From an uncultured Candidatus Rokubacteria bacterium (GTDB lineage: Bacteria > Methylomirabilota > Methylomirabilia > Rokubacteriales > DASRDR01), in assembly GCA_963708025.1 (NCBI GenBank), contig CAVPSB010000025.1, positions 256,001-320,000 on the forward strand: a stretch of 64,000 bases of DNA, read 5' to 3'. Shown here one piece after another: positions 1 to 64,000 of the stretch. Numbering within the stretch: the first letter of the stretch is position 1; each line of letters opens with the position of its first letter. Below the pieces are notes generated by a model that was not told where the DNA came from, ran no database searches, and was given only the letters and a program-made list of their open reading frames with translations. The translations under genes were made by a program, and so were the position numbers.

Positions 1-1283
1 CGTGGCGGCGACGATCGCGCGCGACACGTCCCTCTACCTCGACGAGGTGGGCAAGTGCGTGGCCAACGAGGTCGTCGCCGTCCAGCCGCAGATCTCGGGA
101 CGGATCGTCAAGATCCACTTCGCGGACGGCGCCGATCTCAAGCAGGGTGACCTCCTGTTCACGATCGACCCGCGGCCGATCCAGGCGACCGTCCAGCAGG
201 CCGAGGCCAACGTGGCCCGGGACCAGGCCCAGGCGCGCCAGGCCGAGGCCAACACCGCGCGCGATCAGGCGCAGGTTCAGCAGGCCCTGGCCGCGCTGAC
301 CCAGGCCCAGGCGCAGCTCGGCCAGGCCGAGGCGAACGTCGTCCGCGACCAGGCGCAGCTCGAGAACGCCCGGGCCCAGGACCGGCGCTACGCGGAGCTG
401 GTCCGTCAGGGCTTCGTCGCGCGCGAGCAGGCCGATCAGGTCCGCACCGCCATGGAGACGGCGGCGGCCACCCTCCGCGCCGACCAGGCGATGGTCGACA
501 ACGCGAAGGCGGCCATTGCCGTGGCCGAGGCCACGCTCGCGCAGGCCAAGGCCGCGGTCCTGGCCGGCCAGGCCGCCGTCGAGAACGCCCGCGCCGTCGT
601 CCGCGCCAACGAGGCGGCCGTCGAGAGCACGCGCCTGCAGCTCGCGTACACGGAGATCCGGTCGCCCATCGATGGCCGCGCGGGGCAGCGGCTCGCCGAC
701 CTCGGCAACATCGTGACCGCGAACGCGGGCTCGCTCCTCAGCATCCAGCGGCTCGATCCCATCTACGCGGAGTTCACGGTGACCGAGAACGACCTCGGCG
801 AGGTTCAGCGGAACATGCGAGGGGGGCGGCTGCAGGTCGAGGTCCGGCTGCCCGATCAGCCCGACACCGTCATCCCCGGCACGCTCACGTTCCTCGACAA
901 CGCCGTGCAGGAAGGGACCGGCACCGTCAAGCTCCGCGCCACCGTGCCGAACCGCGAGCGCCGGCTCTGGCCCGGGCGCTTCGTCAACGTCCGGCTCATC
1001 CTCGGCCGCGTCGCCGGCGCGGTGCTCATCCCCGCCTCGGCGCCCCAGATGTCGGCAAAGGGGCTGTTCGTCTACGTCGTCAAGGACGACTCGACCGCCG
1101 AGATCCGTCCGGTGACCCTCGGCCAGCGTCAGGGCGAGCTCGTCATCGTGGCCTCCGGCGTGAAGCCCGGGGAGCGGGTCGTCACGACCGGCCAGATGGG
1201 CGTCACCCCCGGCGGGAAGGTCCGGGTCGAGGAAGCGGGGGGGCCCGGACGGCGCCGCGCCCGCCGGGGCCAGCAAGCCATGA
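1..1283 (+). CDS. RND efflux periplasmic adaptor (MdtA-like), 5' truncated by window edge
   Basis: VQPQISGRIVKIHFADGADLKQGDLLFTIDPRP, long Ala/Gln coiled coil, YTEIRSPIDG, FLDNAVQEGTGTVKLRAT. Natural stop is probably the TGA of the ATGA at 1280-1283; an indel near the G-run at ~1240 makes an apparent fusion. Confidence 0.9.
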
Positions 1284-4200
1284 ACCTGTCCGAGCCCTTC
1301 ATCCGCCGGCCCGTCATGACGGCGGTCCTGACCGCCTCGGTGGTGCTCTTCGGCTTCCTGAGCTACCGGCAGCTCCCGGTGAACGACCTGCCCGTCGTCG
1401 ACTACCCGGTGATCCAGGTGCAGGCCGACTACCCGGGCGCGAGCCCCGACACGATGGCCAACAACATCGCGACGCCGCTCGAGCGCCAGTTCATGCAGAT
1501 CACGGGGCTCGAGGTCGTCACGTCGAAGAGCACCCAGGGGCACGTGAGCCTGACGCTCCAGTTCGCGCTGGACAAGAGCATCGACGCCGCCGCCACGGAC
1601 GTCCAGACCGCGATCACCCAGGCCACCGGGAGCCTCCCGATCGACCTGCCGTCGCCGCCGACCCTGTCCAAGACGAACCCGAACGACCAGCCGATCATGT
1701 ACGTCGCGCTGACGAGCGACTCGATCACCGCCGGTCAGCTCTACGACTACGCGAACATCCAGGTCGGCCAGCGCATCAGCATCCTGCCCGGGGTGAGCCG
1801 CGTCGCCGTGTTCGGCACCAAGTCGGCCATCCGCATCAAGGCGGATCCGGCCGCGATGTGGGCGCGCGGCATCTCGATCGACGACCTGTCGGCGGCCATC
1901 CGGGGCGGCACCAGCTACTCCGGCGCCGGCCAGCTCGACTCGGCGGCTGGCACCGCCCTCCTCCGGCCGCACGGCCAGCTCGACAGTGCGGACGCCTACC
2001 GGAGCCTCATCGTCAGCACGAGCGGCGGCGCCCCGGTGTACCTGCGGGACATCGCGGACGTGCGGGAGTCGCTGCAGGACGAGCGGATCTCGATGCGGTT
2101 CTGGGCCCGCGGCTACTCGGTCCCCTCGGCCACGGTGGTGGCCGCCGTCTACCGTCAGGCCGGCGCCAACGCGGTGAAGGTGGCCCGGAGCATCCACGAC
2201 CTGGTGCCGGTCATCACCGCCGAGCTCCCGGGCTCGGTGCGCATCACGCCGATCTACGACCGCTCGCAGACGATCGTCAACTCCGTCCACGACGTCCAGC
2301 TCACCCTGATCGTCGCCTTCGTCCTGGTCGTCGTCGTGATCTTCGTCTTCCTGGGCCGGGCCGCCGACACCCTGATCCCGGCGGTCGCGCTGCCGCTCTC
2401 CCTGCTGCTCACGTTCGTCGCGATGTGGGCGCTCGACTACAGCCTCGACAACCTGTCGCTCATGGCCCTGACCCTGGCCATCGGGTTCCTCGTGGACGAC
2501 GCCATCGTGTTCCTGGAGAACACGGTGCGACGGATGGAGCGCGGCGAGCGGGCGCTCGAGGCGACGCTCGACAGCGCCCGGGAGATCAGCTTCACCATCT
2601 TCGCGATGACCATCTCGCTGGCCGCCGTCTTCCTGCCGCTCGTCGTCATGCCCGGGCTGGTGGGCCGCATCTTCCGGGAGTTCGCCGTCACCATCGTGGT
2701 CGCCATCCTCGCCTCGGGTCTGGTCTCGCTCACCCTCACCCCGCTCATGTGCGCCCGTCTCCTGGCCGACCGCGGACACGGCGCGCGCCAGACGTGGATG
2801 GAGCGGGTGATGGGCGGCGTGGAGCGGCGCATCCTCGGGCTCTACGGCCGGTCGCTGGGCTGGTTCATCCGGCGGCGCGCGGTCGCCGCGGCGATCTGGG
2901 CGGTCTGCCTGGCGGGCACGGTCGGGCTGTTCCTGGTCGTCCCCAAGGCGTTCCTGCCGGTGGGCGACAGCAGCGTGATCTTCGGCGTCTTCATCGCCCG
3001 CGAGGGCTCGTCGCCGGAGCAGATGCAGCGGCTGCAGGACCGCGCCGACCAGATGCTCCACTCGGATCCGAACGTCGTCACCGCGTTCACCATGACGGGG
3101 AACGGCGCGTTCCTGTCCTCGAACCAGGGCATCACGTTCACCTTCCTCCGGCCCCCCGAGGAGCGCGCGCCCGATCGCCGCCGTCGCCGGCCAGCTCATG
3201 GGGAAGATGAGCGCGATTCCCGGCGTGTTCGCCTTCCTGCGGCCGTATCCCGTGCTCGAGATCAGCACGGGCGCGACCAACCAGAACCAGGGGCAGTACG
3301 CGTTCTCCGTCTCCGGCGTCAACCCCGACCAGGTCTACGAGGCGGCGGGCAAGCTCATGGCGAAGCTCGCCGAGTACCCGGGGTTCGCCACGATCTCCTC
3401 CGACTTCTTCAACAACACCCCGAACCTCGACATCGAGCTCCGGCGGGACCAGGCCAGGATGTACGGCGTCTCCGAGACCCGCATCCTGTCGCTCCTGCGC
3501 ACCGCTTACTCCCAGAACTACGTCTACCTGATCAAGAAGCCGCAGGACCAGTACCAGGTGATCCTGGAAATCGAGGACTCGGCGCGGGCCCACCCCGAGG
3601 ACCTGTCGCGGCTCTACATCCGGTCGGACGACGGGAAGAACCTCGTCCCGCTGAAGGCGCTCGTCACCTGGAAGACGTCGCTCGGGCCGCAGGCCGTGAA
3701 CCACCTGAACCAGTTCACCAGCGTCAGCTGTTCTTCAACCTGAAGCCGGGGGTGGCGATCGGCGACGCGACCGACCACATCACGAAGACCGCCGCCGCGA
3801 TCGTCCCGCCCACGCTGCGGGCGACCCTGCAGGGCGAGGCCCTCACCTTCCAGCAAGACGGTCCGCGACCTCACGCTCCTGATGGCGCTCGCCGTGTTCG
3901 TGATGTACGTGATCCTGGCCATCCTCTACGAGAGCTACGTCCACCCGCTCACCGTGCTCTCGACCTTGCCGACCGCGCTGGTGGGCGGGCTGGCCACGCT
4001 CTACCTCTTCGGGGAGCCGGCGACCCTCTACGCGTTCGTCGGCATGTTCATGCTCATGGGCATCGTCAAGAAGAACGGCATCATGATCGTGGACTTCGCG
4101 CGTCACCGCGTCGAGGCCGGGGAGCCGGCCGACCGCGCCATCCACGACGCCAGCCTCGACCGGTTCCGGCCGATCGTCATGACGACGCTGGCCGCGGTCG

Positions 4201-4500
4201 CCGGGGCGGTCCCCATCGCGGTCGGCGTCGGCGCCGACGGCGCCTCGCGCCGGGCCCTCGGCCTGGTGATCGTCGGCGGCCTGATGGTCTCCCAGCTGAT
4301 CACGCTCTACGTGACGCCGGTCATCTACCTCTACCTCGAGAAGTTCCAGGAGCGCGTGCTGGACCGCATCCAGCTTCTTCCGCTCGCGGCAGCGTCGTCC
4401 CGCCGCCGCGGGCTTCGATACGGGGGGCGGGAGAGCCTTGCCCGCCGTGTCCCCCGTCGCCGGCGGAAGCGAGCCGAGCGACGACGACCGGCGCGCTTGA
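1280..4500 (+). CDS. RND efflux permease (MdtB/MdtC-like), several frameshifts; 3' end approximate
   Basis: MNLSEPFIRRPV start, GFLVDDAIVFLEN, GIVKKNGIMIVDFA, RFRPIVMTT. Frame changes near 3170, 3730, 3857 and 4370. Confidence 0.9.
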
Positions 4501-4560
4501 TCGCGCGCCCTCTAAACCCGAATCGGCGGCGAATATCCGGCCCGAGCTGTACCCTCTTTT

Positions 4561-4585
4561 CCCTCTCCCCCTCTGGGGGAGAGGG
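4561..4585. repeat. REP-like GC hairpin CCCTCTCCCCC-TCT-GGGGGAGAGGG
   Basis: 11-bp perfect stem, intergenic. Confidence 0.7.
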
Positions 4586-4616
4586 TTGGGCGGGCACGAC
4601 CTTCGAACTCGAGGGC

Positions 4617-4656
4617 TTGACAGGGGCGGGCGAGTGTACTACCGTACTAGTACGGT
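4617..4656 (+). promoter_or_regulatory. sigma-70 promoter with overlapping palindromic (YtrA/GntR-like) operator
   Basis: TTGACA(4617)-17 bp-TACCGT(4640). Perfect palindrome ACCGTACTAGTACGGT at 4641-4656; also TGTACTA-N6-TAGTACG. Confidence 0.65.
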
Positions 4657-4664
4657 GCATTCCA

Positions 4665-4886
4665 ATGCGACTGCATACTGACGCGCACAGCTCGATCCCG
4701 ATCCGCCGTGAGCCGACGGAACCGGTCAGGTATGTGGTCGAGGGCGGCGGCGGCCCGCGGGAGCGGGCGCTGCCCAGCGGCCGGGCACTGGCCGGCTTCC
4801 TCGATCCGAACACGGTCACACGCACCATCGAGGATCTCGGGCGGAGCGGGTACCGGCCGCTGGCGGCCCCGTCCAATGGCGCCTGA
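4665..4886 (+). pseudogene. degenerate GntR/YtrA-family wHTH regulator
   Basis: MRLHTDAHSSIPI...ALPSGRALAGFLDPNTVTRTIEDLGRSGY resembles LPSxRxLA..VNPNTVxRAYxxL but with deletions and no C-terminal part. Confidence 0.65.
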
Positions 4887-4988
4887 CCCCGCGTCCATGG
4901 GGCCGCGGGCCGCCTTGGTGGCGGTGAGCGCAAGCGGCCCGCGCCGGGCTCGCTCCATATCGAAATTCAGGTTCAGGAGGTCTTGTCA

Positions 4989-5339
4989 ATGAAGCTAGAG
5001 AGTGCGGCGAAGATCAAGTATGGAATTTGGGGCCTTATTTGTGGGGCCGTCATCGCAATGATCGTCGGCTTTGCGTGGGGTGGTTGGACAACCTCCAGCA
5101 CTACGCAAACGATGACCAAAGAGGCGGTCTTGGCGAGTCAGGCGGCGATCTGTGTCGCCCAATTCATGAAGCAACCGAATTATGAAGCGAAACTCAAAGA
5201 ACTCGCAGAAGTAGGTAGCTGGAAGAGAGCTGAAGTCATTGAAGCAGGGGGCTGGGATAAGATGCCCGGGCAAGAGAAGGCTGGCTATGCTGTAGCCCGA
5301 GCCTGCGCCGATGGGCTGGAACTTCTCGTCAAGAAATGA
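4989..5339 (+). CDS. small membrane-anchored hypothetical protein (GFxWGGW motif, two Cys), low GC
   Basis: AGGAGG RBS at 4975-4980, N-terminal TM helix, visibly AT-richer codon usage. Confidence 0.8.
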   Translation: MKLESAAKIKYGIWGLICGAVIAMIVGFAWGGWTTSSTTQTMTKEAVLASQAAICVAQFMKQPNYEAKLKELAEVGSWKRAEVIEAGGWDKMPGQEKAGYAVARACADGLELLVKK

Positions 5340-5430
5340 GAAGAGCCTTCGAGTCCCGTAGGCCTTGCTGACCGACTCGCAGCTCAGGCGGACGTCCGAT
5401 CTCGTGAGGACCGCCGGGTGGTCGCGCGGC
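5340..5430 (+). repeat. diverged, internally deleted direct copy of 18634-18885 (5' end and upstream region of the ABC-F gene)
   Basis: 5340-5388 matches 18634-18682 (46/49); 5390-5430 matches 18845-18885 (36/41), aligned by eye. Confidence 0.85.
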
Positions 5431-5704
5431 CCCCGGGGACTCGTGACGCCGTGGCGCGCGGCGGGAGGGCCGCTCCCGGCCGGGCGCGCCGCCCGCCACT
5501 TCGGGCCGGACGGCACGCTCCGGCCCGAGGCGCTCGCGCGGGTCAACCAGTGCCCGCCGACCGCCCTCCAGCCGTTCCCCGTGTACTCGTCGAGGGGTTG
5601 AGGCTCTCCGTCCGGTCCGGCCACTCGACGAGGAGGTAGAGGTGCGTCTCCGTGCGGAGGGCTCGGAGGCTCACCTCGACGCTTCCCTGGCGCCCTCGTG
5701 GGTC

Positions 5705-6673
5705 CTACTTCAGCAACAGCTTCAGCACCGTGGGTCCCGTGTGCGAGTGCTGATCGTCCCCCTCGTTGTCGTGGACGGAGATCCCGAAATAGTAGGAGCG
5801 ACCGGGATCGGTGAGCTGGACGTCGTTCTCCTTGTCCCCGGTGTCGCGGGCCCGCCGCATCTCCAGCGTCCACCGGCCCTTGTCCCACACCGCCTTTGCC
5901 TCGATGTCACCTCGGCTGCCGGTGGGCTTCTCCAGCACCTCGCGGGGCAGCCGATCGCCCACCTTGAACTTCTGGTCCTTGATCTCCACCGCGTCCTTCT
6001 TGAGGAGCACCGGCCCCGGCTTGTCGCCCTCCTTGAAGGCGTACTTCGGGCGCTTGGCCTCCTTGTCCCAGTTGTCGGAGTATCCCCCCGCGGTCTTGGC
6101 GTCGTTGCCCCGGGCGAGCTCCTCGTCGCCGTCCTTCTTGAGCTCGTGGCCCAGCCACTGATCGTCCGTGTAGCCGACCGGGTTCGAGCGCTGAGCCTTC
6201 CAGTGCCAGACGTCCATCCGCTCCGATGGGCCGTTGGTCATCAGGGTCACCTTCTTGTCCTGCTTGTGGCAGGCGGCCGTGCACCCCTTGGCGGGGAACT
6301 CCTTCATCGTGTTGTTGATGTCCCACATGAGGTTGAAGCGGTCCTCACCCCCCTTGACCTTCTTCCACTCCTTCCCGTCGAACTCGTAGAGCCGGTTCAG
6401 GCTCGCCGTCTTGTCCGGCCACTGGAAGAGGAAGTAGACGTCCTTGTCGGTGTAGAGCGCCTTCAGGGTGATCTCGACGTCCCCCTGCGGCCCCTCGGAC
6501 GCCGTGACCTTGACCGCCTTCACGCCGTCCCAGGCTCTGTCCGCCTTCCCGTCGATCGCCGGCGCCTCGGTCACCTTCTTGGCCGCGACCTCCACCTCCG
6601 CCGCGGTGGCCGGCCCGGCCGCGAGCGGGGCGACCAGCCCGAGCATCAGAACGGCTCGCATCCACCGTCGCAT
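5705..6673 (-). CDS. exported ethylbenzene-dehydrogenase-gamma-like (EB_dh/DOMON) heme protein
   Basis: Signal peptide, APAIDG..W, KALYTDKDVYFLFQWPD, DVWHWKA, GRWTLEMRR, and CTAACH motif. Confidence 0.85.
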   Translation of the reverse strand: MRRWMRAVLMLGLVAPLAAGPATAAEVEVAAKKVTEAPAIDGKADRAWDGVKAVKVTASEGPQGDVEITLKALYTDKDVYFLFQWPDKTASLNRLYEFDGKEWKKVKGGEDRFNLMWDINNTMKEFPAKGCTAACHKQDKKVTLMTNGPSERMDVWHWKAQRSNPVGYTDDQWLGHELKKDGDEELARGNDAKTAGGYSDNWDKEAKRPKYAFKEGDKPGPVLLKKDAVEIKDQKFKVGDRLPREVLEKPTGSRGDIEAKAVWDKGRWTLEMRRARDTGDKENDVQLTDPGRSYYFGISVHDNEGDDQHSHTGPTVLKLLLK

Positions 6674-6703
6674 GGCACACCTCCCTGGGGAGTGCTTCCC
6701 CGT

Positions 6704-7946
6704 TTAGCGGCGCTTGTCCTTCGTCGCCGCGTTCCCGGGCCCGCCGGCCGGCGGGCCCGCGCCTCCACGGTTGGCGAGGAGGTAGGCGATCAGATCCGCC
6801 AGCTCGCCGCCCTTGAGGACCGGCCAGGCCACGTTCTCCTCCAGCATCTTCGCTTCCATCTTTCCGGCGTGGTTCCACATCTCGGTGATGACCTCCAGCG
6901 GGGTCCCGAGCTTCGCGACCACGTCGGCGATCGGCGGGGCGACCGGCTTGCCGGCCCCGGTCGCGGCGTGGCAGGCGCCGCACTGCTTCTCCTTGTAGAC
7001 CGCAAAGCCCCGGCGAGCATCACCCGGGGGGTCGATGAACTGGAAGAAGTAGAGGTAGCTGATCAGGTCGCCCATCTCGACCTCGGTCAGGCTCGGCACC
7101 GCGATCCCGCGCTCGGCCATCGTCGCCCACATCCGGGGCCCGTGGTTCCACATGGTGCCGGCGATGCGCGTCAGGCTGCCCCTGAGCCGGACCCCCAGGT
7201 CGGGGCCGACCTTCCCGCCGTGGCCCCGGATCGAGTGGCACTCCACGCAGCGCTTCTCCGTGAACAGCTCCTCCCCGCGCTTGGGGCTTCCCGGCGGCAC
7301 GTAGACCCGCTCCGTGCCGCCGCCCGCGCTCCGGATGTAGGCGAGGAGGTCCACGATGTCGCTGCCCTCGAACGTCGGGCGAGGCACCCGCCGCTCGCGC
7401 ATCACCTCCGCCATCGCCTCCCCGCGCCGCCACAGGGCCGCCGTCAGGTAGAGGGGGGAAGCGTAGCGGCTGTACTTCTCGAGGTCGGGACCCACCCGGC
7501 CGCCCTTGCCGCCCAGGGAGTGGCAGGTCTCGCACCCCTTCTGGCGGAACAGGCGGGCGCCGGCCGCCGCGTCGCCCGGGGGGTCCAGGGATCCGAGGTA
7601 GTAGAGGAAGGCGAGGAGGCTGGCCATCTCCTCGGGCTCGAACCGCGGGCGGGCGATCCGCCGCTCCTGGAAGAGATGCTCCATCCCGGGGGAGTGGTTC
7701 CACATGACCCCGGCGATCTCGAGCAGGGGCCGGTTCAGGGCTCGCCGGCCGAGATCCGGGCCGGTGGTGCCGCCCACCCCCTGGATCGCGTGACAGCGGA
7801 GGCACCCCTTCCCGGTGAACAGGCGGCTCCCCTCCAGCGGGTTGCCGGGCAGCAGGACCGAGAGGGCCTCGTGGGCGCCGAAGGCCGGAGCAGGCCGCGA
7901 GCCCGACGGCCGCCGCCAGCGCCAGACCGGCGATCAGGCGCGTCAT
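6704..7946 (-). CDS. tetraheme cytochrome c built from four tandem class-I-like domains (frameshift near 7880)
   Basis: CLRCH, CETCH, CVECH, CGACH, each followed by (M/L)W(NH/RR)xxxM; signal peptide from ATG 7946. Confidence 0.85.
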
Positions 7947-8194
7947 CGTGCGCTCCGGTCTCCCAGGAGCCCCCAGAAGACGTAGAGGATCACGCCGAGC
8001 AGGGTGAGGAAGACGGGAATCGCCACCAGCGAGATCCCGATGGAGGCCGACGGAACGTCGCCGAGCCGCCAGGCGGTGCGGATGAGGTGGCTGATCCAGG
8101 CGACGATGCCGCCGATGAAGAGGATGGCCACCGCCGCCAGCCCCCACTGGGTGGCCCGCACCGTCCGCTCGGACACGGGACTCGGGCTCGCCAT
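7943..8194 (-). CDS. small two-TM membrane protein
   Basis: MASPSPVSERT..., two hydrophobic helices, stop overlaps next start. Confidence 0.75.
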   Translation of the reverse strand: MASPSPVSERTVRATQWGLAAVAILFIGGIVAWISHLIRTAWRLGDVPSASIGISLVAIPVFLTLLGVILYVFWGLLGDRSAR

Positions 8195-8195
8195 G

Positions 8196-9551
8196 TCAGC
8201 CCCCTCGCTCGGCCTCCGCGAAGTCGCGCCTCGGCCGCGTCCGGCAGGTAGGTCAGGAGCCGCTCCTCCACCTCCCGGACCCCCTCCCGCGCCTCCCGGA
8301 TCTCCCAGATGGAGATGACGGGGAAGACCTTGGTGAAGAGGAGGTAGAAGAGGGCGAAGAGGGCGAAGCTCCCCGCCGTCTCCCCCCACTCGACCCACGT
8401 GGGCCAGTAGAGCCCCTCGCCGAACGGGAGCCGGGGATTGCGACAGGCGTCGGGACGACGATGATGAAGCGCTCGAGCCACATCCCCACCAGCACCGACA
8501 GGGAGGCGGTGAGCACCTTGCCGACGGTGTGGCGGGAGAGCCGGATGAGGCAGGCGAGCGGGATGACGAAGTTGGTGAGCGCCATCCCCCAGAAGGCCGG
8601 CCAGAAGGGGCCGGTGAACTTGGCCCAGAAGACCTTCATCTCCTCCGGCGCGCTGCCGTAGTAGCCGGTCAGGTACTCGGCGAACGTGAAGTAGAACCAG
8701 AGCAGCGACATGACCAGCAGGAGCTGCCCCAGGTAGCGGAAGTGGATCGGCTTGAGGTAGCCCTGGAGGCCGTAGGCCTTCCGGAACGCGATCATGGCCA
8801 CGATGAGGGCCGCGATGCCCGAGAAGATGGCCCCCACCACGAAGTAGGGGCCGAAGATCGTCGAGTGCCACATGGGCTGCAGCGTCATGGAGAAGACGAA
8901 GGAGACCACCGAGTGCACGGAGACCGCGATGGGGATCACCAGGACCGCCATGATGGCGATGGCGCGGTTGAGGACGCGCTGCTGGCGCTCGCTGCCCGTC
9001 CACCCGAGGGCCAGCACGGTGTAGAAGAGCTTCCGCCTGGCGAGCCGGTCCCGCAGGATCGCGATGTCCGGGATCATGGGGAGGTAGAGGTAGACGATGC
9101 TGGCCGTCAGGTACGCGCTGATGCTGGTCGCGTCCCAGAGGAGCGGGGACTGGTAGCGCCCGTAGCGGAGGATGTTGAGCATCCGGTCCGGACGGCCCAG
9201 GTCCACCAGGATCTGGCCGGCGCCGATGAAGAGCACCATCACCGTGATGACCTCCGCCATCCGGGTGATGGGGCGCCGCCACTCGGCCTTGGAGAGGCGG
9301 AGGATCGCCGAGATCAGCGTGCCGGCGTGGCTGATCCCGATGAAGAAGACGAAGTTCGTGACGTAGAACCCCCAGGAGACCGGCTGGTGGAGGCCCGTGA
9401 CCCCCAGCCCCTCGGCGAACTGCGTCCAGTAGGCGGCGGCCCCCCACAGGATCAGGAGGGAGAGCCCGCCGGCCGTCCAGTAGAAGCCCGGCCCCGTGCG
9501 CTCGATGGGCGCCAGGAGGACGGCGTCGCCCGGATCGACTCGCTCAGCCAC
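8196..9551 (-). CDS. NrfD/PsrC-family membrane subunit (QrcD/ActC-like), frameshifts near 3' end
   Basis: WGFYVTNFVFFIGISHAGTLISAIL, RPITRMAE, DLGRPDR, SPLLWD, ERFIIV. Confidence 0.9.
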
Positions 9552-10227
9552 GGCCTTCTCCCTCGGTCAGGTAGATCACCTTCGGCTTGGTGCCCAGCTC
9601 CTCCTGGAGCCGGAAGGCGCGGGGGCTCCGGGCGAGCCGCGCGACCTCGCTCCCCGGGTCGGCGAGGTCCCCGAAGGTGATGGCCCGGGTCGGGCACGCC
9701 TCGGCGCAGGCCGGCACGTACTCCCCGGGCGCCAGCTCCCGCCGCTCGGCGAGGGCCCGCTCCCGGGCCCGTTGCAGCCGGTGATGGCAGAAGGTGCACT
9801 TCTCGACGACGCCCTTGGGCCGGATCGAGACGTCGGGGTTCTGCCCGGGCGCGTCCGTCTGGTAGCGACGCCAGTTGAAGTACTTGGCGTTGTACGGGCA
9901 GGCGGCCATGCAGAAGCGGCAGCCGATGCAGCGGGCGTAGATCTGGGCGACGATCCCCTCCGGGTTCCGATAGGTGGCGTACACGGGGCAGACCTTCGTG
10001 CAGGGCGGGTCGTCGCACTGGAGGCACGGCCGCGGCAGGAAGCGCTTCACCTCGCCGGGGTGCGCCTCGTCCTCCTCGGTGAGGACGTGCATCCAGCTGA
10101 TGATCCGCCCGCGGTGCGCCTCCTTCGCCCCGACGGCCGGGACGTTGTTCTCCGCCTTGCAGGCGATGACGCAGGCCTGGCAGCCGGTGCAGCGGTCGAG
10201 ATCGATCACCATCCCCCAGAGGGCCAT
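9544..10227 (-). CDS. 4Fe-4S dicluster subunit (NrfC/QrcC-like)
   Basis: CTGCQACVIAC, CLQCDDPPCTKVCP, CIGCRFCMAACP, KCTFC...PACAEACP. Confidence 0.95.
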   Translation of the reverse strand: MALWGMVIDLDRCTGCQACVIACKAENNVPAVGAKEAHRGRIISWMHVLTEEDEAHPGEVKRFLPRPCLQCDDPPCTKVCPVYATYRNPEGIVAQIYARCIGCRFCMAACPYNAKYFNWRRYQTDAPGQNPDVSIRPKGVVEKCTFCHHRLQRARERALAERRELAPGEYVPACAEACPTRAITFGDLADPGSEVARLARSPRAFRLQEELGTKPKVIYLTEGEGRG

Positions 10228-10231
10228 GGCC

Positions 10232-12646
10232 CTACGCCGTGCGGATCCTGACGCGGGTGGTGTTGAGGAGGCCGAAGCCCCGGAAGGGGTCGGCCTCGTG
10301 GGCGATGAGGTCGTTGGGGTTCGGGCCCTCGCCGCCGAAGAGGGGGATGTGGACGACGTCGGGGCGCGTGCCGGGATAGAGCCGCGCCGGGAGCCGGATC
10401 CGGCCCTTCGCGGACTCGACCCACACCGGATCCCCGTCCCTCACCCCCAGGCCGGCCGCCGTCTTCGGGTGGATCTCCACCCAGCCGTCCCAGGACGCCC
10501 GGACGTGGACCGCGGGCTGCTCCAGGAGCCAGGGCTGATTCTTCCCGCCTCCCGGCGGCCGGGTCACGAGGCGATAGGTGTTGAGGCGCAGGGGGAAGGC
10601 GCCCGGGTCCTCGACCGGCGGGATCGCCACGGCGGGGAGGTAGAGGAGATCGCCCCGATCCTGGCCCCCCAGGGCCTGCACGAAGGCCTCGCCCCTGGCG
10701 TCGCGCCGGATGGCCTCCTCGGTCAGGCGCTTGAGCGCGGTCGCGTACAGCTCGAGCTTTCCCGAGGGCGTCCTGAGGAGCGCCTTCCGGCTGACGGGCA
10801 GCCCCGTGGGATCCCACCAGGCGCCGCGCTTGCCGAGGGCGTCCCAGAAGTCGTCGTACGACTCGAACTCGGGAGCCCAGTACCCCTGCCGCTCGAGGAT
10901 CTTCCGGAGGGACTCCTCGGCGTGGACGGATACGACGTAGCCGCGTCCGGCCTCGTAGAGCCCGCGGGCGCCCTCGTAGAGGAGGTCCTCGTACTTCTCC
11001 CAGGGGAAGCTCCCGGCGAGGCTGCCGCCCAGGCCCTTCGCGAGCTGGAGGAGCACGTCGGCGGTGTCGCGGGTCTGATGGCGCGGCACCGCGGCCGGCC
11101 GGGCCAGGCTGAAGCAGGAGAAGCCGGCCAGGTGGGTCACGGGGTCGTCCTGCCACCGCTCGAGATAGGTGTGGTCCGGCAGGATCAGGTCGGCCACGGC
11201 GCTCGACTCGTCGAGCATCGGGGAGAAGCTGACGACGAACGGGACCCGCCGGAGGGCCTCGGCGAACTGCGCCTTCGCCGGATGATTGGCCAGGGGATTC
11301 GTCGCGAACAGGAAGAGGGCGTTGACCGGATACGGCGTCCCGGCGAGGATCCGCTCGGGGAGGGCCTGGGGCACGTCCGTGGCGAGCCGATACGGCCCCT
11401 GGCCGGCGCCGTCCAGGCGGGGCTCACCGGCGCCTCGCTTGGCGATCTCGTCGGGCGGGCCGGCGGGGAGCGGGGCCAGCGGCAGCTCGCCCTGGATCAG
11501 GAGCCCGCCCCGGGCCCCGATGCTCCCGGTGAGCGCGTTGAGGCTGTGGATCGCCATCCGGGTGTGGAGGTCGTCGCGGCCGTAGGCGGGGCCCCGCTCG
11601 CCCAGGACCACGGCCGGCTTGATCGTGCCCAGGTCGCGCGCGATCTCCAGAATGGTCTTCACCGGGACGCCGGTGGCCGCCGAGACGGTCAGCAGTCCGT
11701 ACTCCCTCAGGACCAGATTCTTGAACCCCTGAACCCGCCGGCCCGCGCCGTCGGTCCAGTCCTCGAACCCGAAGACGTGCTCCTCCACGAACTCCTGGTC
11801 GTAGAGCCCCTCGCGGATCATGGCGTTGGCGATACCGAGCGCCAGGATCCCGTCCGTCCCGGGGACGATGGGCACCCAGCGGTCCGCCTTGATCGCGGTG
11901 GGGGAGCGCCGGGGATCGACCTGGATGAACCGCCCGCGGGAGCCGTCGGCGCCGCCGCGGAGCCGGGCGAAGGCCAGCGAGGCGTGGACGGGACCGAGCC
12001 AGGCCTCCAGGAGGCCGACGCCGAAGGAGAGGATGAGCCGGGCCTCGCCGAGGTCGTAGCCCAGGGGGGCCGTCACACCCTGCATGAGCTGGTGGGCGAG
12101 GGCGGGCCTCTCCGGGGCGAGACAGCGGACGCGGACGTAGTTGGGCGTGCCGTAGGCCGCGGCGAAGCGCTTCCAGAGCGTGTCCCGGTACCCGCGGTAC
12201 TGGCCCCCCAGGATCGCCACCGTGTGCGCGAGCCCCTTCTGCCGGAGGTCGGCCAGACGGCCCCTCAGGAGCGTCAACGCCTCGTCCCAGCTCACGGGGC
12301 GGACGTGACCGCGCTCCCGGTCGCGCACCATGGGCCCCTTGAGGCGATCCTCGGCGTAGAGGAGCTGGAGCCCGCCGAAGGCCTTCGGGCAGAGGGCGCC
12401 GCGATTGATCGGATGGAGGGGGTTCCCCGCGAGCCCCGCCACCTCGCCGTCGAGCGTGCGGACCAGGAGCCCGCAGCCGCCCGGACACTGCTGGCAGATG
12501 GAGGGGACCTGGACCTCCTCGGGGGTGGCCCACCGGCCGAGCCCACGCCCGGCCTGTTCGGCCTTGGCCAGCGGGCCGCCGACCACGGCCGCCGCCCCCG
12601 CCGTCCCGCCCAGCGCCTGGAGGAACCCTCGTCGCGTGACGCGCAT
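10232..12646 (-). CDS. Tat-exported molybdopterin-oxidoreductase-family large subunit (QrcB-like)
   Basis: TRRGFL Tat motif, CQQCPGGC...CPK Fe-S motif, PGTDGILAL, ADLILPDHTYLE, C-terminal EIHPKTAAGLGVRDGD. Confidence 0.9.
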   Translation of the reverse strand: MRVTRRGFLQALGGTAGAAAVVGGPLAKAEQAGRGLGRWATPEEVQVPSICQQCPGGCGLLVRTLDGEVAGLAGNPLHPINRGALCPKAFGGLQLLYAEDRLKGPMVRDRERGHVRPVSWDEALTLLRGRLADLRQKGLAHTVAILGGQYRGYRDTLWKRFAAAYGTPNYVRVRCLAPERPALAHQLMQGVTAPLGYDLGEARLILSFGVGLLEAWLGPVHASLAFARLRGGADGSRGRFIQVDPRRSPTAIKADRWVPIVPGTDGILALGIANAMIREGLYDQEFVEEHVFGFEDWTDGAGRRVQGFKNLVLREYGLLTVSAATGVPVKTILEIARDLGTIKPAVVLGERGPAYGRDDLHTRMAIHSLNALTGSIGARGGLLIQGELPLAPLPAGPPDEIAKRGAGEPRLDGAGQGPYRLATDVPQALPERILAGTPYPVNALFLFATNPLANHPAKAQFAEALRRVPFVVSFSPMLDESSAVADLILPDHTYLERWQDDPVTHLAGFSCFSLARPAAVPRHQTRDTADVLLQLAKGLGGSLAGSFPWEKYEDLLYEGARGLYEAGRGYVVSVHAEESLRKILERQGYWAPEFESYDDFWDALGKRGAWWDPTGLPVSRKALLRTPSGKLELYATALKRLTEEAIRRDARGEAFVQALGGQDRGDLLYLPAVAIPPVEDPGAFPLRLNTYRLVTRPPGGGKNQPWLLEQPAVHVRASWDGWVEIHPKTAAGLGVRDGDPVWVESAKGRIRLPARLYPGTRPDVVHIPLFGGEGPNPNDLIAHEADPFRGFGLLNTTRVRIRTA

Positions 12647-12655
12647 CGTTCTCCC

Positions 12656-13223
12656 TCAGCGGTGGCAGGCGTTGCAGTCGGTGGAGACCTTCCGCCCCGC
12701 GGCCGCCCTCACCGGCTCCGCTCCCGGCGCCGGGGCCTCTGTGGGCCACTGCCACCGCTCGTGACAGCCGATGCAGTCGTCCATCCTGAGCGCCTTCAGC
12801 GGACGGGCCGGGGGACGGGTCAGCGTCTCCATGGGCCCGTGGCAGGTCTGGCACCTCACCTTCGCCACCGCCACGTGGACGCGGTGGGAGAAGAAGACAT
12901 GGGGCGGGAGCCGCCAGACCCGCTGCCAGGGGATCTCCCGGCCGTTCTCACCGAACGCCTGGAGCTTCTGCTCCTCCGCGCTCTTGGCCTGGGCGCCGGA
13001 GTGACAGGAGAGGCACTTCTTGGTGGAGGGGCGGCCGGCGGCGGCGCCCTTTTCCGCCCGGTCGTGGCAGGTCGTGCACTCGACCTTCTGGTCCTTCAGA
13101 TCGAGGTGCGTCTTGTGGGGGAACTCGATGGGCTGCTTCGATTGCCGGCTCCACCCAGCCCGCCCAGTAGCCCCAGGTCAGGACGAGCGCCAGCAACAGC
13201 GCCAGGCCGAGGGCGACCTTCAT
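12656..13223 (-). CDS. membrane-anchored pentaheme cytochrome c (ActA/QrcA-like), frameshift near 13155
   Basis: TM anchor, QPIEFPHKTH, CTTCH, CLSCH, FFSHRVH, CQTCH, CIGCH, CNACH. Confidence 0.9.
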
Positions 13224-13600
13224 GGCACGCGGTGTCGGGAGAGGACCGCATTCACGGTCTCCTCCAGCTGTCCGAGGGTGATCGGCTTCTCGAGGACAGC
13301 CACCACCAGACCTTCGGCTTTCGCCGCGTGGACCTCGGGCGTCGCGAGGGAAACGAGCGCGATGACGGAGACGTGGGGGAACTCGGCCCGGAGCCGGCGG
13401 ACTGTCCCGAGCTCCTCGGCCCCGAGCTCCTCGAGGTCCGTCACGACGATGGATACCGGGACCCGCTGGAGCCGGGACTCCCCTTCCGCCCAGCCCAACG
13501 CCGACGTCACCGGGACCCCGCCCCGCATGAGCGCCCGGGTCAGGCCCTGCAGCGTCGTGGCGTCGGGCGACACGACCAAGATCGATTCCGGTTGTCGCAT
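13220..13600 (-). CDS. stand-alone atypical receiver-domain protein
   Basis: ILVVSPD, IVVTDL, VLEKP; receiver fold with degenerate acidic pocket. Confidence 0.75.
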   Translation of the reverse strand: MRQPESILVVSPDATTLQGLTRALMRGGVPVTSALGWAEGESRLQRVPVSIVVTDLEELGAEELGTVRRLRAEFPHVSVIALVSLATPEVHAAKAEGLVVAVLEKPITLGQLEETVNAVLSRHRVP

Positions 13601-13618
13601 GGCGTTCGCATCCCAGGC

Positions 13619-13635
13619 AGCACGCCCCGTGCCAG
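13619..13635 (-). promoter_or_regulatory. sigma-54 (-24/-12) promoter
   Basis: Minus strand reads CTGGCACGGGGCGTGCT (GG-N10-GC), just upstream of the operon and next to an enhancer-binding protein gene. Confidence 0.8.
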
Positions 13636-13724
13636 CTCCCCGCCACCCGCGGCTTCGACGCGGAACCCTCTTCGGTGCGCGGAGTTCGGGGGCGAAGTCG
13701 GAAGGGGAGGGCGGGCCCTGGGAT

Positions 13725-13769
13725 TGTCAGATCGACCCTGTCGGTCGATCGAGTCCGGTCAATGCGACA
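13725..13769. promoter_or_regulatory. putative upstream activator sites for the sigma-54 activator
   Basis: TGTCAGATCGACC (13725-37) and GGTCAATGCGACA (13757-69) are related inverted copies 32 bp apart. Confidence 0.55.
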
Positions 13770-13775
13770 AAGGGG

Positions 13776-15125
13776 CTATTGGAGCCCGAACTCCTGGATC
13801 TTCCGGTAGAGGGTCTTGAGTCCGATCCCCAGGACCTCGGCGGCCCTCCGCTTGTTCCCGCCGGTCGCCACCAGCGTTCGGGCGATGGTCTGGCGCTCCA
13901 GATCCCGGAGCGTCGCTCCCGCGGCGCGATCGCCGGGTTCGGGACCCCGCTCCTCGCCCCGAATGGCCAGGGGGAGATCGCCGGCGGCAACGGGACCACC
14001 CTTGGAGAACACCAGCATCGACTCCACGACGTGCTGGAGCTCCCGGACATTTCCCGGCCAGGAATGGCGGCAAAGGAGCGCGAGGGCCTCGGGGGTCAGC
14101 TCGGGGACGGGTTTCCCCGACCGCTCGGCAAAGACGCGCAGGAAGTGAGCCACCAGGAAGGGGACATCCTCGACCCGATCCCGGAGGGGTGGCACCGCGA
14201 TGCGGACGACGTTGAGCCGGTAGTAGAGATCTTCCCGGAACGCGCCCTCGGCTGCGAGGCCCTCCAGGTCTCGGTTCGTCGCGGTGACGAGCCTGACGTC
14301 CACCCGGATCGTCTCGGTCCCGCCGACCCGCTCGAACTCCTGCTCCTGGAGGACCCGTAGGAGCTTGGCCTGGGTCCGGGGACTCAGGTCGCCCACCTCG
14401 TCCAGAAACAGCGTGCCGCCGTGGGCGAGCTCGAACCGTCCCTTCCGCCGATCCCGAGCGCCGGTAAACGCCCCGCGCTCGTGGCCGAACAGCTCGGACT
14501 CCAGCAGCTCCTCGGGAAGCGCGGCACAGCTCACCTTCACCAGTGGGCCCTCGGCCCGGCGACCTCCGTAGTGAATGGCGTGAGCCACCAGCTCCTTGCC
14601 GGTCCCGCTTTCCCCGCGGATCAGCACGGCCGCATCGGTGGCGGCGACCTGCTGGATCGATTCCCTGAGGCGCTGCATGGCTGCGGAGCGGCCCAGAAGC
14701 TGCTCGAGCCCGGACGTCTCCCGCAGGCGCAGCCTCAGCTCCCGATTCTCCTGGGCCAGCCGCCGGGCTTCCAGGGCGTTCCGCAGCACGAGCTCGAGCT
14801 TGTCCAGATGGATCGGCTTGGTGAGGAAATCGTAGGCCCCCTTTCTCATGGCCTCGACGGCCAGGTCCACGGTGGCGAAGGCGGTGAGAATGATCACGAC
14901 GGTCTCGGGGAAATCCGAGCGGACCTGCTCCAGGAGGGTCATCCCGTCGACACCCGGCATTTTCAGGTCCGTCAGGAGCACGTCGACCGATTCCCTTTGG
15001 AGGATCGGCAGGGCCCCGGCGCCGTCTGCGGCCGTCAGGGTCCGGTACCCCGCCCGGGTCATGGCCCGGCCGAGGCTCTCCCGGGTTCGGGGATCGTCCT
15101 CGGCCACAAGGATGACGTGCCCCAT
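13776..15125 (-). CDS. sigma-54-dependent response regulator (NtrC/AtoC/ZraR family)
   Basis: Receiver domain, GESGTGKE, ESELFGHERGAFTGA, FREDLYYRL, Fis-type HTH. Confidence 0.97.
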   Translation of the reverse strand: MGHVILVAEDDPRTRESLGRAMTRAGYRTLTAADGAGALPILQRESVDVLLTDLKMPGVDGMTLLEQVRSDFPETVVIILTAFATVDLAVEAMRKGAYDFLTKPIHLDKLELVLRNALEARRLAQENRELRLRLRETSGLEQLLGRSAAMQRLRESIQQVAATDAAVLIRGESGTGKELVAHAIHYGGRRAEGPLVKVSCAALPEELLESELFGHERGAFTGARDRRKGRFELAHGGTLFLDEVGDLSPRTQAKLLRVLQEQEFERVGGTETIRVDVRLVTATNRDLEGLAAEGAFREDLYYRLNVVRIAVPPLRDRVEDVPFLVAHFLRVFAERSGKPVPELTPEALALLCRHSWPGNVRELQHVVESMLVFSKGGPVAAGDLPLAIRGEERGPEPGDRAAGATLRDLERQTIARTLVATGGNKRRAAEVLGIGLKTLYRKIQEFGLQ

Positions 15126-15139
15126 CCTCTCTGCCCCCC

Positions 15140-16726
15140 TTACGCGGGACGCCCGGCAGGGAGACGGACGACGAATGCGGCCCCCCCTCCGGCCCGGTTC
15201 TGACAGGAAACGCTCCCCCCGTGCTCCTCGACGATTCGTCTGACGATGGGAAGCCCCAGGCCGAGGCCGTCCGCCTTGGTGCTGACGAAGGGAAGAAAGA
15301 TCAGCTCCCGCTGCGCCTCCGGAATGCCCGGCCCGCTGTCCGTCACGTCGATTCGCACCCCGTCCCCGTCCTGGCCGACCTCCACGCCCAGGGTTCCCCC
15401 GTTCGGCATGGCTTGAAGGGCGTTCTGCCCCAGGTTGAGGAAGACTTCGCGAAGCTGATCCCCGTCGCCTCTCACCGAGGCGACGGGCAAGGTCCTCGGG
15501 GTTTCGATGCAGACCCCCGCCTCGGCCGCCTGGGGTCCCAGCAGTCCCAGGATCTCTTCGAGAAGGGGGCCGATCTCGACCTGATCGAACCGCGGCGTCG
15601 GGAGACGGGCGAACTTGACGAACTCCTCCAGGATCCGGTTGATCCGGTTGATTTCGTACTCGACGGTGGCCAGGGTGCTGAGGATCTCGCCGATGGACGG
15701 TGGGGGAGCTTCCCGGGAAAGCTCCCGGCGGAGCAGCTGGACGTTGATCGCCAGGGAGTTGAGAGGCGTCCGAATCTCGTGTGTCACCCCGGCTGCGATC
15801 TGGCCCGTCACGGCGATCCGCTCGGCTCGGACAAGCTCGGCTTGCGTGGCGTGGAGGCGGACAGCGGTCTCCTCCAGCTCCCGCGTCCGCTCCTTGACCT
15901 GACGCTCCAGCTCGGCCTGGAAGTTCCTCCGATCGGCCTCGTGGGTCTCGAGGCGCTCGGCCATCACGTTGAACGCCTGGGAGAGCTGCCCCACTTCGCT
16001 GCCCGACCGCACCGGGACGCGCCGGGAGAAGTCGCCTCCGGCGATGTGGAGGGCCGCCTCGGCAAGCCGGGTGATCGGCAGGACCAGGGTGCGCGAGAGG
16101 AAGCGGTCGCCGAGGAGGAGGAGGAGGCCGCCGCCAAAGGCGAAGGCCACGTAGAGGGCGGAGATCAGGAGCATTCGCCGCTGGCTCCGGTCGATGGCGC
16201 GCTGGAATTTCTTCTGGTGCAGGGCGTGGAGTTCCTGGACGAGTCCGGAGACCTGCTCGTGAGCCAGCTCGTTCAACGACGCCAACTCAGAGGCGGTCGG
16301 CGGCCGTCCCCGTGCGGATGCCTCGACCGCCCCCATCGAGGCAGCCTCCAGTCGGGCCAGCAGGGACTTTAGCTCGTCGAGCCGCGCCAGCTCCTTGCGG
16401 GCTTCGTCTCCCCCCTGGGCGCGCTCCAGCGCCTCATAGGCCGCAACCTCTCTCTCGAGGCCCTCCAGGTGCGCCCGCGGTGGTCGGTGCCCATGTGTTC
16501 CACCGCCATGGAGAGTGAGGTGGAGGTCGTCGACGAAATGATGAATGAGGCTGTGAATGCGATCGATGGCCTCCACCTCGAGCCCTTGCTGCCTTCCCTG
16601 CTCCACTCCCTTCGAGATGGTCCAGGCCAGGAGCACGGAGATCCCTCCCACCAGCAAAACGAGGCTGAACCCGATGCCGATGGCGAGCTTGATCTGCCGG
16701 CCGACTCCCGCGCGTACGGGCTCCAT
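15140..16726 (-). CDS. sensor histidine kinase with HAMP domain
   Basis: Two TM helices, HAMP, HEIRTPL, NLGQNA, DSGPG, GLGLGL. Confidence 0.95.
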   Translation of the reverse strand: MEPVRAGVGRQIKLAIGIGFSLVLLVGGISVLLAWTISKGVEQGRQQGLEVEAIDRIHSLIHHFVDDLHLTLHGGGTHGHRPPRAHLEGLEREVAAYEALERAQGGDEARKELARLDELKSLLARLEAASMGAVEASARGRPPTASELASLNELAHEQVSGLVQELHALHQKKFQRAIDRSQRRMLLISALYVAFAFGGGLLLLLGDRFLSRTLVLPITRLAEAALHIAGGDFSRRVPVRSGSEVGQLSQAFNVMAERLETHEADRRNFQAELERQVKERTRELEETAVRLHATQAELVRAERIAVTGQIAAGVTHEIRTPLNSLAINVQLLRRELSREAPPPSIGEILSTLATVEYEINRINRILEEFVKFARLPTPRFDQVEIGPLLEEILGLLGPQAAEAGVCIETPRTLPVASVRGDGDQLREVFLNLGQNALQAMPNGGTLGVEVGQDGDGVRIDVTDSGPGIPEAQRELIFLPFVSTKADGLGLGLPIVRRIVEEHGGSVSCQNRAGGGAAFVVRLPAGRPA

Positions 16727-16896
16727 CGATCTCTGTGCGGCCCTCGGTGGGGCAAAAGGCCGAGTTCGCAGCTTCGCTATGCAGATTCTACGCCCACGAA
16801 CGCGAGGCTGCGAGGACGAAGGCGCGGCTCACCGGCGACGAGCAGAAGGCAGTCGGGACCACCGATTTCGACCTGCAGCTCGATCCGGGTGGCGCG

Positions 16897-18699
16897 TCAG
16901 GCCTGCTTGGCTTCCAGCTCGGCCCAGCGGGCGTAGAGGCGGGCGACCTCGGCGCGGGCGGCGTCGAGGGTGGCGTGGCGGGCCTGGAGCGCGGCGGCGT
17001 CGGCGGCGATGGCGGGGTCCTCGGCGGCGAGGCGGCAGGCCTCGGCCGCGTTCTCGGCCTCCAGGATGGCGTGCTCCATCCCGTCCCACTCGCGCTGCTC
17101 GCGGTAGGGGAGGCGGCGGGGGCGGGCCCGCTCGCGCGCGGCCCCCCGGTCGGGCGCGTCGCGCGGCGGCCGGCCCTGGCGGGCACGCGCCGCGCGGGCG
17201 GCTTCCCACTGGGCGTAGTCCGCGAACGTCTCGGCGCCGCCCTGGCCGTCGAGGGCGACGATGACCGTGGACACGCGGTCGAGCATGAAGCGGTCGTGGG
17301 TCACCAGGACGAGGCCGCCGGGGAACTCGGCGAGGCTGTCCTCGAGCACCTCGAGGGCGGGGATGTCGAGATCGTTGGTGGGCTCGTCGAGGATCAGGAG
17401 GTCGGCCGGCTCGCGCATCAGCCGGGCGATGAGGATGCGCGCCTGCTCGCCGCCCGAGAGCCGGCCCACGGGCAGGTCGAGCTGCTCGGAGCGGAAGAGG
17501 AAGCGCTTGGCCCAGGCCGCCACGTGCACCGGGCGGTCGTGGACGAACACGGTGTCGCCCTCGGGGGCGAGCGCGCGCCGCAGCGGCTGGTCGGGATCGA
17601 GGCCGGCGCGGTCCTGGTCGAAGCGCGCGAGCCGCAGGCCGTCGGCGCGCTCGACCTCGCCGGCGTCGGGCGGCAGCGTGCCGTCGAGCAGGCTCAGCAG
17701 GGTCGTCTTGCCGCTGCCGTTCGGGCCGATGAGGCCGACCCGCGTGCCGGGGGCGATGACGAGGTCCAGGCCGAGGACGAGGAGCCGGCCGCCGAGCGAC
17801 TTCGTCAGCCCGCGCGCGGCGAGGAGCCGGCGCGAGCGCCGCTCGGTAGCCGTGAACGCGATGCCGGCGGTGGCGACGGCGGCGCGGGTCTCGAGATCCG
17901 TCAGCTCCTCGACGAGCCGGCCCGCCTCCTTGATGCGACCCTTCGCCTTCGTGGTCCGGGCCTTGGCGCCCCGGCGCAGCCACTCGATCTCGCGCCGCAC
18001 CGTGTTGGCGAGCGACTCCTGGTAGGCGGCCTGGCCGCGGAGGAGCTCGTCGCGCCGGGCCAGGAAGTCGCTGTAGCGGCCGTCGGCCTCGAAGAGCCCG
18101 CGCGGGAGGGCGGGGCTCAGCTCGAGCATCCGCGTGGCGACGTGCTCGAGGAAGTAGCGGTCGTGGCTCACCACCAGGCAGGCGCGCGCCCGCTCGGCGA
18201 GCACCTCCTCCAGCCAGAGGATGCCGTCCACGTCGAGGTGGTTGGTCGGCTCGTCCATCAGGAGCACGTCGGGGGCGGCGGCCAGCTCGCGCGCGATGGC
18301 GAGGCGCTTCTTCCAGCCGCCCGATAGGGCGTCCACCTCGAGGCGGCCGTCCGGGAAGCCGGCGCGGCCCAGCGCGAGCGCGAGACGGCCGGGCCGCTCG
18401 GCCTCGTCGACGGCGGCGAGCGCGCCGGCGAGCACGCTCTCGACCGTGTGGCCGGGTGGGAAGACGGGGTCCTGCGGCACGTAGCCGAGCCGGACGCCGC
18501 CGCGGAGCGAGCGCGTGCCCCGGTCGGGCGTCTCGAGGCCGGCCAGGATCCTGAGCAGCGTGGACTTGCCCGAGCCGTTGGGGCCCACGAGCCCCGCCTG
18601 GTCGCCGTCGAAGAGCCCGAAGGACAGGTCGTCGAAGAGCCTCCGGGTCCCGTAGGCCTTGCTGACCGACTCGCAGCCCAGGAGGATCGCCCGCGGCAT
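16897..18699 (-). CDS. ABC-F family ATPase (Uup-like)
   Basis: Two NBDs (GPNGSGKS/T, LSGG, DEPTN), WLRRGAKARTTKAKGR linker, C-terminal coiled coil ending LYARWAELE. Confidence 0.95.
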   Translation of the reverse strand: MPRAILLGCESVSKAYGTRRLFDDLSFGLFDGDQAGLVGPNGSGKSTLLRILAGLETPDRGTRSLRGGVRLGYVPQDPVFPPGHTVESVLAGALAAVDEAERPGRLALALGRAGFPDGRLEVDALSGGWKKRLAIARELAAAPDVLLMDEPTNHLDVDGILWLEEVLAERARACLVVSHDRYFLEHVATRMLELSPALPRGLFEADGRYSDFLARRDELLRGQAAYQESLANTVRREIEWLRRGAKARTTKAKGRIKEAGRLVEELTDLETRAAVATAGIAFTATERRSRRLLAARGLTKSLGGRLLVLGLDLVIAPGTRVGLIGPNGSGKTTLLSLLDGTLPPDAGEVERADGLRLARFDQDRAGLDPDQPLRRALAPEGDTVFVHDRPVHVAAWAKRFLFRSEQLDLPVGRLSGGEQARILIARLMREPADLLILDEPTNDLDIPALEVLEDSLAEFPGGLVLVTHDRFMLDRVSTVIVALDGQGGAETFADYAQWEAARAARARQGRPPRDAPDRGAARERARPRRLPYREQREWDGMEHAILEAENAAEACRLAAEDPAIAADAAALQARHATLDAARAEVARLYARWAELEAKQA

Positions 18700-18704
18700 G
18701 CGCG

Positions 18705-18782
18705 CTATTTCTTCTCCGGCTTTGGCTTCTCCTGCTTGGGCTTCTTCTTCTTTTCCTTCTGCATGTCTCTGCCTTTCGCCAT
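18705..18782 (-). CDS. 25-aa Lys-rich small ORF MAKGRDMQKEKKKKPKQEKPKPEKK (candidate leader peptide)
   Basis: Hand-translated. RBS AAGGGGGTG, stop 5 nt before the ABC-F ATG; not in the ORF track. Confidence 0.75.
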   Translation of the reverse strand: MAKGRDMQKEKKKKPKQEKPKPEKK

Positions 18783-18813
18783 GGGCTCACCCCCTTTCCA
18801 CTGCCTGGCGCAG

Positions 18814-18819
18814 ATTATA
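18814..18819 (-). promoter_or_regulatory. -10 box TATAAT upstream of the small ORF and ABC-F gene
   Basis: Perfect TATAAT on the minus strand in ~70% GC DNA, 31 nt before the small-ORF ATG. Confidence 0.6.
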
Positions 18820-18946
18820 CCCATCGTCCCGCGGATGGGCGCCGGGATGTCGGATGTCGGGAGGACCGCCGGGTGGTCACGCGGCGACCCCGGGCGCGTC
18901 GAGATCGCGGATCACCGCCCGACCGCGTCGGGTCGGGGGGTCGGGC

Positions 18947-19217
18947 TCAGCGGCCGAGGGTGTCGTAGCAGAGGCGCGCCATGCGGCCGATGAGCTGGGC
19001 CGCGGCGGCGAAGCCCGGGGTCCCGTCCGGCAGCGCGGCGGGGACGTGCTCCGTGTAGGCGGTGAGGATGAACAGAGGGCGCTCGTCTTTCACCCAGCCG
19101 CGTCCGGACGGCCGACCGGTCCAGGTCGGCCAGGGTCGGGCCGCCGATGAGGGCAAGCGCGCGGTCGATCTCAGTCTGGATGCCAGCCCCCGGTCGAAAT
19201 GGAGATGGCTCAGCATA
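18947..19217 (-). pseudogene. mosaic of gene remnants
   Basis: LSHLHFD; IQTEIDRALALIGGPTLADLDRSAV in another frame; PLFILTAYTEHVP...IGRMARLCYDTL. Confidence 0.45.
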
Positions 19218-19863
19218 GCCTTGCGGCCCGGGAGGCGTCCGCGACCGTCGCCAGGCCGGCCAGATAGGCCCTGGCCGGCGCCTGGGCGACGAGCGCGGAC
19301 CAGTCCGCGGCGTGGAGCAGCCTGCCATCCTGGATGAAGATGAAGCGCTCGCAGACCTCTCGCAGGATGTCGATGTGGTACGACTCGTGCGGATGGAGCG
19401 ACATCAGCACGAGCCGCTGTTCGGCGCGCAGGCGCCGGAAGAAGCCCAGCATGAAGCCGACATAGCCGTCCTGGGGGCTGAACTCCGGCTCGTCGAACAG
19501 GTGGATGAGCGGATAGTCCGTGCCGGCGCGTTCCAGCATGAAGCTCGGCCAGGTCCGGCGAAACCGCCGGATCTGATAGGACTGGTGATGGTGGATGGCG
19601 AGCCGATCGCGCTCGTCGTAGCGGACCCGGTGGATGTCCTTGCCGGCGCAATAGACCGAGCCGGCGGTCGGCCTGTTGCTGCCCGTGATGAGCTCGAACA
19701 GCGTCGTCTTGCCCGAGCCGTTCGGCCCCAGCACGCCCACGATGGCCGCCTTCTCGATCGTGAACTCGGCCTCGAGCGAGAAGGTGGGCCGGGCGCGCCA
19801 GCTGGCGCTCCGGTACACTTTCTTCAGTCCGCGGACGGCGAGGAGCGGGGGCTCCATCGTCAC
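19210..19863 (-). CDS. atypical short ABC ATP-binding protein
   Basis: Walker A GPNGSGKTT and HLFDEP; no LSGG signature. Confidence 0.75.
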   Translation of the reverse strand: MTMEPPLLAVRGLKKVYRSASWRARPTFSLEAEFTIEKAAIVGVLGPNGSGKTTLFELITGSNRPTAGSVYCAGKDIHRVRYDERDRLAIHHHQSYQIRRFRRTWPSFMLERAGTDYPLIHLFDEPEFSPQDGYVGFMLGFFRRLRAEQRLVLMSLHPHESYHIDILREVCERFIFIQDGRLLHAADWSALVAQAPARAYLAGLATVADASRAARLC

Positions 19864-20558
19864 ACCCCCAGGAGCCGCGCCCGCAGTCGACCGTCGGCGG
19901 CGAACTCGGCGGCGGGGCCGTGGTGGACGATGCGGCCGCGGTCGATCGCATAGACACGATCGCTCACCGCCAGTGCCGTGTGCGCGTTCTGGTCGACGAG
20001 AAGGACGGATAGACCCTCGCCCTTCATCTGGACGACGAGCTGCATCACGACCTGGGCGATCCTGGGCGCCAGGCCCTGCGTCGGCTCATCGAGCAACAAG
20101 AGCCCTGGCGAGCCCAGGAGCGCGCGGCCGATCGCCACCATCTGCGCCTCGCCGCCAGATAGGTTCTCGGCCTCGCGGGCCATGAGGTGCGGCAGCGCCG
20201 GGAACAGCCTGAACAGATCCTCGACGGCCCAGCTCCGGAAGGGGCTGGCTTTGCGGGCGATGTCGAGGTTGCGCGAGACGGTCAGGTTGGGAAAGACGCG
20301 GCGGTCTTCCGGTACCCAGCCCACGCCGGCGCGCGCGATCGTGTGCACCTCGGCGCGGGTGATGTCGGCGCCGTCGAGCCGGATCCGGCCGCGCCGGGCC
20401 GGCGTCAAGCCCAGGATCGAGCGGAGGATCGTCGTCTTGCCGGCGCCATTGGGGCCCAGAAGCGCCACGACCTCGCCCTCGCCGACCCCGAGCGTGACGC
20501 CGAAGAGCGCCTGGGTCTCGCCGTAGTACGTGTCGATGGAGTCGATCTCGAGCCTCAT
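19860..20558 (-). CDS. livF: branched-chain amino acid-type ABC ATPase (LivF-like)
   Basis: GPNGAGKTT, WVPEDRRVF, LSGGEAQM, LDEPTQGLAP. Confidence 0.9.
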   Translation of the reverse strand: MRLEIDSIDTYYGETQALFGVTLGVGEGEVVALLGPNGAGKTTILRSILGLTPARRGRIRLDGADITRAEVHTIARAGVGWVPEDRRVFPNLTVSRNLDIARKASPFRSWAVEDLFRLFPALPHLMAREAENLSGGEAQMVAIGRALLGSPGLLLLDEPTQGLAPRIAQVVMQLVVQMKGEGLSVLLVDQNAHTALAVSDRVYAIDRGRIVHHGPAAEFAADGRLRARLLGV

Positions 20559-21295
20559 GCCAGGCTGCCCAGGTTCGAGGCACGGACCCATCTGTCCTCG
20601 CGCAGCACGGCGGGCGTGCCCTCGGCGATGATCTGACCCCAGTGCATGACCGAGACATGGTCGGCCAGCCCGAACAGGACCGGCATGTTGTGCTCGATCA
20701 GCACGATGGTGACCGAGCGCTTCAGCTCGCGCAGCAGTTCCGAGAGCTGGACCACGGCGTCCGCGCTCAGTCCCGAGGTCGGCTCGTCCAGAAACAGGAT
20801 CTTCGGACGCTGGGCGAGTGCGATGGCGATGTCCAGCCGCCGGCGGTCGCCATACGGCAGGCTCTTCGCTGGCACGTGCGCCCTGTCCCGCAGGCCCACG
20901 CGCGCCAGCACGTCGAGACCCTCGGCCGCGTGCTCCTCGTGCATCAGCTCGCCGAACATGTCGTAGTTGCGCGCCCGGACCGCCGGCAGCGCCAGTACCA
21001 CGTTCAGGAGCGCGCTGAAGTCGTTGAACAGGTGTGGGGCTTGGAAGGACCGGGCGACGCCGCGGTCGGCGATGGCGCGCGGGGGAAGCCCGGTGATGTC
21101 GGTCCCGTCGAACACCACCCGTCCGCGGTCCGGCTTGAACCGACCGGTCAGCACGTTGAAGCACGTCGTCTTGCCGGCGCCGTTCGGCCCCATGATGCCG
21201 CTGAGCCGGCCCTCCTCGAAGGCGAGGTTGACCTCCTCGAGCACGACCTGGTGTCCGAAGCGCTTGTGCAGGTGATGGGTTTCAAACAACGCCAT
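20555..21295 (-). CDS. livG: branched-chain amino acid-type ABC ATPase (LivG-like)
   Basis: GPNGAGKTT, ARSFQ, LPYGDRRRL, IEHNM. Confidence 0.9.
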   Translation of the reverse strand: MALFETHHLHKRFGHQVVLEEVNLAFEEGRLSGIMGPNGAGKTTCFNVLTGRFKPDRGRVVFDGTDITGLPPRAIADRGVARSFQAPHLFNDFSALLNVVLALPAVRARNYDMFGELMHEEHAAEGLDVLARVGLRDRAHVPAKSLPYGDRRRLDIAIALAQRPKILFLDEPTSGLSADAVVQLSELLRELKRSVTIVLIEHNMPVLFGLADHVSVMHWGQIIAEGTPAVLREDRWVRASNLGSLA

Positions 21296-22319
21296 CGTCC
21301 GCCCTCGCGGGTTCGGCGGGAGCCGGCCGGCTGGCGGCGCGGCCGCGCCGGATGCGCGCCTGAAGGTCCTGCAGCATGCCCGCGATCCCCTCCGGCTTGA
21401 ACATGACGATGCCCATGAACATCAGACCATACCAGATGAGCCAGGTCCCGGTGAGCGCCCCCAGGACGTCGCGGGCGACGAAGAAGACGACCGTGCCGAG
21501 CACCGGTCCCCAGAAACTGACGAGGCCGCCGCCGGTCAGCGTCATCAGCACCACGATGCCCGACCATTGCAGCGTCATGACTTGCACGTAAGCGCCTTCC
21601 TGCGCCATGGCGAACAGTCCACCGGCCAGGCCCGCCACCATCGCGGACAGCACGAAGACGAGCCACTTGCAGAGCCAGATGTTGTAGCCGAGGAACCCGG
21701 CCCGCAGATCGTTCTGCTTGATCGCCTGCATGACGTGGCCGAACGGCGACTGGATCAGGCGCCACAGCAGCCAGACGACGACGGCGAAGACGGCGAGCAC
21801 GAAGTAGAAGAGGTGGACGTTCGTCTTCGTGCTGATCGACGCGAAGCCGAGCCCGACCGGCAACCGCCGGATGTTGAGGAGCCCGTCCTCGCCTCGGGTC
21901 ACCGTGTGCCACTTCGTGCAGATGAACACGAACATCTCGCCGAAGGCGATGGTCAACAGCGCGTAGTAGATGCCGCGCCGGTGCGAGATGAAGCTGGCTA
22001 CGAACGCGCCGGCCAGCGCCGCGGCGATCGCGGACGCGGCGAGGCACGCCCACAGGTTTGGAAGGACGTTGAACTGGAACAGCCCGAACGCATAGCCGCC
22101 GATGCCGAAGAAGGCGGCGTGCCCGAACGAGGGCAGCCCGGTGTAGCCGAGCGTCATGTTGTACGCCATGGCGAACAACGACCAGATCAGCACTTCGAGC
22201 GCGAGATAGTCGTACAGCCCGATCCGCTGCGTCCACAGCGGCATGCTCGCGAAGATCGCCACTGTCGCCAGGAGTGACAGCGGGAGAGGCCCGCGCAGGC
22301 GATCGGCCAGCGCCCCCAT
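21282..22319 (-). CDS. livM: Liv-type ABC permease (LivM-like)
   Basis: GYTGLPSFGHAAFFGIG, GIYYALLTIAF, GEDG. Confidence 0.9.
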   Translation of the reverse strand: MGALADRLRGPLPLSLLATVAIFASMPLWTQRIGLYDYLALEVLIWSLFAMAYNMTLGYTGLPSFGHAAFFGIGGYAFGLFQFNVLPNLWACLAASAIAAALAGAFVASFISHRRGIYYALLTIAFGEMFVFICTKWHTVTRGEDGLLNIRRLPVGLGFASISTKTNVHLFYFVLAVFAVVVWLLWRLIQSPFGHVMQAIKQNDLRAGFLGYNIWLCKWLVFVLSAMVAGLAGGLFAMAQEGAYVQVMTLQWSGIVVLMTLTGGGLVSFWGPVLGTVVFFVARDVLGALTGTWLIWYGLMFMGIVMFKPEGIAGMLQDLQARIRRGRAASRPAPAEPARADDGVV

Positions 22320-22321
22320 GC

Positions 22322-23254
22322 TCACCTCTCCAGCATGCTCTGCGTGCCCAGGAGTCCGCGGCCGCGGAAGGTCACGACGGCGATCAGCAGCAGATACATC
22401 GAGAACAGCGACCAGTCGGTCTTGTAGGCACCGGTCAGCCCCACCACCATGCCGACGAGCAGCCCCGCCATCACCGGGCCCCAGAAGCTGCCGACGCCGC
22501 CGAGCACGATGATGACGAAGGCGGGGATCACGGCGTCCACGCCCATGTGCGGGCGAATGCCCCAGATCGGCGCCATGGCGAACCCGGCCAGCGCCGCCAG
22601 GCCGGTGCCGAAGGCGAACACGAAGAGCCGCAGCCGTCGCAGATTGACGCCGAGCACGCGCACCATCTCGCTGTCGTGCGCGCCGGCCTTGATGATGGCG
22701 CCGTAGGACGTGCGCTCGAGGAACAGCCACAGGAGCGCGATCAGCGCAACGGCGACGGCCGAGGCGAAGAACCGGTAGGTGGAGAAGAGCAGATCCCCGA
22801 CCACGAAGCCCGAGGAGATCGCGGCGGGGATCGGCAGGAACTTGTCGGCGCGGCCGAAGCCGGTGCGGATCGCCTCCTCGATGACCAGGGATGCGCCGAA
22901 GGTGAGCAGCAGGCCGTAGAGCGGAATCCGGTCGTAGGTGCGGCGCAGGCATACCTCCAGGGCCATGCCCACGATGGCGACCACCGCGGGCGCGATCACG
23001 AAGGCCAGGGCGTACCGCCAGCCGGCCGGCAGCGCGTAGAAGGGCTGGATCCAGCCGCTCAGGCGGGGCAGCGCGTCCTTGCTGAGCGTGACGAGTCCCA
23101 CGTAGGCGCCGAGCGCGAACAGCGAGCCGTGGGCCAGGTTGATCACCTCCATCATGCTGAGGATCAGCATGAAGCCCAGCGCCACCAGGGCGAACAGGAG
23201 ACCGAGCGTGAGCCCGTTGACGAGATGCGGAAGCAGGTCGTTGACGAATGCCAT
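22322..23254 (-). CDS. livH: Liv-type ABC permease (LivH-like)
   Basis: NGLTLGLLFALVALG, INLAHG, VLGGVGS. Confidence 0.9.
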   Translation of the reverse strand: MAFVNDLLPHLVNGLTLGLLFALVALGFMLILSMMEVINLAHGSLFALGAYVGLVTLSKDALPRLSGWIQPFYALPAGWRYALAFVIAPAVVAIVGMALEVCLRRTYDRIPLYGLLLTFGASLVIEEAIRTGFGRADKFLPIPAAISSGFVVGDLLFSTYRFFASAVAVALIALLWLFLERTSYGAIIKAGAHDSEMVRVLGVNLRRLRLFVFAFGTGLAALAGFAMAPIWGIRPHMGVDAVIPAFVIIVLGGVGSFWGPVMAGLLVGMVVGLTGAYKTDWSLFSMYLLLIAVVTFRGRGLLGTQSMLER

Positions 23255-23276
23255 CGGCCAGCCGAAGGGTCGGCGG

Positions 23277-23310
23277 GGGTGGGAGGAGGCCGATCGGCCT
23301 CCTCCCACCC
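23277..23310. repeat. perfect 34-bp palindrome between binding-protein and permease genes
   Basis: GGGTGGGAGGAGGCCGATCGGCCTCCTCCCACCC is its own reverse complement. Confidence 0.9.
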
Positions 23311-23341
23311 GCAGCCAGCCGCCGGTTCGGGCCTGCCGCGA

Positions 23342-24634
23342 CTACATCTCGTAGGTCGGCGTGGCCTCGTAGGTCTCGAGCTTGCAGTCCTTCTCGGTCT
23401 CGGAGACCACGTCCTCGGGCTTCGCCATGCCGATGATCTTGAACAGGTCGGTCTTGTCCCGCGGCTCGAAGTTGCGGGCGCCCACGTAGACGGTCTGCTG
23501 GACGTGATGGCTGTTGCGGTCGATCCAGGCGTCGTGGTGCTGCATGCGGTCCCGCGCGGGCATCCGGTGGCCCTCGAGCGCCTTGATGATCTTGAGGTTG
23601 TTGGTGGAGCCCACGCGCTCGATGACTCGGATCAGCTCCCGCATCGCGTAGTAGCCGTTGTAGAACACGTTGCCTGGCACCGGCTCCGGGGCGCCGGGGA
23701 ACTTGCGCTGGTACTTGGCGTTGAATTCGACGACGCCCGGCAAGTCGAGATAGTGGTACCAGGTCGTGGGAAAGATCCCGAACACGCCGGACGGACCCAA
23801 GGGCCAGGCGTCGGGCCAGTCGGGCACGGCGCCGCCGGAGAAGCGCAGCTTCCGATCCAGGCCCTGGTCGATGACCTGCTGGCGCATCGACTTGAAGTCG
23901 TCGCCGCCGATCGCCGGGGCGACCACGTCGGCCTTGATCTGCTGCGCTTTCAGGAGGATCGCCGAGAAGTCGCGGGTGCCGACCGGCACCATGATCTCGT
24001 CCGCCACTTTGCCGCCGAAGCGCTCCAGCGTCCGGCGCGTGGCCGCCGACTGGTCACGGCCCCACACGTAGTCGTTGGTCAGGAGCAGCCAGCTCTTGCC
24101 GAACTGGTCGATGCCGGCCTTGACCGAGGCCAGGGCGAAGTTGTGCGAGTTGCCGTCCCACATGAACTTGGTGCGGTGGCAGTCCTTGCCCGACTCGGTG
24201 GTGGAGCTGGAGTTGGTATTGAAGTAGATGACGCCGTATTTCTGGCACACCTGCGAGATCGCGTTGGCGACGCCCGACTGCACGGCGCCGACGACGAAGG
24301 CGACCTCCTCGCGCGTGATGAAGCGCTCGGCCACGCGGGTGCCGGTGGCGGGCGTCGTTTCGGTGTCCTGCCAGACGTGGGTCAGCTTGCGGCCGAGGAC
24401 CCCGCCCTTCTCGTTCGCCTCCTCGATCGCCAGGATCGTGCCCAGCTTCTCCGACTGGCCGCTGGCGCCGAACTGGCCGCTGGCGTCGTGGGTGAGCCCG
24501 ATCTTGATCGGCTTGTCGGTGGCGGCGGCATAGACGTGCACGTGCTTCCAGGGACCCATGAAGGCGACGAGGCCCGCGGAAGCGGCGCCGGCCACCTTCA
24601 GTGCGTCGCGCCGGGAGAGCTTCGGTCGAGGCAT
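23342..24634 (-). CDS. Tat-exported Liv-type ABC substrate-binding protein
   Basis: SRRDALK, IKIGL, LAIEEANEKGGVLGRK, DYVWG, GTRDFS. Confidence 0.92.
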   Translation of the reverse strand: MPRPKLSRRDALKVAGAASAGLVAFMGPWKHVHVYAAATDKPIKIGLTHDASGQFGASGQSEKLGTILAIEEANEKGGVLGRKLTHVWQDTETTPATGTRVAERFITREEVAFVVGAVQSGVANAISQVCQKYGVIYFNTNSSSTTESGKDCHRTKFMWDGNSHNFALASVKAGIDQFGKSWLLLTNDYVWGRDQSAATRRTLERFGGKVADEIMVPVGTRDFSAILLKAQQIKADVVAPAIGGDDFKSMRQQVIDQGLDRKLRFSGGAVPDWPDAWPLGPSGVFGIFPTTWYHYLDLPGVVEFNAKYQRKFPGAPEPVPGNVFYNGYYAMRELIRVIERVGSTNNLKIIKALEGHRMPARDRMQHHDAWIDRNSHHVQQTVYVGARNFEPRDKTDLFKIIGMAKPEDVVSETEKDCKLETYEATPTYEM

Positions 24635-24807
24635 GGATTCCTCCTCTCGACGAGAGTTCCACGAGGCGGTTCCCCCGGCTGACGATCCTAGATCGGACAT
24701 TCTGGATTGTCAAAGCACGCGGGACCAGGGCAAGTCGTATCCCGTCGCGCTCGGGGCCGAGGGATACTCGAGGACCCTCCGCTGACGGGCGGAATCGGAC
24801 TCAGCCC

Positions 24808-25561
24808 TCAGCCCATGAACGTCCCGCCGTTGACGTGGATCACCTGACCGGTGATCCACCGCGCCTCCTCGGACGCGAGGAACACGGCCACGCTCGCGAT
24901 CTCCTCCGGACGGGCCATCCGCCCCTCGAGCGGGATGTCGTGGGCGAGAGCTCGGAGCTCGGCCTCGGTGTGTCCGTATCGCGGCTGGGCGGTGTCGGTC
25001 AGCCCGGGCGCGATCGCGTTGACCCGGATGTGGTGGGGGGCGAGCGCCAGGGCCATCGCGCGGGTGAGCCCGACCACGCCGGCCTTGCTGGCGGCGTAGT
25101 GCACGCCGAGGGGCGTGCCCCGCACGGCGACCGACGAGAGGTTGACGATGGTTCCGGGGCGAGCCCCGGCCACCATCGCGCGGGCGGCCGCCTGGGCGCA
25201 GAGGAAGCTGCCCTTCAGGTTGACGTCGAGCACTCGGGCCCACTCGTCCTCGCATGATGTCGAGGAACGGCGATCGCGGGAAGATGCCGGCGTTGTTCAC
25301 GAGGACGTCGAGCGGGCCGAGCCCGGTCACGACGGCCTCGACCATCCGCCGCGCCTCCTCCGCCCGCGACACGTCACCCGGAATCAGGACCGCGCGCCGG
25401 CCACGGGCACGGACCTCGTCGGCGACCGCGCCGGCGGCGGTCTGGTCGTCGAGGTAGTTGACGCCGACGTCGGCGCCGTCTGCGGCGAGCGCGAGCGCGA
25501 TGGCACGCCCGATACCCTGTTGCGCTCCCGTGACGAGGGCGACCTTCCCGAGGAGTCGCAT
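24808..25561 (-). CDS. SDR family oxidoreductase (frameshift near 25250)
   Basis: TGAQQGIG, NNAG, YAASK, NAIAPG, ITGQVIHVNGG. Confidence 0.9.
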
Positions 25562-25755
25562 CGCTGGCCTCCGTGTACGTCCCTCACCCTACCGCATCGG
25601 GGTGGGTCGGGAAAGCGCCCCCGGCGCGGGCCGGTGGGCGCGCGGGGACGGGGCAACGCCGGGGCCTTCCGGCCCAGCGACCCGATGCCGCGATGCAACC
25701 AAAGAGCAGCACGCGGGCCGCGTCCTCGGTCGGCACACTGTCTTGCGTCTTGACA

Positions 25756-25784
25756 TTGACCCCCGCCGAGACCGGGCGTAGAGT
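25756..25784 (+). promoter_or_regulatory. putative sigma-70 promoter
   Basis: TTGACC-17 bp-TAGAGT. Confidence 0.5.
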
Positions 25785-25975
25785 GGCGGACATCTTACCT
25801 TCCTCACCGGCCAACCTCAGGGCGGAGCGGGAGGTCTCCGCATCGTCCCCAGTCACCTGTCGCGCGCCCGGTCTTTGCCGGAGGTAGCGGCGTCACGGAG
25901 GCGTCCCGCGTGGAAACAGCCATCTGCATCATCCACCGCGGGGGGTGAATGCCGAGACCACGAAGGAGGTTCCCC

Positions 25976-26578
25976 ATGCACGGAGTCCTCAGGCATTACA
26001 CGCTCGATGCCAAGAACGTCAACGAGGTCATTCGCCGCGTCGCCGAGGGTGGCGTCCCGATCATCAAAGCCATTTCTGGCTTTGTCTCGTATGCGATCAT
26101 GGACGTCGGCGATGGCAGCCTGGTCACCTACAGCGTCTACGAGAGCAAGACCGGGGCGGAGGAGTCAACCAAGAAGGCGGCCGCGTGGGTGAAGGAGAAC
26201 ATCGCTGCGATGCTGCCGAATCCTCCGCGCGTGGTGGAGGGTGATGTCCGGCTGCGCGAGATCAAGGAGCAGCCGAAGTACGGCGTGATTCGACGCTACC
26301 AGGTCAACCCGCAGAACATCGACCAGATCGTCACCCGCGCCAAGAATGGTTTTCTGCCCCTCGTCACGCACGTGCCGGGGTTCGCGACCTATTCGATTCT
26401 CGATGCAGGGAAGGGCACGCTCGTGACCCTGAGCGGGTTCACGGCGCCGTCTGGAGCCGCGGAGTCAACCAAGGCCGCGGCGGCCTACGTGAAGGAACAC
26501 CTCGCCTCCCTGGTACCGAGTCCCCCGAGGTCACGTCAGGCGAGGTCAAGCTCATGGAGAGGGCGCGCTAGGATGTGA
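25976..26578 (+). CDS. protein with two tandem ABM-like (dimeric alpha/beta barrel) repeats
   Basis: AGGAGG RBS; two ~95-aa repeats (GFxxY..D.G.G.LVT...AEESTKxAAAxVKE). Likely indel near 26525, true stop 26571. Confidence 0.8.
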   Translation: MHGVLRHYTLDAKNVNEVIRRVAEGGVPIIKAISGFVSYAIMDVGDGSLVTYSVYESKTGAEESTKKAAAWVKENIAAMLPNPPRVVEGDVRLREIKEQPKYGVIRRYQVNPQNIDQIVTRAKNGFLPLVTHVPGFATYSILDAGKGTLVTLSGFTAPSGAAESTKAAAAYVKEHLASLVPSPPRSRQARSSSWRGRARM

Positions 26579-26609
26579 AGGCTGGACCCATCCGTCTCCT
26601 GAAACACGG

Positions 26610-26635
26610 AGGCGCCAGGGATTCCCCTGGCGCCT
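26610..26635. terminator. hairpin between convergent genes
   Basis: AGGCGCCAGGG-ATTC-CCCTGGCGCCT. Confidence 0.65.
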
Positions 26636-26657
26636 TGCCGCCTTCGGGCCTTTCCGG

Positions 26658-27155
26658 CTAACTCCGCAGCGCGGCCTGCACCTGGGCCAGGTGCTCCTCG
26701 GCGTGGCTGACGATGAACGACTCGAGGACCTCGGCCACGGTCATCTCACCCCTCTCGGGGGAGATGCCTCGCTTGCTGCGCTCGGCCATGGATAGCTTCC
26801 GGATCGCGCCCGCGGCGGCCCGAACTTCCTCCTGTAGCCGGCCCAGCAACGCGTCTGGCTGGGCGGCAGCACCGTGCGCAACCCCAGCGAGTCGTTCGGG
26901 CGAACCTGGCGTGCGTCCGAATGCGGGGGGCTCCCCGATGGCGGCGATCAGGACGCGACAATGGCTCAACCAGTACGGGATCATCTCCGTCATGTGTCCC
27001 AGCGTCTGCATCGCTGACCATTCGTTCTCTCCCGGTGCCGTGCGCAGACGCGAGGCCACGCCGGGTTCTCGCAGCAGCGTGGCCACTTGTTCGTAGACCC
27101 GCTCGAGTCGTTTGGCTTGCATCTCGCCGGGGCTCTCCGCGGCCTGTGGTGTCAC
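26658..27155 (-). CDS. DinB family protein
   Basis: GENEWSAMQTLGHMTE ... SHAEEHLAQ; GGAGG RBS before GTG. Confidence 0.85.
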   Translation of the reverse strand: MTPQAAESPGEMQAKRLERVYEQVATLLREPGVASRLRTAPGENEWSAMQTLGHMTEMIPYWLSHCRVLIAAIGEPPAFGRTPGSPERLAGVAHGAAAQPDALLGRLQEEVRAAAGAIRKLSMAERSKRGISPERGEMTVAEVLESFIVSHAEEHLAQVQAALRS

Positions 27156-27404
27156 TTCCAGCCTCCTGGTGAGGATTGGAGCGGAGCGCTCGCCGACATG
27201 CCGGGCACGTCGGCTCGTCACGGGACAAAATAGCACATCGCCGTCCGACGGCCCCCTCCGGGGACCCAGGACTCTACAGGGGAATACCCACAAACAGAAG
27301 TGCTTCCAAAGAACCACGCCTTTCATGCGGCCTTCCGATACCGGCAAGCCTTCTCCGGCGGCATCTCGAGTGTGGCGGGTTCCCGCGTGATAACCTCGAC
27401 TCGG

Positions 27405-28409
27405 ATGCTCGGCCTACCCGATCTGCCCGACATGTGGCGCGTGCTCAAGGAGGCGGACCTGAACAAGATCCGCCTCGAAGCGGAGCGTCCCTTCCAGATG
27501 CTGCTCGTGGCCGAGAACGTCGGCGACGCCGAGCGACTGGCGGTGCTGCTGAGCGGCCCCGAGGCCACGCGCCATCCCTGGCTGCTCCCGGCCGACCCCG
27601 CCGAGGCCCGGCGGGCCGCTGGCTCCGGGATGCTGGACCTCGCCGTCGCGGTGAGCCCGACTCCCGCCCTCTCTCCCGACCTCGCCTTTGCCGTCAACGC
27701 CCTCCGGGAAGCGAGGGTGCCGATCGTGATGATCGTCTTCGGGAGCCGTGGCTCCAGCGCGGCCGTCGCGTGGCCCGGCGAAGCGGCGCGGGTGGCGGTG
27801 GCGCTTCTGGAGCCTTCCGCCGTGCCCGCGGTGGCCCAGGCCCTGCTGTCAGCCGTCTCCCCAGGGATGCGCCTCGCCCTCGCCCGTCACCTGGTCCCCC
27901 TACGCGAACCGCTCTTCGCGGAATTGATCGACGAGACGGCCAAGACGAACGCCATGTACGCCCTCACCACCGGCCTCGCGGAAGTCGTCCCTGTGCTGGA
28001 CGTGCCGCTGAACCTGGCCGACATCGTGGTCCTGACGAAGAACCAGCTCGTCATGAGCTACCGCATCGCCCTCGCCTCCGGCAAGAAGGGCACGCCGCGA
28101 GAGCTGGTCGGCGAGGTGCTCGGGGTGATCGGCGGCGGGTTCCTCTTCCGGCAGGCGGCGCGCCAGCTCGTGGGCTTGATCCCGGTGGCGGGGATCGTCC
28201 CCAAGGTGGCGGTGGCCTATGCGGGCACGCTGGTCATCGGCAAGGCGGTGGTGGCGTGGGCCGCCTACGGCACCGTGCTCGAACCCGGCGCCGTCAAGAA
28301 GCTCTACCAGCAGGCGCTCTCACGTGGCAAGGACGTGGCGCGGGCTCTCGTCGCCCAGGCGCGGGAGCGTGCGTCCCGCCGGCGCTGGCTCCGCTCCCGG
28401 CGCGGATGA
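27405..28409 (+). CDS. DUF697/YcjF-like protein
   Basis: VPVLDVPLNLADIVVLTKNQ, RQLVGLIPVAG, VAYAGT. Confidence 0.7.
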   Translation: MLGLPDLPDMWRVLKEADLNKIRLEAERPFQMLLVAENVGDAERLAVLLSGPEATRHPWLLPADPAEARRAAGSGMLDLAVAVSPTPALSPDLAFAVNALREARVPIVMIVFGSRGSSAAVAWPGEAARVAVALLEPSAVPAVAQALLSAVSPGMRLALARHLVPLREPLFAELIDETAKTNAMYALTTGLAEVVPVLDVPLNLADIVVLTKNQLVMSYRIALASGKKGTPRELVGEVLGVIGGGFLFRQAARQLVGLIPVAGIVPKVAVAYAGTLVIGKAVVAWAAYGTVLEPGAVKKLYQQALSRGKDVARALVAQARERASRRRWLRSRRG

Positions 28410-28468
28410 TCCTCAGCCCCACTCACCGGTTCTCCAGGATCCGCCCGAGACCAGTGGCTGCCCCGAGG

Positions 28469-29119
28469 TCATCGCCGCGAGCTGCGCCAGCGAACGACCT
28501 GGACACCCTCCCACCACCAGGGCTGTCCGCGGTTCTTGCCGGCGAGCTCCACCAGGAGCTCCGCCCTCGAGCGGCGCGCGAGGTAGTCGCGCATCGCCCG
28601 CGCGACCTGGTCCCAGTCCGTGTCGTCCACGACCAACAGGGCCTCCTCGGCGAGGTAGGGCTCGACCAGCCGGAGACCCTCGACCTGCGACTCGTAGTCG
28701 TGAGCGGCGTCGTAGTAGTAAACGCCGACCCGCCGGTCCGCGAGCGCACCGCCGCGCAGGAGCGCGAACGCGTCGCCCTCCAGGAGGGTGTAGCCGGAGA
28801 GGCCGTACCGGCGAAGGTTCGCTTCGATCCGCTCGCGGCTGCCCTCGCCCAACGAGAAGTTGTCGATGCCGACAAATTCGCCCTGGTTGCCGAGCATCGC
28901 TGCGATGAGGCTGAGCCCCTTGAACGAGCCGACCTCGACGTAGCTCTCGCCCTCGTCGAGGAGAGAAGCGGCAAGGTTCAGGAGTGCGAGGTTGTTCTCG
29001 CGGGCGAGCCCACCGACTTCGGCGAGGATCGGCGCGAAGCGACGGTCCCTCGGGTGCTCTGAGCGCGGGTAGTCGTCGAAGAGGCGAGGCAGCTCGCGCG
29101 CGAACCGCTCGAGATTCAC
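28469..29119 (-). CDS. class I SAM-dependent methyltransferase (Methyltransf_24-like)
   Basis: YVEVGSFKGLS, GIDNF, YYDAAHDYE, VVDD. Confidence 0.9.
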   Translation of the reverse strand: MNLERFARELPRLFDDYPRSEHPRDRRFAPILAEVGGLARENNLALLNLAASLLDEGESYVEVGSFKGLSLIAAMLGNQGEFVGIDNFSLGEGSRERIEANLRRYGLSGYTLLEGDAFALLRGGALADRRVGVYYYDAAHDYESQVEGLRLVEPYLAEEALLVVDDTDWDQVARAMRDYLARRSRAELLVELAGKNRGQPWWWEGVQVVRWRSSRR

Positions 29120-29376
29120 GACTGCGGCTGCCAGACACACTGGGGCTCGAGGGCCATCGCCGGCCTCCTTTCGATACCACGTACCCTGCCTGGCCACTCC
29201 CAAGCTCGAGCAGCAGCTCGATGTCGCGGCGCTTCGTGAGCCGCCACGCCAAATCTTCGAGGGACGGGCGCAATGAGACCGGGGACGTCCGCACGGTCTA
29301 CCTCGATGTGGACGGACACCGGGAGGCCCACGATCTCGGGCTGAGGCGCCACCGCCTTCGGTTGGCTCGGGAGCCG

Positions 29377-29925
29377 CTAGGTCTTCTTGACGCGAATCTC
29401 GACGCGGCGGTTCTTCTGGCGGCCGTCCGGATCGTCGGTGCCATCCGTCCTGGTGTTGGACGCGATCGGGCGGGTCATCCCGAAGCCGCGGGCGGTCAGG
29501 CGCGCCGGCGGGATGCCCCCCTCCTTCACGAGCCAGTCCCTCACCGCGCTCGCGCGGCGCGCGGAGAGCTTCTGGTTGTAGTCGGCGCCGCCCTTGCCGT
29601 CGGTGTGCCCATCGATGGTCGCCGGAGCACCGGGCATCCCCTTGAGCACCTCGGCCACCTTGGAGAGCGACTCGACCGCGGCCGGCTTCAGGTCGGCCTT
29701 GTCGAAATCGAACAGGACGTCGGCGGCCAGCTCGATGACGATCTCCTGACCGACGACCTTCGCGCCGAGATCCTGCAGCACGCCCTCGAGGCCGCGCGCC
29801 ACCCCGACGATGTCCAGGACCTTGCCCTGAACGTCCAGGATCTTCCCGGGCGGGGTCTGCGCGTCCGCCTGGGACAGGAGACCGAGCACGACCGCCACGC
29901 TCAGCCGGGCGAGACCCGGGGCCAT
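29377..29925 (-). CDS. OmpA-family peptidoglycan-binding protein
   Basis: DVLFDFDKADL, GHTD, NQKLSARRA, NRRVEI. Confidence 0.93.
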   Translation of the reverse strand: MAPGLARLSVAVVLGLLSQADAQTPPGKILDVQGKVLDIVGVARGLEGVLQDLGAKVVGQEIVIELAADVLFDFDKADLKPAAVESLSKVAEVLKGMPGAPATIDGHTDGKGGADYNQKLSARRASAVRDWLVKEGGIPPARLTARGFGMTRPIASNTRTDGTDDPDGRQKNRRVEIRVKKT

Positions 29926-29959
29926 GGGAGCCTCCGCACGTGCGCGCCAGGGCGCGCCG

Positions 29960-30436
29960 TCAGTCGGTGATCGGCACGTTGTCGAACGGGGGCGTAATCG
30001 GCGTGAAGTAGCTGATCTTCTTCACGTCGGCCGGCGGGGCCGGAAATTTCGCCCACCAGACGTAGGACGCGCCCTTGGCGACGGCCGCGCTCAAGTTCCC
30101 GAACGCGTCGCCCTGCGGGGCCAGCGGGGTTTTCTCCGAATCGCGAAGGATGAAGTACTTCTTGCCGCCGGCGGTCACGTAGTACGAGTCGTAGTTGCGA
30201 CCGGTGATCACGCCGACCTTGACGTTCTGGTCCCCAGTGTTGCGCAAGCGCACGCGAATCGTGAGGACGCCGTCTTGCCGCTTGCACTCGGTGATCTCCG
30301 CGACAATTCCGGCGACGTTCGAGTCCTGGCTCTGGATCGGTGCTTGCGCCAGCGTGGGGCCAGAGAAGAGCAGGCCCGCGGCGAATCCGAGCAGCGTCAA
30401 CCAGCTCGGCCTGGATCGGATCACGGTGGTGACCAT
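29960..30436 (-). CDS. exported beta-rich hypothetical protein co-transcribed with the OmpA gene
   Basis: Signal peptide (TLA-Q), WAKFPAPP, FDNVPI. Confidence 0.8.
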   Translation of the reverse strand: MVTTVIRSRPSWLTLLGFAAGLLFSGPTLAQAPIQSQDSNVAGIVAEITECKRQDGVLTIRVRLRNTGDQNVKVGVITGRNYDSYYVTAGGKKYFILRDSEKTPLAPQGDAFGNLSAAVAKGASYVWWAKFPAPPADVKKISYFTPITPPFDNVPITD

Positions 30437-30738
30437 GTCAACCTCCCTGTTCGACGGTGGCTGTAGCCCGCCGCGTGGGGGCGAAGCCGAGCGTCGGCCT
30501 CGCGATCGCCCGAGGACCCCCGGGGCATCCTGCGCCGACGCGGGCTCGCGGTCAAGGAGCGGCGGAGGGGTGCGGTGCCGGAGCCCCGGTGGGGCCCCGG
30601 CGCGAGGGCGCTCCCGGGGAGGGTCTGGCCGAGCGGCGAGTACCCCTGACGCTTCCTACGGCCATTCTTGGCCGGCCGGCCAGGACCGCGCGTGCGATCA
30701 TCTCGCCCACGGCTTCGTAGCGGGCAGACGAGCGCTCG

Positions 30739-31974
30739 TCAGCGAGTCGCTTTGGGGAGGCTCCGCGCCGCGAGCTCGCCGATCTTCTTGCCCATCGCGG
30801 TGCCGACCTCCGTCGAGTTACGGTAGTGCACCCCGTCGTAGATGCGCGCCACCGCGACTTCCCTCACGAAGTCGCCGACGCTCGTCCACGTGCGCACGGC
30901 ACCCCCGGCGGTCGAGCTGGCCGAGCTCAGCTTCGGGACCGGGCCGGCGCCGATCTCGACTTCGAGCACGGCGCCCAGAGACGCTGACACGATGCAGTGG
31001 GCGCATGGATACTCCGGGTGCATCGGCGTGTCGATGAACGGCGTCCAGCCGGGATCGCGCGCGGTGGCATCGTTGCCGTCGAGATCACCGTTGCGAATGG
31101 CCGTGATCGGACGCCAGAGATTGTAGATGTACTTGGCGTCGAAGACGGCGATCAGCGCGTCGTCCATGGCCATCCCCGCCACCGCGAGCAGGCGCGCGTT
31201 GTCGGTCAGGTCCCGGCCGGGCGCAGCCGCGACCGAGCGCGCCACCGGCCAGTAGACGGCCGGGGCCGTCGCTTCCCAGAAGCGCGCGATGACGGTTTGC
31301 TCCGGCGTGCGCTGGGTGCTGTTCTTCGCGCCGAGCGCCTTGATCTCGTTGTAGTCCCGCGTCCAGATATCACTGGTCAGGCTTGGCGGAGCGACCGGGC
31401 GGAACTGGTCGCCGCTGGTCATCGTCCACGGCTTGCGCTTGCCCCAGTTGGGCACCGCCGGAAGCAGCGTCGGCACGTAGGCCCCCGCCGTCGTATGGGG
31501 TCGATACGTGTCGGGAAGGCCGATTCCGTCTTCAGCGCGGGAGGTGAGGATGGCCGTCGCCGCTTGGTCGCCGACCGCGATGCCATCGGCCTTCGCGGGT
31601 CCGTCGGCCAGCGGCCGCAGGATGGTTTGATAGTCCGCGTCGATCGCCGCCTGTTGAGTCGGCATGAGCTTCAGTAATGCCGTCCGCGTCGCCGCGGCGA
31701 CCGCGGCCTCAACCGAGGCGCCGGGCGCCGCGGGGATCTTTGCGCGAGACGTGGGGTAGCGGCCGGTGATCGCGTTGACGGCCTCGAATACCGAGACCTG
31801 GACGATGGCCATCGTCCGCACCGCCACGGGAGTCGCTGGATTCCTGGACGCCACGTCGGCGGCCTTCGTGTTCGAGTCGGTGACGACATCGGCGTGGGCG
31901 CCCGGTGCGCCGGCCAGCATCACCGCGGCAAGGATCCAGAGACATGCACTGATCGGCCAGCCGTTGGTTTTCAT
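30739..31974 (-). CDS. exported vanadium-haloperoxidase-like PAP2 protein
   Basis: Signal peptide, KYIYNLWRP, PEYPCAH, ARIYDGVHY. Confidence 0.88.
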   Translation of the reverse strand: MKTNGWPISACLWILAAVMLAGAPGAHADVVTDSNTKAADVASRNPATPVAVRTMAIVQVSVFEAVNAITGRYPTSRAKIPAAPGASVEAAVAAATRTALLKLMPTQQAAIDADYQTILRPLADGPAKADGIAVGDQAATAILTSRAEDGIGLPDTYRPHTTAGAYVPTLLPAVPNWGKRKPWTMTSGDQFRPVAPPSLTSDIWTRDYNEIKALGAKNSTQRTPEQTVIARFWEATAPAVYWPVARSVAAAPGRDLTDNARLLAVAGMAMDDALIAVFDAKYIYNLWRPITAIRNGDLDGNDATARDPGWTPFIDTPMHPEYPCAHCIVSASLGAVLEVEIGAGPVPKLSSASSTAGGAVRTWTSVGDFVREVAVARIYDGVHYRNSTEVGTAMGKKIGELAARSLPKATR

Positions 31975-32078
31975 GATCGCTCCCCCTCGTGATGGAGAAC
32001 TGATGTCGCGCGCTCGTGTCGATAGTTGTAGATGACCGTCGCAGTCTTCATGTGGTGTCAGTCACCAATCACCCCAGG

Positions 32079-35000
32079 TCACGCGTCGAGCTCAGTCAGG
32101 AGGGCCTTCGCCGCGCGCAGGTCGCGCGTGTCGAAGCCTTCGGTGAACCAGCCGTAGACGTCGGCGAGCTCGCGCCGTGCCTGGTCGCGCCGGCCCCGCG
32201 TGGCGAGCAGCCGCGCCAGGCTCGTCGCCGCGCGCAGCTCGAGGGACTTCTCCGAGCGGCGGCGCGCGATGTCGAGGGCGGTGCGGAAGCATCGCTCGGC
32301 CGCCTCGTCGTTGCCGGTCGCCTCCTGCAGCAGGAGCTCGCCCTCGAGGCGGCACACCTCGGCCGCCAGGAATCCGTGACGACCCGCCTCGACGATCGAC
32401 GCGAGCGCCCGGCGTCCCTCGGCGGGATGGCCCGCCTCGTGACCGAGCTCGGCAAGGACGCAGAGGCAAAAGGTCTGGCGCCACACGGCGGTGCGGACCT
32501 GCATGAGCCGGCGGTGCAGGTCGGCGAGCGCGTCGGCGTCGAGGCGCGCGGCCGCCGTGACGTGGGGAACGACGACGGTGGCGTCGCCCCACGGCGCGAA
32601 CCCGTGGGCGTCCACGAGCGCGCGCATGCGCTCCACGCTCTCGGCAGCCGCCTCGCGCTCGCCTCGCTGGTAGTGCAGCCACGTTGCGAACCACAGGGCG
32701 ATCGTCGTCGTCTGCGGATGTCGGAGCTCGTCCGCGAGGCGCTGCGCGTCGCGCAGGTGCTCGACGGCACGATCGGGATACCCGAGCAGCCAGCGCGCGG
32801 CGGCGAGCTGGTAGCGGCAGCACGCGCCGGGGTCGTGACCGGCGTAGAGGACCGCCTGCGAGGCGTGACGCTCTCGCTGATACAGGGCGATCCCGCGCTC
32901 CATGTGCGGAACGGCAGCGGCCGCGTCGCCCATGGCGACGAGCGTCGGCCACAGCGCGTGGTGCGCCTCCACGAGCCGCCCGGTGTCCTCGCCGGTGCGC
33001 GCGTCGTCGAGCAGGCGCTGGCCGGCCTCGCGCGCCGCGCGGTAGCGCCCGCACGTGTAGTCGACGAACCACAGCCCCCAGAGCACCGGGAACCGACGTG
33101 TCGTGTCGCCGAGCCGCTCGACGAGCTCGAGCGCGCGGGTGTACACGACCTGCACCTCCGGCGCCACGGCGCTCTTGAGCACGATCAGCGCCGGCCCCAG
33201 CGCGACGTGGACGTCGAGCGCCGACGAGAGCCGCTCCGCAGTCTCCGGCAGCCCGCCGAGGACGCCGAGCGCCGCCTCGAAGAACTCGACGGCCTCGCGC
33301 GTGGCCGAGCGTCCCACGGATTTCTCGCCGGCGAGGTGCAAGTACCGCACGGCCTTGTCGGCGAGACCCCCCCGGACGGCGTGGTGGGCGAGGACTTCGA
33401 CCTGCTCGGTCAGCCGGTCGGCGTGCAGCCGCTCGATCGTCTCCACGAGCGCGGCGTGGAGGGCGCGCCGCCGATCGTGCAGCACGCCGCCGTAGGCGAC
33501 CTCTTGGGTGAGCGCGTGCTTGAACGTGTACTCGAGGTCGGGAAAGAGGCGCGTCTCGTACAGGAACTCCGCCCGTCTGCAGCTCACCCAGCGCCGCCCT
33601 CAGCTCGTCGCCTGCCTGCTCGACGATCGGCTCGATCAGCGCGAGGGCGACGTCCTTGCCCACGACGGCGGCGGCCTGCAGCAGCCGCTTGAGCTCGGGC
33701 GACAGGCGATCGATGCGCGCCGCCAGGATCGCCTGCACCGTCGCCGGGATCTGCAGCGCCTCCACCGGCCGCGCCAGCCGGTACGCGCCGGGCTCGCCGA
33801 CGAGCCCGCCGCTCTCGGCGAGCGCGCGCACGCTCTCCTCGAGGAAGAGCGGGTTGCCTTCCGTGCGCTCGATCAGCACGGCCTTCAGCGGTCGCACGGA
33901 GGCGTCGTCGCCGACGAGCGCTTGGAGCAGCTCGTCGGCGTTCTCCGGCGGGCAGCGGGTCGATGCGGAGCTGCCGGTAGTACGTCTTGCTTCCCCAGCC
34001 GTGCCGGTACTCGGGCCGGTAGTTCACCGCGAGCAGGATGGGCGCCGTCGGCAGGCTCTCGACGAGCCCGTCGAGGAAGCCCTGCGTCTCGCCGTCGATC
34101 CAGTGCAGGTCTTCGAACAACAGCACCAGTGGCTGCACGCGGCTCTCGCACAGGAGCAGGCGCCTGGCGCCGTCGACGGCGCGCGCGCCGTCGCAGCGCG
34201 GGCTCGAGAGCCAGAAAGGCGTCGTCGACCGGTAGCGCGTCGAGCAGCCACGACACGGCGGGCACCGCGTCCTCGAGCTTGCGGTCGAGCGTCAGCATCG
34301 TGCCGGTCACCTTCGCGCGCACGCTCCGCGTGTCGTCGCGATCCTCGATGCGGAAGTAGCCGCGGAGCAGATCCGCGAGCGGCAGGAACGGCGTTGCCTT
34401 GCCGTAGGAGACGGAGCTGGCTTCGCGCACCAGCCAGCCGTGCGTGCGGTGCGAGTGGACGAACTCGTGGAAGAGACGCGACTTGCCGACGCCCGGCTCG
34501 CCCACCACGGCGACCAGCTGGCCGCGGCCGCCCTTCGCCTGCTCGGCCGCCTGACGGATCTGCTCCATCTCCGCGTCTCGCCCGACGAAGCGCGTGAACC
34601 CCCGCGCGCGCGCCGCCTGCAGCCGCGTCCGCACCGCGGCGGCACCGAGCAGCTCGAAGACCTCCACCGGCTCGGCGACGCCTTTCATCGGAATCGGCCC
34701 GAGCGGCTTCACCTGCACGAAGCCCTCGGCCAGCCGTAGCGTCTCCGCGGTCAGCCGGATCGTTCCCGGCAGCGCCAGCTGCTCCATCCGCGCGGCGAGA
34801 TGCGTCGTCTGCCCTACCGCCGTGTAGTCCATGCGCAGGTCGCTGCCGATCGTGCGCACGAGCACGTCGCCCGAGTTGAGCCCGGCGCGCGCCTGCACCT
34901 CGATCCCCTGCGTGCGTCGCAGCTCCTCGGTGTAGCGACGGATCGCGTCCTGCATGCGGAGCGCGGCGTAGCAGGCGCGGACGGCGTGATCCTCGTGGGC

Positions 35001-35447
35001 CAGGGGCGCGCCGAAGAGCGCCATGATCCCGTCGCCCATGACCTGATTCACGGTGCCTTCGTAGCGGTGGACCGCCTCCATCATCCGCTCGAGGACCGGA
35101 TCGAGGAGCTTGCGGGCCTCCTCCGGGTCGCGCTCGGCGAGCAGCTCCATCGAGCCCTTGATGTCCACGAAGAGCACGGTGACCTGCTTGCGCTCACCTT
35201 CGAGCGCCGTCCGCGACGTGAGGATCCGGTCGGCCAGGTGCCGCGGCGTGTAGGCGCCCGGCGACGCGAACCGCGGCGGCGAGGCGGCGTCGTCCGCCGC
35301 GAGCCGCGCGCCGCAGCTGTTGCAGAACCGGCTGCCGGCAGGATTGGACTCTCCGCACGTCGCGCAGGTCGCGACGAGCCGGCCGCCGCAGCCGTTGCAG
35401 AACCGCGCCTCGGGAGGATTGTCCTGACGACACTGGGGGCAGGTCAT
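32079..35447 (-). CDS. class III adenylate/guanylate cyclase with double zinc ribbon, AAA ATPase and TPR domains (several frameshifts, ~33570-34200)
   Basis: CPQC..FCNGCG..CATCG..FCNSCG, ERKQVTVLFVD, GDGIMALFGAP, GEPGVGKS, EDLHW, YGWFTEGFDT. Confidence 0.93.
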
Positions 35448-35608
35448 TGGCGGAGCCCGGGCGCGGCGCAAGTCCAGGTCAGGGCACCCGCCTTCGCGCA
35501 CACTTGCGCATGGACCTCGAGCTCAGCCCCGAGCAGCTCTCCGCTGACGGGTCGGCGCTCGTGCGCGGTCAGCCGTCTGGCGCACTGCTTCCCACGCGTC
35601 ACGCACGC

Positions 35609-36475
35609 TCACGTTGGCGGATAGAAGGCCGGATTGAACCGCCGCGCGCAGAGCCCTGTTGCCCGCGACAGGTCGATGTCGTGCACCAACAACTGCTCCT
35701 GGCCATAGGGAACGTAGGCCAGACAGTCCCCGTCCGGGCCGAGCAGGCTGGTCGCGGACTCCTGGTAGCGCATCGCGTAGTTGACACTGGCGAAATAGAT
35801 GGTGTTCTCGACGCTGCGCGCCACCATCGCCTTCTCATAGTAGGGCGAGCTCGGGTCACACCAGCGATCGATGGTCACGCCGGTGCGGTCGCTTCCCGTG
35901 AGCTGCGGGTGAAAGACCAGACGAGCACCGCGGGTGGCCGCCCATCGTACACTCTCGGGGTAGCGCCATCCCTCGTGGCAAATGGCAATACCAAACGGGA
36001 CGCCTTCGACCTCGAACAGCCGCCGCCGTCCGTCGGGCACGTAGAACGGCTCTTCCTCGAGCGGGATCTGGTTCTTCGCCTGACAGCCCACGATCGCGCC
36101 GTCACGCGAGATGACGAACGCCACGTTGTGCAGCCCAGCGGCGGATTCCCATTCCATTCCGACGACGACGGCCACGCCGTGCCGCTGGGCCGCGGCACGA
36201 ATCTCCTCGAGCGCCGCTTGCTGGCGGCGTTGGTCAGGGGGCGGGACGGAAAAGTCCTGGCCTCGCAATCCGGGGATGTAGGTCTCCGGGAAACAGACGA
36301 TGGCCGCACCCTGCGCGCCAGCGTCCTCCAGGAAGAGGTCGACCGTTCGGAGCCGCTCCTCGACGGACGGCGCATTCCGCGCGGCCGCCAAACCGATGCG
36401 TAAGCTCGAGTTCGCGTTCGTCCGTCCCATTGGCCTGCCCGCCTCCAGATCCGCAGCCCTGGAGGTAGTCGACAT
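35609..36475 (-). CDS. carbon-nitrogen hydrolase (nitrilase superfamily); start uncertain (36475 or 36430)
   Basis: Catalytic triad contexts CFPE, QAK, ICHE. Confidence 0.9.
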   Translation of the reverse strand: MSTTSRAADLEAGRPMGRTNANSSLRIGLAAARNAPSVEERLRTVDLFLEDAGAQGAAIVCFPETYIPGLRGQDFSVPPPDQRRQQAALEEIRAAAQRHGVAVVVGMEWESAAGLHNVAFVISRDGAIVGCQAKNQIPLEEEPFYVPDGRRRLFEVEGVPFGIAICHEGWRYPESVRWAATRGARLVFHPQLTGSDRTGVTIDRWCDPSSPYYEKAMVARSVENTIYFASVNYAMRYQESATSLLGPDGDCLAYVPYGQEQLLVHDIDLSRATGLCARRFNPAFYPPT

Positions 36476-36668
36476 GAAGCCCCTTCTCGGCCGGCCCCTT
36501 CCAAGGGGGGCTGGCGGACCAAACCCGCTCCGCCCCGATGGTGCGCGGCCGGCGCGGGCCGTGTCAAGGGCGGCACCTGGCGGGGGGGCGGCACCCGCCG
36601 CGCCCCCGACGCAGGGACCGTCGAAGGGGAAGGTCATGCTTCGAGTGACAGCGGCGGCCATCCCCCGC

Positions 36669-36722
36669 TTGACAGGCCGCGCACCGATTTAGTATCAATT
36701 AAGGCAGTTCAGCATCCCTGAA
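36669..36722 (+). promoter_or_regulatory. promoter region with inverted-repeat operator
   Basis: TTGACA at 36669, AT-rich TAGTATCAATT, TTCAG-N5-CTGAA at 36708-36722. Confidence 0.55.
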
Positions 36723-36743
36723 TTCGAGACCCGGAGCCTGCGA

Positions 36744-37223
36744 ATGCGGATCCTGCTGTCCCTGAACGTCAACGGCGAGGCCCACGAGGTGGCCGTGGCC
36801 GTGCACAAGACGTTGCTGGAGGTGCTGCGGGAGGACCTCGGGCTGACGGGGACGAAGCACGGGTGCGAGCTGGGGGAGTGCGGGACCTGCACGGTGCTGG
36901 TGGACGGGGAGCCGGTGCTGTCGTGCCTGGCGCTGCCGGTGGAGCTGGAAGGCTCGGAGATCCTGACGGTGGAGGGGATGGCGGGGGCGGGGGGGCTGCA
37001 CCCGCTGCAGCAGGCGTTCGCGGAGCTGGGGGCGGCGCAGTGCGGGTACTGCACGCCAGGGATCCTCTTGACCGCGAAGGCGCTCCTCGACACCGAGCCG
37101 CGGCCGACGCGGGACGGGATCCGGGCGGCGCTGGCGGGGAACCTCTGCCGCTGCACCGGGTACACGAAGATCCTGGATGCGGTGGAGCTGGCGGCGGGCC
37201 GGCTCGCGAAGGCCCGAGCATGA
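36744..37223 (+). CDS. hcrC: 2Fe-2S small subunit, xanthine-oxidase family (HcrC-like)
   Basis: GTKHGCELGECGTC, QCGYCTPG, NLCRCTGY. Confidence 0.85.
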   Translation: MRILLSLNVNGEAHEVAVAVHKTLLEVLREDLGLTGTKHGCELGECGTCTVLVDGEPVLSCLALPVELEGSEILTVEGMAGAGGLHPLQQAFAELGAAQCGYCTPGILLTAKALLDTEPRPTRDGIRAALAGNLCRCTGYTKILDAVELAAGRLAKARA

Positions 37224-39640
37224 GTGACCGCGAGCTGTCCGTCGTCGGGAAGCCGCTGCCGAAGGTGGATGCTTGGGCGAAGGTGACCGGGGAGACCCGG
37301 TTCGCCGACGACCTGGTACTGCCGCGGATGGCCTACGCGAAGATCCTGCGCGGCCAGCATCCCCACGCGCTGATCCGGAAGATCGACACGAGCCGGGCGG
37401 CGGCCCTTCCCGGCGTCTATGCCGTCATCACGGGGCGGGACTTCGCGCCGGTGAAGTTCGGGATCATGCCGGTGAGCCAGGACGAGGAGCCGCTCTGCCT
37501 GGAGAAGATCCGGTTCGTGGGAGACCCGGTGGCGGCGGTGGCGGCACAAGACGAAGAGACCGCCGAGCGGGCGATGCACCTGATCGACGTGGAGTACGAG
37601 CCGCTCCCGCCGCTGATGTCGATCGACCAGGCGCTCAAAGAGGGAAGCCACCGCATCCACGAGTACGGCGACGGCCACAACATCCACAAGCTGGTCTCGC
37701 TGGAGTTCGGCGACGTGGAGGAAGGCTTCCGCGAGGCGGACCTGGTGCGGGAGGACGTCTTCTTCTTCGAGGGGAACACGCACCTCCCGATGGAGCAGCA
37801 CGCGGCGCTGGCCCACGCGACCCTCGACGGCAAGGTGACCCTCTGGTCCTCGACCCAGACGCCGCACTACGTCCACCGCGCGGTGTCGAAGGTCCTCCAG
37901 CTCCCGATGAGCCACGTCCGGGTGATCGCGACCCCGAACGGCGGCGGCTTCGGTGGGAAGTCGGACCCCTTCAGCCACGAGATGGTGGTCTGCCGGCTGG
38001 CTCAGCTCACCGGACGGCCGGTGAAGACGACGCTGACCCGCGAGGAGGTCTTCTACACCCACCGCGGCCGCCACCCGGTGCTGATGTGGATCAAGTCGGG
38101 GGTGCGGAAGGACGGCGCGCTGCTGGCGATCCAATTCCGCTCCTTCCTGGACGGCGGGGCCTACGGCTCCTACGGCGTGGCCTCGACCTTCTACACGGGC
38201 GCGCTCCAGACGGTGACCTACAAGGTCCCGCGCTACAAGTTCGAGGGCTGCCGGGTCTTCACCAACAAGCCGCCGTGCGGCCCCAAGCGCGGCCACGGGA
38301 CGCCGCAGCCGCGCTTCGCCCTGGAGGTCCACCTGGACAAGATCGCCGAGCAGCTCGGCCTCGACCCGGCCGAGATGCGGCGGCGCCACGCGGTGGACGA
38401 GCATACCAAGACGGTGAACCACCTCACGATCACGACCTCGGGCCTCCGCGAGTGCCTGGACCGCGTGGTCGAGGCCTCGGGCTGGCGGGGCAAGCACGGT
38501 CAGCTCCCGGCCGGGCGCGGCATCGGGATCGCCGCCTCCTCCTACATCTCGGGGGCAGGGCTCCCGATCTACTGGAACGACATGCCGCACTCGGGCGTCA
38601 TGCTGAAGATCGACCGGGGCGGCGGGGTGGCGGTCTTCTGCGGCTCGACGGACATCGGCCAGGGCTCGGACTCGGTGCTGGCCTACGTAGTGGCCGAGGT
38701 GCTCGGCATCCGGCCCGAGGACATCCGGGTGGTGACGGCGGACACCGACCTGACGCCGGTGGACCTGGGCTCCTACTCCTCGCGGGTGACCCTGATGACC
38801 GGGAACGCCGCCAAGGAGGCGGCGGAGAAGCTGCGCGGCCAGCTCCTCGACGCGGCGGCGAAGAAGCTCGAGGTCTCGCCGGCCGACCTCGAGGCGCGCG
38901 ACCGGCGGATCTTCGTCCGCGATGACCCGGCCCGGGGGCTCGCCTTCGACGAGGCGGCGCGGCTGGCCGAGGCCGCCTACGGCACGCTCGTCTCGGCCGG
39001 CTCCTACACGCCGCCGAAGCGGGCCGCGAAGTTCAAGGGCGCGGGGGTGGGGCCGACGCCAGCCTACTCCTACTCGGCGTGCGTGACGGAGCTCGAGGTG
39101 GACCCGGGTACGGGGGAGATCCGGGTCGACCGGATCTGGATCGCCCACGACGGGGGGACGGCGATCAACCCGCTGCTGGTCGAGGGCCAGGTCGAGGGCT
39201 CGATCTACATGGGGCTCGGCGAGGTGCTGATGGAGGAGCAGGTCTTCCGCCACGGGCTCCACAAGATCCCCTCGCTGCTGGAGTACAAGAGCCCGACCAC
39301 GCTGGAGACGCCGGAGATCACGACGATCCTGGTCCAGACCCGCGACCCCGAGGGGCCGTTCGGGGCGAAGGAGGCGGGGCAGGGACCCCTCCTCCCGATC
39401 ATCCCGGCGGTGGCCAACGCGATCCACGATGCGGTGGGCGTGTGGATCGACGAGGTCCCGATCACGCCGGACAAGATCCTGAAGGCGCTCGACCTGAAAG
39501 CCAAGGGCCGGCCGCCGCGGGTCGGCCCCGAGCGCCTCCCCGACGTCCGCTTCCCGGAGCCGATCCGGGTGCCACCGCCGTGGGTGGACCCCGAGGGCCG
39601 GGCCTCGACGGCGATCCACAAGGAGACGCCGCGGCCATGA
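37220..39640 (+). CDS. hcrA: molybdopterin subunit, xanthine-oxidase family (4-hydroxybenzoyl-CoA reductase alpha-like)
   Basis: KVTGETRFADD, GGGFGGK, RGHG.PQ, DIGQGS, GSYSSR, VEGQVEG, GPFGAKEAGQ. Confidence 0.8.
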   Translation: MSDRELSVVGKPLPKVDAWAKVTGETRFADDLVLPRMAYAKILRGQHPHALIRKIDTSRAAALPGVYAVITGRDFAPVKFGIMPVSQDEEPLCLEKIRFVGDPVAAVAAQDEETAERAMHLIDVEYEPLPPLMSIDQALKEGSHRIHEYGDGHNIHKLVSLEFGDVEEGFREADLVREDVFFFEGNTHLPMEQHAALAHATLDGKVTLWSSTQTPHYVHRAVSKVLQLPMSHVRVIATPNGGGFGGKSDPFSHEMVVCRLAQLTGRPVKTTLTREEVFYTHRGRHPVLMWIKSGVRKDGALLAIQFRSFLDGGAYGSYGVASTFYTGALQTVTYKVPRYKFEGCRVFTNKPPCGPKRGHGTPQPRFALEVHLDKIAEQLGLDPAEMRRRHAVDEHTKTVNHLTITTSGLRECLDRVVEASGWRGKHGQLPAGRGIGIAASSYISGAGLPIYWNDMPHSGVMLKIDRGGGVAVFCGSTDIGQGSDSVLAYVVAEVLGIRPEDIRVVTADTDLTPVDLGSYSSRVTLMTGNAAKEAAEKLRGQLLDAAAKKLEVSPADLEARDRRIFVRDDPARGLAFDEAARLAEAAYGTLVSAGSYTPPKRAAKFKGAGVGPTPAYSYSACVTELEVDPGTGEIRVDRIWIAHDGGTAINPLLVEGQVEGSIYMGLGEVLMEEQVFRHGLHKIPSLLEYKSPTTLETPEITTILVQTRDPEGPFGAKEAGQGPLLPIIPAVANAIHDAVGVWIDEVPITPDKILKALDLKAKGRPPRVGPERLPDVRFPEPIRVPPPWVDPEGRASTAIHKETPRP

Positions 39641-39725
39641 TGCGGCTGCCGCCGTTCACCTACCTCGCCCCGAAACGGCTCGACGAGGCGGTGCGCCTCC
39701 TCGCCGAGCACGGCCCGGCCGCGAT
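39624..39725 (+). repeat. 102-bp direct repeat, copy 1 (hcrA stop and hcrB start; gives 36-aa truncated hcrB at 39637-39747)
   Basis: Identical to 40670-40771 except one base. Confidence 0.97.
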
Positions 39726-39750
39726 TCGGACGCTCGAGCAGCCGTGAGCG

Positions 39751-40338
39751 ATGCGCGATCGGCGGCCTCTCGTCGTGGTGATCGCCGGCCCCAACGGCGC
39801 CGGCAAGACGACGCTGGCGCCGCGTCTCCTGCAGGATGCGCTGACAGTGGCGGAGTTCGTGAACGCGGACCCCATCGCGATGGGGCTCTCCGCCTTTCGA
39901 CCGGAGTCGGTGGCGATGGCAGCCGGACGACTGATGCTCGCGCGCATGAAGACGCTGGCCAGGACGCGCCAGGAGTTCGCCTTCGAGACGACGCTGGCCA
40001 GCCGCAGCTTCGCGCCGTGGCTCACGGGCCTGCAGGCGTCGGGTTACCGCGTGCACCTCGCCTTTCTCTCGCTGTCACATCCCGACCTGGCCGTGGCCCG
40101 GGTGGCAGAGCGGGTGCGACAGGGGGGCCACGACGTGCCTGAACCCGTCGTGCGACGGCGCTTCGCGGCCGGGCTCAGGAATTTCTTCACCATGTACCGG
40201 GACGTGGCCGACACGTGGCGGATGTTCGACAACTCGGCGGCGAGCGGCCCTCGTCTGATCGCAGCGGGCGGGGCCGGGCAGGCGGTACAGGTCCTCGATG
40301 CCGGAGCCTGGGCCGGTCTGCTGGAGGGGCAGCGATGA
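39751..40338 (+). CDS. zeta-toxin-like P-loop ATPase/kinase
   Basis: IAGPNGAGKTT, FVNAD, FAFETTL, RVAERVRQGGHDVP, FDNS. Confidence 0.88.
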   Translation: MRDRRPLVVVIAGPNGAGKTTLAPRLLQDALTVAEFVNADPIAMGLSAFRPESVAMAAGRLMLARMKTLARTRQEFAFETTLASRSFAPWLTGLQASGYRVHLAFLSLSHPDLAVARVAERVRQGGHDVPEPVVRRRFAAGLRNFFTMYRDVADTWRMFDNSAASGPRLIAAGGAGQAVQVLDAGAWAGLLEGQR

Positions 40339-40686
40339 CCACGTCGGGTGATCCCGAAGTGGACCCGCTCGATCGCGTCGAGGATCTGCCGCGCATCATG
40401 AAGGCCATGACGAGCTGCGGTTCGCGAGGCGCTGCTGCGCCACAAGCTGCTGGGGAATCCGGTCGCGGTCTGGCGTGACGGGCGCGTCGTGTGGCTGGCG
40501 CCCGAGGAAATCCCGGTGGATTTCGACGACGAGCCGGACGAGCCGGACCGCGAGCCGCCGCCGGTCTCCGAAGCCCGGGCCTCTACGGTCGTCGACGCCG
40601 GCAAGGACCGCCGACCCCCAGGTGGGGGGGTTCAGGGGGGGAGTGGTTGGGACTCCCCCCCTGATGGACAGACGCCGCGGCCATGA
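40335..40686 (+). CDS. small partner (antitoxin-like) protein, frameshift near 40412
   Basis: ATGA overlap with the ATPase; VREALLRHKLLGNPVAVWRDGRVVWLAPEEI. Confidence 0.65.
40632..40664. repeat. REP-like hairpin
   Basis: TCAGGGGGGGAGT-GGTTGGG-ACTCCCCCCCTGA, 13-bp perfect stem. Confidence 0.8.
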
Positions 40687-40771
40687 TGCGGCTGCCGCCG
40701 TTCACCTACCTCGCCCCGAGACGGCTCGACGAGGCGGTGCGCCTCCTCGCCGAGCACGGCCCGGCCGCGAT
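40670..40771 (+). repeat. 102-bp direct repeat, copy 2
   Basis: Matches 39624-39725. Confidence 0.97.
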
Positions 40772-41732
40772 GGTGGTGGCGGGGGGGACCGACCTCTACC
40801 CCAACATGAAGCGGCGCCAGTTCGAGCCGACCGTCCTGGTCGGGCTCCGTGGCATCCGCGACCTGGCCGGCATCGCCGGGAGCGCGCGCGAGGGCATGAC
40901 GATCGGCGCCGGCGCCACGCTGACCCGTGTCGCGGAGCACGCGGAGATCGCCACGCACTACCCGGCGCTGGCCCGGGCGGCCGGCGTGGTCTCGACGCCC
41001 CAGCTCCGCAACATGGGGACGCTCGGCGGCAACGTGTGCGTGGACACGCGCTGCAACTACTACAACCAGTCCTTCGAGTGGCGGAAGTCGATCGGCTTCT
41101 GCATGAAGAAGGACGGCGACATCTGTCTGGTCGCGCCGGGGAGCCCCCGCTGCTGGGCGGTGTCGTCGTCGGACACGGCGCCGGTGCTGTGGAGCCTGGG
41201 TGCCGAGGTGACGCTGGCCGGCCCGCAGGGCGAGCGGCGGATCCCGATCTCGGCGCTCTACCAGGACGACGGCATCCAGTACCTCCGGAAGACGCCGGAC
41301 GAGATCGTGAGCGACATCCGGCTCCCCCCAATGACGACAAATGACGGCTGGCGGGCGACCTACTGGAAGCTCCGCCGCCGGGGCGCCTTCGACTTCCCGG
41401 TCCTGGGCGTGGCGGCCGCGGTGCGGCTAGAGGGCGACGTCTGCCGGGAGGCGCGGATCGTGCTCGGCGCGGTGGCCTCGACGCCCCGCGAGGCGCCGGA
41501 GGCCGCGGCGGCGCTGGCCGGCCAGCGGCTAACCCCCGAGGTGATCGAGCGCGCGGCCGACCTGGCGGCCCGGCCCTCGAAGCCGCTCGACAACACCGAC
41601 ATGGTCTACCACTACCGGAAGAAGGTGACGCGCGTCTACGTGGCACGGGCCCTGAAGGAGTTGGCCGGCCTGCCGCTCGACGGCGTCTGGCCGCCGGGCA
41701 TGTCGGCCCGCCCCGTCGAGGAGGGCCGGTAG
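40683..41732 (+). CDS. hcrB: FAD subunit with 4Fe-4S insertion (4-hydroxybenzoyl-CoA reductase beta-like)
   Basis: AGGTDLYPNMK, QLRNMGTLGGN, Cys insert RCNYYNQ..C.KKDGDIC..C. Confidence 0.85.
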   Translation: MMRLPPFTYLAPRRLDEAVRLLAEHGPAAMVVAGGTDLYPNMKRRQFEPTVLVGLRGIRDLAGIAGSAREGMTIGAGATLTRVAEHAEIATHYPALARAAGVVSTPQLRNMGTLGGNVCVDTRCNYYNQSFEWRKSIGFCMKKDGDICLVAPGSPRCWAVSSSDTAPVLWSLGAEVTLAGPQGERRIPISALYQDDGIQYLRKTPDEIVSDIRLPPMTTNDGWRATYWKLRRRGAFDFPVLGVAAAVRLEGDVCREARIVLGAVASTPREAPEAAAALAGQRLTPEVIERAADLAARPSKPLDNTDMVYHYRKKVTRVYVARALKELAGLPLDGVWPPGMSARPVEEGR

Positions 41733-41933
41733 ATGGACGGGCTCGGCAGCATGTCGTTCCGCTGCGAGATCTGCCTGCGACTGGTCGGCGTGGCGGCAGC
41801 CGGTCGCTGTGCGAAGTGCGGGAAGATCATGTGCCGGCGGCATCTCTGGGGTGACTGTCCCGGCCACAGCCTGACCCGGCAGCTCCAGGGGGTCTGGCAG
41901 CGCACGATGCGGCGAATGAAGGAGCGGCATTGA
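41733..41933 (+). CDS. small Cys/His-rich (zinc-finger-like) protein
   Basis: CEIC...CAKCGKIMCRRH...C; fills the hcrB-boxC gap, GAGGAGG RBS. Confidence 0.65.
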   Translation: MDGLGSMSFRCEICLRLVGVAAAGRCAKCGKIMCRRHLWGDCPGHSLTRQLQGVWQRTMRRMKERH

Positions 41934-41936
41934 GGC

Positions 41937-43624
41937 ATGGCTGAGAATCAGAGCACCTGGGTGGACTTCCGGACCGAGCCGGCGCGCTACAAGCACTGGA
42001 GCCTGGCCATCGACGGCCGGGTGGCGACCCTCGCGATGAACGTCCAGGAGGACGCGGGGCTCCGGCCCGGCTACGAGCTGAAGCTCAACTCGTACGACCT
42101 GGGCGTGGACGTCGAGCTGTACGACGCGGTCCAGCGGCTCCGGTTCGAGCACCCGGAGGTCGGCGCCGTCGTCATCCGCTCGGCCAAGGAGCGGGTGTTC
42201 TGCGCGGGGGCCAACATCCGGATGCTCAGCCAGTCGAGCCACGGCTGGAAGGTGAACTTCTGCAAGTTCACCAACGAGACCCGGAACGCGATCGAGGAGG
42301 CCAGCGCCGAGTCGGGCCAGCGCTACCTCACCGCGGTGAACGGGCCGTGCGCGGGCGGTGGCTACGAGATCGCGCTGGCCACCGACTGGATCGTCATGGC
42401 CGACGACGGGAACACCTCGGTCGCGCTCCCCGAGGTGCCGCTCCTGGCCGTGCTGCCGGGGACCGGCGGTCTCACCCGCCTGGTGGACAAGCGGAAGGTC
42501 CGGCGCGACCGGGCGGACTTCTTCTGCACGGTGGAGGAGGGCGTCAAGGGCCAGCGGGCACTCGACTGGGGGCTGGTGGACGAGCTGGTGCCGCGGACCC
42601 GCCTGGAGGAGACGGCGCGCCAGCGCGCGGCCGAGTCGGCGGCGCGGAGCGACCGGCCGGCCGGCGCCCGCGGCATCGCGCTGACGATGCTCGCCCGCAC
42701 CATCGAGGGCGACGAGATCCACTACGCCCATGTGACCTGCCGCCTGGACCGCGCCCGCGGGGTCGCCGAGATCACCGTCCGGGCGCCCGGGACCGACCCG
42801 CCGGCCGACGTCGCCGCGATCCACGCCCAGGGCTGCGCCTTCTGGCCGCTCGCCCTCGCCCGGGAGCTGGACGACCTGATCCTCCACCTCCGGACCAACG
42901 AGGAGCAGGTCGGGCTCTGGGTCCTCCGGACCGAGGGGAATGGGGAGAGCGGCGGGAGCGCCGACCGGGTCGAGGCCTACGACCGGCTGCTCGCCACCCA
43001 CGCCAAGGACTGGCTGGTCCGCGAGATCCGCCTCTACCTGCGGCGCACGCTCAAGCGCCTGGACGCCTCCTCGCGCTCGATCTTCGCGCTGGTCGAGCCC
43101 GGCTCCTGCTTCGCCGGCACGCTGCTCGAGCTGGCGCTGGCCGCCGACCGCGCCTACATGCTGGACGGGTCCCGCGAGGGCGACGACCGGCCGCCGGCCA
43201 CCCTGCGCCTGACCGAGGCGAACTTCGGCGCCTACCCCATGCCCAACGGGCTGACGCGGCTCCAGAGCCGGTTCCTCGGCGAGCCGGGGCGGGTCGAGGA
43301 GCGGCGGGGGCGGATCGGGGAGGACCTGGACGCGGCGGCCGCCGACAAGGCCGGCCTCGTCACGTTCACGCCCGACGACATCGACTGGGACGACGAGGTC
43401 CGCCTGGCGATCGAGGCGCGCGCGGCCTTCTCGCCGGACGCGCTGACCGGCATGGAGGCCTCGCTCCGCTTCGGCGGACCGGAGACCGTGGAGACGAAGA
43501 TCTTCGGCCGCCTGTCGGCCTGGCAGAACTGGATCTTCCAGCGCCCGAACGCGGTCGGGGAGAAGGGCGCGCTGCGCGTCTACGGCACCGGCCAGCGCGC
43601 CGAGTTCGACCGGAGGAGAGTGTG

Positions 43625-43625
<1 letters not shown>
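41937..43625 (+). CDS. boxC: 2,3-epoxybenzoyl-CoA dihydrolase
   Basis: YELKLNSYDLGVDVEL, KVNFCKFTNETRN, LPEVPLLAVLPGTGG, RLSAWQNWIFQRPNAVG. Confidence 0.96.
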
Positions 43626-45064
<1,439 letters not shown>

Positions 45065-45086
45065 GAGCGCGTGAAGGAATCGGGTC

Positions 45087-45148
45087 CCTCCGGCTCCCCC
45101 CTCCCCCCCGGTGGGTGGGGAAGGGGGGCTGGGGGGTGGGCGGGAGGT
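45087..45148. repeat. C-rich/G-rich REP-like element
   Basis: Near copy at 63264-63326. Confidence 0.75.
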
Positions 45149-45217
45149 CTCGAACTGAGTCGGGAAGGACGTGAAGCGATCGCCGTGCTCGGGCAGCCTG
45201 GAGGTGGCGGCGGCCGG

Positions 45218-45290
45218 CCCCCCTCCCCCCGCCAGAGGCCGAAGGCCGTCCGATCAGTCGGGAGGGGTCGGGGGTGGGGGAGGTCTCGAA
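45218..45290. repeat. second related REP-like element
   Basis: CCCCTCCC...GGGAGGGG stem; shares the GGGAGGTCTCGAA tail with 45142-45154. Confidence 0.6.
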
Positions 45291-45297
45291 TAGTCCG

Positions 45298-45852
45298 ATG
45301 AAGCTCGGGGCACGGATCAAGGGGCTCCGGACGGAGCGCGGCATTCGCCAGAACGAGCTGGCGCAGAAGGCCGGGCTGACGGCGAGCCTCGTCTCCCAGA
45401 TCGAGTCGGACAAACTCTCGCCCTCGCTCCACACGCTCGGCCGGCTGGCCGGCGCCCTCGGGGTCCCGATCGGGGCCCTCTTCGAGCAGGCGCCGAACGG
45501 CCGGGTCCACGTGGGGCGGCAGAAGGACCACGCGGTGGTGAGCTTCGACGGCTCGACCGAGCGCTGGGAGGTGCTGTCGGCCGGCCTCTTCCGCGGCAAG
45601 GTGCGGGCGGTCGTCTCGACGCTGCGGGGGCGCGGGAAGAGCGTCCCGCCCGAGCGTGTCCAGATCGAGCCGGGCCAGATGAAGCTGATGTACGTCGTCC
45701 GCGGCAAGGTGGCGCTCCACTACAACGGCGAGCGCCACCTGATGGAGGCCGGCGACTCCGCCTACCTGGACGGCGGCGTGCCCCACACCTGGGAGAACCT
45801 GGGGGCGGGCGAGGCCCGGACCCTCTGGGTCATCACCGGCAAGGACGAATGA
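45298..45852 (+). CDS. XRE-family HTH + cupin transcriptional regulator
   Basis: LGARIKGLR..ELAQKAGLTASLVSQIE..PSL; GDSAYLDGGVPHTWEN. Confidence 0.92.
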   Translation: MKLGARIKGLRTERGIRQNELAQKAGLTASLVSQIESDKLSPSLHTLGRLAGALGVPIGALFEQAPNGRVHVGRQKDHAVVSFDGSTERWEVLSAGLFRGKVRAVVSTLRGRGKSVPPERVQIEPGQMKLMYVVRGKVALHYNGERHLMEAGDSAYLDGGVPHTWENLGAGEARTLWVITGKDE

Positions 45853-47186
45853 GCGCGCTCCCGCTGATCCAGGTGGATGCGTTCTACGACCGCGAGCGCG
45901 AGACGGCGCCGCCGGAGCAGCTGCGCGCCTGGCAGTGGGAGCGGCTCACCGCCGGCCTGGCCGAGGTCTGGGCGTCGAACCCGTTCTGGCGGGCACGCCT
46001 CGCGGCGGCCGGCCTCCGCGACCCCCGCGACGTCGCCTCGTGGGACGACTTCGCCCGGCTGCCGCGGCTCGAGAAGCCGGAGCTGGGGGCCGACCAGGCC
46101 GCGCGCCCGCCGTTCGGCACGAACCTGACGTACCCGCTGGAGCGCTACGTCCGCGCCTTCCAGACCTCGGGGACCACCGGCCCGCCGATCCGCTGGCTGG
46201 AGACGGAGGAGTCGTGGGCCTGGTGGGCGCGCTGCTGGGTGTACGTCTTCCGGGCCGCCGGGCTCGGGCCGGGGGACCGGCTCTTCTTCCCGTTCTCCTT
46301 CGGCCTCTTCATCGGCTTCTGGGCCGGCCTCGAGGGGGCCCGGATGCTCGGCGCGCTGGCGCTCCCCGGCGGCGGTCAGGACTCGCCGACGCGCGTCCAC
46401 TGGATCCGGGAGCTGGGCGCGACCGCGCTGGTCTGCACGCCGTCCTACGGCCTCCACCTGGCCGAGGTCGCGATGGGGCAGGGGATCGACCCCGCGAAGC
46501 TCGGCGTCCGCACGACGGTCCACGCCGGCGAGCCGGGTGCCGGCATCCCGGCGGTCCGCCAGCGGCTGGAGACGCTGTGGGGCGCGCGGGCGTACGACCA
46601 CGCCGGCATGACGGAGGTCGGCGCCTACAGCTTCGCCTGCCCGGTCCAGTCGGGCCTCCACGTCAACGAGGTCGAGTTCATCGCCGAGGTGCTGGATCCG
46701 GAGACGGGTCGGCCGATCGCGCCCGGCGAGCTCGGCGAGCTGACGCTCACCAACCTGGGCCGGTGGGGGGCGCCGGTGCTCCGCTACCGCACCGGCGACC
46801 GCGTCCGGCTGGCGGCCGCGCCGTGCCCCTGCGGCCGGACGTTCGCCAGCCTCGAGGGCGGCATCCTCGGCCGCGTTGACGACATGCTGATCGTCCGCGG
46901 CGTCAACGTCTTCCCCTCGGCGCTGGAAGGGATCGTCCGGCAGTTCGACGCGGTGGACGAGTTCCAGATCGAGGTCTACCGGCGGGGCGCGATGGACGAG
47001 GTCCGGCTCCTGCTGGAGATCGACGGGGGGCACCGCGCCCCGGACGCGGTCACCGGGACGTGCGACGCCGTCGTCGAGGCCGTCCGCCGGAACATCGGCA
47101 TCCGGATCGAGGCCGCCCCGGTGCCGGCCCGGAGCCTCCCGCGCTACGAGCTGAAGGCCCGCCGTCTGGTGCGGCGCGACGCCTGA
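45849..47186 (+). CDS. phenylacetate-CoA ligase (PaaK) family protein
   Basis: TSGTTG, CTPSY, AGEP, GMTE, RYRTGD, GRVDDMLIVRGVNVFPS. Confidence 0.9.
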   Translation: MSALPLIQVDAFYDRERETAPPEQLRAWQWERLTAGLAEVWASNPFWRARLAAAGLRDPRDVASWDDFARLPRLEKPELGADQAARPPFGTNLTYPLERYVRAFQTSGTTGPPIRWLETEESWAWWARCWVYVFRAAGLGPGDRLFFPFSFGLFIGFWAGLEGARMLGALALPGGGQDSPTRVHWIRELGATALVCTPSYGLHLAEVAMGQGIDPAKLGVRTTVHAGEPGAGIPAVRQRLETLWGARAYDHAGMTEVGAYSFACPVQSGLHVNEVEFIAEVLDPETGRPIAPGELGELTLTNLGRWGAPVLRYRTGDRVRLAAAPCPCGRTFASLEGGILGRVDDMLIVRGVNVFPSALEGIVRQFDAVDEFQIEVYRRGAMDEVRLLLEIDGGHRAPDAVTGTCDAVVEAVRRNIGIRIEAAPVPARSLPRYELKARRLVRRDA

Positions 47187-47190
47187 CGGG

Positions 47191-47437
47191 TCACCGCCGC
47201 CCGACGAGCGCGGGCATCGCCGCGAAGAGCACGAACAGCAGGAGCGTGATGCCTCCGGCGACCGAGCGGAAGCCGGCCAGGTAGTCCGCGATCGACAGGC
47301 CGCGAAGCCAGCGCGTGCCGGCGACCTCGGCGACGAGCGGCAGGCCGAGCGCCACGAGTCCCATGGCCGCCCGGGTCTGGAGCGCCGGCGACTCCGCGTT
47401 GTGCATCGCGTTCATCGATTGCTCTCCCCGGGTCATG
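47191..47437 (-). pseudogene. possible C-terminal remnant of a membrane protein
   Basis: Two hydrophobic segments ending LFAAMPALVGRR; N-terminus looks unrelated. Confidence 0.35.
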
Positions 47438-47438
47438 G

Positions 47439-48215
47439 TCACGCCGGCTTCGCCGCGCGGACCAGCGCCAGGTGGTCCTCCAGGTCGTCCTTGGCGGTGA
47501 CGGCGCGGAGAACGACCTCGTCGATGACGCCGTCCCAGCGGGCGAGCGCCGGGCGGATCGTCTCGGGCGTCTCCGCGGCGATCGCCGTCTCCACCGGCGC
47601 CGCTCCCATCCGCTCGAAGTGGTCCGCGTAGGCGGGGATCGCCGTGTAGCGGGCCCCCTCCGCCTCCACCCGGGCGCCTGCGCCCGGCCCGAGGGCGAAC
47701 CGCACGTACCCGAAAAGCCGCGGCGCGGGCCGGTGCGCGGCCGCCGCCCCGGCCCGCACCCACTCGGCCGACTGCCGCGCGTGCCCGGGCGTGAGCCAGT
47801 TGAAGAGGACGCCGTCGGCGACCTCGCCGGCGAGGCGGCACATCCGGGGGCCGAGCGCGGCCACGACGATCCTCGCCGGCAGCGCCGCCCGGAGCGCGGC
47901 GACCCCCGCCCGCACGCGCGCGAGCGCGCTCGGGTTCGGGCTGCCCACCCCGAGCAGGAGGCGATTCACCGGCAGCCCGCCGGCCCGCACGCCCTCGGCG
48001 ATGCTCTCCGGGCCGCGGGTGTGGAGCGGGATGACGCCGACCCCGAGCGCCATGCGCCGGGTCTCGCCGGCGGCGTGCGCGAGCGCGGCCAGCCCGTTGA
48101 CGGGGCCGGGATGGTTCACCCAGAACGAGGTGTAACCGAGCGTCTCGGCCTCCCGCGCGGTAGCGCCGATGATGTCGGGGCGGGTGCCGGCGAAGAGCGC
48201 GAATCCCAGGGTCAT
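47439..48215 (-). CDS. LLM-class flavin-dependent oxidoreductase
   Basis: AETLGYTSFW, LGVGVIP, AALGPRMCRLAGEVADGV. Confidence 0.88.
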   Translation of the reverse strand: MTLGFALFAGTRPDIIGATAREAETLGYTSFWVNHPGPVNGLAALAHAAGETRRMALGVGVIPLHTRGPESIAEGVRAGGLPVNRLLLGVGSPNPSALARVRAGVAALRAALPARIVVAALGPRMCRLAGEVADGVLFNWLTPGHARQSAEWVRAGAAAAHRPAPRLFGYVRFALGPGAGARVEAEGARYTAIPAYADHFERMGAAPVETAIAAETPETIRPALARWDGVIDEVVLRAVTAKDDLEDHLALVRAAKPA

Positions 48216-48427
48216 CGTTTCCTCCAGGTGGGCATCGGTCCGCCGACCACCGTATCATGGAACGGTGTGGGGGACGCGCCGGGCGGCTGCTTTCGAGGCG
48301 CTGCCGCAGATGCGTTGGGGGTTGTGGATGCACTACGACCGTGAGCTTCTCTCGATCGCGCTGTGGAGCGCGTGTTGCGTCCCGGGCTAGCGGCGTTTCC
48401 TCTCGCGGAAGTCGCCGTCCTGGTCGG

Positions 48428-50537
48428 ATGAGCCGCAGGGTGGTGTTCACGCGCGGCGAGCGCAAGCGGCTCCAGGCCTCGGTGCTCCTCGCGCTGGGAG
48501 TCGGCGGGCTGCTCGTCGCGGCCTTCCTGGTGGGGCTGGGCGCGACGGCCCGGGTCGGAGCCGGCGACCTCCTCTTCCGCGCGCGGCCCGCGCGGAGCGC
48601 CCGGTCCACGGTGCTGGTGGGGATCGACCAGCGGAGCCACCAGGCCCTGCTGCCCGAGTACGGGCCGATGGCCGCCTGGCCCCGGACCCTGTACGCCCGC
48701 GCTCTCGACGCGCTCGGCGCGGCCGGCCCCCGCGTCGTGGCCCTGGCGATCTTCTTCGACGCGCCCAAGCCGGGAGACGGGGAGCTGGCCGACGCCATGC
48801 GGCGCGCCGGCAACGTCCTCACGCCGGTGGAGGCGCAGGGGCCGAAGCAACTCGATCCTGGCCCGGGCGTGGCCCAGGAGTTCGAGGTGTTCGTCCGCCC
48901 CACCCGGATGGTGCGCGACGCCGCCGCCGGCGAGGGGCTGACGAACATCACGACCGCTCGGGACAGCCTCGTCCGCGGTCTGCCGCTGCTCCTGCGCGCG
49001 GGCGGCGAGGAGCTCCCCAGCCTGCCGCTCGCGATCGTGGCCCGCTTCACCCGGCGGCCCGCCGTCCTCGACGCGCCGCCGACCGCCGCGGTCGTCTCCG
49101 CCGCCGGCCGCGCGATCCCGGTGACCGAGGGCGACGTCATGCTCATCAACTTCCTCGGTCCTCCATCGCACCTACGGCCGGGCACCGGCCCTCCCAGGCC
49201 CCGCGAGCCCTTTCGGGTCATCCCGTTCGTTCGACGTGGTGGAGGGCCGCTTCGACCCGAGCCTGGTCCGGGACCGGATCGTCCTGCTCGGTCCCACCAT
49301 CCGGGGCGTGGACGAGCATCCGACCCCGACGACCACCGACACCCGGATGTCGGGCGTCGAGATCCTGGCCAGCGCGGTCGAGACCATCCTCCAGCAGGAG
49401 TACCTCCAGCCGATGCCGCCCACCGTCAACGCCGGGTTGATCCTCCTGCTGGCCCTGGTGGGCGCGCTGGCGGTAGCGGCCTGGACCCCGCTGCCGGCCG
49501 CCCTGGCGGTGGCGGCCACGCTCGCGCTCTACCTGACGCTGGCGACGGTTTCCTTCGAGGGCGGCCGGATCCTCGATCTGGTCTACCCGCCGGCGGGGCT
49601 TCTCCTGGCGTTCGCGGCCGCGCTCTCCTACCGCGTGGTCTTCGGCGAGGCCCAGCAGCGGATGATCCGGGATGCCATGGCCCGCTACCTCTCGCCGGCG
49701 GTCAGCCGGTGGGTGCTGGAGGACCCGGATCGGCTCCGGCTGGGCGGCGAGCTGCGTGAGATGACGGTCCTGTTCAGCGACCTCCGGGACTTCACGACGC
49801 TCGCCCACGCCCTGCCGCCCGAGACGCTGGTGTCGCTGCTCAACACCTACCGGACCGAGATGACGGAGATCGTCCTCCGCCACGACGGGGTCCTGGCGCA
49901 GTACGCCGGCGATGCGATCGAGGCGTTCTGGAACGCACCCATGGATCAGCTGGACCACGCCCGGCGGGCGTGCCGGACCGCGCTGGAAATGCTCGGCCGG
50001 CTGCGCCAGCTGGCCCCGGACTTCGCGCAACGCGGCTGGACCGGGCTGGACATGGGTATCGGGATCAACACGGGGCGGATGGTGGTGGGCAACATGGGAT
50101 CGCGGAACCACCTCGCCTACACGGCGGTCGGTGACCCCGTCAACGTGGCCGCCCGGCTCGAGGGGCTGTCGAAAACGTATGGGGCGCGCATCGTCGTCGG
50201 CGAGACGGCCCGGGCGGCGGCCGGCGACGCCGTCGTCTTTCGCTTCCTCGACGTCGTGGCGGTGAAGGGGCGCGCCGAGCCGCTGACGGTCTACGAGCCG
50301 GTGGCTCTGGCCGGCGCGGTGACGGCGCCCGTGGCGCGGCGCCTCGAGCGGTACCACGAGGGCATCGCCCTCTACCGGGCGCGCCGGTGGCCCGAGGCGG
50401 CGGCCCTCTTCGACGCGCTGGCCGCCGAGGCGCCGGAGGACGGTCCGATCGCGCTCTACCGCCGGCGCAGTCGCGAGCTGGCCGAGGAGCCACCCCCCGC
50501 CGACTGGAACGGCGTGTACGTGGCGCGGACGAAGTAG
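48428..50537 (+). CDS. CHASE2-domain adenylate/guanylate cyclase (frameshift near 49230)
   Basis: LVGIDQRS..WPR, GVEI, three TM helices, TVLFSDLRDFT, GDAI, GIGINTG, YTAVGDPVNVAARLE. Confidence 0.92.
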
Positions 50538-50541
50538 CCGG

Positions 50542-51663
50542 CTACCGGACGAAGCCTGCCAGCTCCAGGGGAGAGAGCAGGATGGTTCCCGGCGGCTCCC
50601 CGGTGACCGGGCGAAGCGTCTCCAGCCGGCCGCCCGCGACGCGCGCCGTCCGCGGATCGGCGCCGGTCGAGGCCGGATCGGCGCCGCTCGAGGCCAGCCA
50701 CTGGACGATCGCAGCGCTCAGCCGTTCACCGCGCCGGATATCCTGGCGCGCCTCCGCGCGATAGACGGGCTCGCCCCGGAATGCTCCGACCACTCGTACG
50801 GTGAACGGCCCGTCGGCGAGCGCGACCAGCACCAGGCGATAGGTCCCGATGGCTCCCGCCGGGACGTCCACTGTCCGGCTGCCATCCTGACGCATCGCGG
50901 TGCGGGAGCCGAAGACCTGGTTCACCTCGATCCCCGGCTCCACGAACCCGGCCACGCGCCGTCCGTCCGGCATGATGAGGAGCGGGAGCACCGGACCGCT
51001 GGTCGTGACCTCGATGGTGCTCTGGTTCACCCGGAACAGCTCGATCACCGGTGGACCCGTGGGACCGATCGTGGCCTTCTCCCCGGGGCCCAGGCGCGCC
51101 AGGTGGCGCCCGCTGTCGTTCTCCACATCGAGCGTGCCGGCCCGGGTCCAGCAGACGAAGCCGCCATCGGGCCGGCTCTGGGCGCCGATGAGCCCGTCGT
51201 GGGCCGTCGCGGTGTAGGCGTTCGCCTCGAGCGAAACGGTGCCTCGCCCTCCCAGCCAGCTCGCCAGGCGCGCCCACACGGTGCCCGACCGGAGCAGTAC
51301 CCGGAGGCTCGAGCGGTCGCGGCTGACCTCCAGGCGCTTGACCTGGACGTCGGAGCCGGGCTCGACGGTGACCGTGCTGCCGTCGAGGAAGGTGATCAGC
51401 GCCCGGCCGTCCGGCCCGGTGAGCACGCGGTCGCCCTCGACGAGGTTGCTTCCCGTGGCGGCCGGGCGGGGCGCGCTCCCGCCGGCCGGCCAGTACTCCA
51501 CGCGCCCGCCGAGGAGGCTGAGCGTGGCCGCGGTGGAAACGGTGACCGGCCGCGCTGCCTCGGCCGTGCCGCCGCCGGGGTGAAGGACGCCCAGCGCGAG
51601 CGCGGCTGCCACGAGGGTAGCGCGGGCCGACCGTCCCGATCGTCGCGCGCGCTCGCTTGTCAT
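50542..51663 (-). CDS. exported FecR-domain protein
   Basis: Signal peptide, LVEGDRVLTGPDGRALITFLDGSTVTVEPGS. Confidence 0.8.
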   Translation of the reverse strand: MTSERARRSGRSARATLVAAALALGVLHPGGGTAEAARPVTVSTAATLSLLGGRVEYWPAGGSAPRPAATGSNLVEGDRVLTGPDGRALITFLDGSTVTVEPGSDVQVKRLEVSRDRSSLRVLLRSGTVWARLASWLGGRGTVSLEANAYTATAHDGLIGAQSRPDGGFVCWTRAGTLDVENDSGRHLARLGPGEKATIGPTGPPVIELFRVNQSTIEVTTSGPVLPLLIMPDGRRVAGFVEPGIEVNQVFGSRTAMRQDGSRTVDVPAGAIGTYRLVLVALADGPFTVRVVGAFRGEPVYRAEARQDIRRGERLSAAIVQWLASSGADPASTGADPRTARVAGGRLETLRPVTGEPPGTILLSPLELAGFVR

Positions 51664-52081
51664 GGCGCGCCTCCTCGAACCGCCCGGCTGACGAAGCCTC
51701 GTCGCCGGGGCCCGACGGTGTCCCGTGTCGGGGGGCGACATCACCGATAGCCAGCTTACCAGGCATCGCGGCACCGCGCCCGGTAGGTGCTCTGCTTCGG
51801 TCATGGCCGGCGGATCGGCGCCCTCGGCTCGACGGCTGCGAAGCCCTCACGCGATTCTCGCGCGAGCTGGCGACCGTCTGAGGCTCGGCGGCTCCAGCCG
51901 CCGCATGGTGCTCGCGGGCCGGGGGTGTATCGACGGCTACAGATCCCCGGCCGGGCAGCGGGTATACTCCCCTTGACGGGGACCGGCAGCCCGCTCCGCG
52001 GCGAGACGGGGGCGCACGAGATCACGGTCCAGTGTCTTCTCTGCGGTGGGTGATGGCCTGACGTCGAGGAAGGAGTGGCTC

Positions 52082-53725
52082 ATGGAGCGGGACACCGGAG
52101 AGTCGCGGCAGCCGTCCAGTCGCGGGGCCATCAGCCGGCGCGAGCTCATGCGCCGGACAGCCCTTCTGGGCATGTCGGCTGGAGCCCTGCAGGGCCTCGT
52201 GACCCCTGGCCGGGCCGTGGCGCAGACCGGCCCGCCGCCGATCAAGCGGGGTGGCACGCTGGTCCACTCGGTCAACTGGACCGTCCCCACCATGGACCCC
52301 CACCTCGCCAGCCAGCCCGAGCACATCATCTACGAGCAGGTCTACGACGGACTGCTCCGGCTGGACCGGGTGGATGCCAATTCGTGGGAGCACAAGGTCG
52401 TGGGCGTCCTCGCCGAGTCCTGGGAGCAGAAGGACGCCCGCACCCTCGTGTTCAAGCTGCGGCAGGGCGTCCGGTTCCACGACGGCAGCGTGTTCGACGC
52501 GGAGCTCGCCCGGTGGAACATCGTACGGGCGCGAGACCACCCGAAGAGCGAGGTCAAGGCCAGCCTGAGGGCCATCGACTCGGTCACCGCCCTGGACAGG
52601 TCCACCCTGGAGGTGAAGACCAAGACCGACAACGCGGCCCTGCTGCGGACCCTGGCCTTCACCGGCGGGGGATCGGTGCGCATGGTGTCCAGGGCGGCGC
52701 TGGACAAGAACGGGGAGCAGTGGCTCCATCGCAACCCGGCGGGGACGGGGCCCTTCCGGTTCAAGCAGTGGATCTCCGACGATCGCGTGATCATGGAGCG
52801 GAACCCCGACTACTTCATGGCTGGCGCCGATGGCAAGCCGCTGCCCTACCTCGATGGCCTCGTGATCCGCTACATTCCCGACCCGACGGTGGCGCTGGTG
52901 GACATGCGGGCCGGGACCGTCCACTTCGTGGAGCGGATGGCCCTCAAGGACGCCGATACGGTCAAGGGCGATTCCAGCCTGGCTCTCGTGGAGCTTCCCT
53001 GGGCCGGCCAGATCTACTTCGAGGTGGGGTTCAACACCGAGGCGGCTCCGTTCAACGACGTGCGGGTGCGCCAGGCGGCCCTGTACGGGATCGATCGGGT
53101 CGGCATGCACAAGGCGCTCGGCTTCGGGCTCGGCCGGCCCGTGAACTATCCCTACGGCATCCCGGGAACCGTGGGCTACGACGAGAGCATCGTCAAGTAC
53201 GAGTACAACCCGGAGCGGGTGAAGGCGCTGCTGAAGGAAGCCGGTCACCCGAATGGCATCAGCATCGAGCTGAAGGTGATCGCGCGGGAGCCCGAGAACA
53301 CCATCGGCGAGTTCGCGCAGCAGATGTGGTCGGCGGTCGGGATCAAGACCCGGCTGGTGACCCTCGAGCGGCTCGCCTGGATCGACCAGGTGCGGGCGAA
53401 GAACTTCCAGGCCAACTTCTGGCGCGGCGCCCTCTGGGCGCTCGTCGATCCCGAGCTGTCGCGACACCTGGTGGCGAGCGGCGCTCCGGGAAACTGGTCT
53501 CAGTTCAAGGATGGGGACGTGGACAGGCTGCTGGACGAGGGCCTGGCCTCACTGGATCCGCGGAAGCGGGCCGGGATCTACCGCCAGGTCTGGCAGACGC
53601 TCCAGGAGCGGGCCTACGTCGGTTCGGGGTTCCTGGCGCCCATCGTCAGCGGCTACCGCAAGGAGATGCGCGGATTGACCTTCAACTTCCTGACGCCCAC
53701 CTTGCGGAGCGCCTGGCTGGCGTAG
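52082..53725 (+). CDS. Tat-exported peptide/nickel ABC substrate-binding protein (family 5)
   Basis: SRRELM, LAESWE, LRQGVRFHDG, GTGPF, PFNDVRVRQA. Confidence 0.93.
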   Translation: MERDTGESRQPSSRGAISRRELMRRTALLGMSAGALQGLVTPGRAVAQTGPPPIKRGGTLVHSVNWTVPTMDPHLASQPEHIIYEQVYDGLLRLDRVDANSWEHKVVGVLAESWEQKDARTLVFKLRQGVRFHDGSVFDAELARWNIVRARDHPKSEVKASLRAIDSVTALDRSTLEVKTKTDNAALLRTLAFTGGGSVRMVSRAALDKNGEQWLHRNPAGTGPFRFKQWISDDRVIMERNPDYFMAGADGKPLPYLDGLVIRYIPDPTVALVDMRAGTVHFVERMALKDADTVKGDSSLALVELPWAGQIYFEVGFNTEAAPFNDVRVRQAALYGIDRVGMHKALGFGLGRPVNYPYGIPGTVGYDESIVKYEYNPERVKALLKEAGHPNGISIELKVIAREPENTIGEFAQQMWSAVGIKTRLVTLERLAWIDQVRAKNFQANFWRGALWALVDPELSRHLVASGAPGNWSQFKDGDVDRLLDEGLASLDPRKRAGIYRQVWQTLQERAYVGSGFLAPIVSGYRKEMRGLTFNFLTPTLRSAWLA

Positions 53726-53745
53726 CGGGGCGGAGGGTTCACGGC

Positions 53746-54642
53746 ATGCTCAGCAAGGATCAGGTGGAGTTCTACCGGAAGGACGGCTACCTGCTGCTCG
53801 AGGACGTGCTGAGCGCGGAGGAGCTGGCGACGCTCCGCCATGTCACCGACGAGGTGGTGGCGGCATCCCATGCCGTCACCGAGCACGACCACATCTACGA
53901 CCTGGAGCCGACCCACACGCCCCAGGAGCCTCGCGTGCGCCGGATCAAGGAGCCGCACAAGGTCCACCCGGTCTACCGGCAGATCGCCTTCAGCGACAGG
54001 ATCGCGGAGATCCTGACGCCGCTGATCGGGACCACCTCCGGGATCCGCTTCCAGACCGGCAAGCTCAACATGAAGTCGGCCGGGTTCGGCGCCGCGGTGG
54101 AGTGGCATCAGGACTGGGCCTTCTATCCGCACACCAACGACGACCTGCTGGCCATCGGCCTGTACCTCGACGACTGTGGGCCGGACAACGGGCCGCTCAT
54201 GGTGATCCCGGGCAGCCACCGGTGGCCGATCTGCGACCACCACGTCGACGGCGTCTTCTGTGGCGCGATCGACCCCCAGGCCTCCGGCATCGACTTCTCG
54301 AAGGCGGTGACGCTGACCGGCAAGGCGGGCAGCATGACCATCCACCACGTGCGTGCGATTCACGGCTCGGCGCTGAACACCTCCGACCGGCCGCGCCGCC
54401 TGCTGCTGTTCCAGTACATCGCGGTCGACGCCTTCCCGCTCCTGGGCATTCCGAGCTGGGACGAGTTCAACGCCAGCATCGTGACCGGCGAGCCGACCAA
54501 GGAGCCGCGGCTGACCCCGGTGCCGGTGCGCATGCCGCTCCCGGCGGCGCCCTTCCAGGGCTCCATCTACGAGAACCAGCGCACGCTGCCCAGCCGGTAT
54601 TTCGCCGTCCTCGAGGAAGCGGAGGAAGGCCGCCGCCGGTAG
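53746..54642 (+). CDS. phytanoyl-CoA dioxygenase (PhyH) family Fe/2OG enzyme
   Basis: WHQD, NGPLMVIPGSH, HGSALNTSDRPR. Confidence 0.92.
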   Translation: MLSKDQVEFYRKDGYLLLEDVLSAEELATLRHVTDEVVAASHAVTEHDHIYDLEPTHTPQEPRVRRIKEPHKVHPVYRQIAFSDRIAEILTPLIGTTSGIRFQTGKLNMKSAGFGAAVEWHQDWAFYPHTNDDLLAIGLYLDDCGPDNGPLMVIPGSHRWPICDHHVDGVFCGAIDPQASGIDFSKAVTLTGKAGSMTIHHVRAIHGSALNTSDRPRRLLLFQYIAVDAFPLLGIPSWDEFNASIVTGEPTKEPRLTPVPVRMPLPAAPFQGSIYENQRTLPSRYFAVLEEAEEGRRR

Positions 54643-54821
54643 GGCCCGAGCGGCCCCAGGCCGGTGGAGGGGCTCGACGCCTGGGGCGCGTAGTCCAGGC
54701 GGCCCGATTCCCGCTCGGCGGCCCCTCCCCTGATGTCCCGCCTCGCATCGTGGGCCCTGCCGCCCGCTCCGTCTCGGACGCGGGCGCGGGACCAAGGCTC
54801 CGGGATTGATCGGAGTGCAAC

Positions 54822-55631
54822 ATGGGTAAGCGGCTCGCGGACAAGGTCGCGGTCGTGTGCGGCGCGGGGGCCTCGGCCGGGGGACTGAGCAATGGCATGG
54901 CCACGTCGATCGTGTTCGCCCGGGAAGGCGCGAAGGTCTTCGCGGTCGATCGCGACGTCACCCTGGCCCGGGAAACCGAAAAGCGGATCGTGTCCGAGCA
55001 CGGGGAATGCACCCTGTACGAGTGCGACGTCTCCGATGCGGGGCAGGTGGCGCGGATGGCGGAGGCGTGCATCGGGCGGTACGGCCGCATCGACGTCCTG
55101 TTCAACAACGTCGGGGTGTATGCGCTCGGGGGTCCGCTCGACCTGAGCGAGGACGAGTTCGATCGGGTGATGCGCGTCAACCTCAAGAGCATGTTCCTGA
55201 CCTGCCGGGCCGTGCTTCCCGCGATGCTGAGGCAGGGGACGGGGGCGATCGTCAACAACGCGTCGGTGTCGGCGATCCGCTATTCCGTCCCCAGCCTCGC
55301 GTACTCCGCGTCCAAGGCGGCCGTGCTCCAGCTCACGCAGAACATCGGTCTGCAGTATGCGGCCCGGGGGATCCGCTGCAATGCGGTCCTGCCGGGGAAC
55401 ATTCTCACGGATCGTCTGGTCGCGCGCTTGAAGGCCTCCCACGGGGAGGCCTACACGGAGCGGATCCGCGAGTGGGCGGAACAGGTGCCGTGTGGCCGGG
55501 CCGGTGAGCCGTGGGACGTCGCCCACGCGGTGCTGTTTCTCGCGTCCGACGAGGCCCGGTACATCAATGCCGTCGAGCTGGCCGTCGATGGCGGACTCTC
55601 GGCCTCGTATCTCGGCCGGGCCTCTTCCTGA
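54822..55631 (+). CDS. SDR family oxidoreductase
   Basis: NNVG, YSASK, NAVLPG, VDGG. Confidence 0.92.
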   Translation: MGKRLADKVAVVCGAGASAGGLSNGMATSIVFAREGAKVFAVDRDVTLARETEKRIVSEHGECTLYECDVSDAGQVARMAEACIGRYGRIDVLFNNVGVYALGGPLDLSEDEFDRVMRVNLKSMFLTCRAVLPAMLRQGTGAIVNNASVSAIRYSVPSLAYSASKAAVLQLTQNIGLQYAARGIRCNAVLPGNILTDRLVARLKASHGEAYTERIREWAEQVPCGRAGEPWDVAHAVLFLASDEARYINAVELAVDGGLSASYLGRASS

Positions 55632-55643
55632 CTGGATCTTCGC

Positions 55644-56528
55644 TCAGGCGACACCCCGCTGGCGCAGGCGGGCGTCCAGGGCCACCCTCAGCCCATCGCC
55701 GAGCAGGTTCAGGCCCAGGACGGTCAGGAACATCGCCACCCCGGGAAAGAGGGACAGCCAGGGTGCCCGCTCGATGTACTGGTAGGCCTGGCGCAGCATC
55801 GATCCCCAGCTGGGGTTGGGGGGCTCGATCCCGAGACCGAGAAAGCTGAGCGTCGCCTCGGCGATGATCGCCTGGGGAATCATCAGAGAGGACTGGACGA
55901 TGATGGGGCCGAGGACGTTGGGCCAGATGTGGAACAGCATCATCCGCAACGGGCCTGCTCCGAGGGCCCGGGCGGCCATGGCGAACTCCCGCTCCCGGAT
56001 GGAGAGCGCCTGGGCGCGGACGAGCCGGGCGAAGGCCGGCGTGAACACGATCCCGATCGCGATCATGGCGTTGGCGAGCCCCGGGCCCAGGCTGGCGGCG
56101 ATCGCCAGCGCCAGCACGAGGGTCGGGAAGGACCACAGGGCATCGACGACCCGCATCAGCACATCGTCGATCCACCCGCCCCAGTAGCCGGCGGTCAGGC
56201 CCATCATCACCCCGAACAGGATGGCGATCCCCACCGACACCACCCCCGCCAGCACCGCCACCCGGGCCCCATGGATGACGCGACTCAGCACGTCGCGGCC
56301 CAGGTGGTCGGTTCCCATCAAGTGGTGGAGGCCGGGGCGCTGCAGGATCGGACTCACGACCCGGTTGGGGTTGTAGGGGGTGACGAGGTCGGCCGACACG
56401 GCCAGGAGCAAGACGACGGTCAGCACGCAGAGGCCGAGGATGCTGCCGCGAGTCTTGACCAGTCGGGAGACGAAGGCGCCGGCCCGTCGAGCCGCCGAGC
56501 GTCCGAGAGTCCCGATCCGGTCGCTCAT
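55644..56528 (-). CDS. peptide ABC permease (DppC-like)
   Basis: GTDHLGRDVLSR, AARALGA, EATLSFLGLG, SWG. Confidence 0.93.
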   Translation of the reverse strand: MSDRIGTLGRSAARRAGAFVSRLVKTRGSILGLCVLTVVLLLAVSADLVTPYNPNRVVSPILQRPGLHHLMGTDHLGRDVLSRVIHGARVAVLAGVVSVGIAILFGVMMGLTAGYWGGWIDDVLMRVVDALWSFPTLVLALAIAASLGPGLANAMIAIGIVFTPAFARLVRAQALSIREREFAMAARALGAGPLRMMLFHIWPNVLGPIIVQSSLMIPQAIIAEATLSFLGLGIEPPNPSWGSMLRQAYQYIERAPWLSLFPGVAMFLTVLGLNLLGDGLRVALDARLRQRGVA

Positions 56529-56561
56529 CCCGCTCCCGCGTCGGCCTGGCCGCGCCCCCGG

Positions 56562-57512
56562 CTACGCGTACCGGATGCGAGGGTCCACGTAGGCGTAGAG
56601 CAGGTCCGTGAGCAAGTTGGCGGCGAGCACCGCCAGGGCCATGACGAGGACCACGCCCTGCAGCACCGGGAAGTCGCGGAAGAAGACGGAATCGGCGGCC
56701 AGCCGCCCCATCCCGGGGAGGGCGAAGATCGTCTCGATGACAACCGCGCCACCGAACAGACGACCGATCTGGAGCCCGACCACGGTGATCACCGGGATCA
56801 TCGCGTTCTTCAGCGCGTGAACCCGGATCACGGTCCTCTCCGGGAGCCCCTTGGCTCGCGCGACCGTGACGTAGTCTTCCTGGAGGACCTCGATCAGCGA
56901 GGCCCGCACCTGCCGCATGGTGACGGCGTTCAGGGCCATGCCGAGCGATAGCGCCGGCAGGATGATGGCCTTCACGTTGGGCCAGAGACCGACCGACAGC
57001 GGCACGTAGCCCGAGGGCGGCAGCAGGCGCAGCTCCACCGCGAAGAGGTAGATCAGCAGGATTCCGACGAAGAACTCCGGCAACGCGACGCCGGCCACCG
57101 ACATCATCGTGGCGACCGTGTCGATCTTGGAGTTCGGGCGCGTGGCGGACACGATCCCCACCGGGATGGCGATGCAGAGAGCGATCACCAGGGCGACCGC
57201 GGTGAGTTGAATGGTGATGGGGAGGCGGGCCGTCAACGCGTCCAGGACGGCCTCGTGGGTCCGAACGGACCGGCCCAGGTCTCCCCGCAGCGCCCGCCCG
57301 ATCCACCGGGCATACTGGACCGGCAGCGGCCGATCCAGCCCCAGCTCCTTTCGCATGGCCTCGTAGGCGACGCGGTCGTTGATGTTGGCCTCCCCGAGGA
57401 ACGCCAGGGCCGGGTCACCGGGCAGGAGCATGGTGATCGAGAAGACCACGACCGTGACCAGGAAGAGCACCGGGACGAAGTAGAGGAGTCGGCGCAGCAG
57501 ATAGCGCGTCAT
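56562..57512 (-). CDS. peptide ABC permease (DppB-like)
   Basis: LGLDRP, GDLGRS, ARAKGL, HALKNA, DPRIR. Confidence 0.93.
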   Translation of the reverse strand: MTRYLLRRLLYFVPVLFLVTVVVFSITMLLPGDPALAFLGEANINDRVAYEAMRKELGLDRPLPVQYARWIGRALRGDLGRSVRTHEAVLDALTARLPITIQLTAVALVIALCIAIPVGIVSATRPNSKIDTVATMMSVAGVALPEFFVGILLIYLFAVELRLLPPSGYVPLSVGLWPNVKAIILPALSLGMALNAVTMRQVRASLIEVLQEDYVTVARAKGLPERTVIRVHALKNAMIPVITVVGLQIGRLFGGAVVIETIFALPGMGRLAADSVFFRDFPVLQGVVLVMALAVLAANLLTDLLYAYVDPRIRYA

Positions 57513-57805
57513 GGGTCCGGGTCACCCACGACTATGCGGGCGGCCCGCCCGGCGATCTGTCGCCGGCGATACGAAGTCGAAGGTGCCGGTCAACAGGCGT
57601 GGACTCGTTCCTTTCGGGTGGTGGACAAATGGGCGTCGTCGCCGACGGTACTATGGGTCCGCAGCGGCCGCAAGCCGAGCAGCGGGAAGAAAGGTCTGCC
57701 TCTCCGCTCACCCGCCCGCTGGCCCGCCGTGTCGGGGTGAGCTATGCTGGCTGTCTCGACACCGGCAGACCCGAGCTCTTCAACCCACGTCGAGGAGGAA
57801 CTACC

Positions 57806-58009
57806 ATGGCCGTCGCGCGCGTCACCAAGATCACCGCCGCCTCGTCCAAGAGCTGGCAGGACGCCGTCGATCAGGGGCTCAAGCGGGCCGCCAAGACTGT
57901 ACGGGGGATCACCGGACTCCACGTGCTCGAGGAGAAGGCCCACGTCGAGAAGGGGAAGATCACCGAGTACCGCGTGACCATGGAGCTGACCTTCATCCTG
58001 GAGGACTGA
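57806..58009 (+). CDS. dodecin family protein
   Basis: SSKSWQDAV..GLKRAAKTVRGI..ITEYRV; GAGGAGG RBS. Confidence 0.92.
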   Translation: MAVARVTKITAASSKSWQDAVDQGLKRAAKTVRGITGLHVLEEKAHVEKGKITEYRVTMELTFILED

Positions 58010-58141
58010 GATCCTCCGAGCGACACCAACCAGGCGATCGCGGCGGTGTGCCGGGAGGCGGGGTACCCGGCGCCCGCCCCGACCCATATCCTCCGGCAAG
58101 CCTGAGCGGCGACGTCCGGACGTCCGGGTGACCGCGGGCGC

Positions 58142-58627
58142 GTGGCGTACACTGTCGGGGTGGACTGGCGCGCGGGCCTGATCGACGACGACGCGGGGTT
58201 GACCCGCATCCTCCGAGAGGCGCGGACGATCGCGGTCCTCGGGGCCAAGGCCGACCCGGACGCCCCGGCTCACTTCGTCCCCGCCTACCTCCGGGAGCGG
58301 GGCTACCGGATCGTGCCGGTGAACCCCAGGCTGGCCGGCCGCCCGCTGTTCGGCGTGCCCGCGGTCGCGACGCTGGCCGAGCTGGGCGAGCCCGTTGACG
58401 TCGTGGAGATCTTCCGCCGGCCCGAGTACCTGCCGGGGCACGCCGCGGAGATCCTGGCCATGTCGAGCCGCCCCGCCGTCGTCTGGTTCCAGCTCGGCAT
58501 CCGCCACGACGGCGCCGCCGAGCGCCTGGCTCGGGCCGGCCTCCGCGTCGTCCAGGACCGCTGCATGATGCCGGAGCATCGCCGCCTCCTGGGCGCCGCT
58601 CCCGCCAGATCACCCTCCCGCCCGTGA
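58142..58627 (+). CDS. CoA-binding protein (YccU family)
   Basis: TIAVLGA, PVNP, VDVVEIFR, WFQLGI, VQDRC. Confidence 0.92.
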   Translation: MAYTVGVDWRAGLIDDDAGLTRILREARTIAVLGAKADPDAPAHFVPAYLRERGYRIVPVNPRLAGRPLFGVPAVATLAELGEPVDVVEIFRRPEYLPGHAAEILAMSSRPAVVWFQLGIRHDGAAERLARAGLRVVQDRCMMPEHRRLLGAAPARSPSRP

Positions 58628-59355
58628 GCCGCGAGCCGGGCCCGCTCCTCGCCTCGGGCCGGAGTGCGGACGTCTTCGAGCGCGGCGACGGCCTCGTCCT
58701 GCGTCGCTATCGCAGCCCGCGCGACACCGAGGGCGAGGCGGCCATCATGCGGTACGCCGAGGCCCACGGGTTCCCGGTCCCCCGGGTGCACGAGGCGAGC
58801 GCGACGGACATCGTCATGGAGCGCATCGAGGGGCCGACCATGCTCCACGACCTCGCCCGGCGCCCCTGGAGGGTCGCCGCCCACGCGGCTCTCCTCGCGA
58901 GTCTCCACCACCGGCTCCACGCGATCCCGGCTCCGGCGTGGCTGCCCTCGTCCCTCGGGGACGGCGACGTCCTCGTCCACCTGGACCTGCACCCGCAGAA
59001 CGTGCTGCTCGCGGCGCAGGGGCCCGTTGTCATCGACTGGCCCAACGCCATCCGGGGCGCGGGCGAGGACGACGTGGCCCAGACCTGGGTCATCCTGGCG
59101 ACCGCGGCGGTGCCCGGCAGCCGGGCCTACCGGCTCGTCGGGCGACTCTTCCGGGGGTTCTTCCTCCGGGCGTTCCTTGGGCACTTCGATCGGGCGGCCG
59201 TGGCGCGGCGGCTGCCGGCCGTGGCCGCCCGGTGGCTGCGCGACCGGAACGTCGAGCCGGCCGAGCGCGCGGCGACCGCCCGGCTCCTGCGGCGGGAGGC
59301 CGGTGTCCCGCCGCTGCGTCAGGCCGGGCCACCCCCGCGCCGTTCGTCACCTGAA
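58624..59355 (+). CDS. phosphotransferase (APH-like); true stop unclear
   Basis: LASGRSADV, HLDLHPQN, IDW. Confidence 0.8.
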
Positions 59356-59454
59356 CCCGTGCTCCGCCCGCTGGGCGGGCGCGCACGGGTGGGCTATGCT
59401 GGCAATCGTGTCCGGGGCAGGCCGGCCTCGAGCCCACACCGGGGAGGGACCGCC

Positions 59455-59706
59455 GTGGCCGTCGCACGAGGTGGTTCGGTGGTCGATGGCCTGACCCGCA
59501 CCGTGTCGCGCACCGACATGGTCGATTCGCGAGTGGCCGCCATCCTCCGTGCCAAGTCCGGGAGGGAGCGGCTGTGGCTCGGACACGAAGAGTGGCGGCT
59601 CGCACGCGAGCGGCTGACCGTGTTCCTCCGATCCCGGCACCCGGAGTGGGACGCGGCAGAGCTCCAGCGGCGTGTCGCGGCCAGGCTCGCCGGTGGACCA
59701 GGCTGA
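59455..59706 (+). CDS. small partner protein of the nucleotidyltransferase-like gene
   Basis: TATGCT at 59395, GGGGAGG RBS, ILRAKSGRERL...RSRHPEW; overlaps next start. Confidence 0.6.
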   Translation: MAVARGGSVVDGLTRTVSRTDMVDSRVAAILRAKSGRERLWLGHEEWRLARERLTVFLRSRHPEWDAAELQRRVAARLAGGPG

Positions 59707-60262
59707 GCTCCTGCGGCATCTGGTGACGGCGTTCGAAGTTCTCGGCATCCAGTACATGATCGGGGGGGCCCAGGCCGCGATGTTCTACGGCGAGCCGCGC
59801 CTCACCCGAGACATCGACGTGGTCGCGGAGATCGAGCTTGCTCAGGTGCCCGGGCTCCTCGAGCGCTTCCCGACCGAGGACTTCTACCTGAGCGAGGACG
59901 CCGTTCGCGAAGCGATCCGCGATCGAGGACAGTTCAACATCATTCATCCCGCTTCGGGGCTGAAGATCGACGTCATCCTCCCAAAGGACACCGAGTACGA
60001 CCGCGTGGAGCTCTCGCGACGCGAACGCCACGAGCTGCTGGAGGGCTTGCACGCGTATTTCGCCCGGCCCGAGGACGTCATCCTCTACAAGATGATCTAC
60101 TTCCGCGAGGGTGGATCCGACCGCCACATTCGGGACATTCTGGGAATCCTCAGGGTGTCGGGCCCGGAGATCGACACCGCGTACATCGCGGAATGGGCAG
60201 GGCGGCTGGGGTTGGCTGGCATCTGGGACGCGGTGATCGAGCGGGCCCGGGCGAACGACTGA
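59693..60262 (+). CDS. nucleotidyltransferase-like protein
   Basis: YMIGGAQA..YGEPRLTRDIDVV, KID, PEDVILYK. Confidence 0.82.
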   Translation: MDQAELLRHLVTAFEVLGIQYMIGGAQAAMFYGEPRLTRDIDVVAEIELAQVPGLLERFPTEDFYLSEDAVREAIRDRGQFNIIHPASGLKIDVILPKDTEYDRVELSRRERHELLEGLHAYFARPEDVILYKMIYFREGGSDRHIRDILGILRVSGPEIDTAYIAEWAGRLGLAGIWDAVIERARAND

Positions 60263-60336
60263 TCAGGGCGACGCGCTTCGCCGCGTCCGGGCGGCCTGCG
60301 GCGCCGACGCACCCAATCGGTGTCCGGCGGATGTCT

Positions 60337-60861
60337 TCAGGGCCGGCCGGGCAGTCGGAGAATCGCGCCGCAGTGCCGGCAGGTCCGCAGGTCCTCGCTG
60401 GCGTTGAAGCGCTCGATGACCTCCTTGAGCTGGGTCTCGATGTCCGCGCACGCGAACGCCACCTCGTGGAGCTTCCCCTGACAGCCCTCGCAGAACCAGG
60501 CCAGGCGGTCCAGCTCGTCGGGGCGCCGCTTGCGCTCGATGACCAGGCCCCAGGTGCCGGGCGGCCGCACCGGGCAGTGCGGGGTCCCGGCCGGGCAGAG
60601 CAGGACCTCGCCCTCGCGCACCCGGGCCGCCTGCCGCTGGCCCCCGGCGTCGATGAACTCGACCGTGATGTCGCCCTCGAGCTGGTAGAAGATCTCGTCG
60701 CCCGGGTCGATGTGGAAGTCGTTCCGGGCGTTCGGCCCCCGGACGATCTGGAAGATGAACTCGCTCTCCGGGAAGACCTCCTTGTTCGCGACGGGCGGCT
60801 TGAAGAGCTGCGGGTTGTCGGTGATCCAGCGCATCAGGTGCAGCGGGAGCAGGGCCGGCAT
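60337..60861 (-). CDS. nbaC: 3-hydroxyanthranilate 3,4-dioxygenase
   Basis: KPPVANK, GPNARNDFH, EIFYQLEG, PHCP.R, CEGC and CRHC rubredoxin-like site. Confidence 0.92.
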   Translation of the reverse strand: MPALLPLHLMRWITDNPQLFKPPVANKEVFPESEFIFQIVRGPNARNDFHIDPGDEIFYQLEGDITVEFIDAGGQRQAARVREGEVLLCPAGTPHCPVRPPGTWGLVIERKRRPDELDRLAWFCEGCQGKLHEVAFACADIETQLKEVIERFNASEDLRTCRHCGAILRLPGRP

Positions 60862-60936
60862 GGTGCCTCCTCCTTACGCGCGACGGCGTGGATGCTAATA
60901 TAGCAAGCCCGATCGATCACTGGCCAAGGAGGCCCG

Positions 60937-62019
60937 ATGCGTCTGGGATACTTCGCGATGCCGCTTCACCCGCCGGGCTCGGACCTGGCGCAGACGATGG
61001 ACGACGACCTCGAGCAGCTGGTGACCCTGGAGGGGCTCGGCTTCGAGGAGGCCTGGATCGGCGAGCACTTCACGGCGGAGTGGGAGAACATCCCGTGCCC
61101 CGACCTCTTCATCGCGCGGGCGCTCGGGGCCACGCGCACCATGAAGCTCGGCACCGGCGTCTCCTGCCTGCCGAACCACAACCCGCTGATGCTGTCCCAG
61201 CGGATCGCTCAGCTCGACCAGATGGCCCGCGGCCGCTTCTACTGGGGCGTCGGCTCCGGCGGCTTCCCGGGCGACTTCGAGATGGTGGGGATCGACCCGA
61301 AGACGGGCGAGCACCGGGAGCTGACCCGCGAGGCCCTCGACCTGGTCCTGGACCTCTGGCGAGACCCCAAGCCGGGCCTCTACGAGTCGAAGTACTGGCG
61401 CTTCCGGGTGCCGGAGCCGCAGGACGACATCGCCCTCCGCCTCCACCTCCGGCCCTACCAGCGGCCGCACCCGCCGATCGCGGTGGCCGGCGTCTCGTCC
61501 GGCTCCGAGACCCTGGTGCTGGCGGGGGAGCGCGGCTACATCCCGATGAGCATCAACTTCGTCCCGGCCCGGACCCTGCGCACCCACTGGGAGGGCGTCG
61601 AGGCCGGGGCCCGGCGGGCCGGCCGGACGGCCGACCGCGCCACCTGGCGGATCGCCCGCGACGTCTACGTCGCCGACTCCACGACCCGCGCGCGCCGAGA
61701 AGCGCTGGAGGGCCCGCTTGCCCGCGACTGGCGGGAGTACTTCCTGCCGCTCCTCCGGCGGACGAAGCGGCTCGCCCTCCCCAAGGTCGATCCGGACATG
61801 CCGGACGAGGACGTCACCGTCGAGTACCTGGCCGACAACATCTGGCTGGTGGGCGACGCCGACACGGTGGCCGAGCGGCTGGCCACGCTGTACCGGGACG
61901 TCGGCGGCTTCGGCGTCCTGCTGGTCATCGCCCACGAGTGGCAGCCGCGGGCGGGCTGGGTGCGCTCGATGACCCTCCTCCGCGACCAGGTCCTGCCCCA
62001 GCTGGCGCGCCATGGTTGA
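60937..62019 (+). CDS. LLM-class flavin-dependent monooxygenase
   Basis: MPLHPP, EAWIGEH, KLGTGV, PYQRPHPPI. Confidence 0.92.
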   Translation: MRLGYFAMPLHPPGSDLAQTMDDDLEQLVTLEGLGFEEAWIGEHFTAEWENIPCPDLFIARALGATRTMKLGTGVSCLPNHNPLMLSQRIAQLDQMARGRFYWGVGSGGFPGDFEMVGIDPKTGEHRELTREALDLVLDLWRDPKPGLYESKYWRFRVPEPQDDIALRLHLRPYQRPHPPIAVAGVSSGSETLVLAGERGYIPMSINFVPARTLRTHWEGVEAGARRAGRTADRATWRIARDVYVADSTTRARREALEGPLARDWREYFLPLLRRTKRLALPKVDPDMPDEDVTVEYLADNIWLVGDADTVAERLATLYRDVGGFGVLLVIAHEWQPRAGWVRSMTLLRDQVLPQLARHG

Positions 62020-63211
62020 GACCGCCGATGTCGTCGTGGTCGGCGGGGGCGTCAACGGCGCCAGCATCGCCTGCGCGCTGGCCGCCCGCGGCGTCCGCCG
62101 GGTGACCCTGCTCGAGAAGACGGCGCTGGCCAGCGGCGCCTCGGGCCGCTCGAGCGCGCTCGTCCGCATGCACTACACCAACGAGTGGGACGCGCGGCTG
62201 GCGTGGGCGAGCTTCCCGGTCTTCCGACAGTGGCCCGAGATCATGGGCGGGCCCCCGGTCTTCACGCGCACCGGGTTCCTGACGGTCGTGGGGCCCGAGC
62301 ACGTCGAGCACCTGCGGAAGAACGTCGAGATGCTGCGCGGGATCGGGATCGACACGGTCGCCCTCTCCCCGGCCGAGGTGCGCACGCTCCAGCCGTTCAT
62401 GACCGTGGACGACGTGGGGGCCGCCGCCTACGAGCCGGAGAGCGGCTACGCGAGCCCGGCCGACGTCGTCGAGGGATTCCGGCGGCGGGCGCGGGAGCTG
62501 GGGGCGCGGATCGTCGAGGGTCGGCCGGTCACCGCCATCACCCGGCGCGAGAGCCGGGTGGCCGGGGTGGAGACGGCCGCCGGCCCGATCGAGTCGCCGG
62601 TCGTGGTGGTCTCCGCCGGGGCCTGGGCCCTGCCGCTCTGCCGGGGGATCGGCCTCGACCTGCCGGCCCGCACCAAGGCGATCGACACCGTGCTGGTCAC
62701 GCGGCCACCCGAGCTGCGCGAGCCCCACATGGTCGTGATCGACACGATCCAGGCGACCTACTTCCGGCCGGAGAGCGGGATCCTGACCATCGTCGGCGTC
62801 CCCTGCTTCGACTACGACGTGGATCCCGATCGCCTCGGCACCGGGCTCCCGCCCCACGCGGCGCCCGAGGGCGCCCGCATCCTCACGCATCGCATCCCGG
62901 CCATGGAGCGGGCCACGCTGGCGCGGGGCTTCCGCGCCTTCGACCTCTACAGCGCCGACCGCCATGCGATCCTCGACCGCGTCGAGGGGCTGGACGGCCT
63001 CTACCTGGCCACCGCGTTCAGCGGGAGCGGCTTCAAGATCGCGCCGGCCGTCGGGACCTGCATGGCCGAGCTGATCGTGGACGGCGCCGCCAAGACCGTG
63101 GACATCCGGCCCTTCGGCCTTCGCCGCTTCGCCGAGGGCCGGCCGCTCGAGGGCCCCTACCCCTACACGCCCCCGGCGGAGCACGCTGGGCGACCGGGCG
63201 TCGTCGTCTGA
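62012..63211 (+). CDS. FAD-dependent oxidoreductase (DAO/sarcosine oxidase beta family)
   Basis: GGGVNG, SGASGRS, SAGAW, FSGSGFKIAPAVG. Confidence 0.92.
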   Translation: MVETADVVVVGGGVNGASIACALAARGVRRVTLLEKTALASGASGRSSALVRMHYTNEWDARLAWASFPVFRQWPEIMGGPPVFTRTGFLTVVGPEHVEHLRKNVEMLRGIGIDTVALSPAEVRTLQPFMTVDDVGAAAYEPESGYASPADVVEGFRRRARELGARIVEGRPVTAITRRESRVAGVETAAGPIESPVVVVSAGAWALPLCRGIGLDLPARTKAIDTVLVTRPPELREPHMVVIDTIQATYFRPESGILTIVGVPCFDYDVDPDRLGTGLPPHAAPEGARILTHRIPAMERATLARGFRAFDLYSADRHAILDRVEGLDGLYLATAFSGSGFKIAPAVGTCMAELIVDGAAKTVDIRPFGLRRFAEGRPLEGPYPYTPPAEHAGRPGVVV

Positions 63212-63263
63212 GCCTCCCCCAGCGGGTGGGGACCGGACCTGAGAGTGTCTGAAGTCACGAGAG

Positions 63264-63326
63264 CCTCCGGCCCCCCCTCCCCCCGGTGGGTGGGGGAGGG
63301 GGGTTGGGGGGGGGTAGGTGGGAGGT
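63264..63326. repeat. C-rich/G-rich REP-like element
   Basis: Near copy of 45087-45148. Confidence 0.75.
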
Positions 63327-63327
63327 G

Positions 63328-63888
63328 ATGGAGATCATAAACAAGACCGCGCTCCTGATCATCGACGCCCAGCAGGAGTACTTCGCCCCGATCGGCAAGG
63401 TGGTCCTGCCCGACGGGCCCCAGGCCATCGCCCGCATCACCCAGGTGCTCGAGTGGGCGCGGGGCCGGGGGGTCCCGGTCTTCCACATCGTCCACGAGAG
63501 CCGCCGGCCCAACGCCACGATCTTCGTCCCGGGCAGCCCGGCCCTGGCCATGCATCCCGCCATCACGCCGGCCCCGGGTGAGGCGGTGATCCAGAAGCAT
63601 CTGCCCGGCTCCTTCACCAACACGACGCTGGAGGCCGAGCTGCGCCAGCACGGCGTCGAGCGGGTCATCGTCTCCGGCTTCATGACCCAGATGTGCTGCG
63701 ACACCACGGCCCGCGAGGCGGCTCACCGCGGCTTCGCCGTCACGCTCCTGTCCGACGCCACCGCGGCCATGGACGTGAAGGGGCCGGACGGCGTGGTGAT
63801 CCCCCACGACGTGGTCCACCGGACCCACCTCGGGAGCCTCAACGGCTTCCTGGCCGAGGTGAAGCGGACGGACGACGTCACCCGGTGA
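63328..63888 (+). CDS. isochorismatase-family cysteine hydrolase
   Basis: ALLIIDAQ, KHLPGSF, CCDTTAR, SDATA. Confidence 0.92.
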   Translation: MEIINKTALLIIDAQQEYFAPIGKVVLPDGPQAIARITQVLEWARGRGVPVFHIVHESRRPNATIFVPGSPALAMHPAITPAPGEAVIQKHLPGSFTNTTLEAELRQHGVERVIVSGFMTQMCCDTTAREAAHRGFAVTLLSDATAAMDVKGPDGVVIPHDVVHRTHLGSLNGFLAEVKRTDDVTR

Positions 63889-63920
63889 CGGCCCGCCGGC
63901 CGACTGTCTAAGGTAGCGGC

Positions 63921-64000
63921 ATGTCCGTGGTCGCCGGCTTCGACGGCCCGATCCGCTACGAAGAGCTGCCGGAGCAGTTCAACATCGTCCCGTGCCTGAT
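63921..64000 (+). CDS. start of a gene cut by the window edge; possibly an aryl/acyl-CoA ligase
   Basis: MSVVAGFDGPIRYEELPEQFNI; LPxxFN is reminiscent of benzoate-CoA ligase N-termini. Confidence 0.4.
   Translation, partial: MSVVAGFDGPIRYEELPEQFNIVPCL

Follow-up and report, generated by a model that had tools for sequence, protein, structure and literature searches.

A rokubacterial operon joining an Hcr-clade molybdenum enzyme to O2-dependent boxCB, a candidate micro-oxic hybrid route for hydroxyaryl-CoA

In the genome of a soil Methylomirabilota bacterium (Rokubacteria; 8.17 Mb, 99.67% complete, 8.18% contamination), genes for the three subunits of an Hcr-like molybdenum enzyme share one operon with boxC and boxB, although BoxB needs O2. 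We lean, by a modest margin over even chances, towards reading this operon as a micro-oxic hybrid route that would convert a hydroxyaryl-CoA to benzoyl-CoA, epoxidise it and open the ring, drawing on electron donors not linked to the operon. A relative of an "anaerobic" molybdenum enzyme placed together with O2-dependent BoxB/BoxC would point to an undescribed low-oxygen route for plant phenolic acids, and a literature search found no published description of the hcrCAB-boxCB pairing. The features of the region, within the 64,000-nucleotide stretch of DNA that was analysed (the window), are:

36744-37223, + strand: hcrC-like gamma subunit, 2x[2Fe-2S] (Pfam Fer2_2, Fer2; best family TIGR03193, 187.8 bits, cut-off 257.8)
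37220-39640, + strand: hcrA-like alpha subunit, molybdopterin (Pfam MoCoBD_1, MoCoBD_2, Ald_Xan_dh_C; TIGR03194, 886.8 bits, cut-off 994.55)
39624-39725, no strand: direct repeat copy 1, 102 nt (repeat search, spacing 1046)
39751-40338, + strand: zeta-toxin/AAA_33-like P-loop gene (Pfam Zeta_toxin 46.9 bits, AAA_33 36.8 bits)
40670-40771, no strand: direct repeat copy 2, 102 nt, 99% identical to copy 1 and overlapping the intact hcrB start
40683-41732, + strand: hcrB-like beta subunit, FAD (Pfam FAD_binding_5, CO_deh_flav_C; TIGR03195, 305.3 bits, cut-off 404.55)
41733-41933, + strand: 66-aa Cys-rich ORF, no family above cut-off
41937-43625, + strand: boxC, 2,3-epoxybenzoyl-CoA dihydrolase (TIGR03222, 917.3 bits, cut-off 712.3)
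43625-45064, + strand: boxB, diiron benzoyl-CoA 2,3-epoxidase (TIGR03225, 874 bits, cut-off 499.1)
45274-45852, + strand: XRE-HTH and cupin regulator (Pfam HTH_3, Cupin_2)
45849-47186, + strand: PaaK-like aryl-CoA ligase (AMP-binding, AMP-binding_C_2; TIGR02155, 226 bits, cut-off 646)

The order hcrC-hcrA-hcrB-boxC-boxB-regulator-ligase, proposed in an earlier note on this DNA, was confirmed at these coordinates, with every gene on the + strand. Three junctions (hcrC/hcrA, boxC/boxB and regulator/ligase) have overlapping start and stop codons, and boxB is single copy in the host genome. Compared with the box pathway of Azoarcus/Aromatoleum evansii, which comprises BoxA, BoxB, BoxC, BoxD, BoxR and a benzoate-CoA ligase, the host has clear equivalogs of BoxB and BoxC, with translational coupling between them, but BoxA and BoxD are missing, the ligase is PaaK-like and an Hcr-clade enzyme sits in the operon. 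The regulator combines XRE and cupin domains, unlike the XRE and shikimate-kinase-like BoxR of alphaproteobacterial loci. The ligase is not PaaK proper; its TIGR02155 score falls below the cut-off.

We placed the molybdenum enzyme within its family. Hcr models were the top NCBIfam match for all three subunits, yet each scored below its equivalog cut-off. For the hcrA-like protein, the family next to TIGR03194 reached 565 bits, and the match to Thauera 1RM6_A (653 bits) stood well above the next PDB chain (303). An extra Cys loop of the beta subunit defines Hcr; when aligned to 1RM6_B, the hcrB-like protein keeps every Cys of this [4Fe-4S] loop, which was found at 20/20 loci of the first locus set. 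When 136 cluster representatives were arranged in a tree, the query hcrA grouped in a 15-tip clade with P0139, the only one of 37 scanned representatives passing TIGR03194 (1301 bits) and 44% identical to the host HcrA. These data place the enzyme, as judged from sequence, in the Hcr clade. The catalytic Glu of the XO family is Gln in the hcrA-like protein (motif GPFGAKEAGQGP from residue 712) and, within the first locus set, in 20/20 copies from Methylomirabilota (families f1, f2 and f5, plus f7). Glu is retained in Thauera Hcr and, on alignment, in the chains of nicotinate dehydrogenase, quinoline oxidoreductase and CO dehydrogenase. Thus, the ordinary Hcr that would have undercut the earlier note's proposal is not what we found, given the scores below three equivalog cut-offs and the replaced Glu, and since all 20 copies carry Gln, the chemistry or substrate of the enzyme may differ from those of Thauera Hcr. 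The scores of all three subunits below the NCBIfam equivalog cut-offs, the 44% identity to the sole representative passing TIGR03194 and the Gln, unlike Thauera Hcr, are also points against a micro-oxic route.

The enzyme resembles Thauera aromatica HcrCAB (PDB 1RM6/1SB3) and Rhodopseudomonas palustris HbaBCD in having three subunits, Mo cofactor, FAD, 2x[2Fe-2S] and the extra [4Fe-4S] Cys loop of the beta subunit. Hcr is the top PDB and NCBIfam match for all its subunits, and the query joins the equivalog representative in one clade. It differs in the sub-cut-off scores, the limited identity to that representative, the Gln and an operon shared with O2-dependent boxCB. Oah of the anaerobic benzoyl-CoA pathway was not found in the host genome. 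At Rhodospirillaceae loci an IOR-like 2-oxoacid oxidoreductase precedes hcrC, whereas no ferredoxin-reducing enzyme lies near the host operon; the only C..C..C...CP ferredoxin motif of the window belongs to a - strand gene near 9930 that resembles QrcC/ActB. A further point against the micro-oxic route concerns the O2 demand of BoxB, as Thauera Hcr is described as oxygen-sensitive and fed by reduced ferredoxin (PMC12771579). The same paper presents the Enterocloster bolteae urolithin C 9-dehydroxylase, Ucdh, as an XO-family reductive dehydroxylase whose target is a phenol para to an electron-withdrawing group, 32.7% identical to 4-HBCR, and as showing that NADH rather than ferredoxin can serve XO-family dehydroxylases (PMC12771579). 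Ucdh differs in its non-CoA substrate and its gut-anaerobe host.

To place the operon among relatives, we surveyed 251 Methylomirabilota genomes, fetched 40 related loci and counted as informative the boxB loci with enough contig (n = 29). BoxB exceeded its cut-off in 144/251 genomes, and hcrCAB lay directly upstream of boxB on the same strand at 29/29 informative loci, so that the linkage is not sporadic, although these loci are kin and may reflect one ancestral operon. Identity was 76-90% for hcrC (27 loci whose contig reaches it) and 64-91% for the HcrA-like Mo subunit. The regulator lies 3' of boxB in family f1, whereas family f2 has it between hcrB and boxC, and the hcrCAB-boxCB adjacency outlasted both this rearrangement and divergence to 64% HcrA identity. 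Ligases accompany the cluster: the PaaK-like one, kept nearby even without boxCB (locus L034), and a TIGR02262-family ligase in 21/41 loci (667 bits, cut-off 375). Apart from the core genes and ligases, every neighbouring gene is limited to at most 7 of the 41 loci, and no ferredoxin or ferredoxin-reducing enzyme is conserved near the operon. In Rokubacteriales, boxCB always came with hcrCAB at the 29 informative loci, while hcrCAB occurs without boxCB, accompanied by the regulator and ligases at L034 and L051; these two loci indicate that the Mo enzyme has its own role on an aryl-CoA. In other orders (L035, L036) hcrCAB adjoins a short BoxB-like paralogue (37% identity) and a crotonase.

The two operon parts have different closest kin, since HcrA is closest to Ignavibacteriales/Bacteroidota sequences (57% identity) and BoxB to alphaproteobacterial ones. 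Among Alphaproteobacteria, 27/79 BoxB genomes have Hcr-type beta subunits versus 5/322 genomes without BoxB; these subunits lie 5-15 kb from boxCB in G339, G505 and G251, and the Hcr genes in this neighbourhood are differently related, which suggests that the Hcr-Box association was assembled separately there. These observations bear on the idea that the Mo enzyme dehydroxylates or reduces an unrelated aryl-CoA, its adjacency to boxCB being inherited order free of metabolic coupling. The failure of the enzyme to qualify as an Hcr equivalog, the occurrence of hcrCAB without boxCB or beside the BoxB-like paralogue and a possible single ancestral arrangement behind the 29 loci would fit this idea, but the persistence of the adjacency through rearrangement and divergence, the similar alphaproteobacterial neighbourhood built from other Hcr genes and the strong concentration of Hcr-type subunits in BoxB genomes make it improbable.

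The earlier note had also reported no boxA, and none was found in the window or anywhere in the genome, where the best BoxA match reached 23 bits and covered the ferredoxin part only. Nor is BoxA routinely present elsewhere in the phylum, as 0/251 of its genomes exceeded the cut-off. As a general rule, the premise of a BoxB dependent on BoxA does not stand, since 64/78 BoxB-bearing alphaproteobacterial genomes lack BoxA, and 38 of those 64 also lack an Hcr-type subunit. With 38/78 genomes devoid of both, BoxB requires neither, and because such genomes are common, a missing BoxA is no sign that Hcr is the donor.

BoxA carries FAD and two [4Fe-4S], and the Hcr-like complex could be, or could also be, the electron-delivery partner of BoxB in its place, passing electrons from NAD(P)H or ferredoxin through the FAD/[4Fe-4S] beta subunit to the diiron centre. 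We regard this as unlikely, though it accounts for several patterns: BoxB in 144 phylum genomes and BoxA in none, the constant company of hcrCAB with boxCB in Rokubacteriales but not the reverse, a neighbourhood with no other conserved redox gene (41 loci) and a Mo site departing from known enzymes. BoxA and Hcr are also nearly exclusive in BoxB-bearing Alphaproteobacteria (BoxA in 1/27 Hcr-bearing versus 13/51 Hcr-less genomes), and in the BoxB tree 9/13 BoxA-linked BoxBs fall in one 14-tip clade free of Hcr-bearing genomes, while rokubacterial BoxB sits among BoxA-less BoxBs, with 7/11 nearest tips from Hcr-bearing genomes. However, the counted genomes are kin and not independent, the 38 genomes lacking both imply other donors, a flavodoxin adjoins boxB at one BoxA-less locus, G215 and G171 keep hcrCAB and ligases without boxCB, and such conservation of the Mo subunit would be needless for a mere electron shuttle.

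BoxD (NF008868) was likewise found in 0/251 phylum genomes at E<=1e-70, the best host match reaching 140 bits against a cut-off of 444 with five candidates scored per genome. In Azoarcus, NADPH closes the loop between BoxD and BoxA, and with both missing here the Mo enzyme might oxidise a Box product (3,4-dehydroadipyl-CoA semialdehyde or formate), stand in for BoxD and return two electrons to BoxB. Aldehyde oxidoreductases do appear among the XO-family PDB matches, and the Mo complex directly adjoins boxC and boxB. We nevertheless consider this very unlikely, as the general-base Glu of oxidative XO-family members is Gln in the hcrA-like protein and the nearest characterised relative is a reductase. 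The BoxD search also scored only those five candidates per genome, about seven ALDH-family genes exist in the host, and 21/25 BoxA-less alphaproteobacterial BoxB genomes lack BoxD with or without Hcr, so generic aldehyde dehydrogenases probably suffice.

The micro-oxic route, one of the two options in the earlier note, is the best supported reading, whereas the option of Hcr replacing BoxA had rested on the failed premise. In the micro-oxic route, an aryl-CoA ligase would form the thioester, the PaaK-like enzyme in the window or a benzoate-CoA-ligase-family enzyme available in family f2 and elsewhere in the host genome. The Mo/FAD/Fe-S enzyme would then strip off a hydroxyl of the ring, with 4-hydroxybenzoyl-CoA and its para-OH as the likeliest target, to give benzoyl-CoA, from which BoxB with O2 would make the epoxide; ring opening by BoxC would yield formate and 3,4-dehydroadipyl-CoA semialdehyde. 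Electrons for BoxB and oxidation of the semialdehyde would come from enzymes encoded outside the operon, as must apply likewise in many lineages lacking BoxA and BoxD. We infer the substrate, the reductive direction, oxygen tolerance and the electron donors, while the gene content and order, the family placement, the [4Fe-4S] loop, the Gln, the phylum-wide linkage and the lack of BoxA and BoxD are observed. Substrate supply alone does not require the constant pairing in Rokubacteriales, because benzoate could enter directly.

The earlier gene list, correct for the core, had overlooked a 1,046-bp insertion that separates hcrA from hcrB, carries the zeta-toxin/AAA_33-like gene and has a copy of the direct repeat on either side. 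Repeat copy 1 includes a shortened second version of the beginning of hcrB (39637-39747), in which a stop follows 36 codons. The zeta-toxin/AAA_33-like gene is single copy in the host genome, gave no tblastn match among the 40 related loci and does not belong to the conserved operon. The "small Cys protein" listed earlier does correspond to an ORF, but an unconserved one, with no tblastn match in the same 40 loci, and the junction that holds it is variable, with differing cargo genes there in other family-f1 genomes.

The operon runs along the + strand of the window, whose G+C content is about 70%; its genes and the elements that interrupt them are listed below.

Features of the hcr-box operon and their family scores (bits against cut-off)
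36744-47186, + throughout: hcr-box operon stretch
+: hcrC-like gene, gamma subunit with 2x[2Fe-2S]; TIGR03193, 187.8 against 257.8
+: hcrA-like gene, alpha subunit with the Mo cofactor; TIGR03194, 886.8 against 994.55
39624-39725 and 40670-40771: direct repeat copies, duplicating the hcrA-end/hcrB-start junction
39751-40338, inside the insertion: zeta-toxin/AAA_33-like P-loop gene (Pfam)
+: hcrB-like gene, FAD beta subunit; TIGR03195, 305.3 against 404.55
41733-41933, +: 66-codon Cys-rich ORF
+: boxC, dihydrolase; 917.3 against 712.3
+: boxB, diiron epoxidase; 874 against 499.1
+: XRE-HTH/cupin regulator; HTH_3 plus Cupin_2 (Pfam)
+: PaaK-like ligase; TIGR02155, 226.1 against 646.3, and NF041878, 240.3 against 700, both under cut-off

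BoxB and BoxC are clear equivalogs, since both scores exceed their cut-offs. The Pfam domains of the Mo-enzyme trio match the three-subunit make-up of 4-hydroxybenzoyl-CoA reductase (Hcr or 4-HBCR; Mo alpha, FAD beta and 2x[2Fe-2S] gamma), and the models of this enzyme score best for all three subunits, yet under the curated cut-offs. Three gene pairs, hcrC/hcrA, boxC/boxB and regulator/ligase, share bases between the stop of one gene and the start of the next. The regulator differs from BoxR of the Box pathway, which joins an XRE-HTH to a shikimate-kinase-like domain, whereas the window protein has HTH_3 plus Cupin_2; SKI-type regulators were found in four of the scanned alphaproteobacterial box loci.

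Next, we asked what kind of Mo enzyme the operon encodes. The window alpha subunit scored 653 bits to the Thauera Hcr chain 1RM6_A, with the second-best chain at 303, and the HcrB alignment to the Thauera chain 1RM6_B spans the Cys-rich loop with every Cys kept; this loop, which would bind a [4Fe-4S] cluster, was present in 20/20 loci of the first set of related loci. The library search with HcrA returned 150 proteins as representatives at 50% identity, and among the 37 scanned only P0139 passed TIGR03194 (1301 bits, 44% identical to the query). In the FastTree phylogeny of 136 full-length representatives, midpoint-rooted and with support values not inspected, the query and P0139 fall within one 15-tip clade. 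Sister to the query is P0121, 57% identical to it, in which the gamma and alpha subunits are fused and which occurs in Ignavibacteriales and Bacteroidota MAGs. At the aligned position that we take to be the catalytic Glu (general base) of the XO family, Glu is found in the Thauera Hcr, nicotinate dehydrogenase, quinoline oxidoreductase and CO dehydrogenase chains and Gln in the window (GPFGAKEAGQGP). Gln occupies this column in 20/20 Methylomirabilota loci of the first set, spanning the four families f1, f2, f5 and f7, and Glu is kept in the alphaproteobacterial and Ignavibacteriales HcrA copies. Among the 70 representatives listed, most have Glu, Gln appears only in the query cluster, P0123 and P0151, and four others have Arg, Met or Leu. 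Together, the scores, the tree and the Glu-to-Gln change place the window enzyme in the Hcr clade but not as an Hcr equivalog. Its earlier description as an hcrCAB-like reductase therefore stands with regard to the clade and the retained [4Fe-4S] loop but needs qualifying, as all three subunits lie under the equivalog cut-offs and Glu is replaced by Gln. This invariant change is a concrete residue to probe and the distinguishing mark of the locus.

The gene order proposed in the earlier note omitted the gap between hcrA and hcrB, a 1,046-bp insertion with a zeta-toxin-like gene, flanked by a 102-nt direct repeat whose copies are 99% identical. Within the first repeat copy the beginning of hcrB is present a second time in truncated form, and hcrB itself is intact despite the insertion. 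A short ORF 3' of the zeta-toxin-like gene overlaps its stop (ATGA), with an apparent frame change into a second, antitoxin-like reading. Sequencing depth over the insertion (39859-40560) was very low in all four runs, which gave only short contigs from relatives, none spanning the operon, and RNA library X20 gave short contigs that match stretches of hcrA, boxB and the ligase at 90-100%. These data show neither transcription nor an allele that lacks the insertion. Neither the zeta-toxin-like gene nor the 66-aa Cys ORF had a tblastn match in 40 related loci. At the hcrB-boxC junction, other f1 genomes carry a nitroreductase-like ORF, a low-molecular-weight phosphatase-motif ORF of low GC3 or a 170-aa ORF (loci L019, L020, L021, L037 and L045, judged from sequence by eye), and this junction looks like an insertion hot spot within the operon. 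Given that the small Cys ORF matched none of the searched loci and that the junction cargo varies, we do not count it as part of the system, although it had been listed as an operon member. For want of any tblastn match in relatives, we also rejected the idea that it connects Hcr with BoxB in the manner of a rubredoxin.

The lack of boxA in the window was borne out at the level of both the genome and the phylum. The host genome (8.17 Mb in 49 contigs, 99.67% complete, 8.18% contamination) has one boxB copy; the best match to BoxA, the NADPH-dependent reductase with FAD and two [4Fe-4S] clusters, reached 23 bits in a profile search, over the ferredoxin part only, and the best match to BoxD (NF008868) 140.5 bits against a cut-off of 444. 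It encodes 17 full-length XDH-family large subunits, among which the window copy is by a wide margin the best Hcr match (887 bits; second best, 632). The phylum sample comprised 251 Methylomirabilota genomes, mostly MAGs, and its tallies include G217, G218 and G076, which are flagged as unpublished and from which no loci were fetched. BoxB was over the cut-off in 144/251 and BoxA in 0/251, the best BoxA match (90 bits) covering the FNR-like half only. At least 140/251 genomes carry an HcrA-like gene (E<=1e-200; best four candidates per genome scored), and TIGR03194 was passed by none among these best four candidates. Among the best five candidates per genome, BoxD (NF008868, E<=1e-70) was found in 0/251, with a model that does recognize the gene next to boxB in locus L108 (730 bits).

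Linkage was examined in 40 fetched loci searched with the window proteins (tblastn). In 17/20 loci of the first set, hcrC-hcrA-hcrB and boxC-boxB lie on one strand, with the regulator 3' of boxB in f1 and between hcrB and boxC in f2. Downstream of boxB, f2 loci carry first a gene of the benzoate-CoA-ligase family (TIGR02262, 667 bits; cut-off 375) and next the PaaK-like ligase; the host genome has an orthologue of the former, 75% identical, on contig C16. In the second set, 13 loci had been picked because the phylum search had given no hcrA beside boxB, and even there hcrA and hcrB were present in 12/13, whole, cut by a contig end or as frame-shifted pieces; the thirteenth contig (L042) stops within boxC. 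Over both sets, hcrCAB lies upstream of boxB in 29/29 informative loci, and the hcr-box linkage seen in the window thus holds for the informative boxB loci of the phylum, in which no sampled genome has BoxA over the cut-off. Two loci carry hcrCAB without boxCB: L034 (G215), with a ligase, hcrCAB, the regulator, a PaaK-like ligase, a crotonase and an SDR, and L051 (G171). In two others, L035 (f7, G022, 1249-11254) and L036 (f5, G250, 764-8039), a Gln-type hcrCAB is found near a crotonase of 264-289 aa and a short BoxB-like diiron paralogue (371-395 aa, 37% identical to BoxB; 213 bits for the L035 copy against the TIGR03225 cut-off of 499); L035 has two benzoate-CoA-ligase-family genes, and neither BoxC nor a reductase gene was found in these two loci. 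Apart from core genes and ligases, no neighbour recurs in more than 7/41 loci, and no ferredoxin or reductase is conserved in the vicinity.

A sample of 401 alphaproteobacterial genomes provided the comparison outside the phylum. BoxB was present in 79 of them at E<=1e-100 (76 over the cut-off), of which 78 were kept after G493, flagged as unpublished, was dropped following the BoxB step. BoxA was over the cut-off in 14/78, always adjoining boxB, and these matches serve as a positive control for the model. In this group boxB usually occurs without BoxA (64/78). The Hcr-type beta subunit was found in 27/78, 18 of them over the cut-off, and at the genome level it follows BoxB (27/79 BoxB genomes against 5/322 other Alphaproteobacteria), although these ratios are not test statistics, since the genomes are related to one another. 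BoxA and Hcr occur together in one genome only. BoxD was present in 4/25 BoxA-less BoxB genomes and absent from 21/25, and nine BoxA-less loci that we inspected had a flavodoxin beside boxB in one case (L101, G511) and a BoxR-type regulator, a ligase or nothing obvious in the others. The textbook BoxA/BoxD set is a minority arrangement in the sampled groups (BoxA in 14/78 and 0/251; BoxD in 4/25 BoxA-less genomes and in 0/251 among the best five candidates per genome).

These counts weigh on one explanation of the operon, namely that the Hcr-clade Mo/FAD/Fe-S complex is a dedicated redox partner of BoxB in Methylomirabilota, standing in for BoxA, and perhaps also for BoxD, in a Box pathway that tolerates O2. 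Rokubacteriales boxCB was never seen without hcrCAB, Hcr and BoxA are nearly exclusive, and the beta subunit would carry BoxA-like cofactors, which gives such a replacement some support. Its main premise, that BoxB needs BoxA as its electron source, has nevertheless been lost: 64/78 BoxB Alphaproteobacteria lack BoxA, and 38 of the 78 have neither BoxA nor Hcr. For this reason we regard the replacement as unlikely, and we are just as doubtful of its specific form, in which electrons would reach the diiron epoxidase through the FAD/[4Fe-4S] beta subunit and the altered, Gln-bearing Mo site would possibly act on a second substrate.

The BoxB tree (95 sequences, 23 Rokubacterial and 72 alphaproteobacterial; FastTree, midpoint-rooted, support values not inspected) recovered Rokubacterial BoxB as monophyletic and placed among BoxA-less alphaproteobacterial BoxBs. 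Hcr-bearing genomes account for 7/11 of its nearest tips, including G339 and G505, in which 5-7 kb separate hcr from boxCB, and 9/13 BoxA-linked BoxBs fall in one 14-tip clade without any Hcr-bearing genome. As the nearest kin of the window HcrA are from Ignavibacteriales and those of its BoxB are alphaproteobacterial, the operon was put together from parts; transfer of Hcr and BoxB together as one module was rejected because their closest relatives differ. Judging from sequence relationships, the Hcr-Box neighbourhood arose more than once.

On balance, we lean slightly towards a hybrid micro-oxic route as the simplest functional link, in which the Hcr-like enzyme would make benzoyl-CoA and BoxB, which requires O2, would use that product. 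Four observations fit this reading: ligases accompany the cluster, hcrCAB and ligases also occur where boxCB is missing, Hcr and BoxB are associated across genomes, and BoxB is often found in genomes that have neither BoxA nor Hcr. An electron loop that the Mo enzyme would close by oxidizing the BoxC product would suit a system from which BoxD is missing too, but BoxD is commonly lacking elsewhere and the Mo site has lost the general-base Glu that such an oxidation would call on, which makes the loop very improbable. Hcr, which dehydroxylates 4-hydroxybenzoyl-CoA to benzoyl-CoA with electrons from ferredoxin, is usually assigned to anaerobic aromatic catabolism and considered oxygen-sensitive. 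By pairing an Hcr-type enzyme with the O2-needing BoxB, and being kept across an abundant soil order, the operon predicts an oxygen-tolerant enzyme of the Hcr type. A further prediction is that phenolic acids from lignin are broken down at low oxygen as CoA thioesters, without passing through protocatechuate.

In the literature searched, we found no published description of an Hcr-Box operon or of a Rokubacterial benzoyl-CoA pathway. According to PMC12771579, just two reductive dehydroxylases are known to date in the XO family, 4-HBCR, which is oxygen-sensitive and takes electrons from reduced ferredoxin, and Ucdh, which uses NADH; Ucdh was expressed successfully with an XdhC-type chaperone in an MCD-overproducing E. 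coli, a strain type exemplified by TP1000. The relevant section of PMC4782131 lists a BCL-BoxB-BoxC cluster (BCL, benzoate-CoA ligase) and an Hcr in SAR324 bins as separate items, with the link not drawn there, and Box clusters without BoxA are regarded as incomplete in the corresponding part of PMC10803450.

Of the 41 loci found via P0121 in other phyla, none has boxB or boxC in the fetched flanks. Two Rhodospirillaceae MAGs of that set (L068/G251, 6326-13771; L067/G252) carry boxC-boxB-BCL about 12 kb from hcrCAB, lack BoxA, and encode directly upstream of hcrC an IOR-like 2-oxoacid:ferredoxin oxidoreductase (721-aa TPP subunit and 479-aa POR/DUF6537 subunit), which could supply Hcr with low-potential electrons in a cluster of aerobic type. 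The host genome itself has one FdxA-type ferredoxin of 88 aa (C11) and three AOR-family loci. Its contig C21 (52693-61574; positions 4694-13575 of L057) bears genes that score best to benzoyl-CoA reductase subunit models, all under cut-off (BcrB-like 319 against 487, BcrC-like 298 against 421, activase/BcrD-like 196 against 313), and that are predicted to encode an enzyme of the Bcr/2-hydroxyacyl-CoA-dehydratase family in a genome without Oah of the anaerobic benzoyl-CoA pathway (best match 73 bits against 464).

The host genome has a second XDH-family trio at C12:60815-68327, with an HcrA paralogue of 37.5% identity that retains Glu. The trio adjoins another PaaK-like ligase (40% identical) and may be a further aryl-CoA-modifying Mo enzyme. 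Rokubacteria are regarded as aerobic to microaerobic soil bacteria, and at 5705-12646 on the - strand the window has genes for cytochrome c, DsrP/NrfD-like, QrcC-like Fe-S and QrcB/molybdopterin-like subunits, a cluster that looks like alternative complex III. Finally, the window encodes a 3-hydroxyanthranilate 3,4-dioxygenase (60337-60861, - strand; TIGR03037, 191 bits; cut-off 146), with luciferase-like and FAD-oxidase genes as its neighbours.
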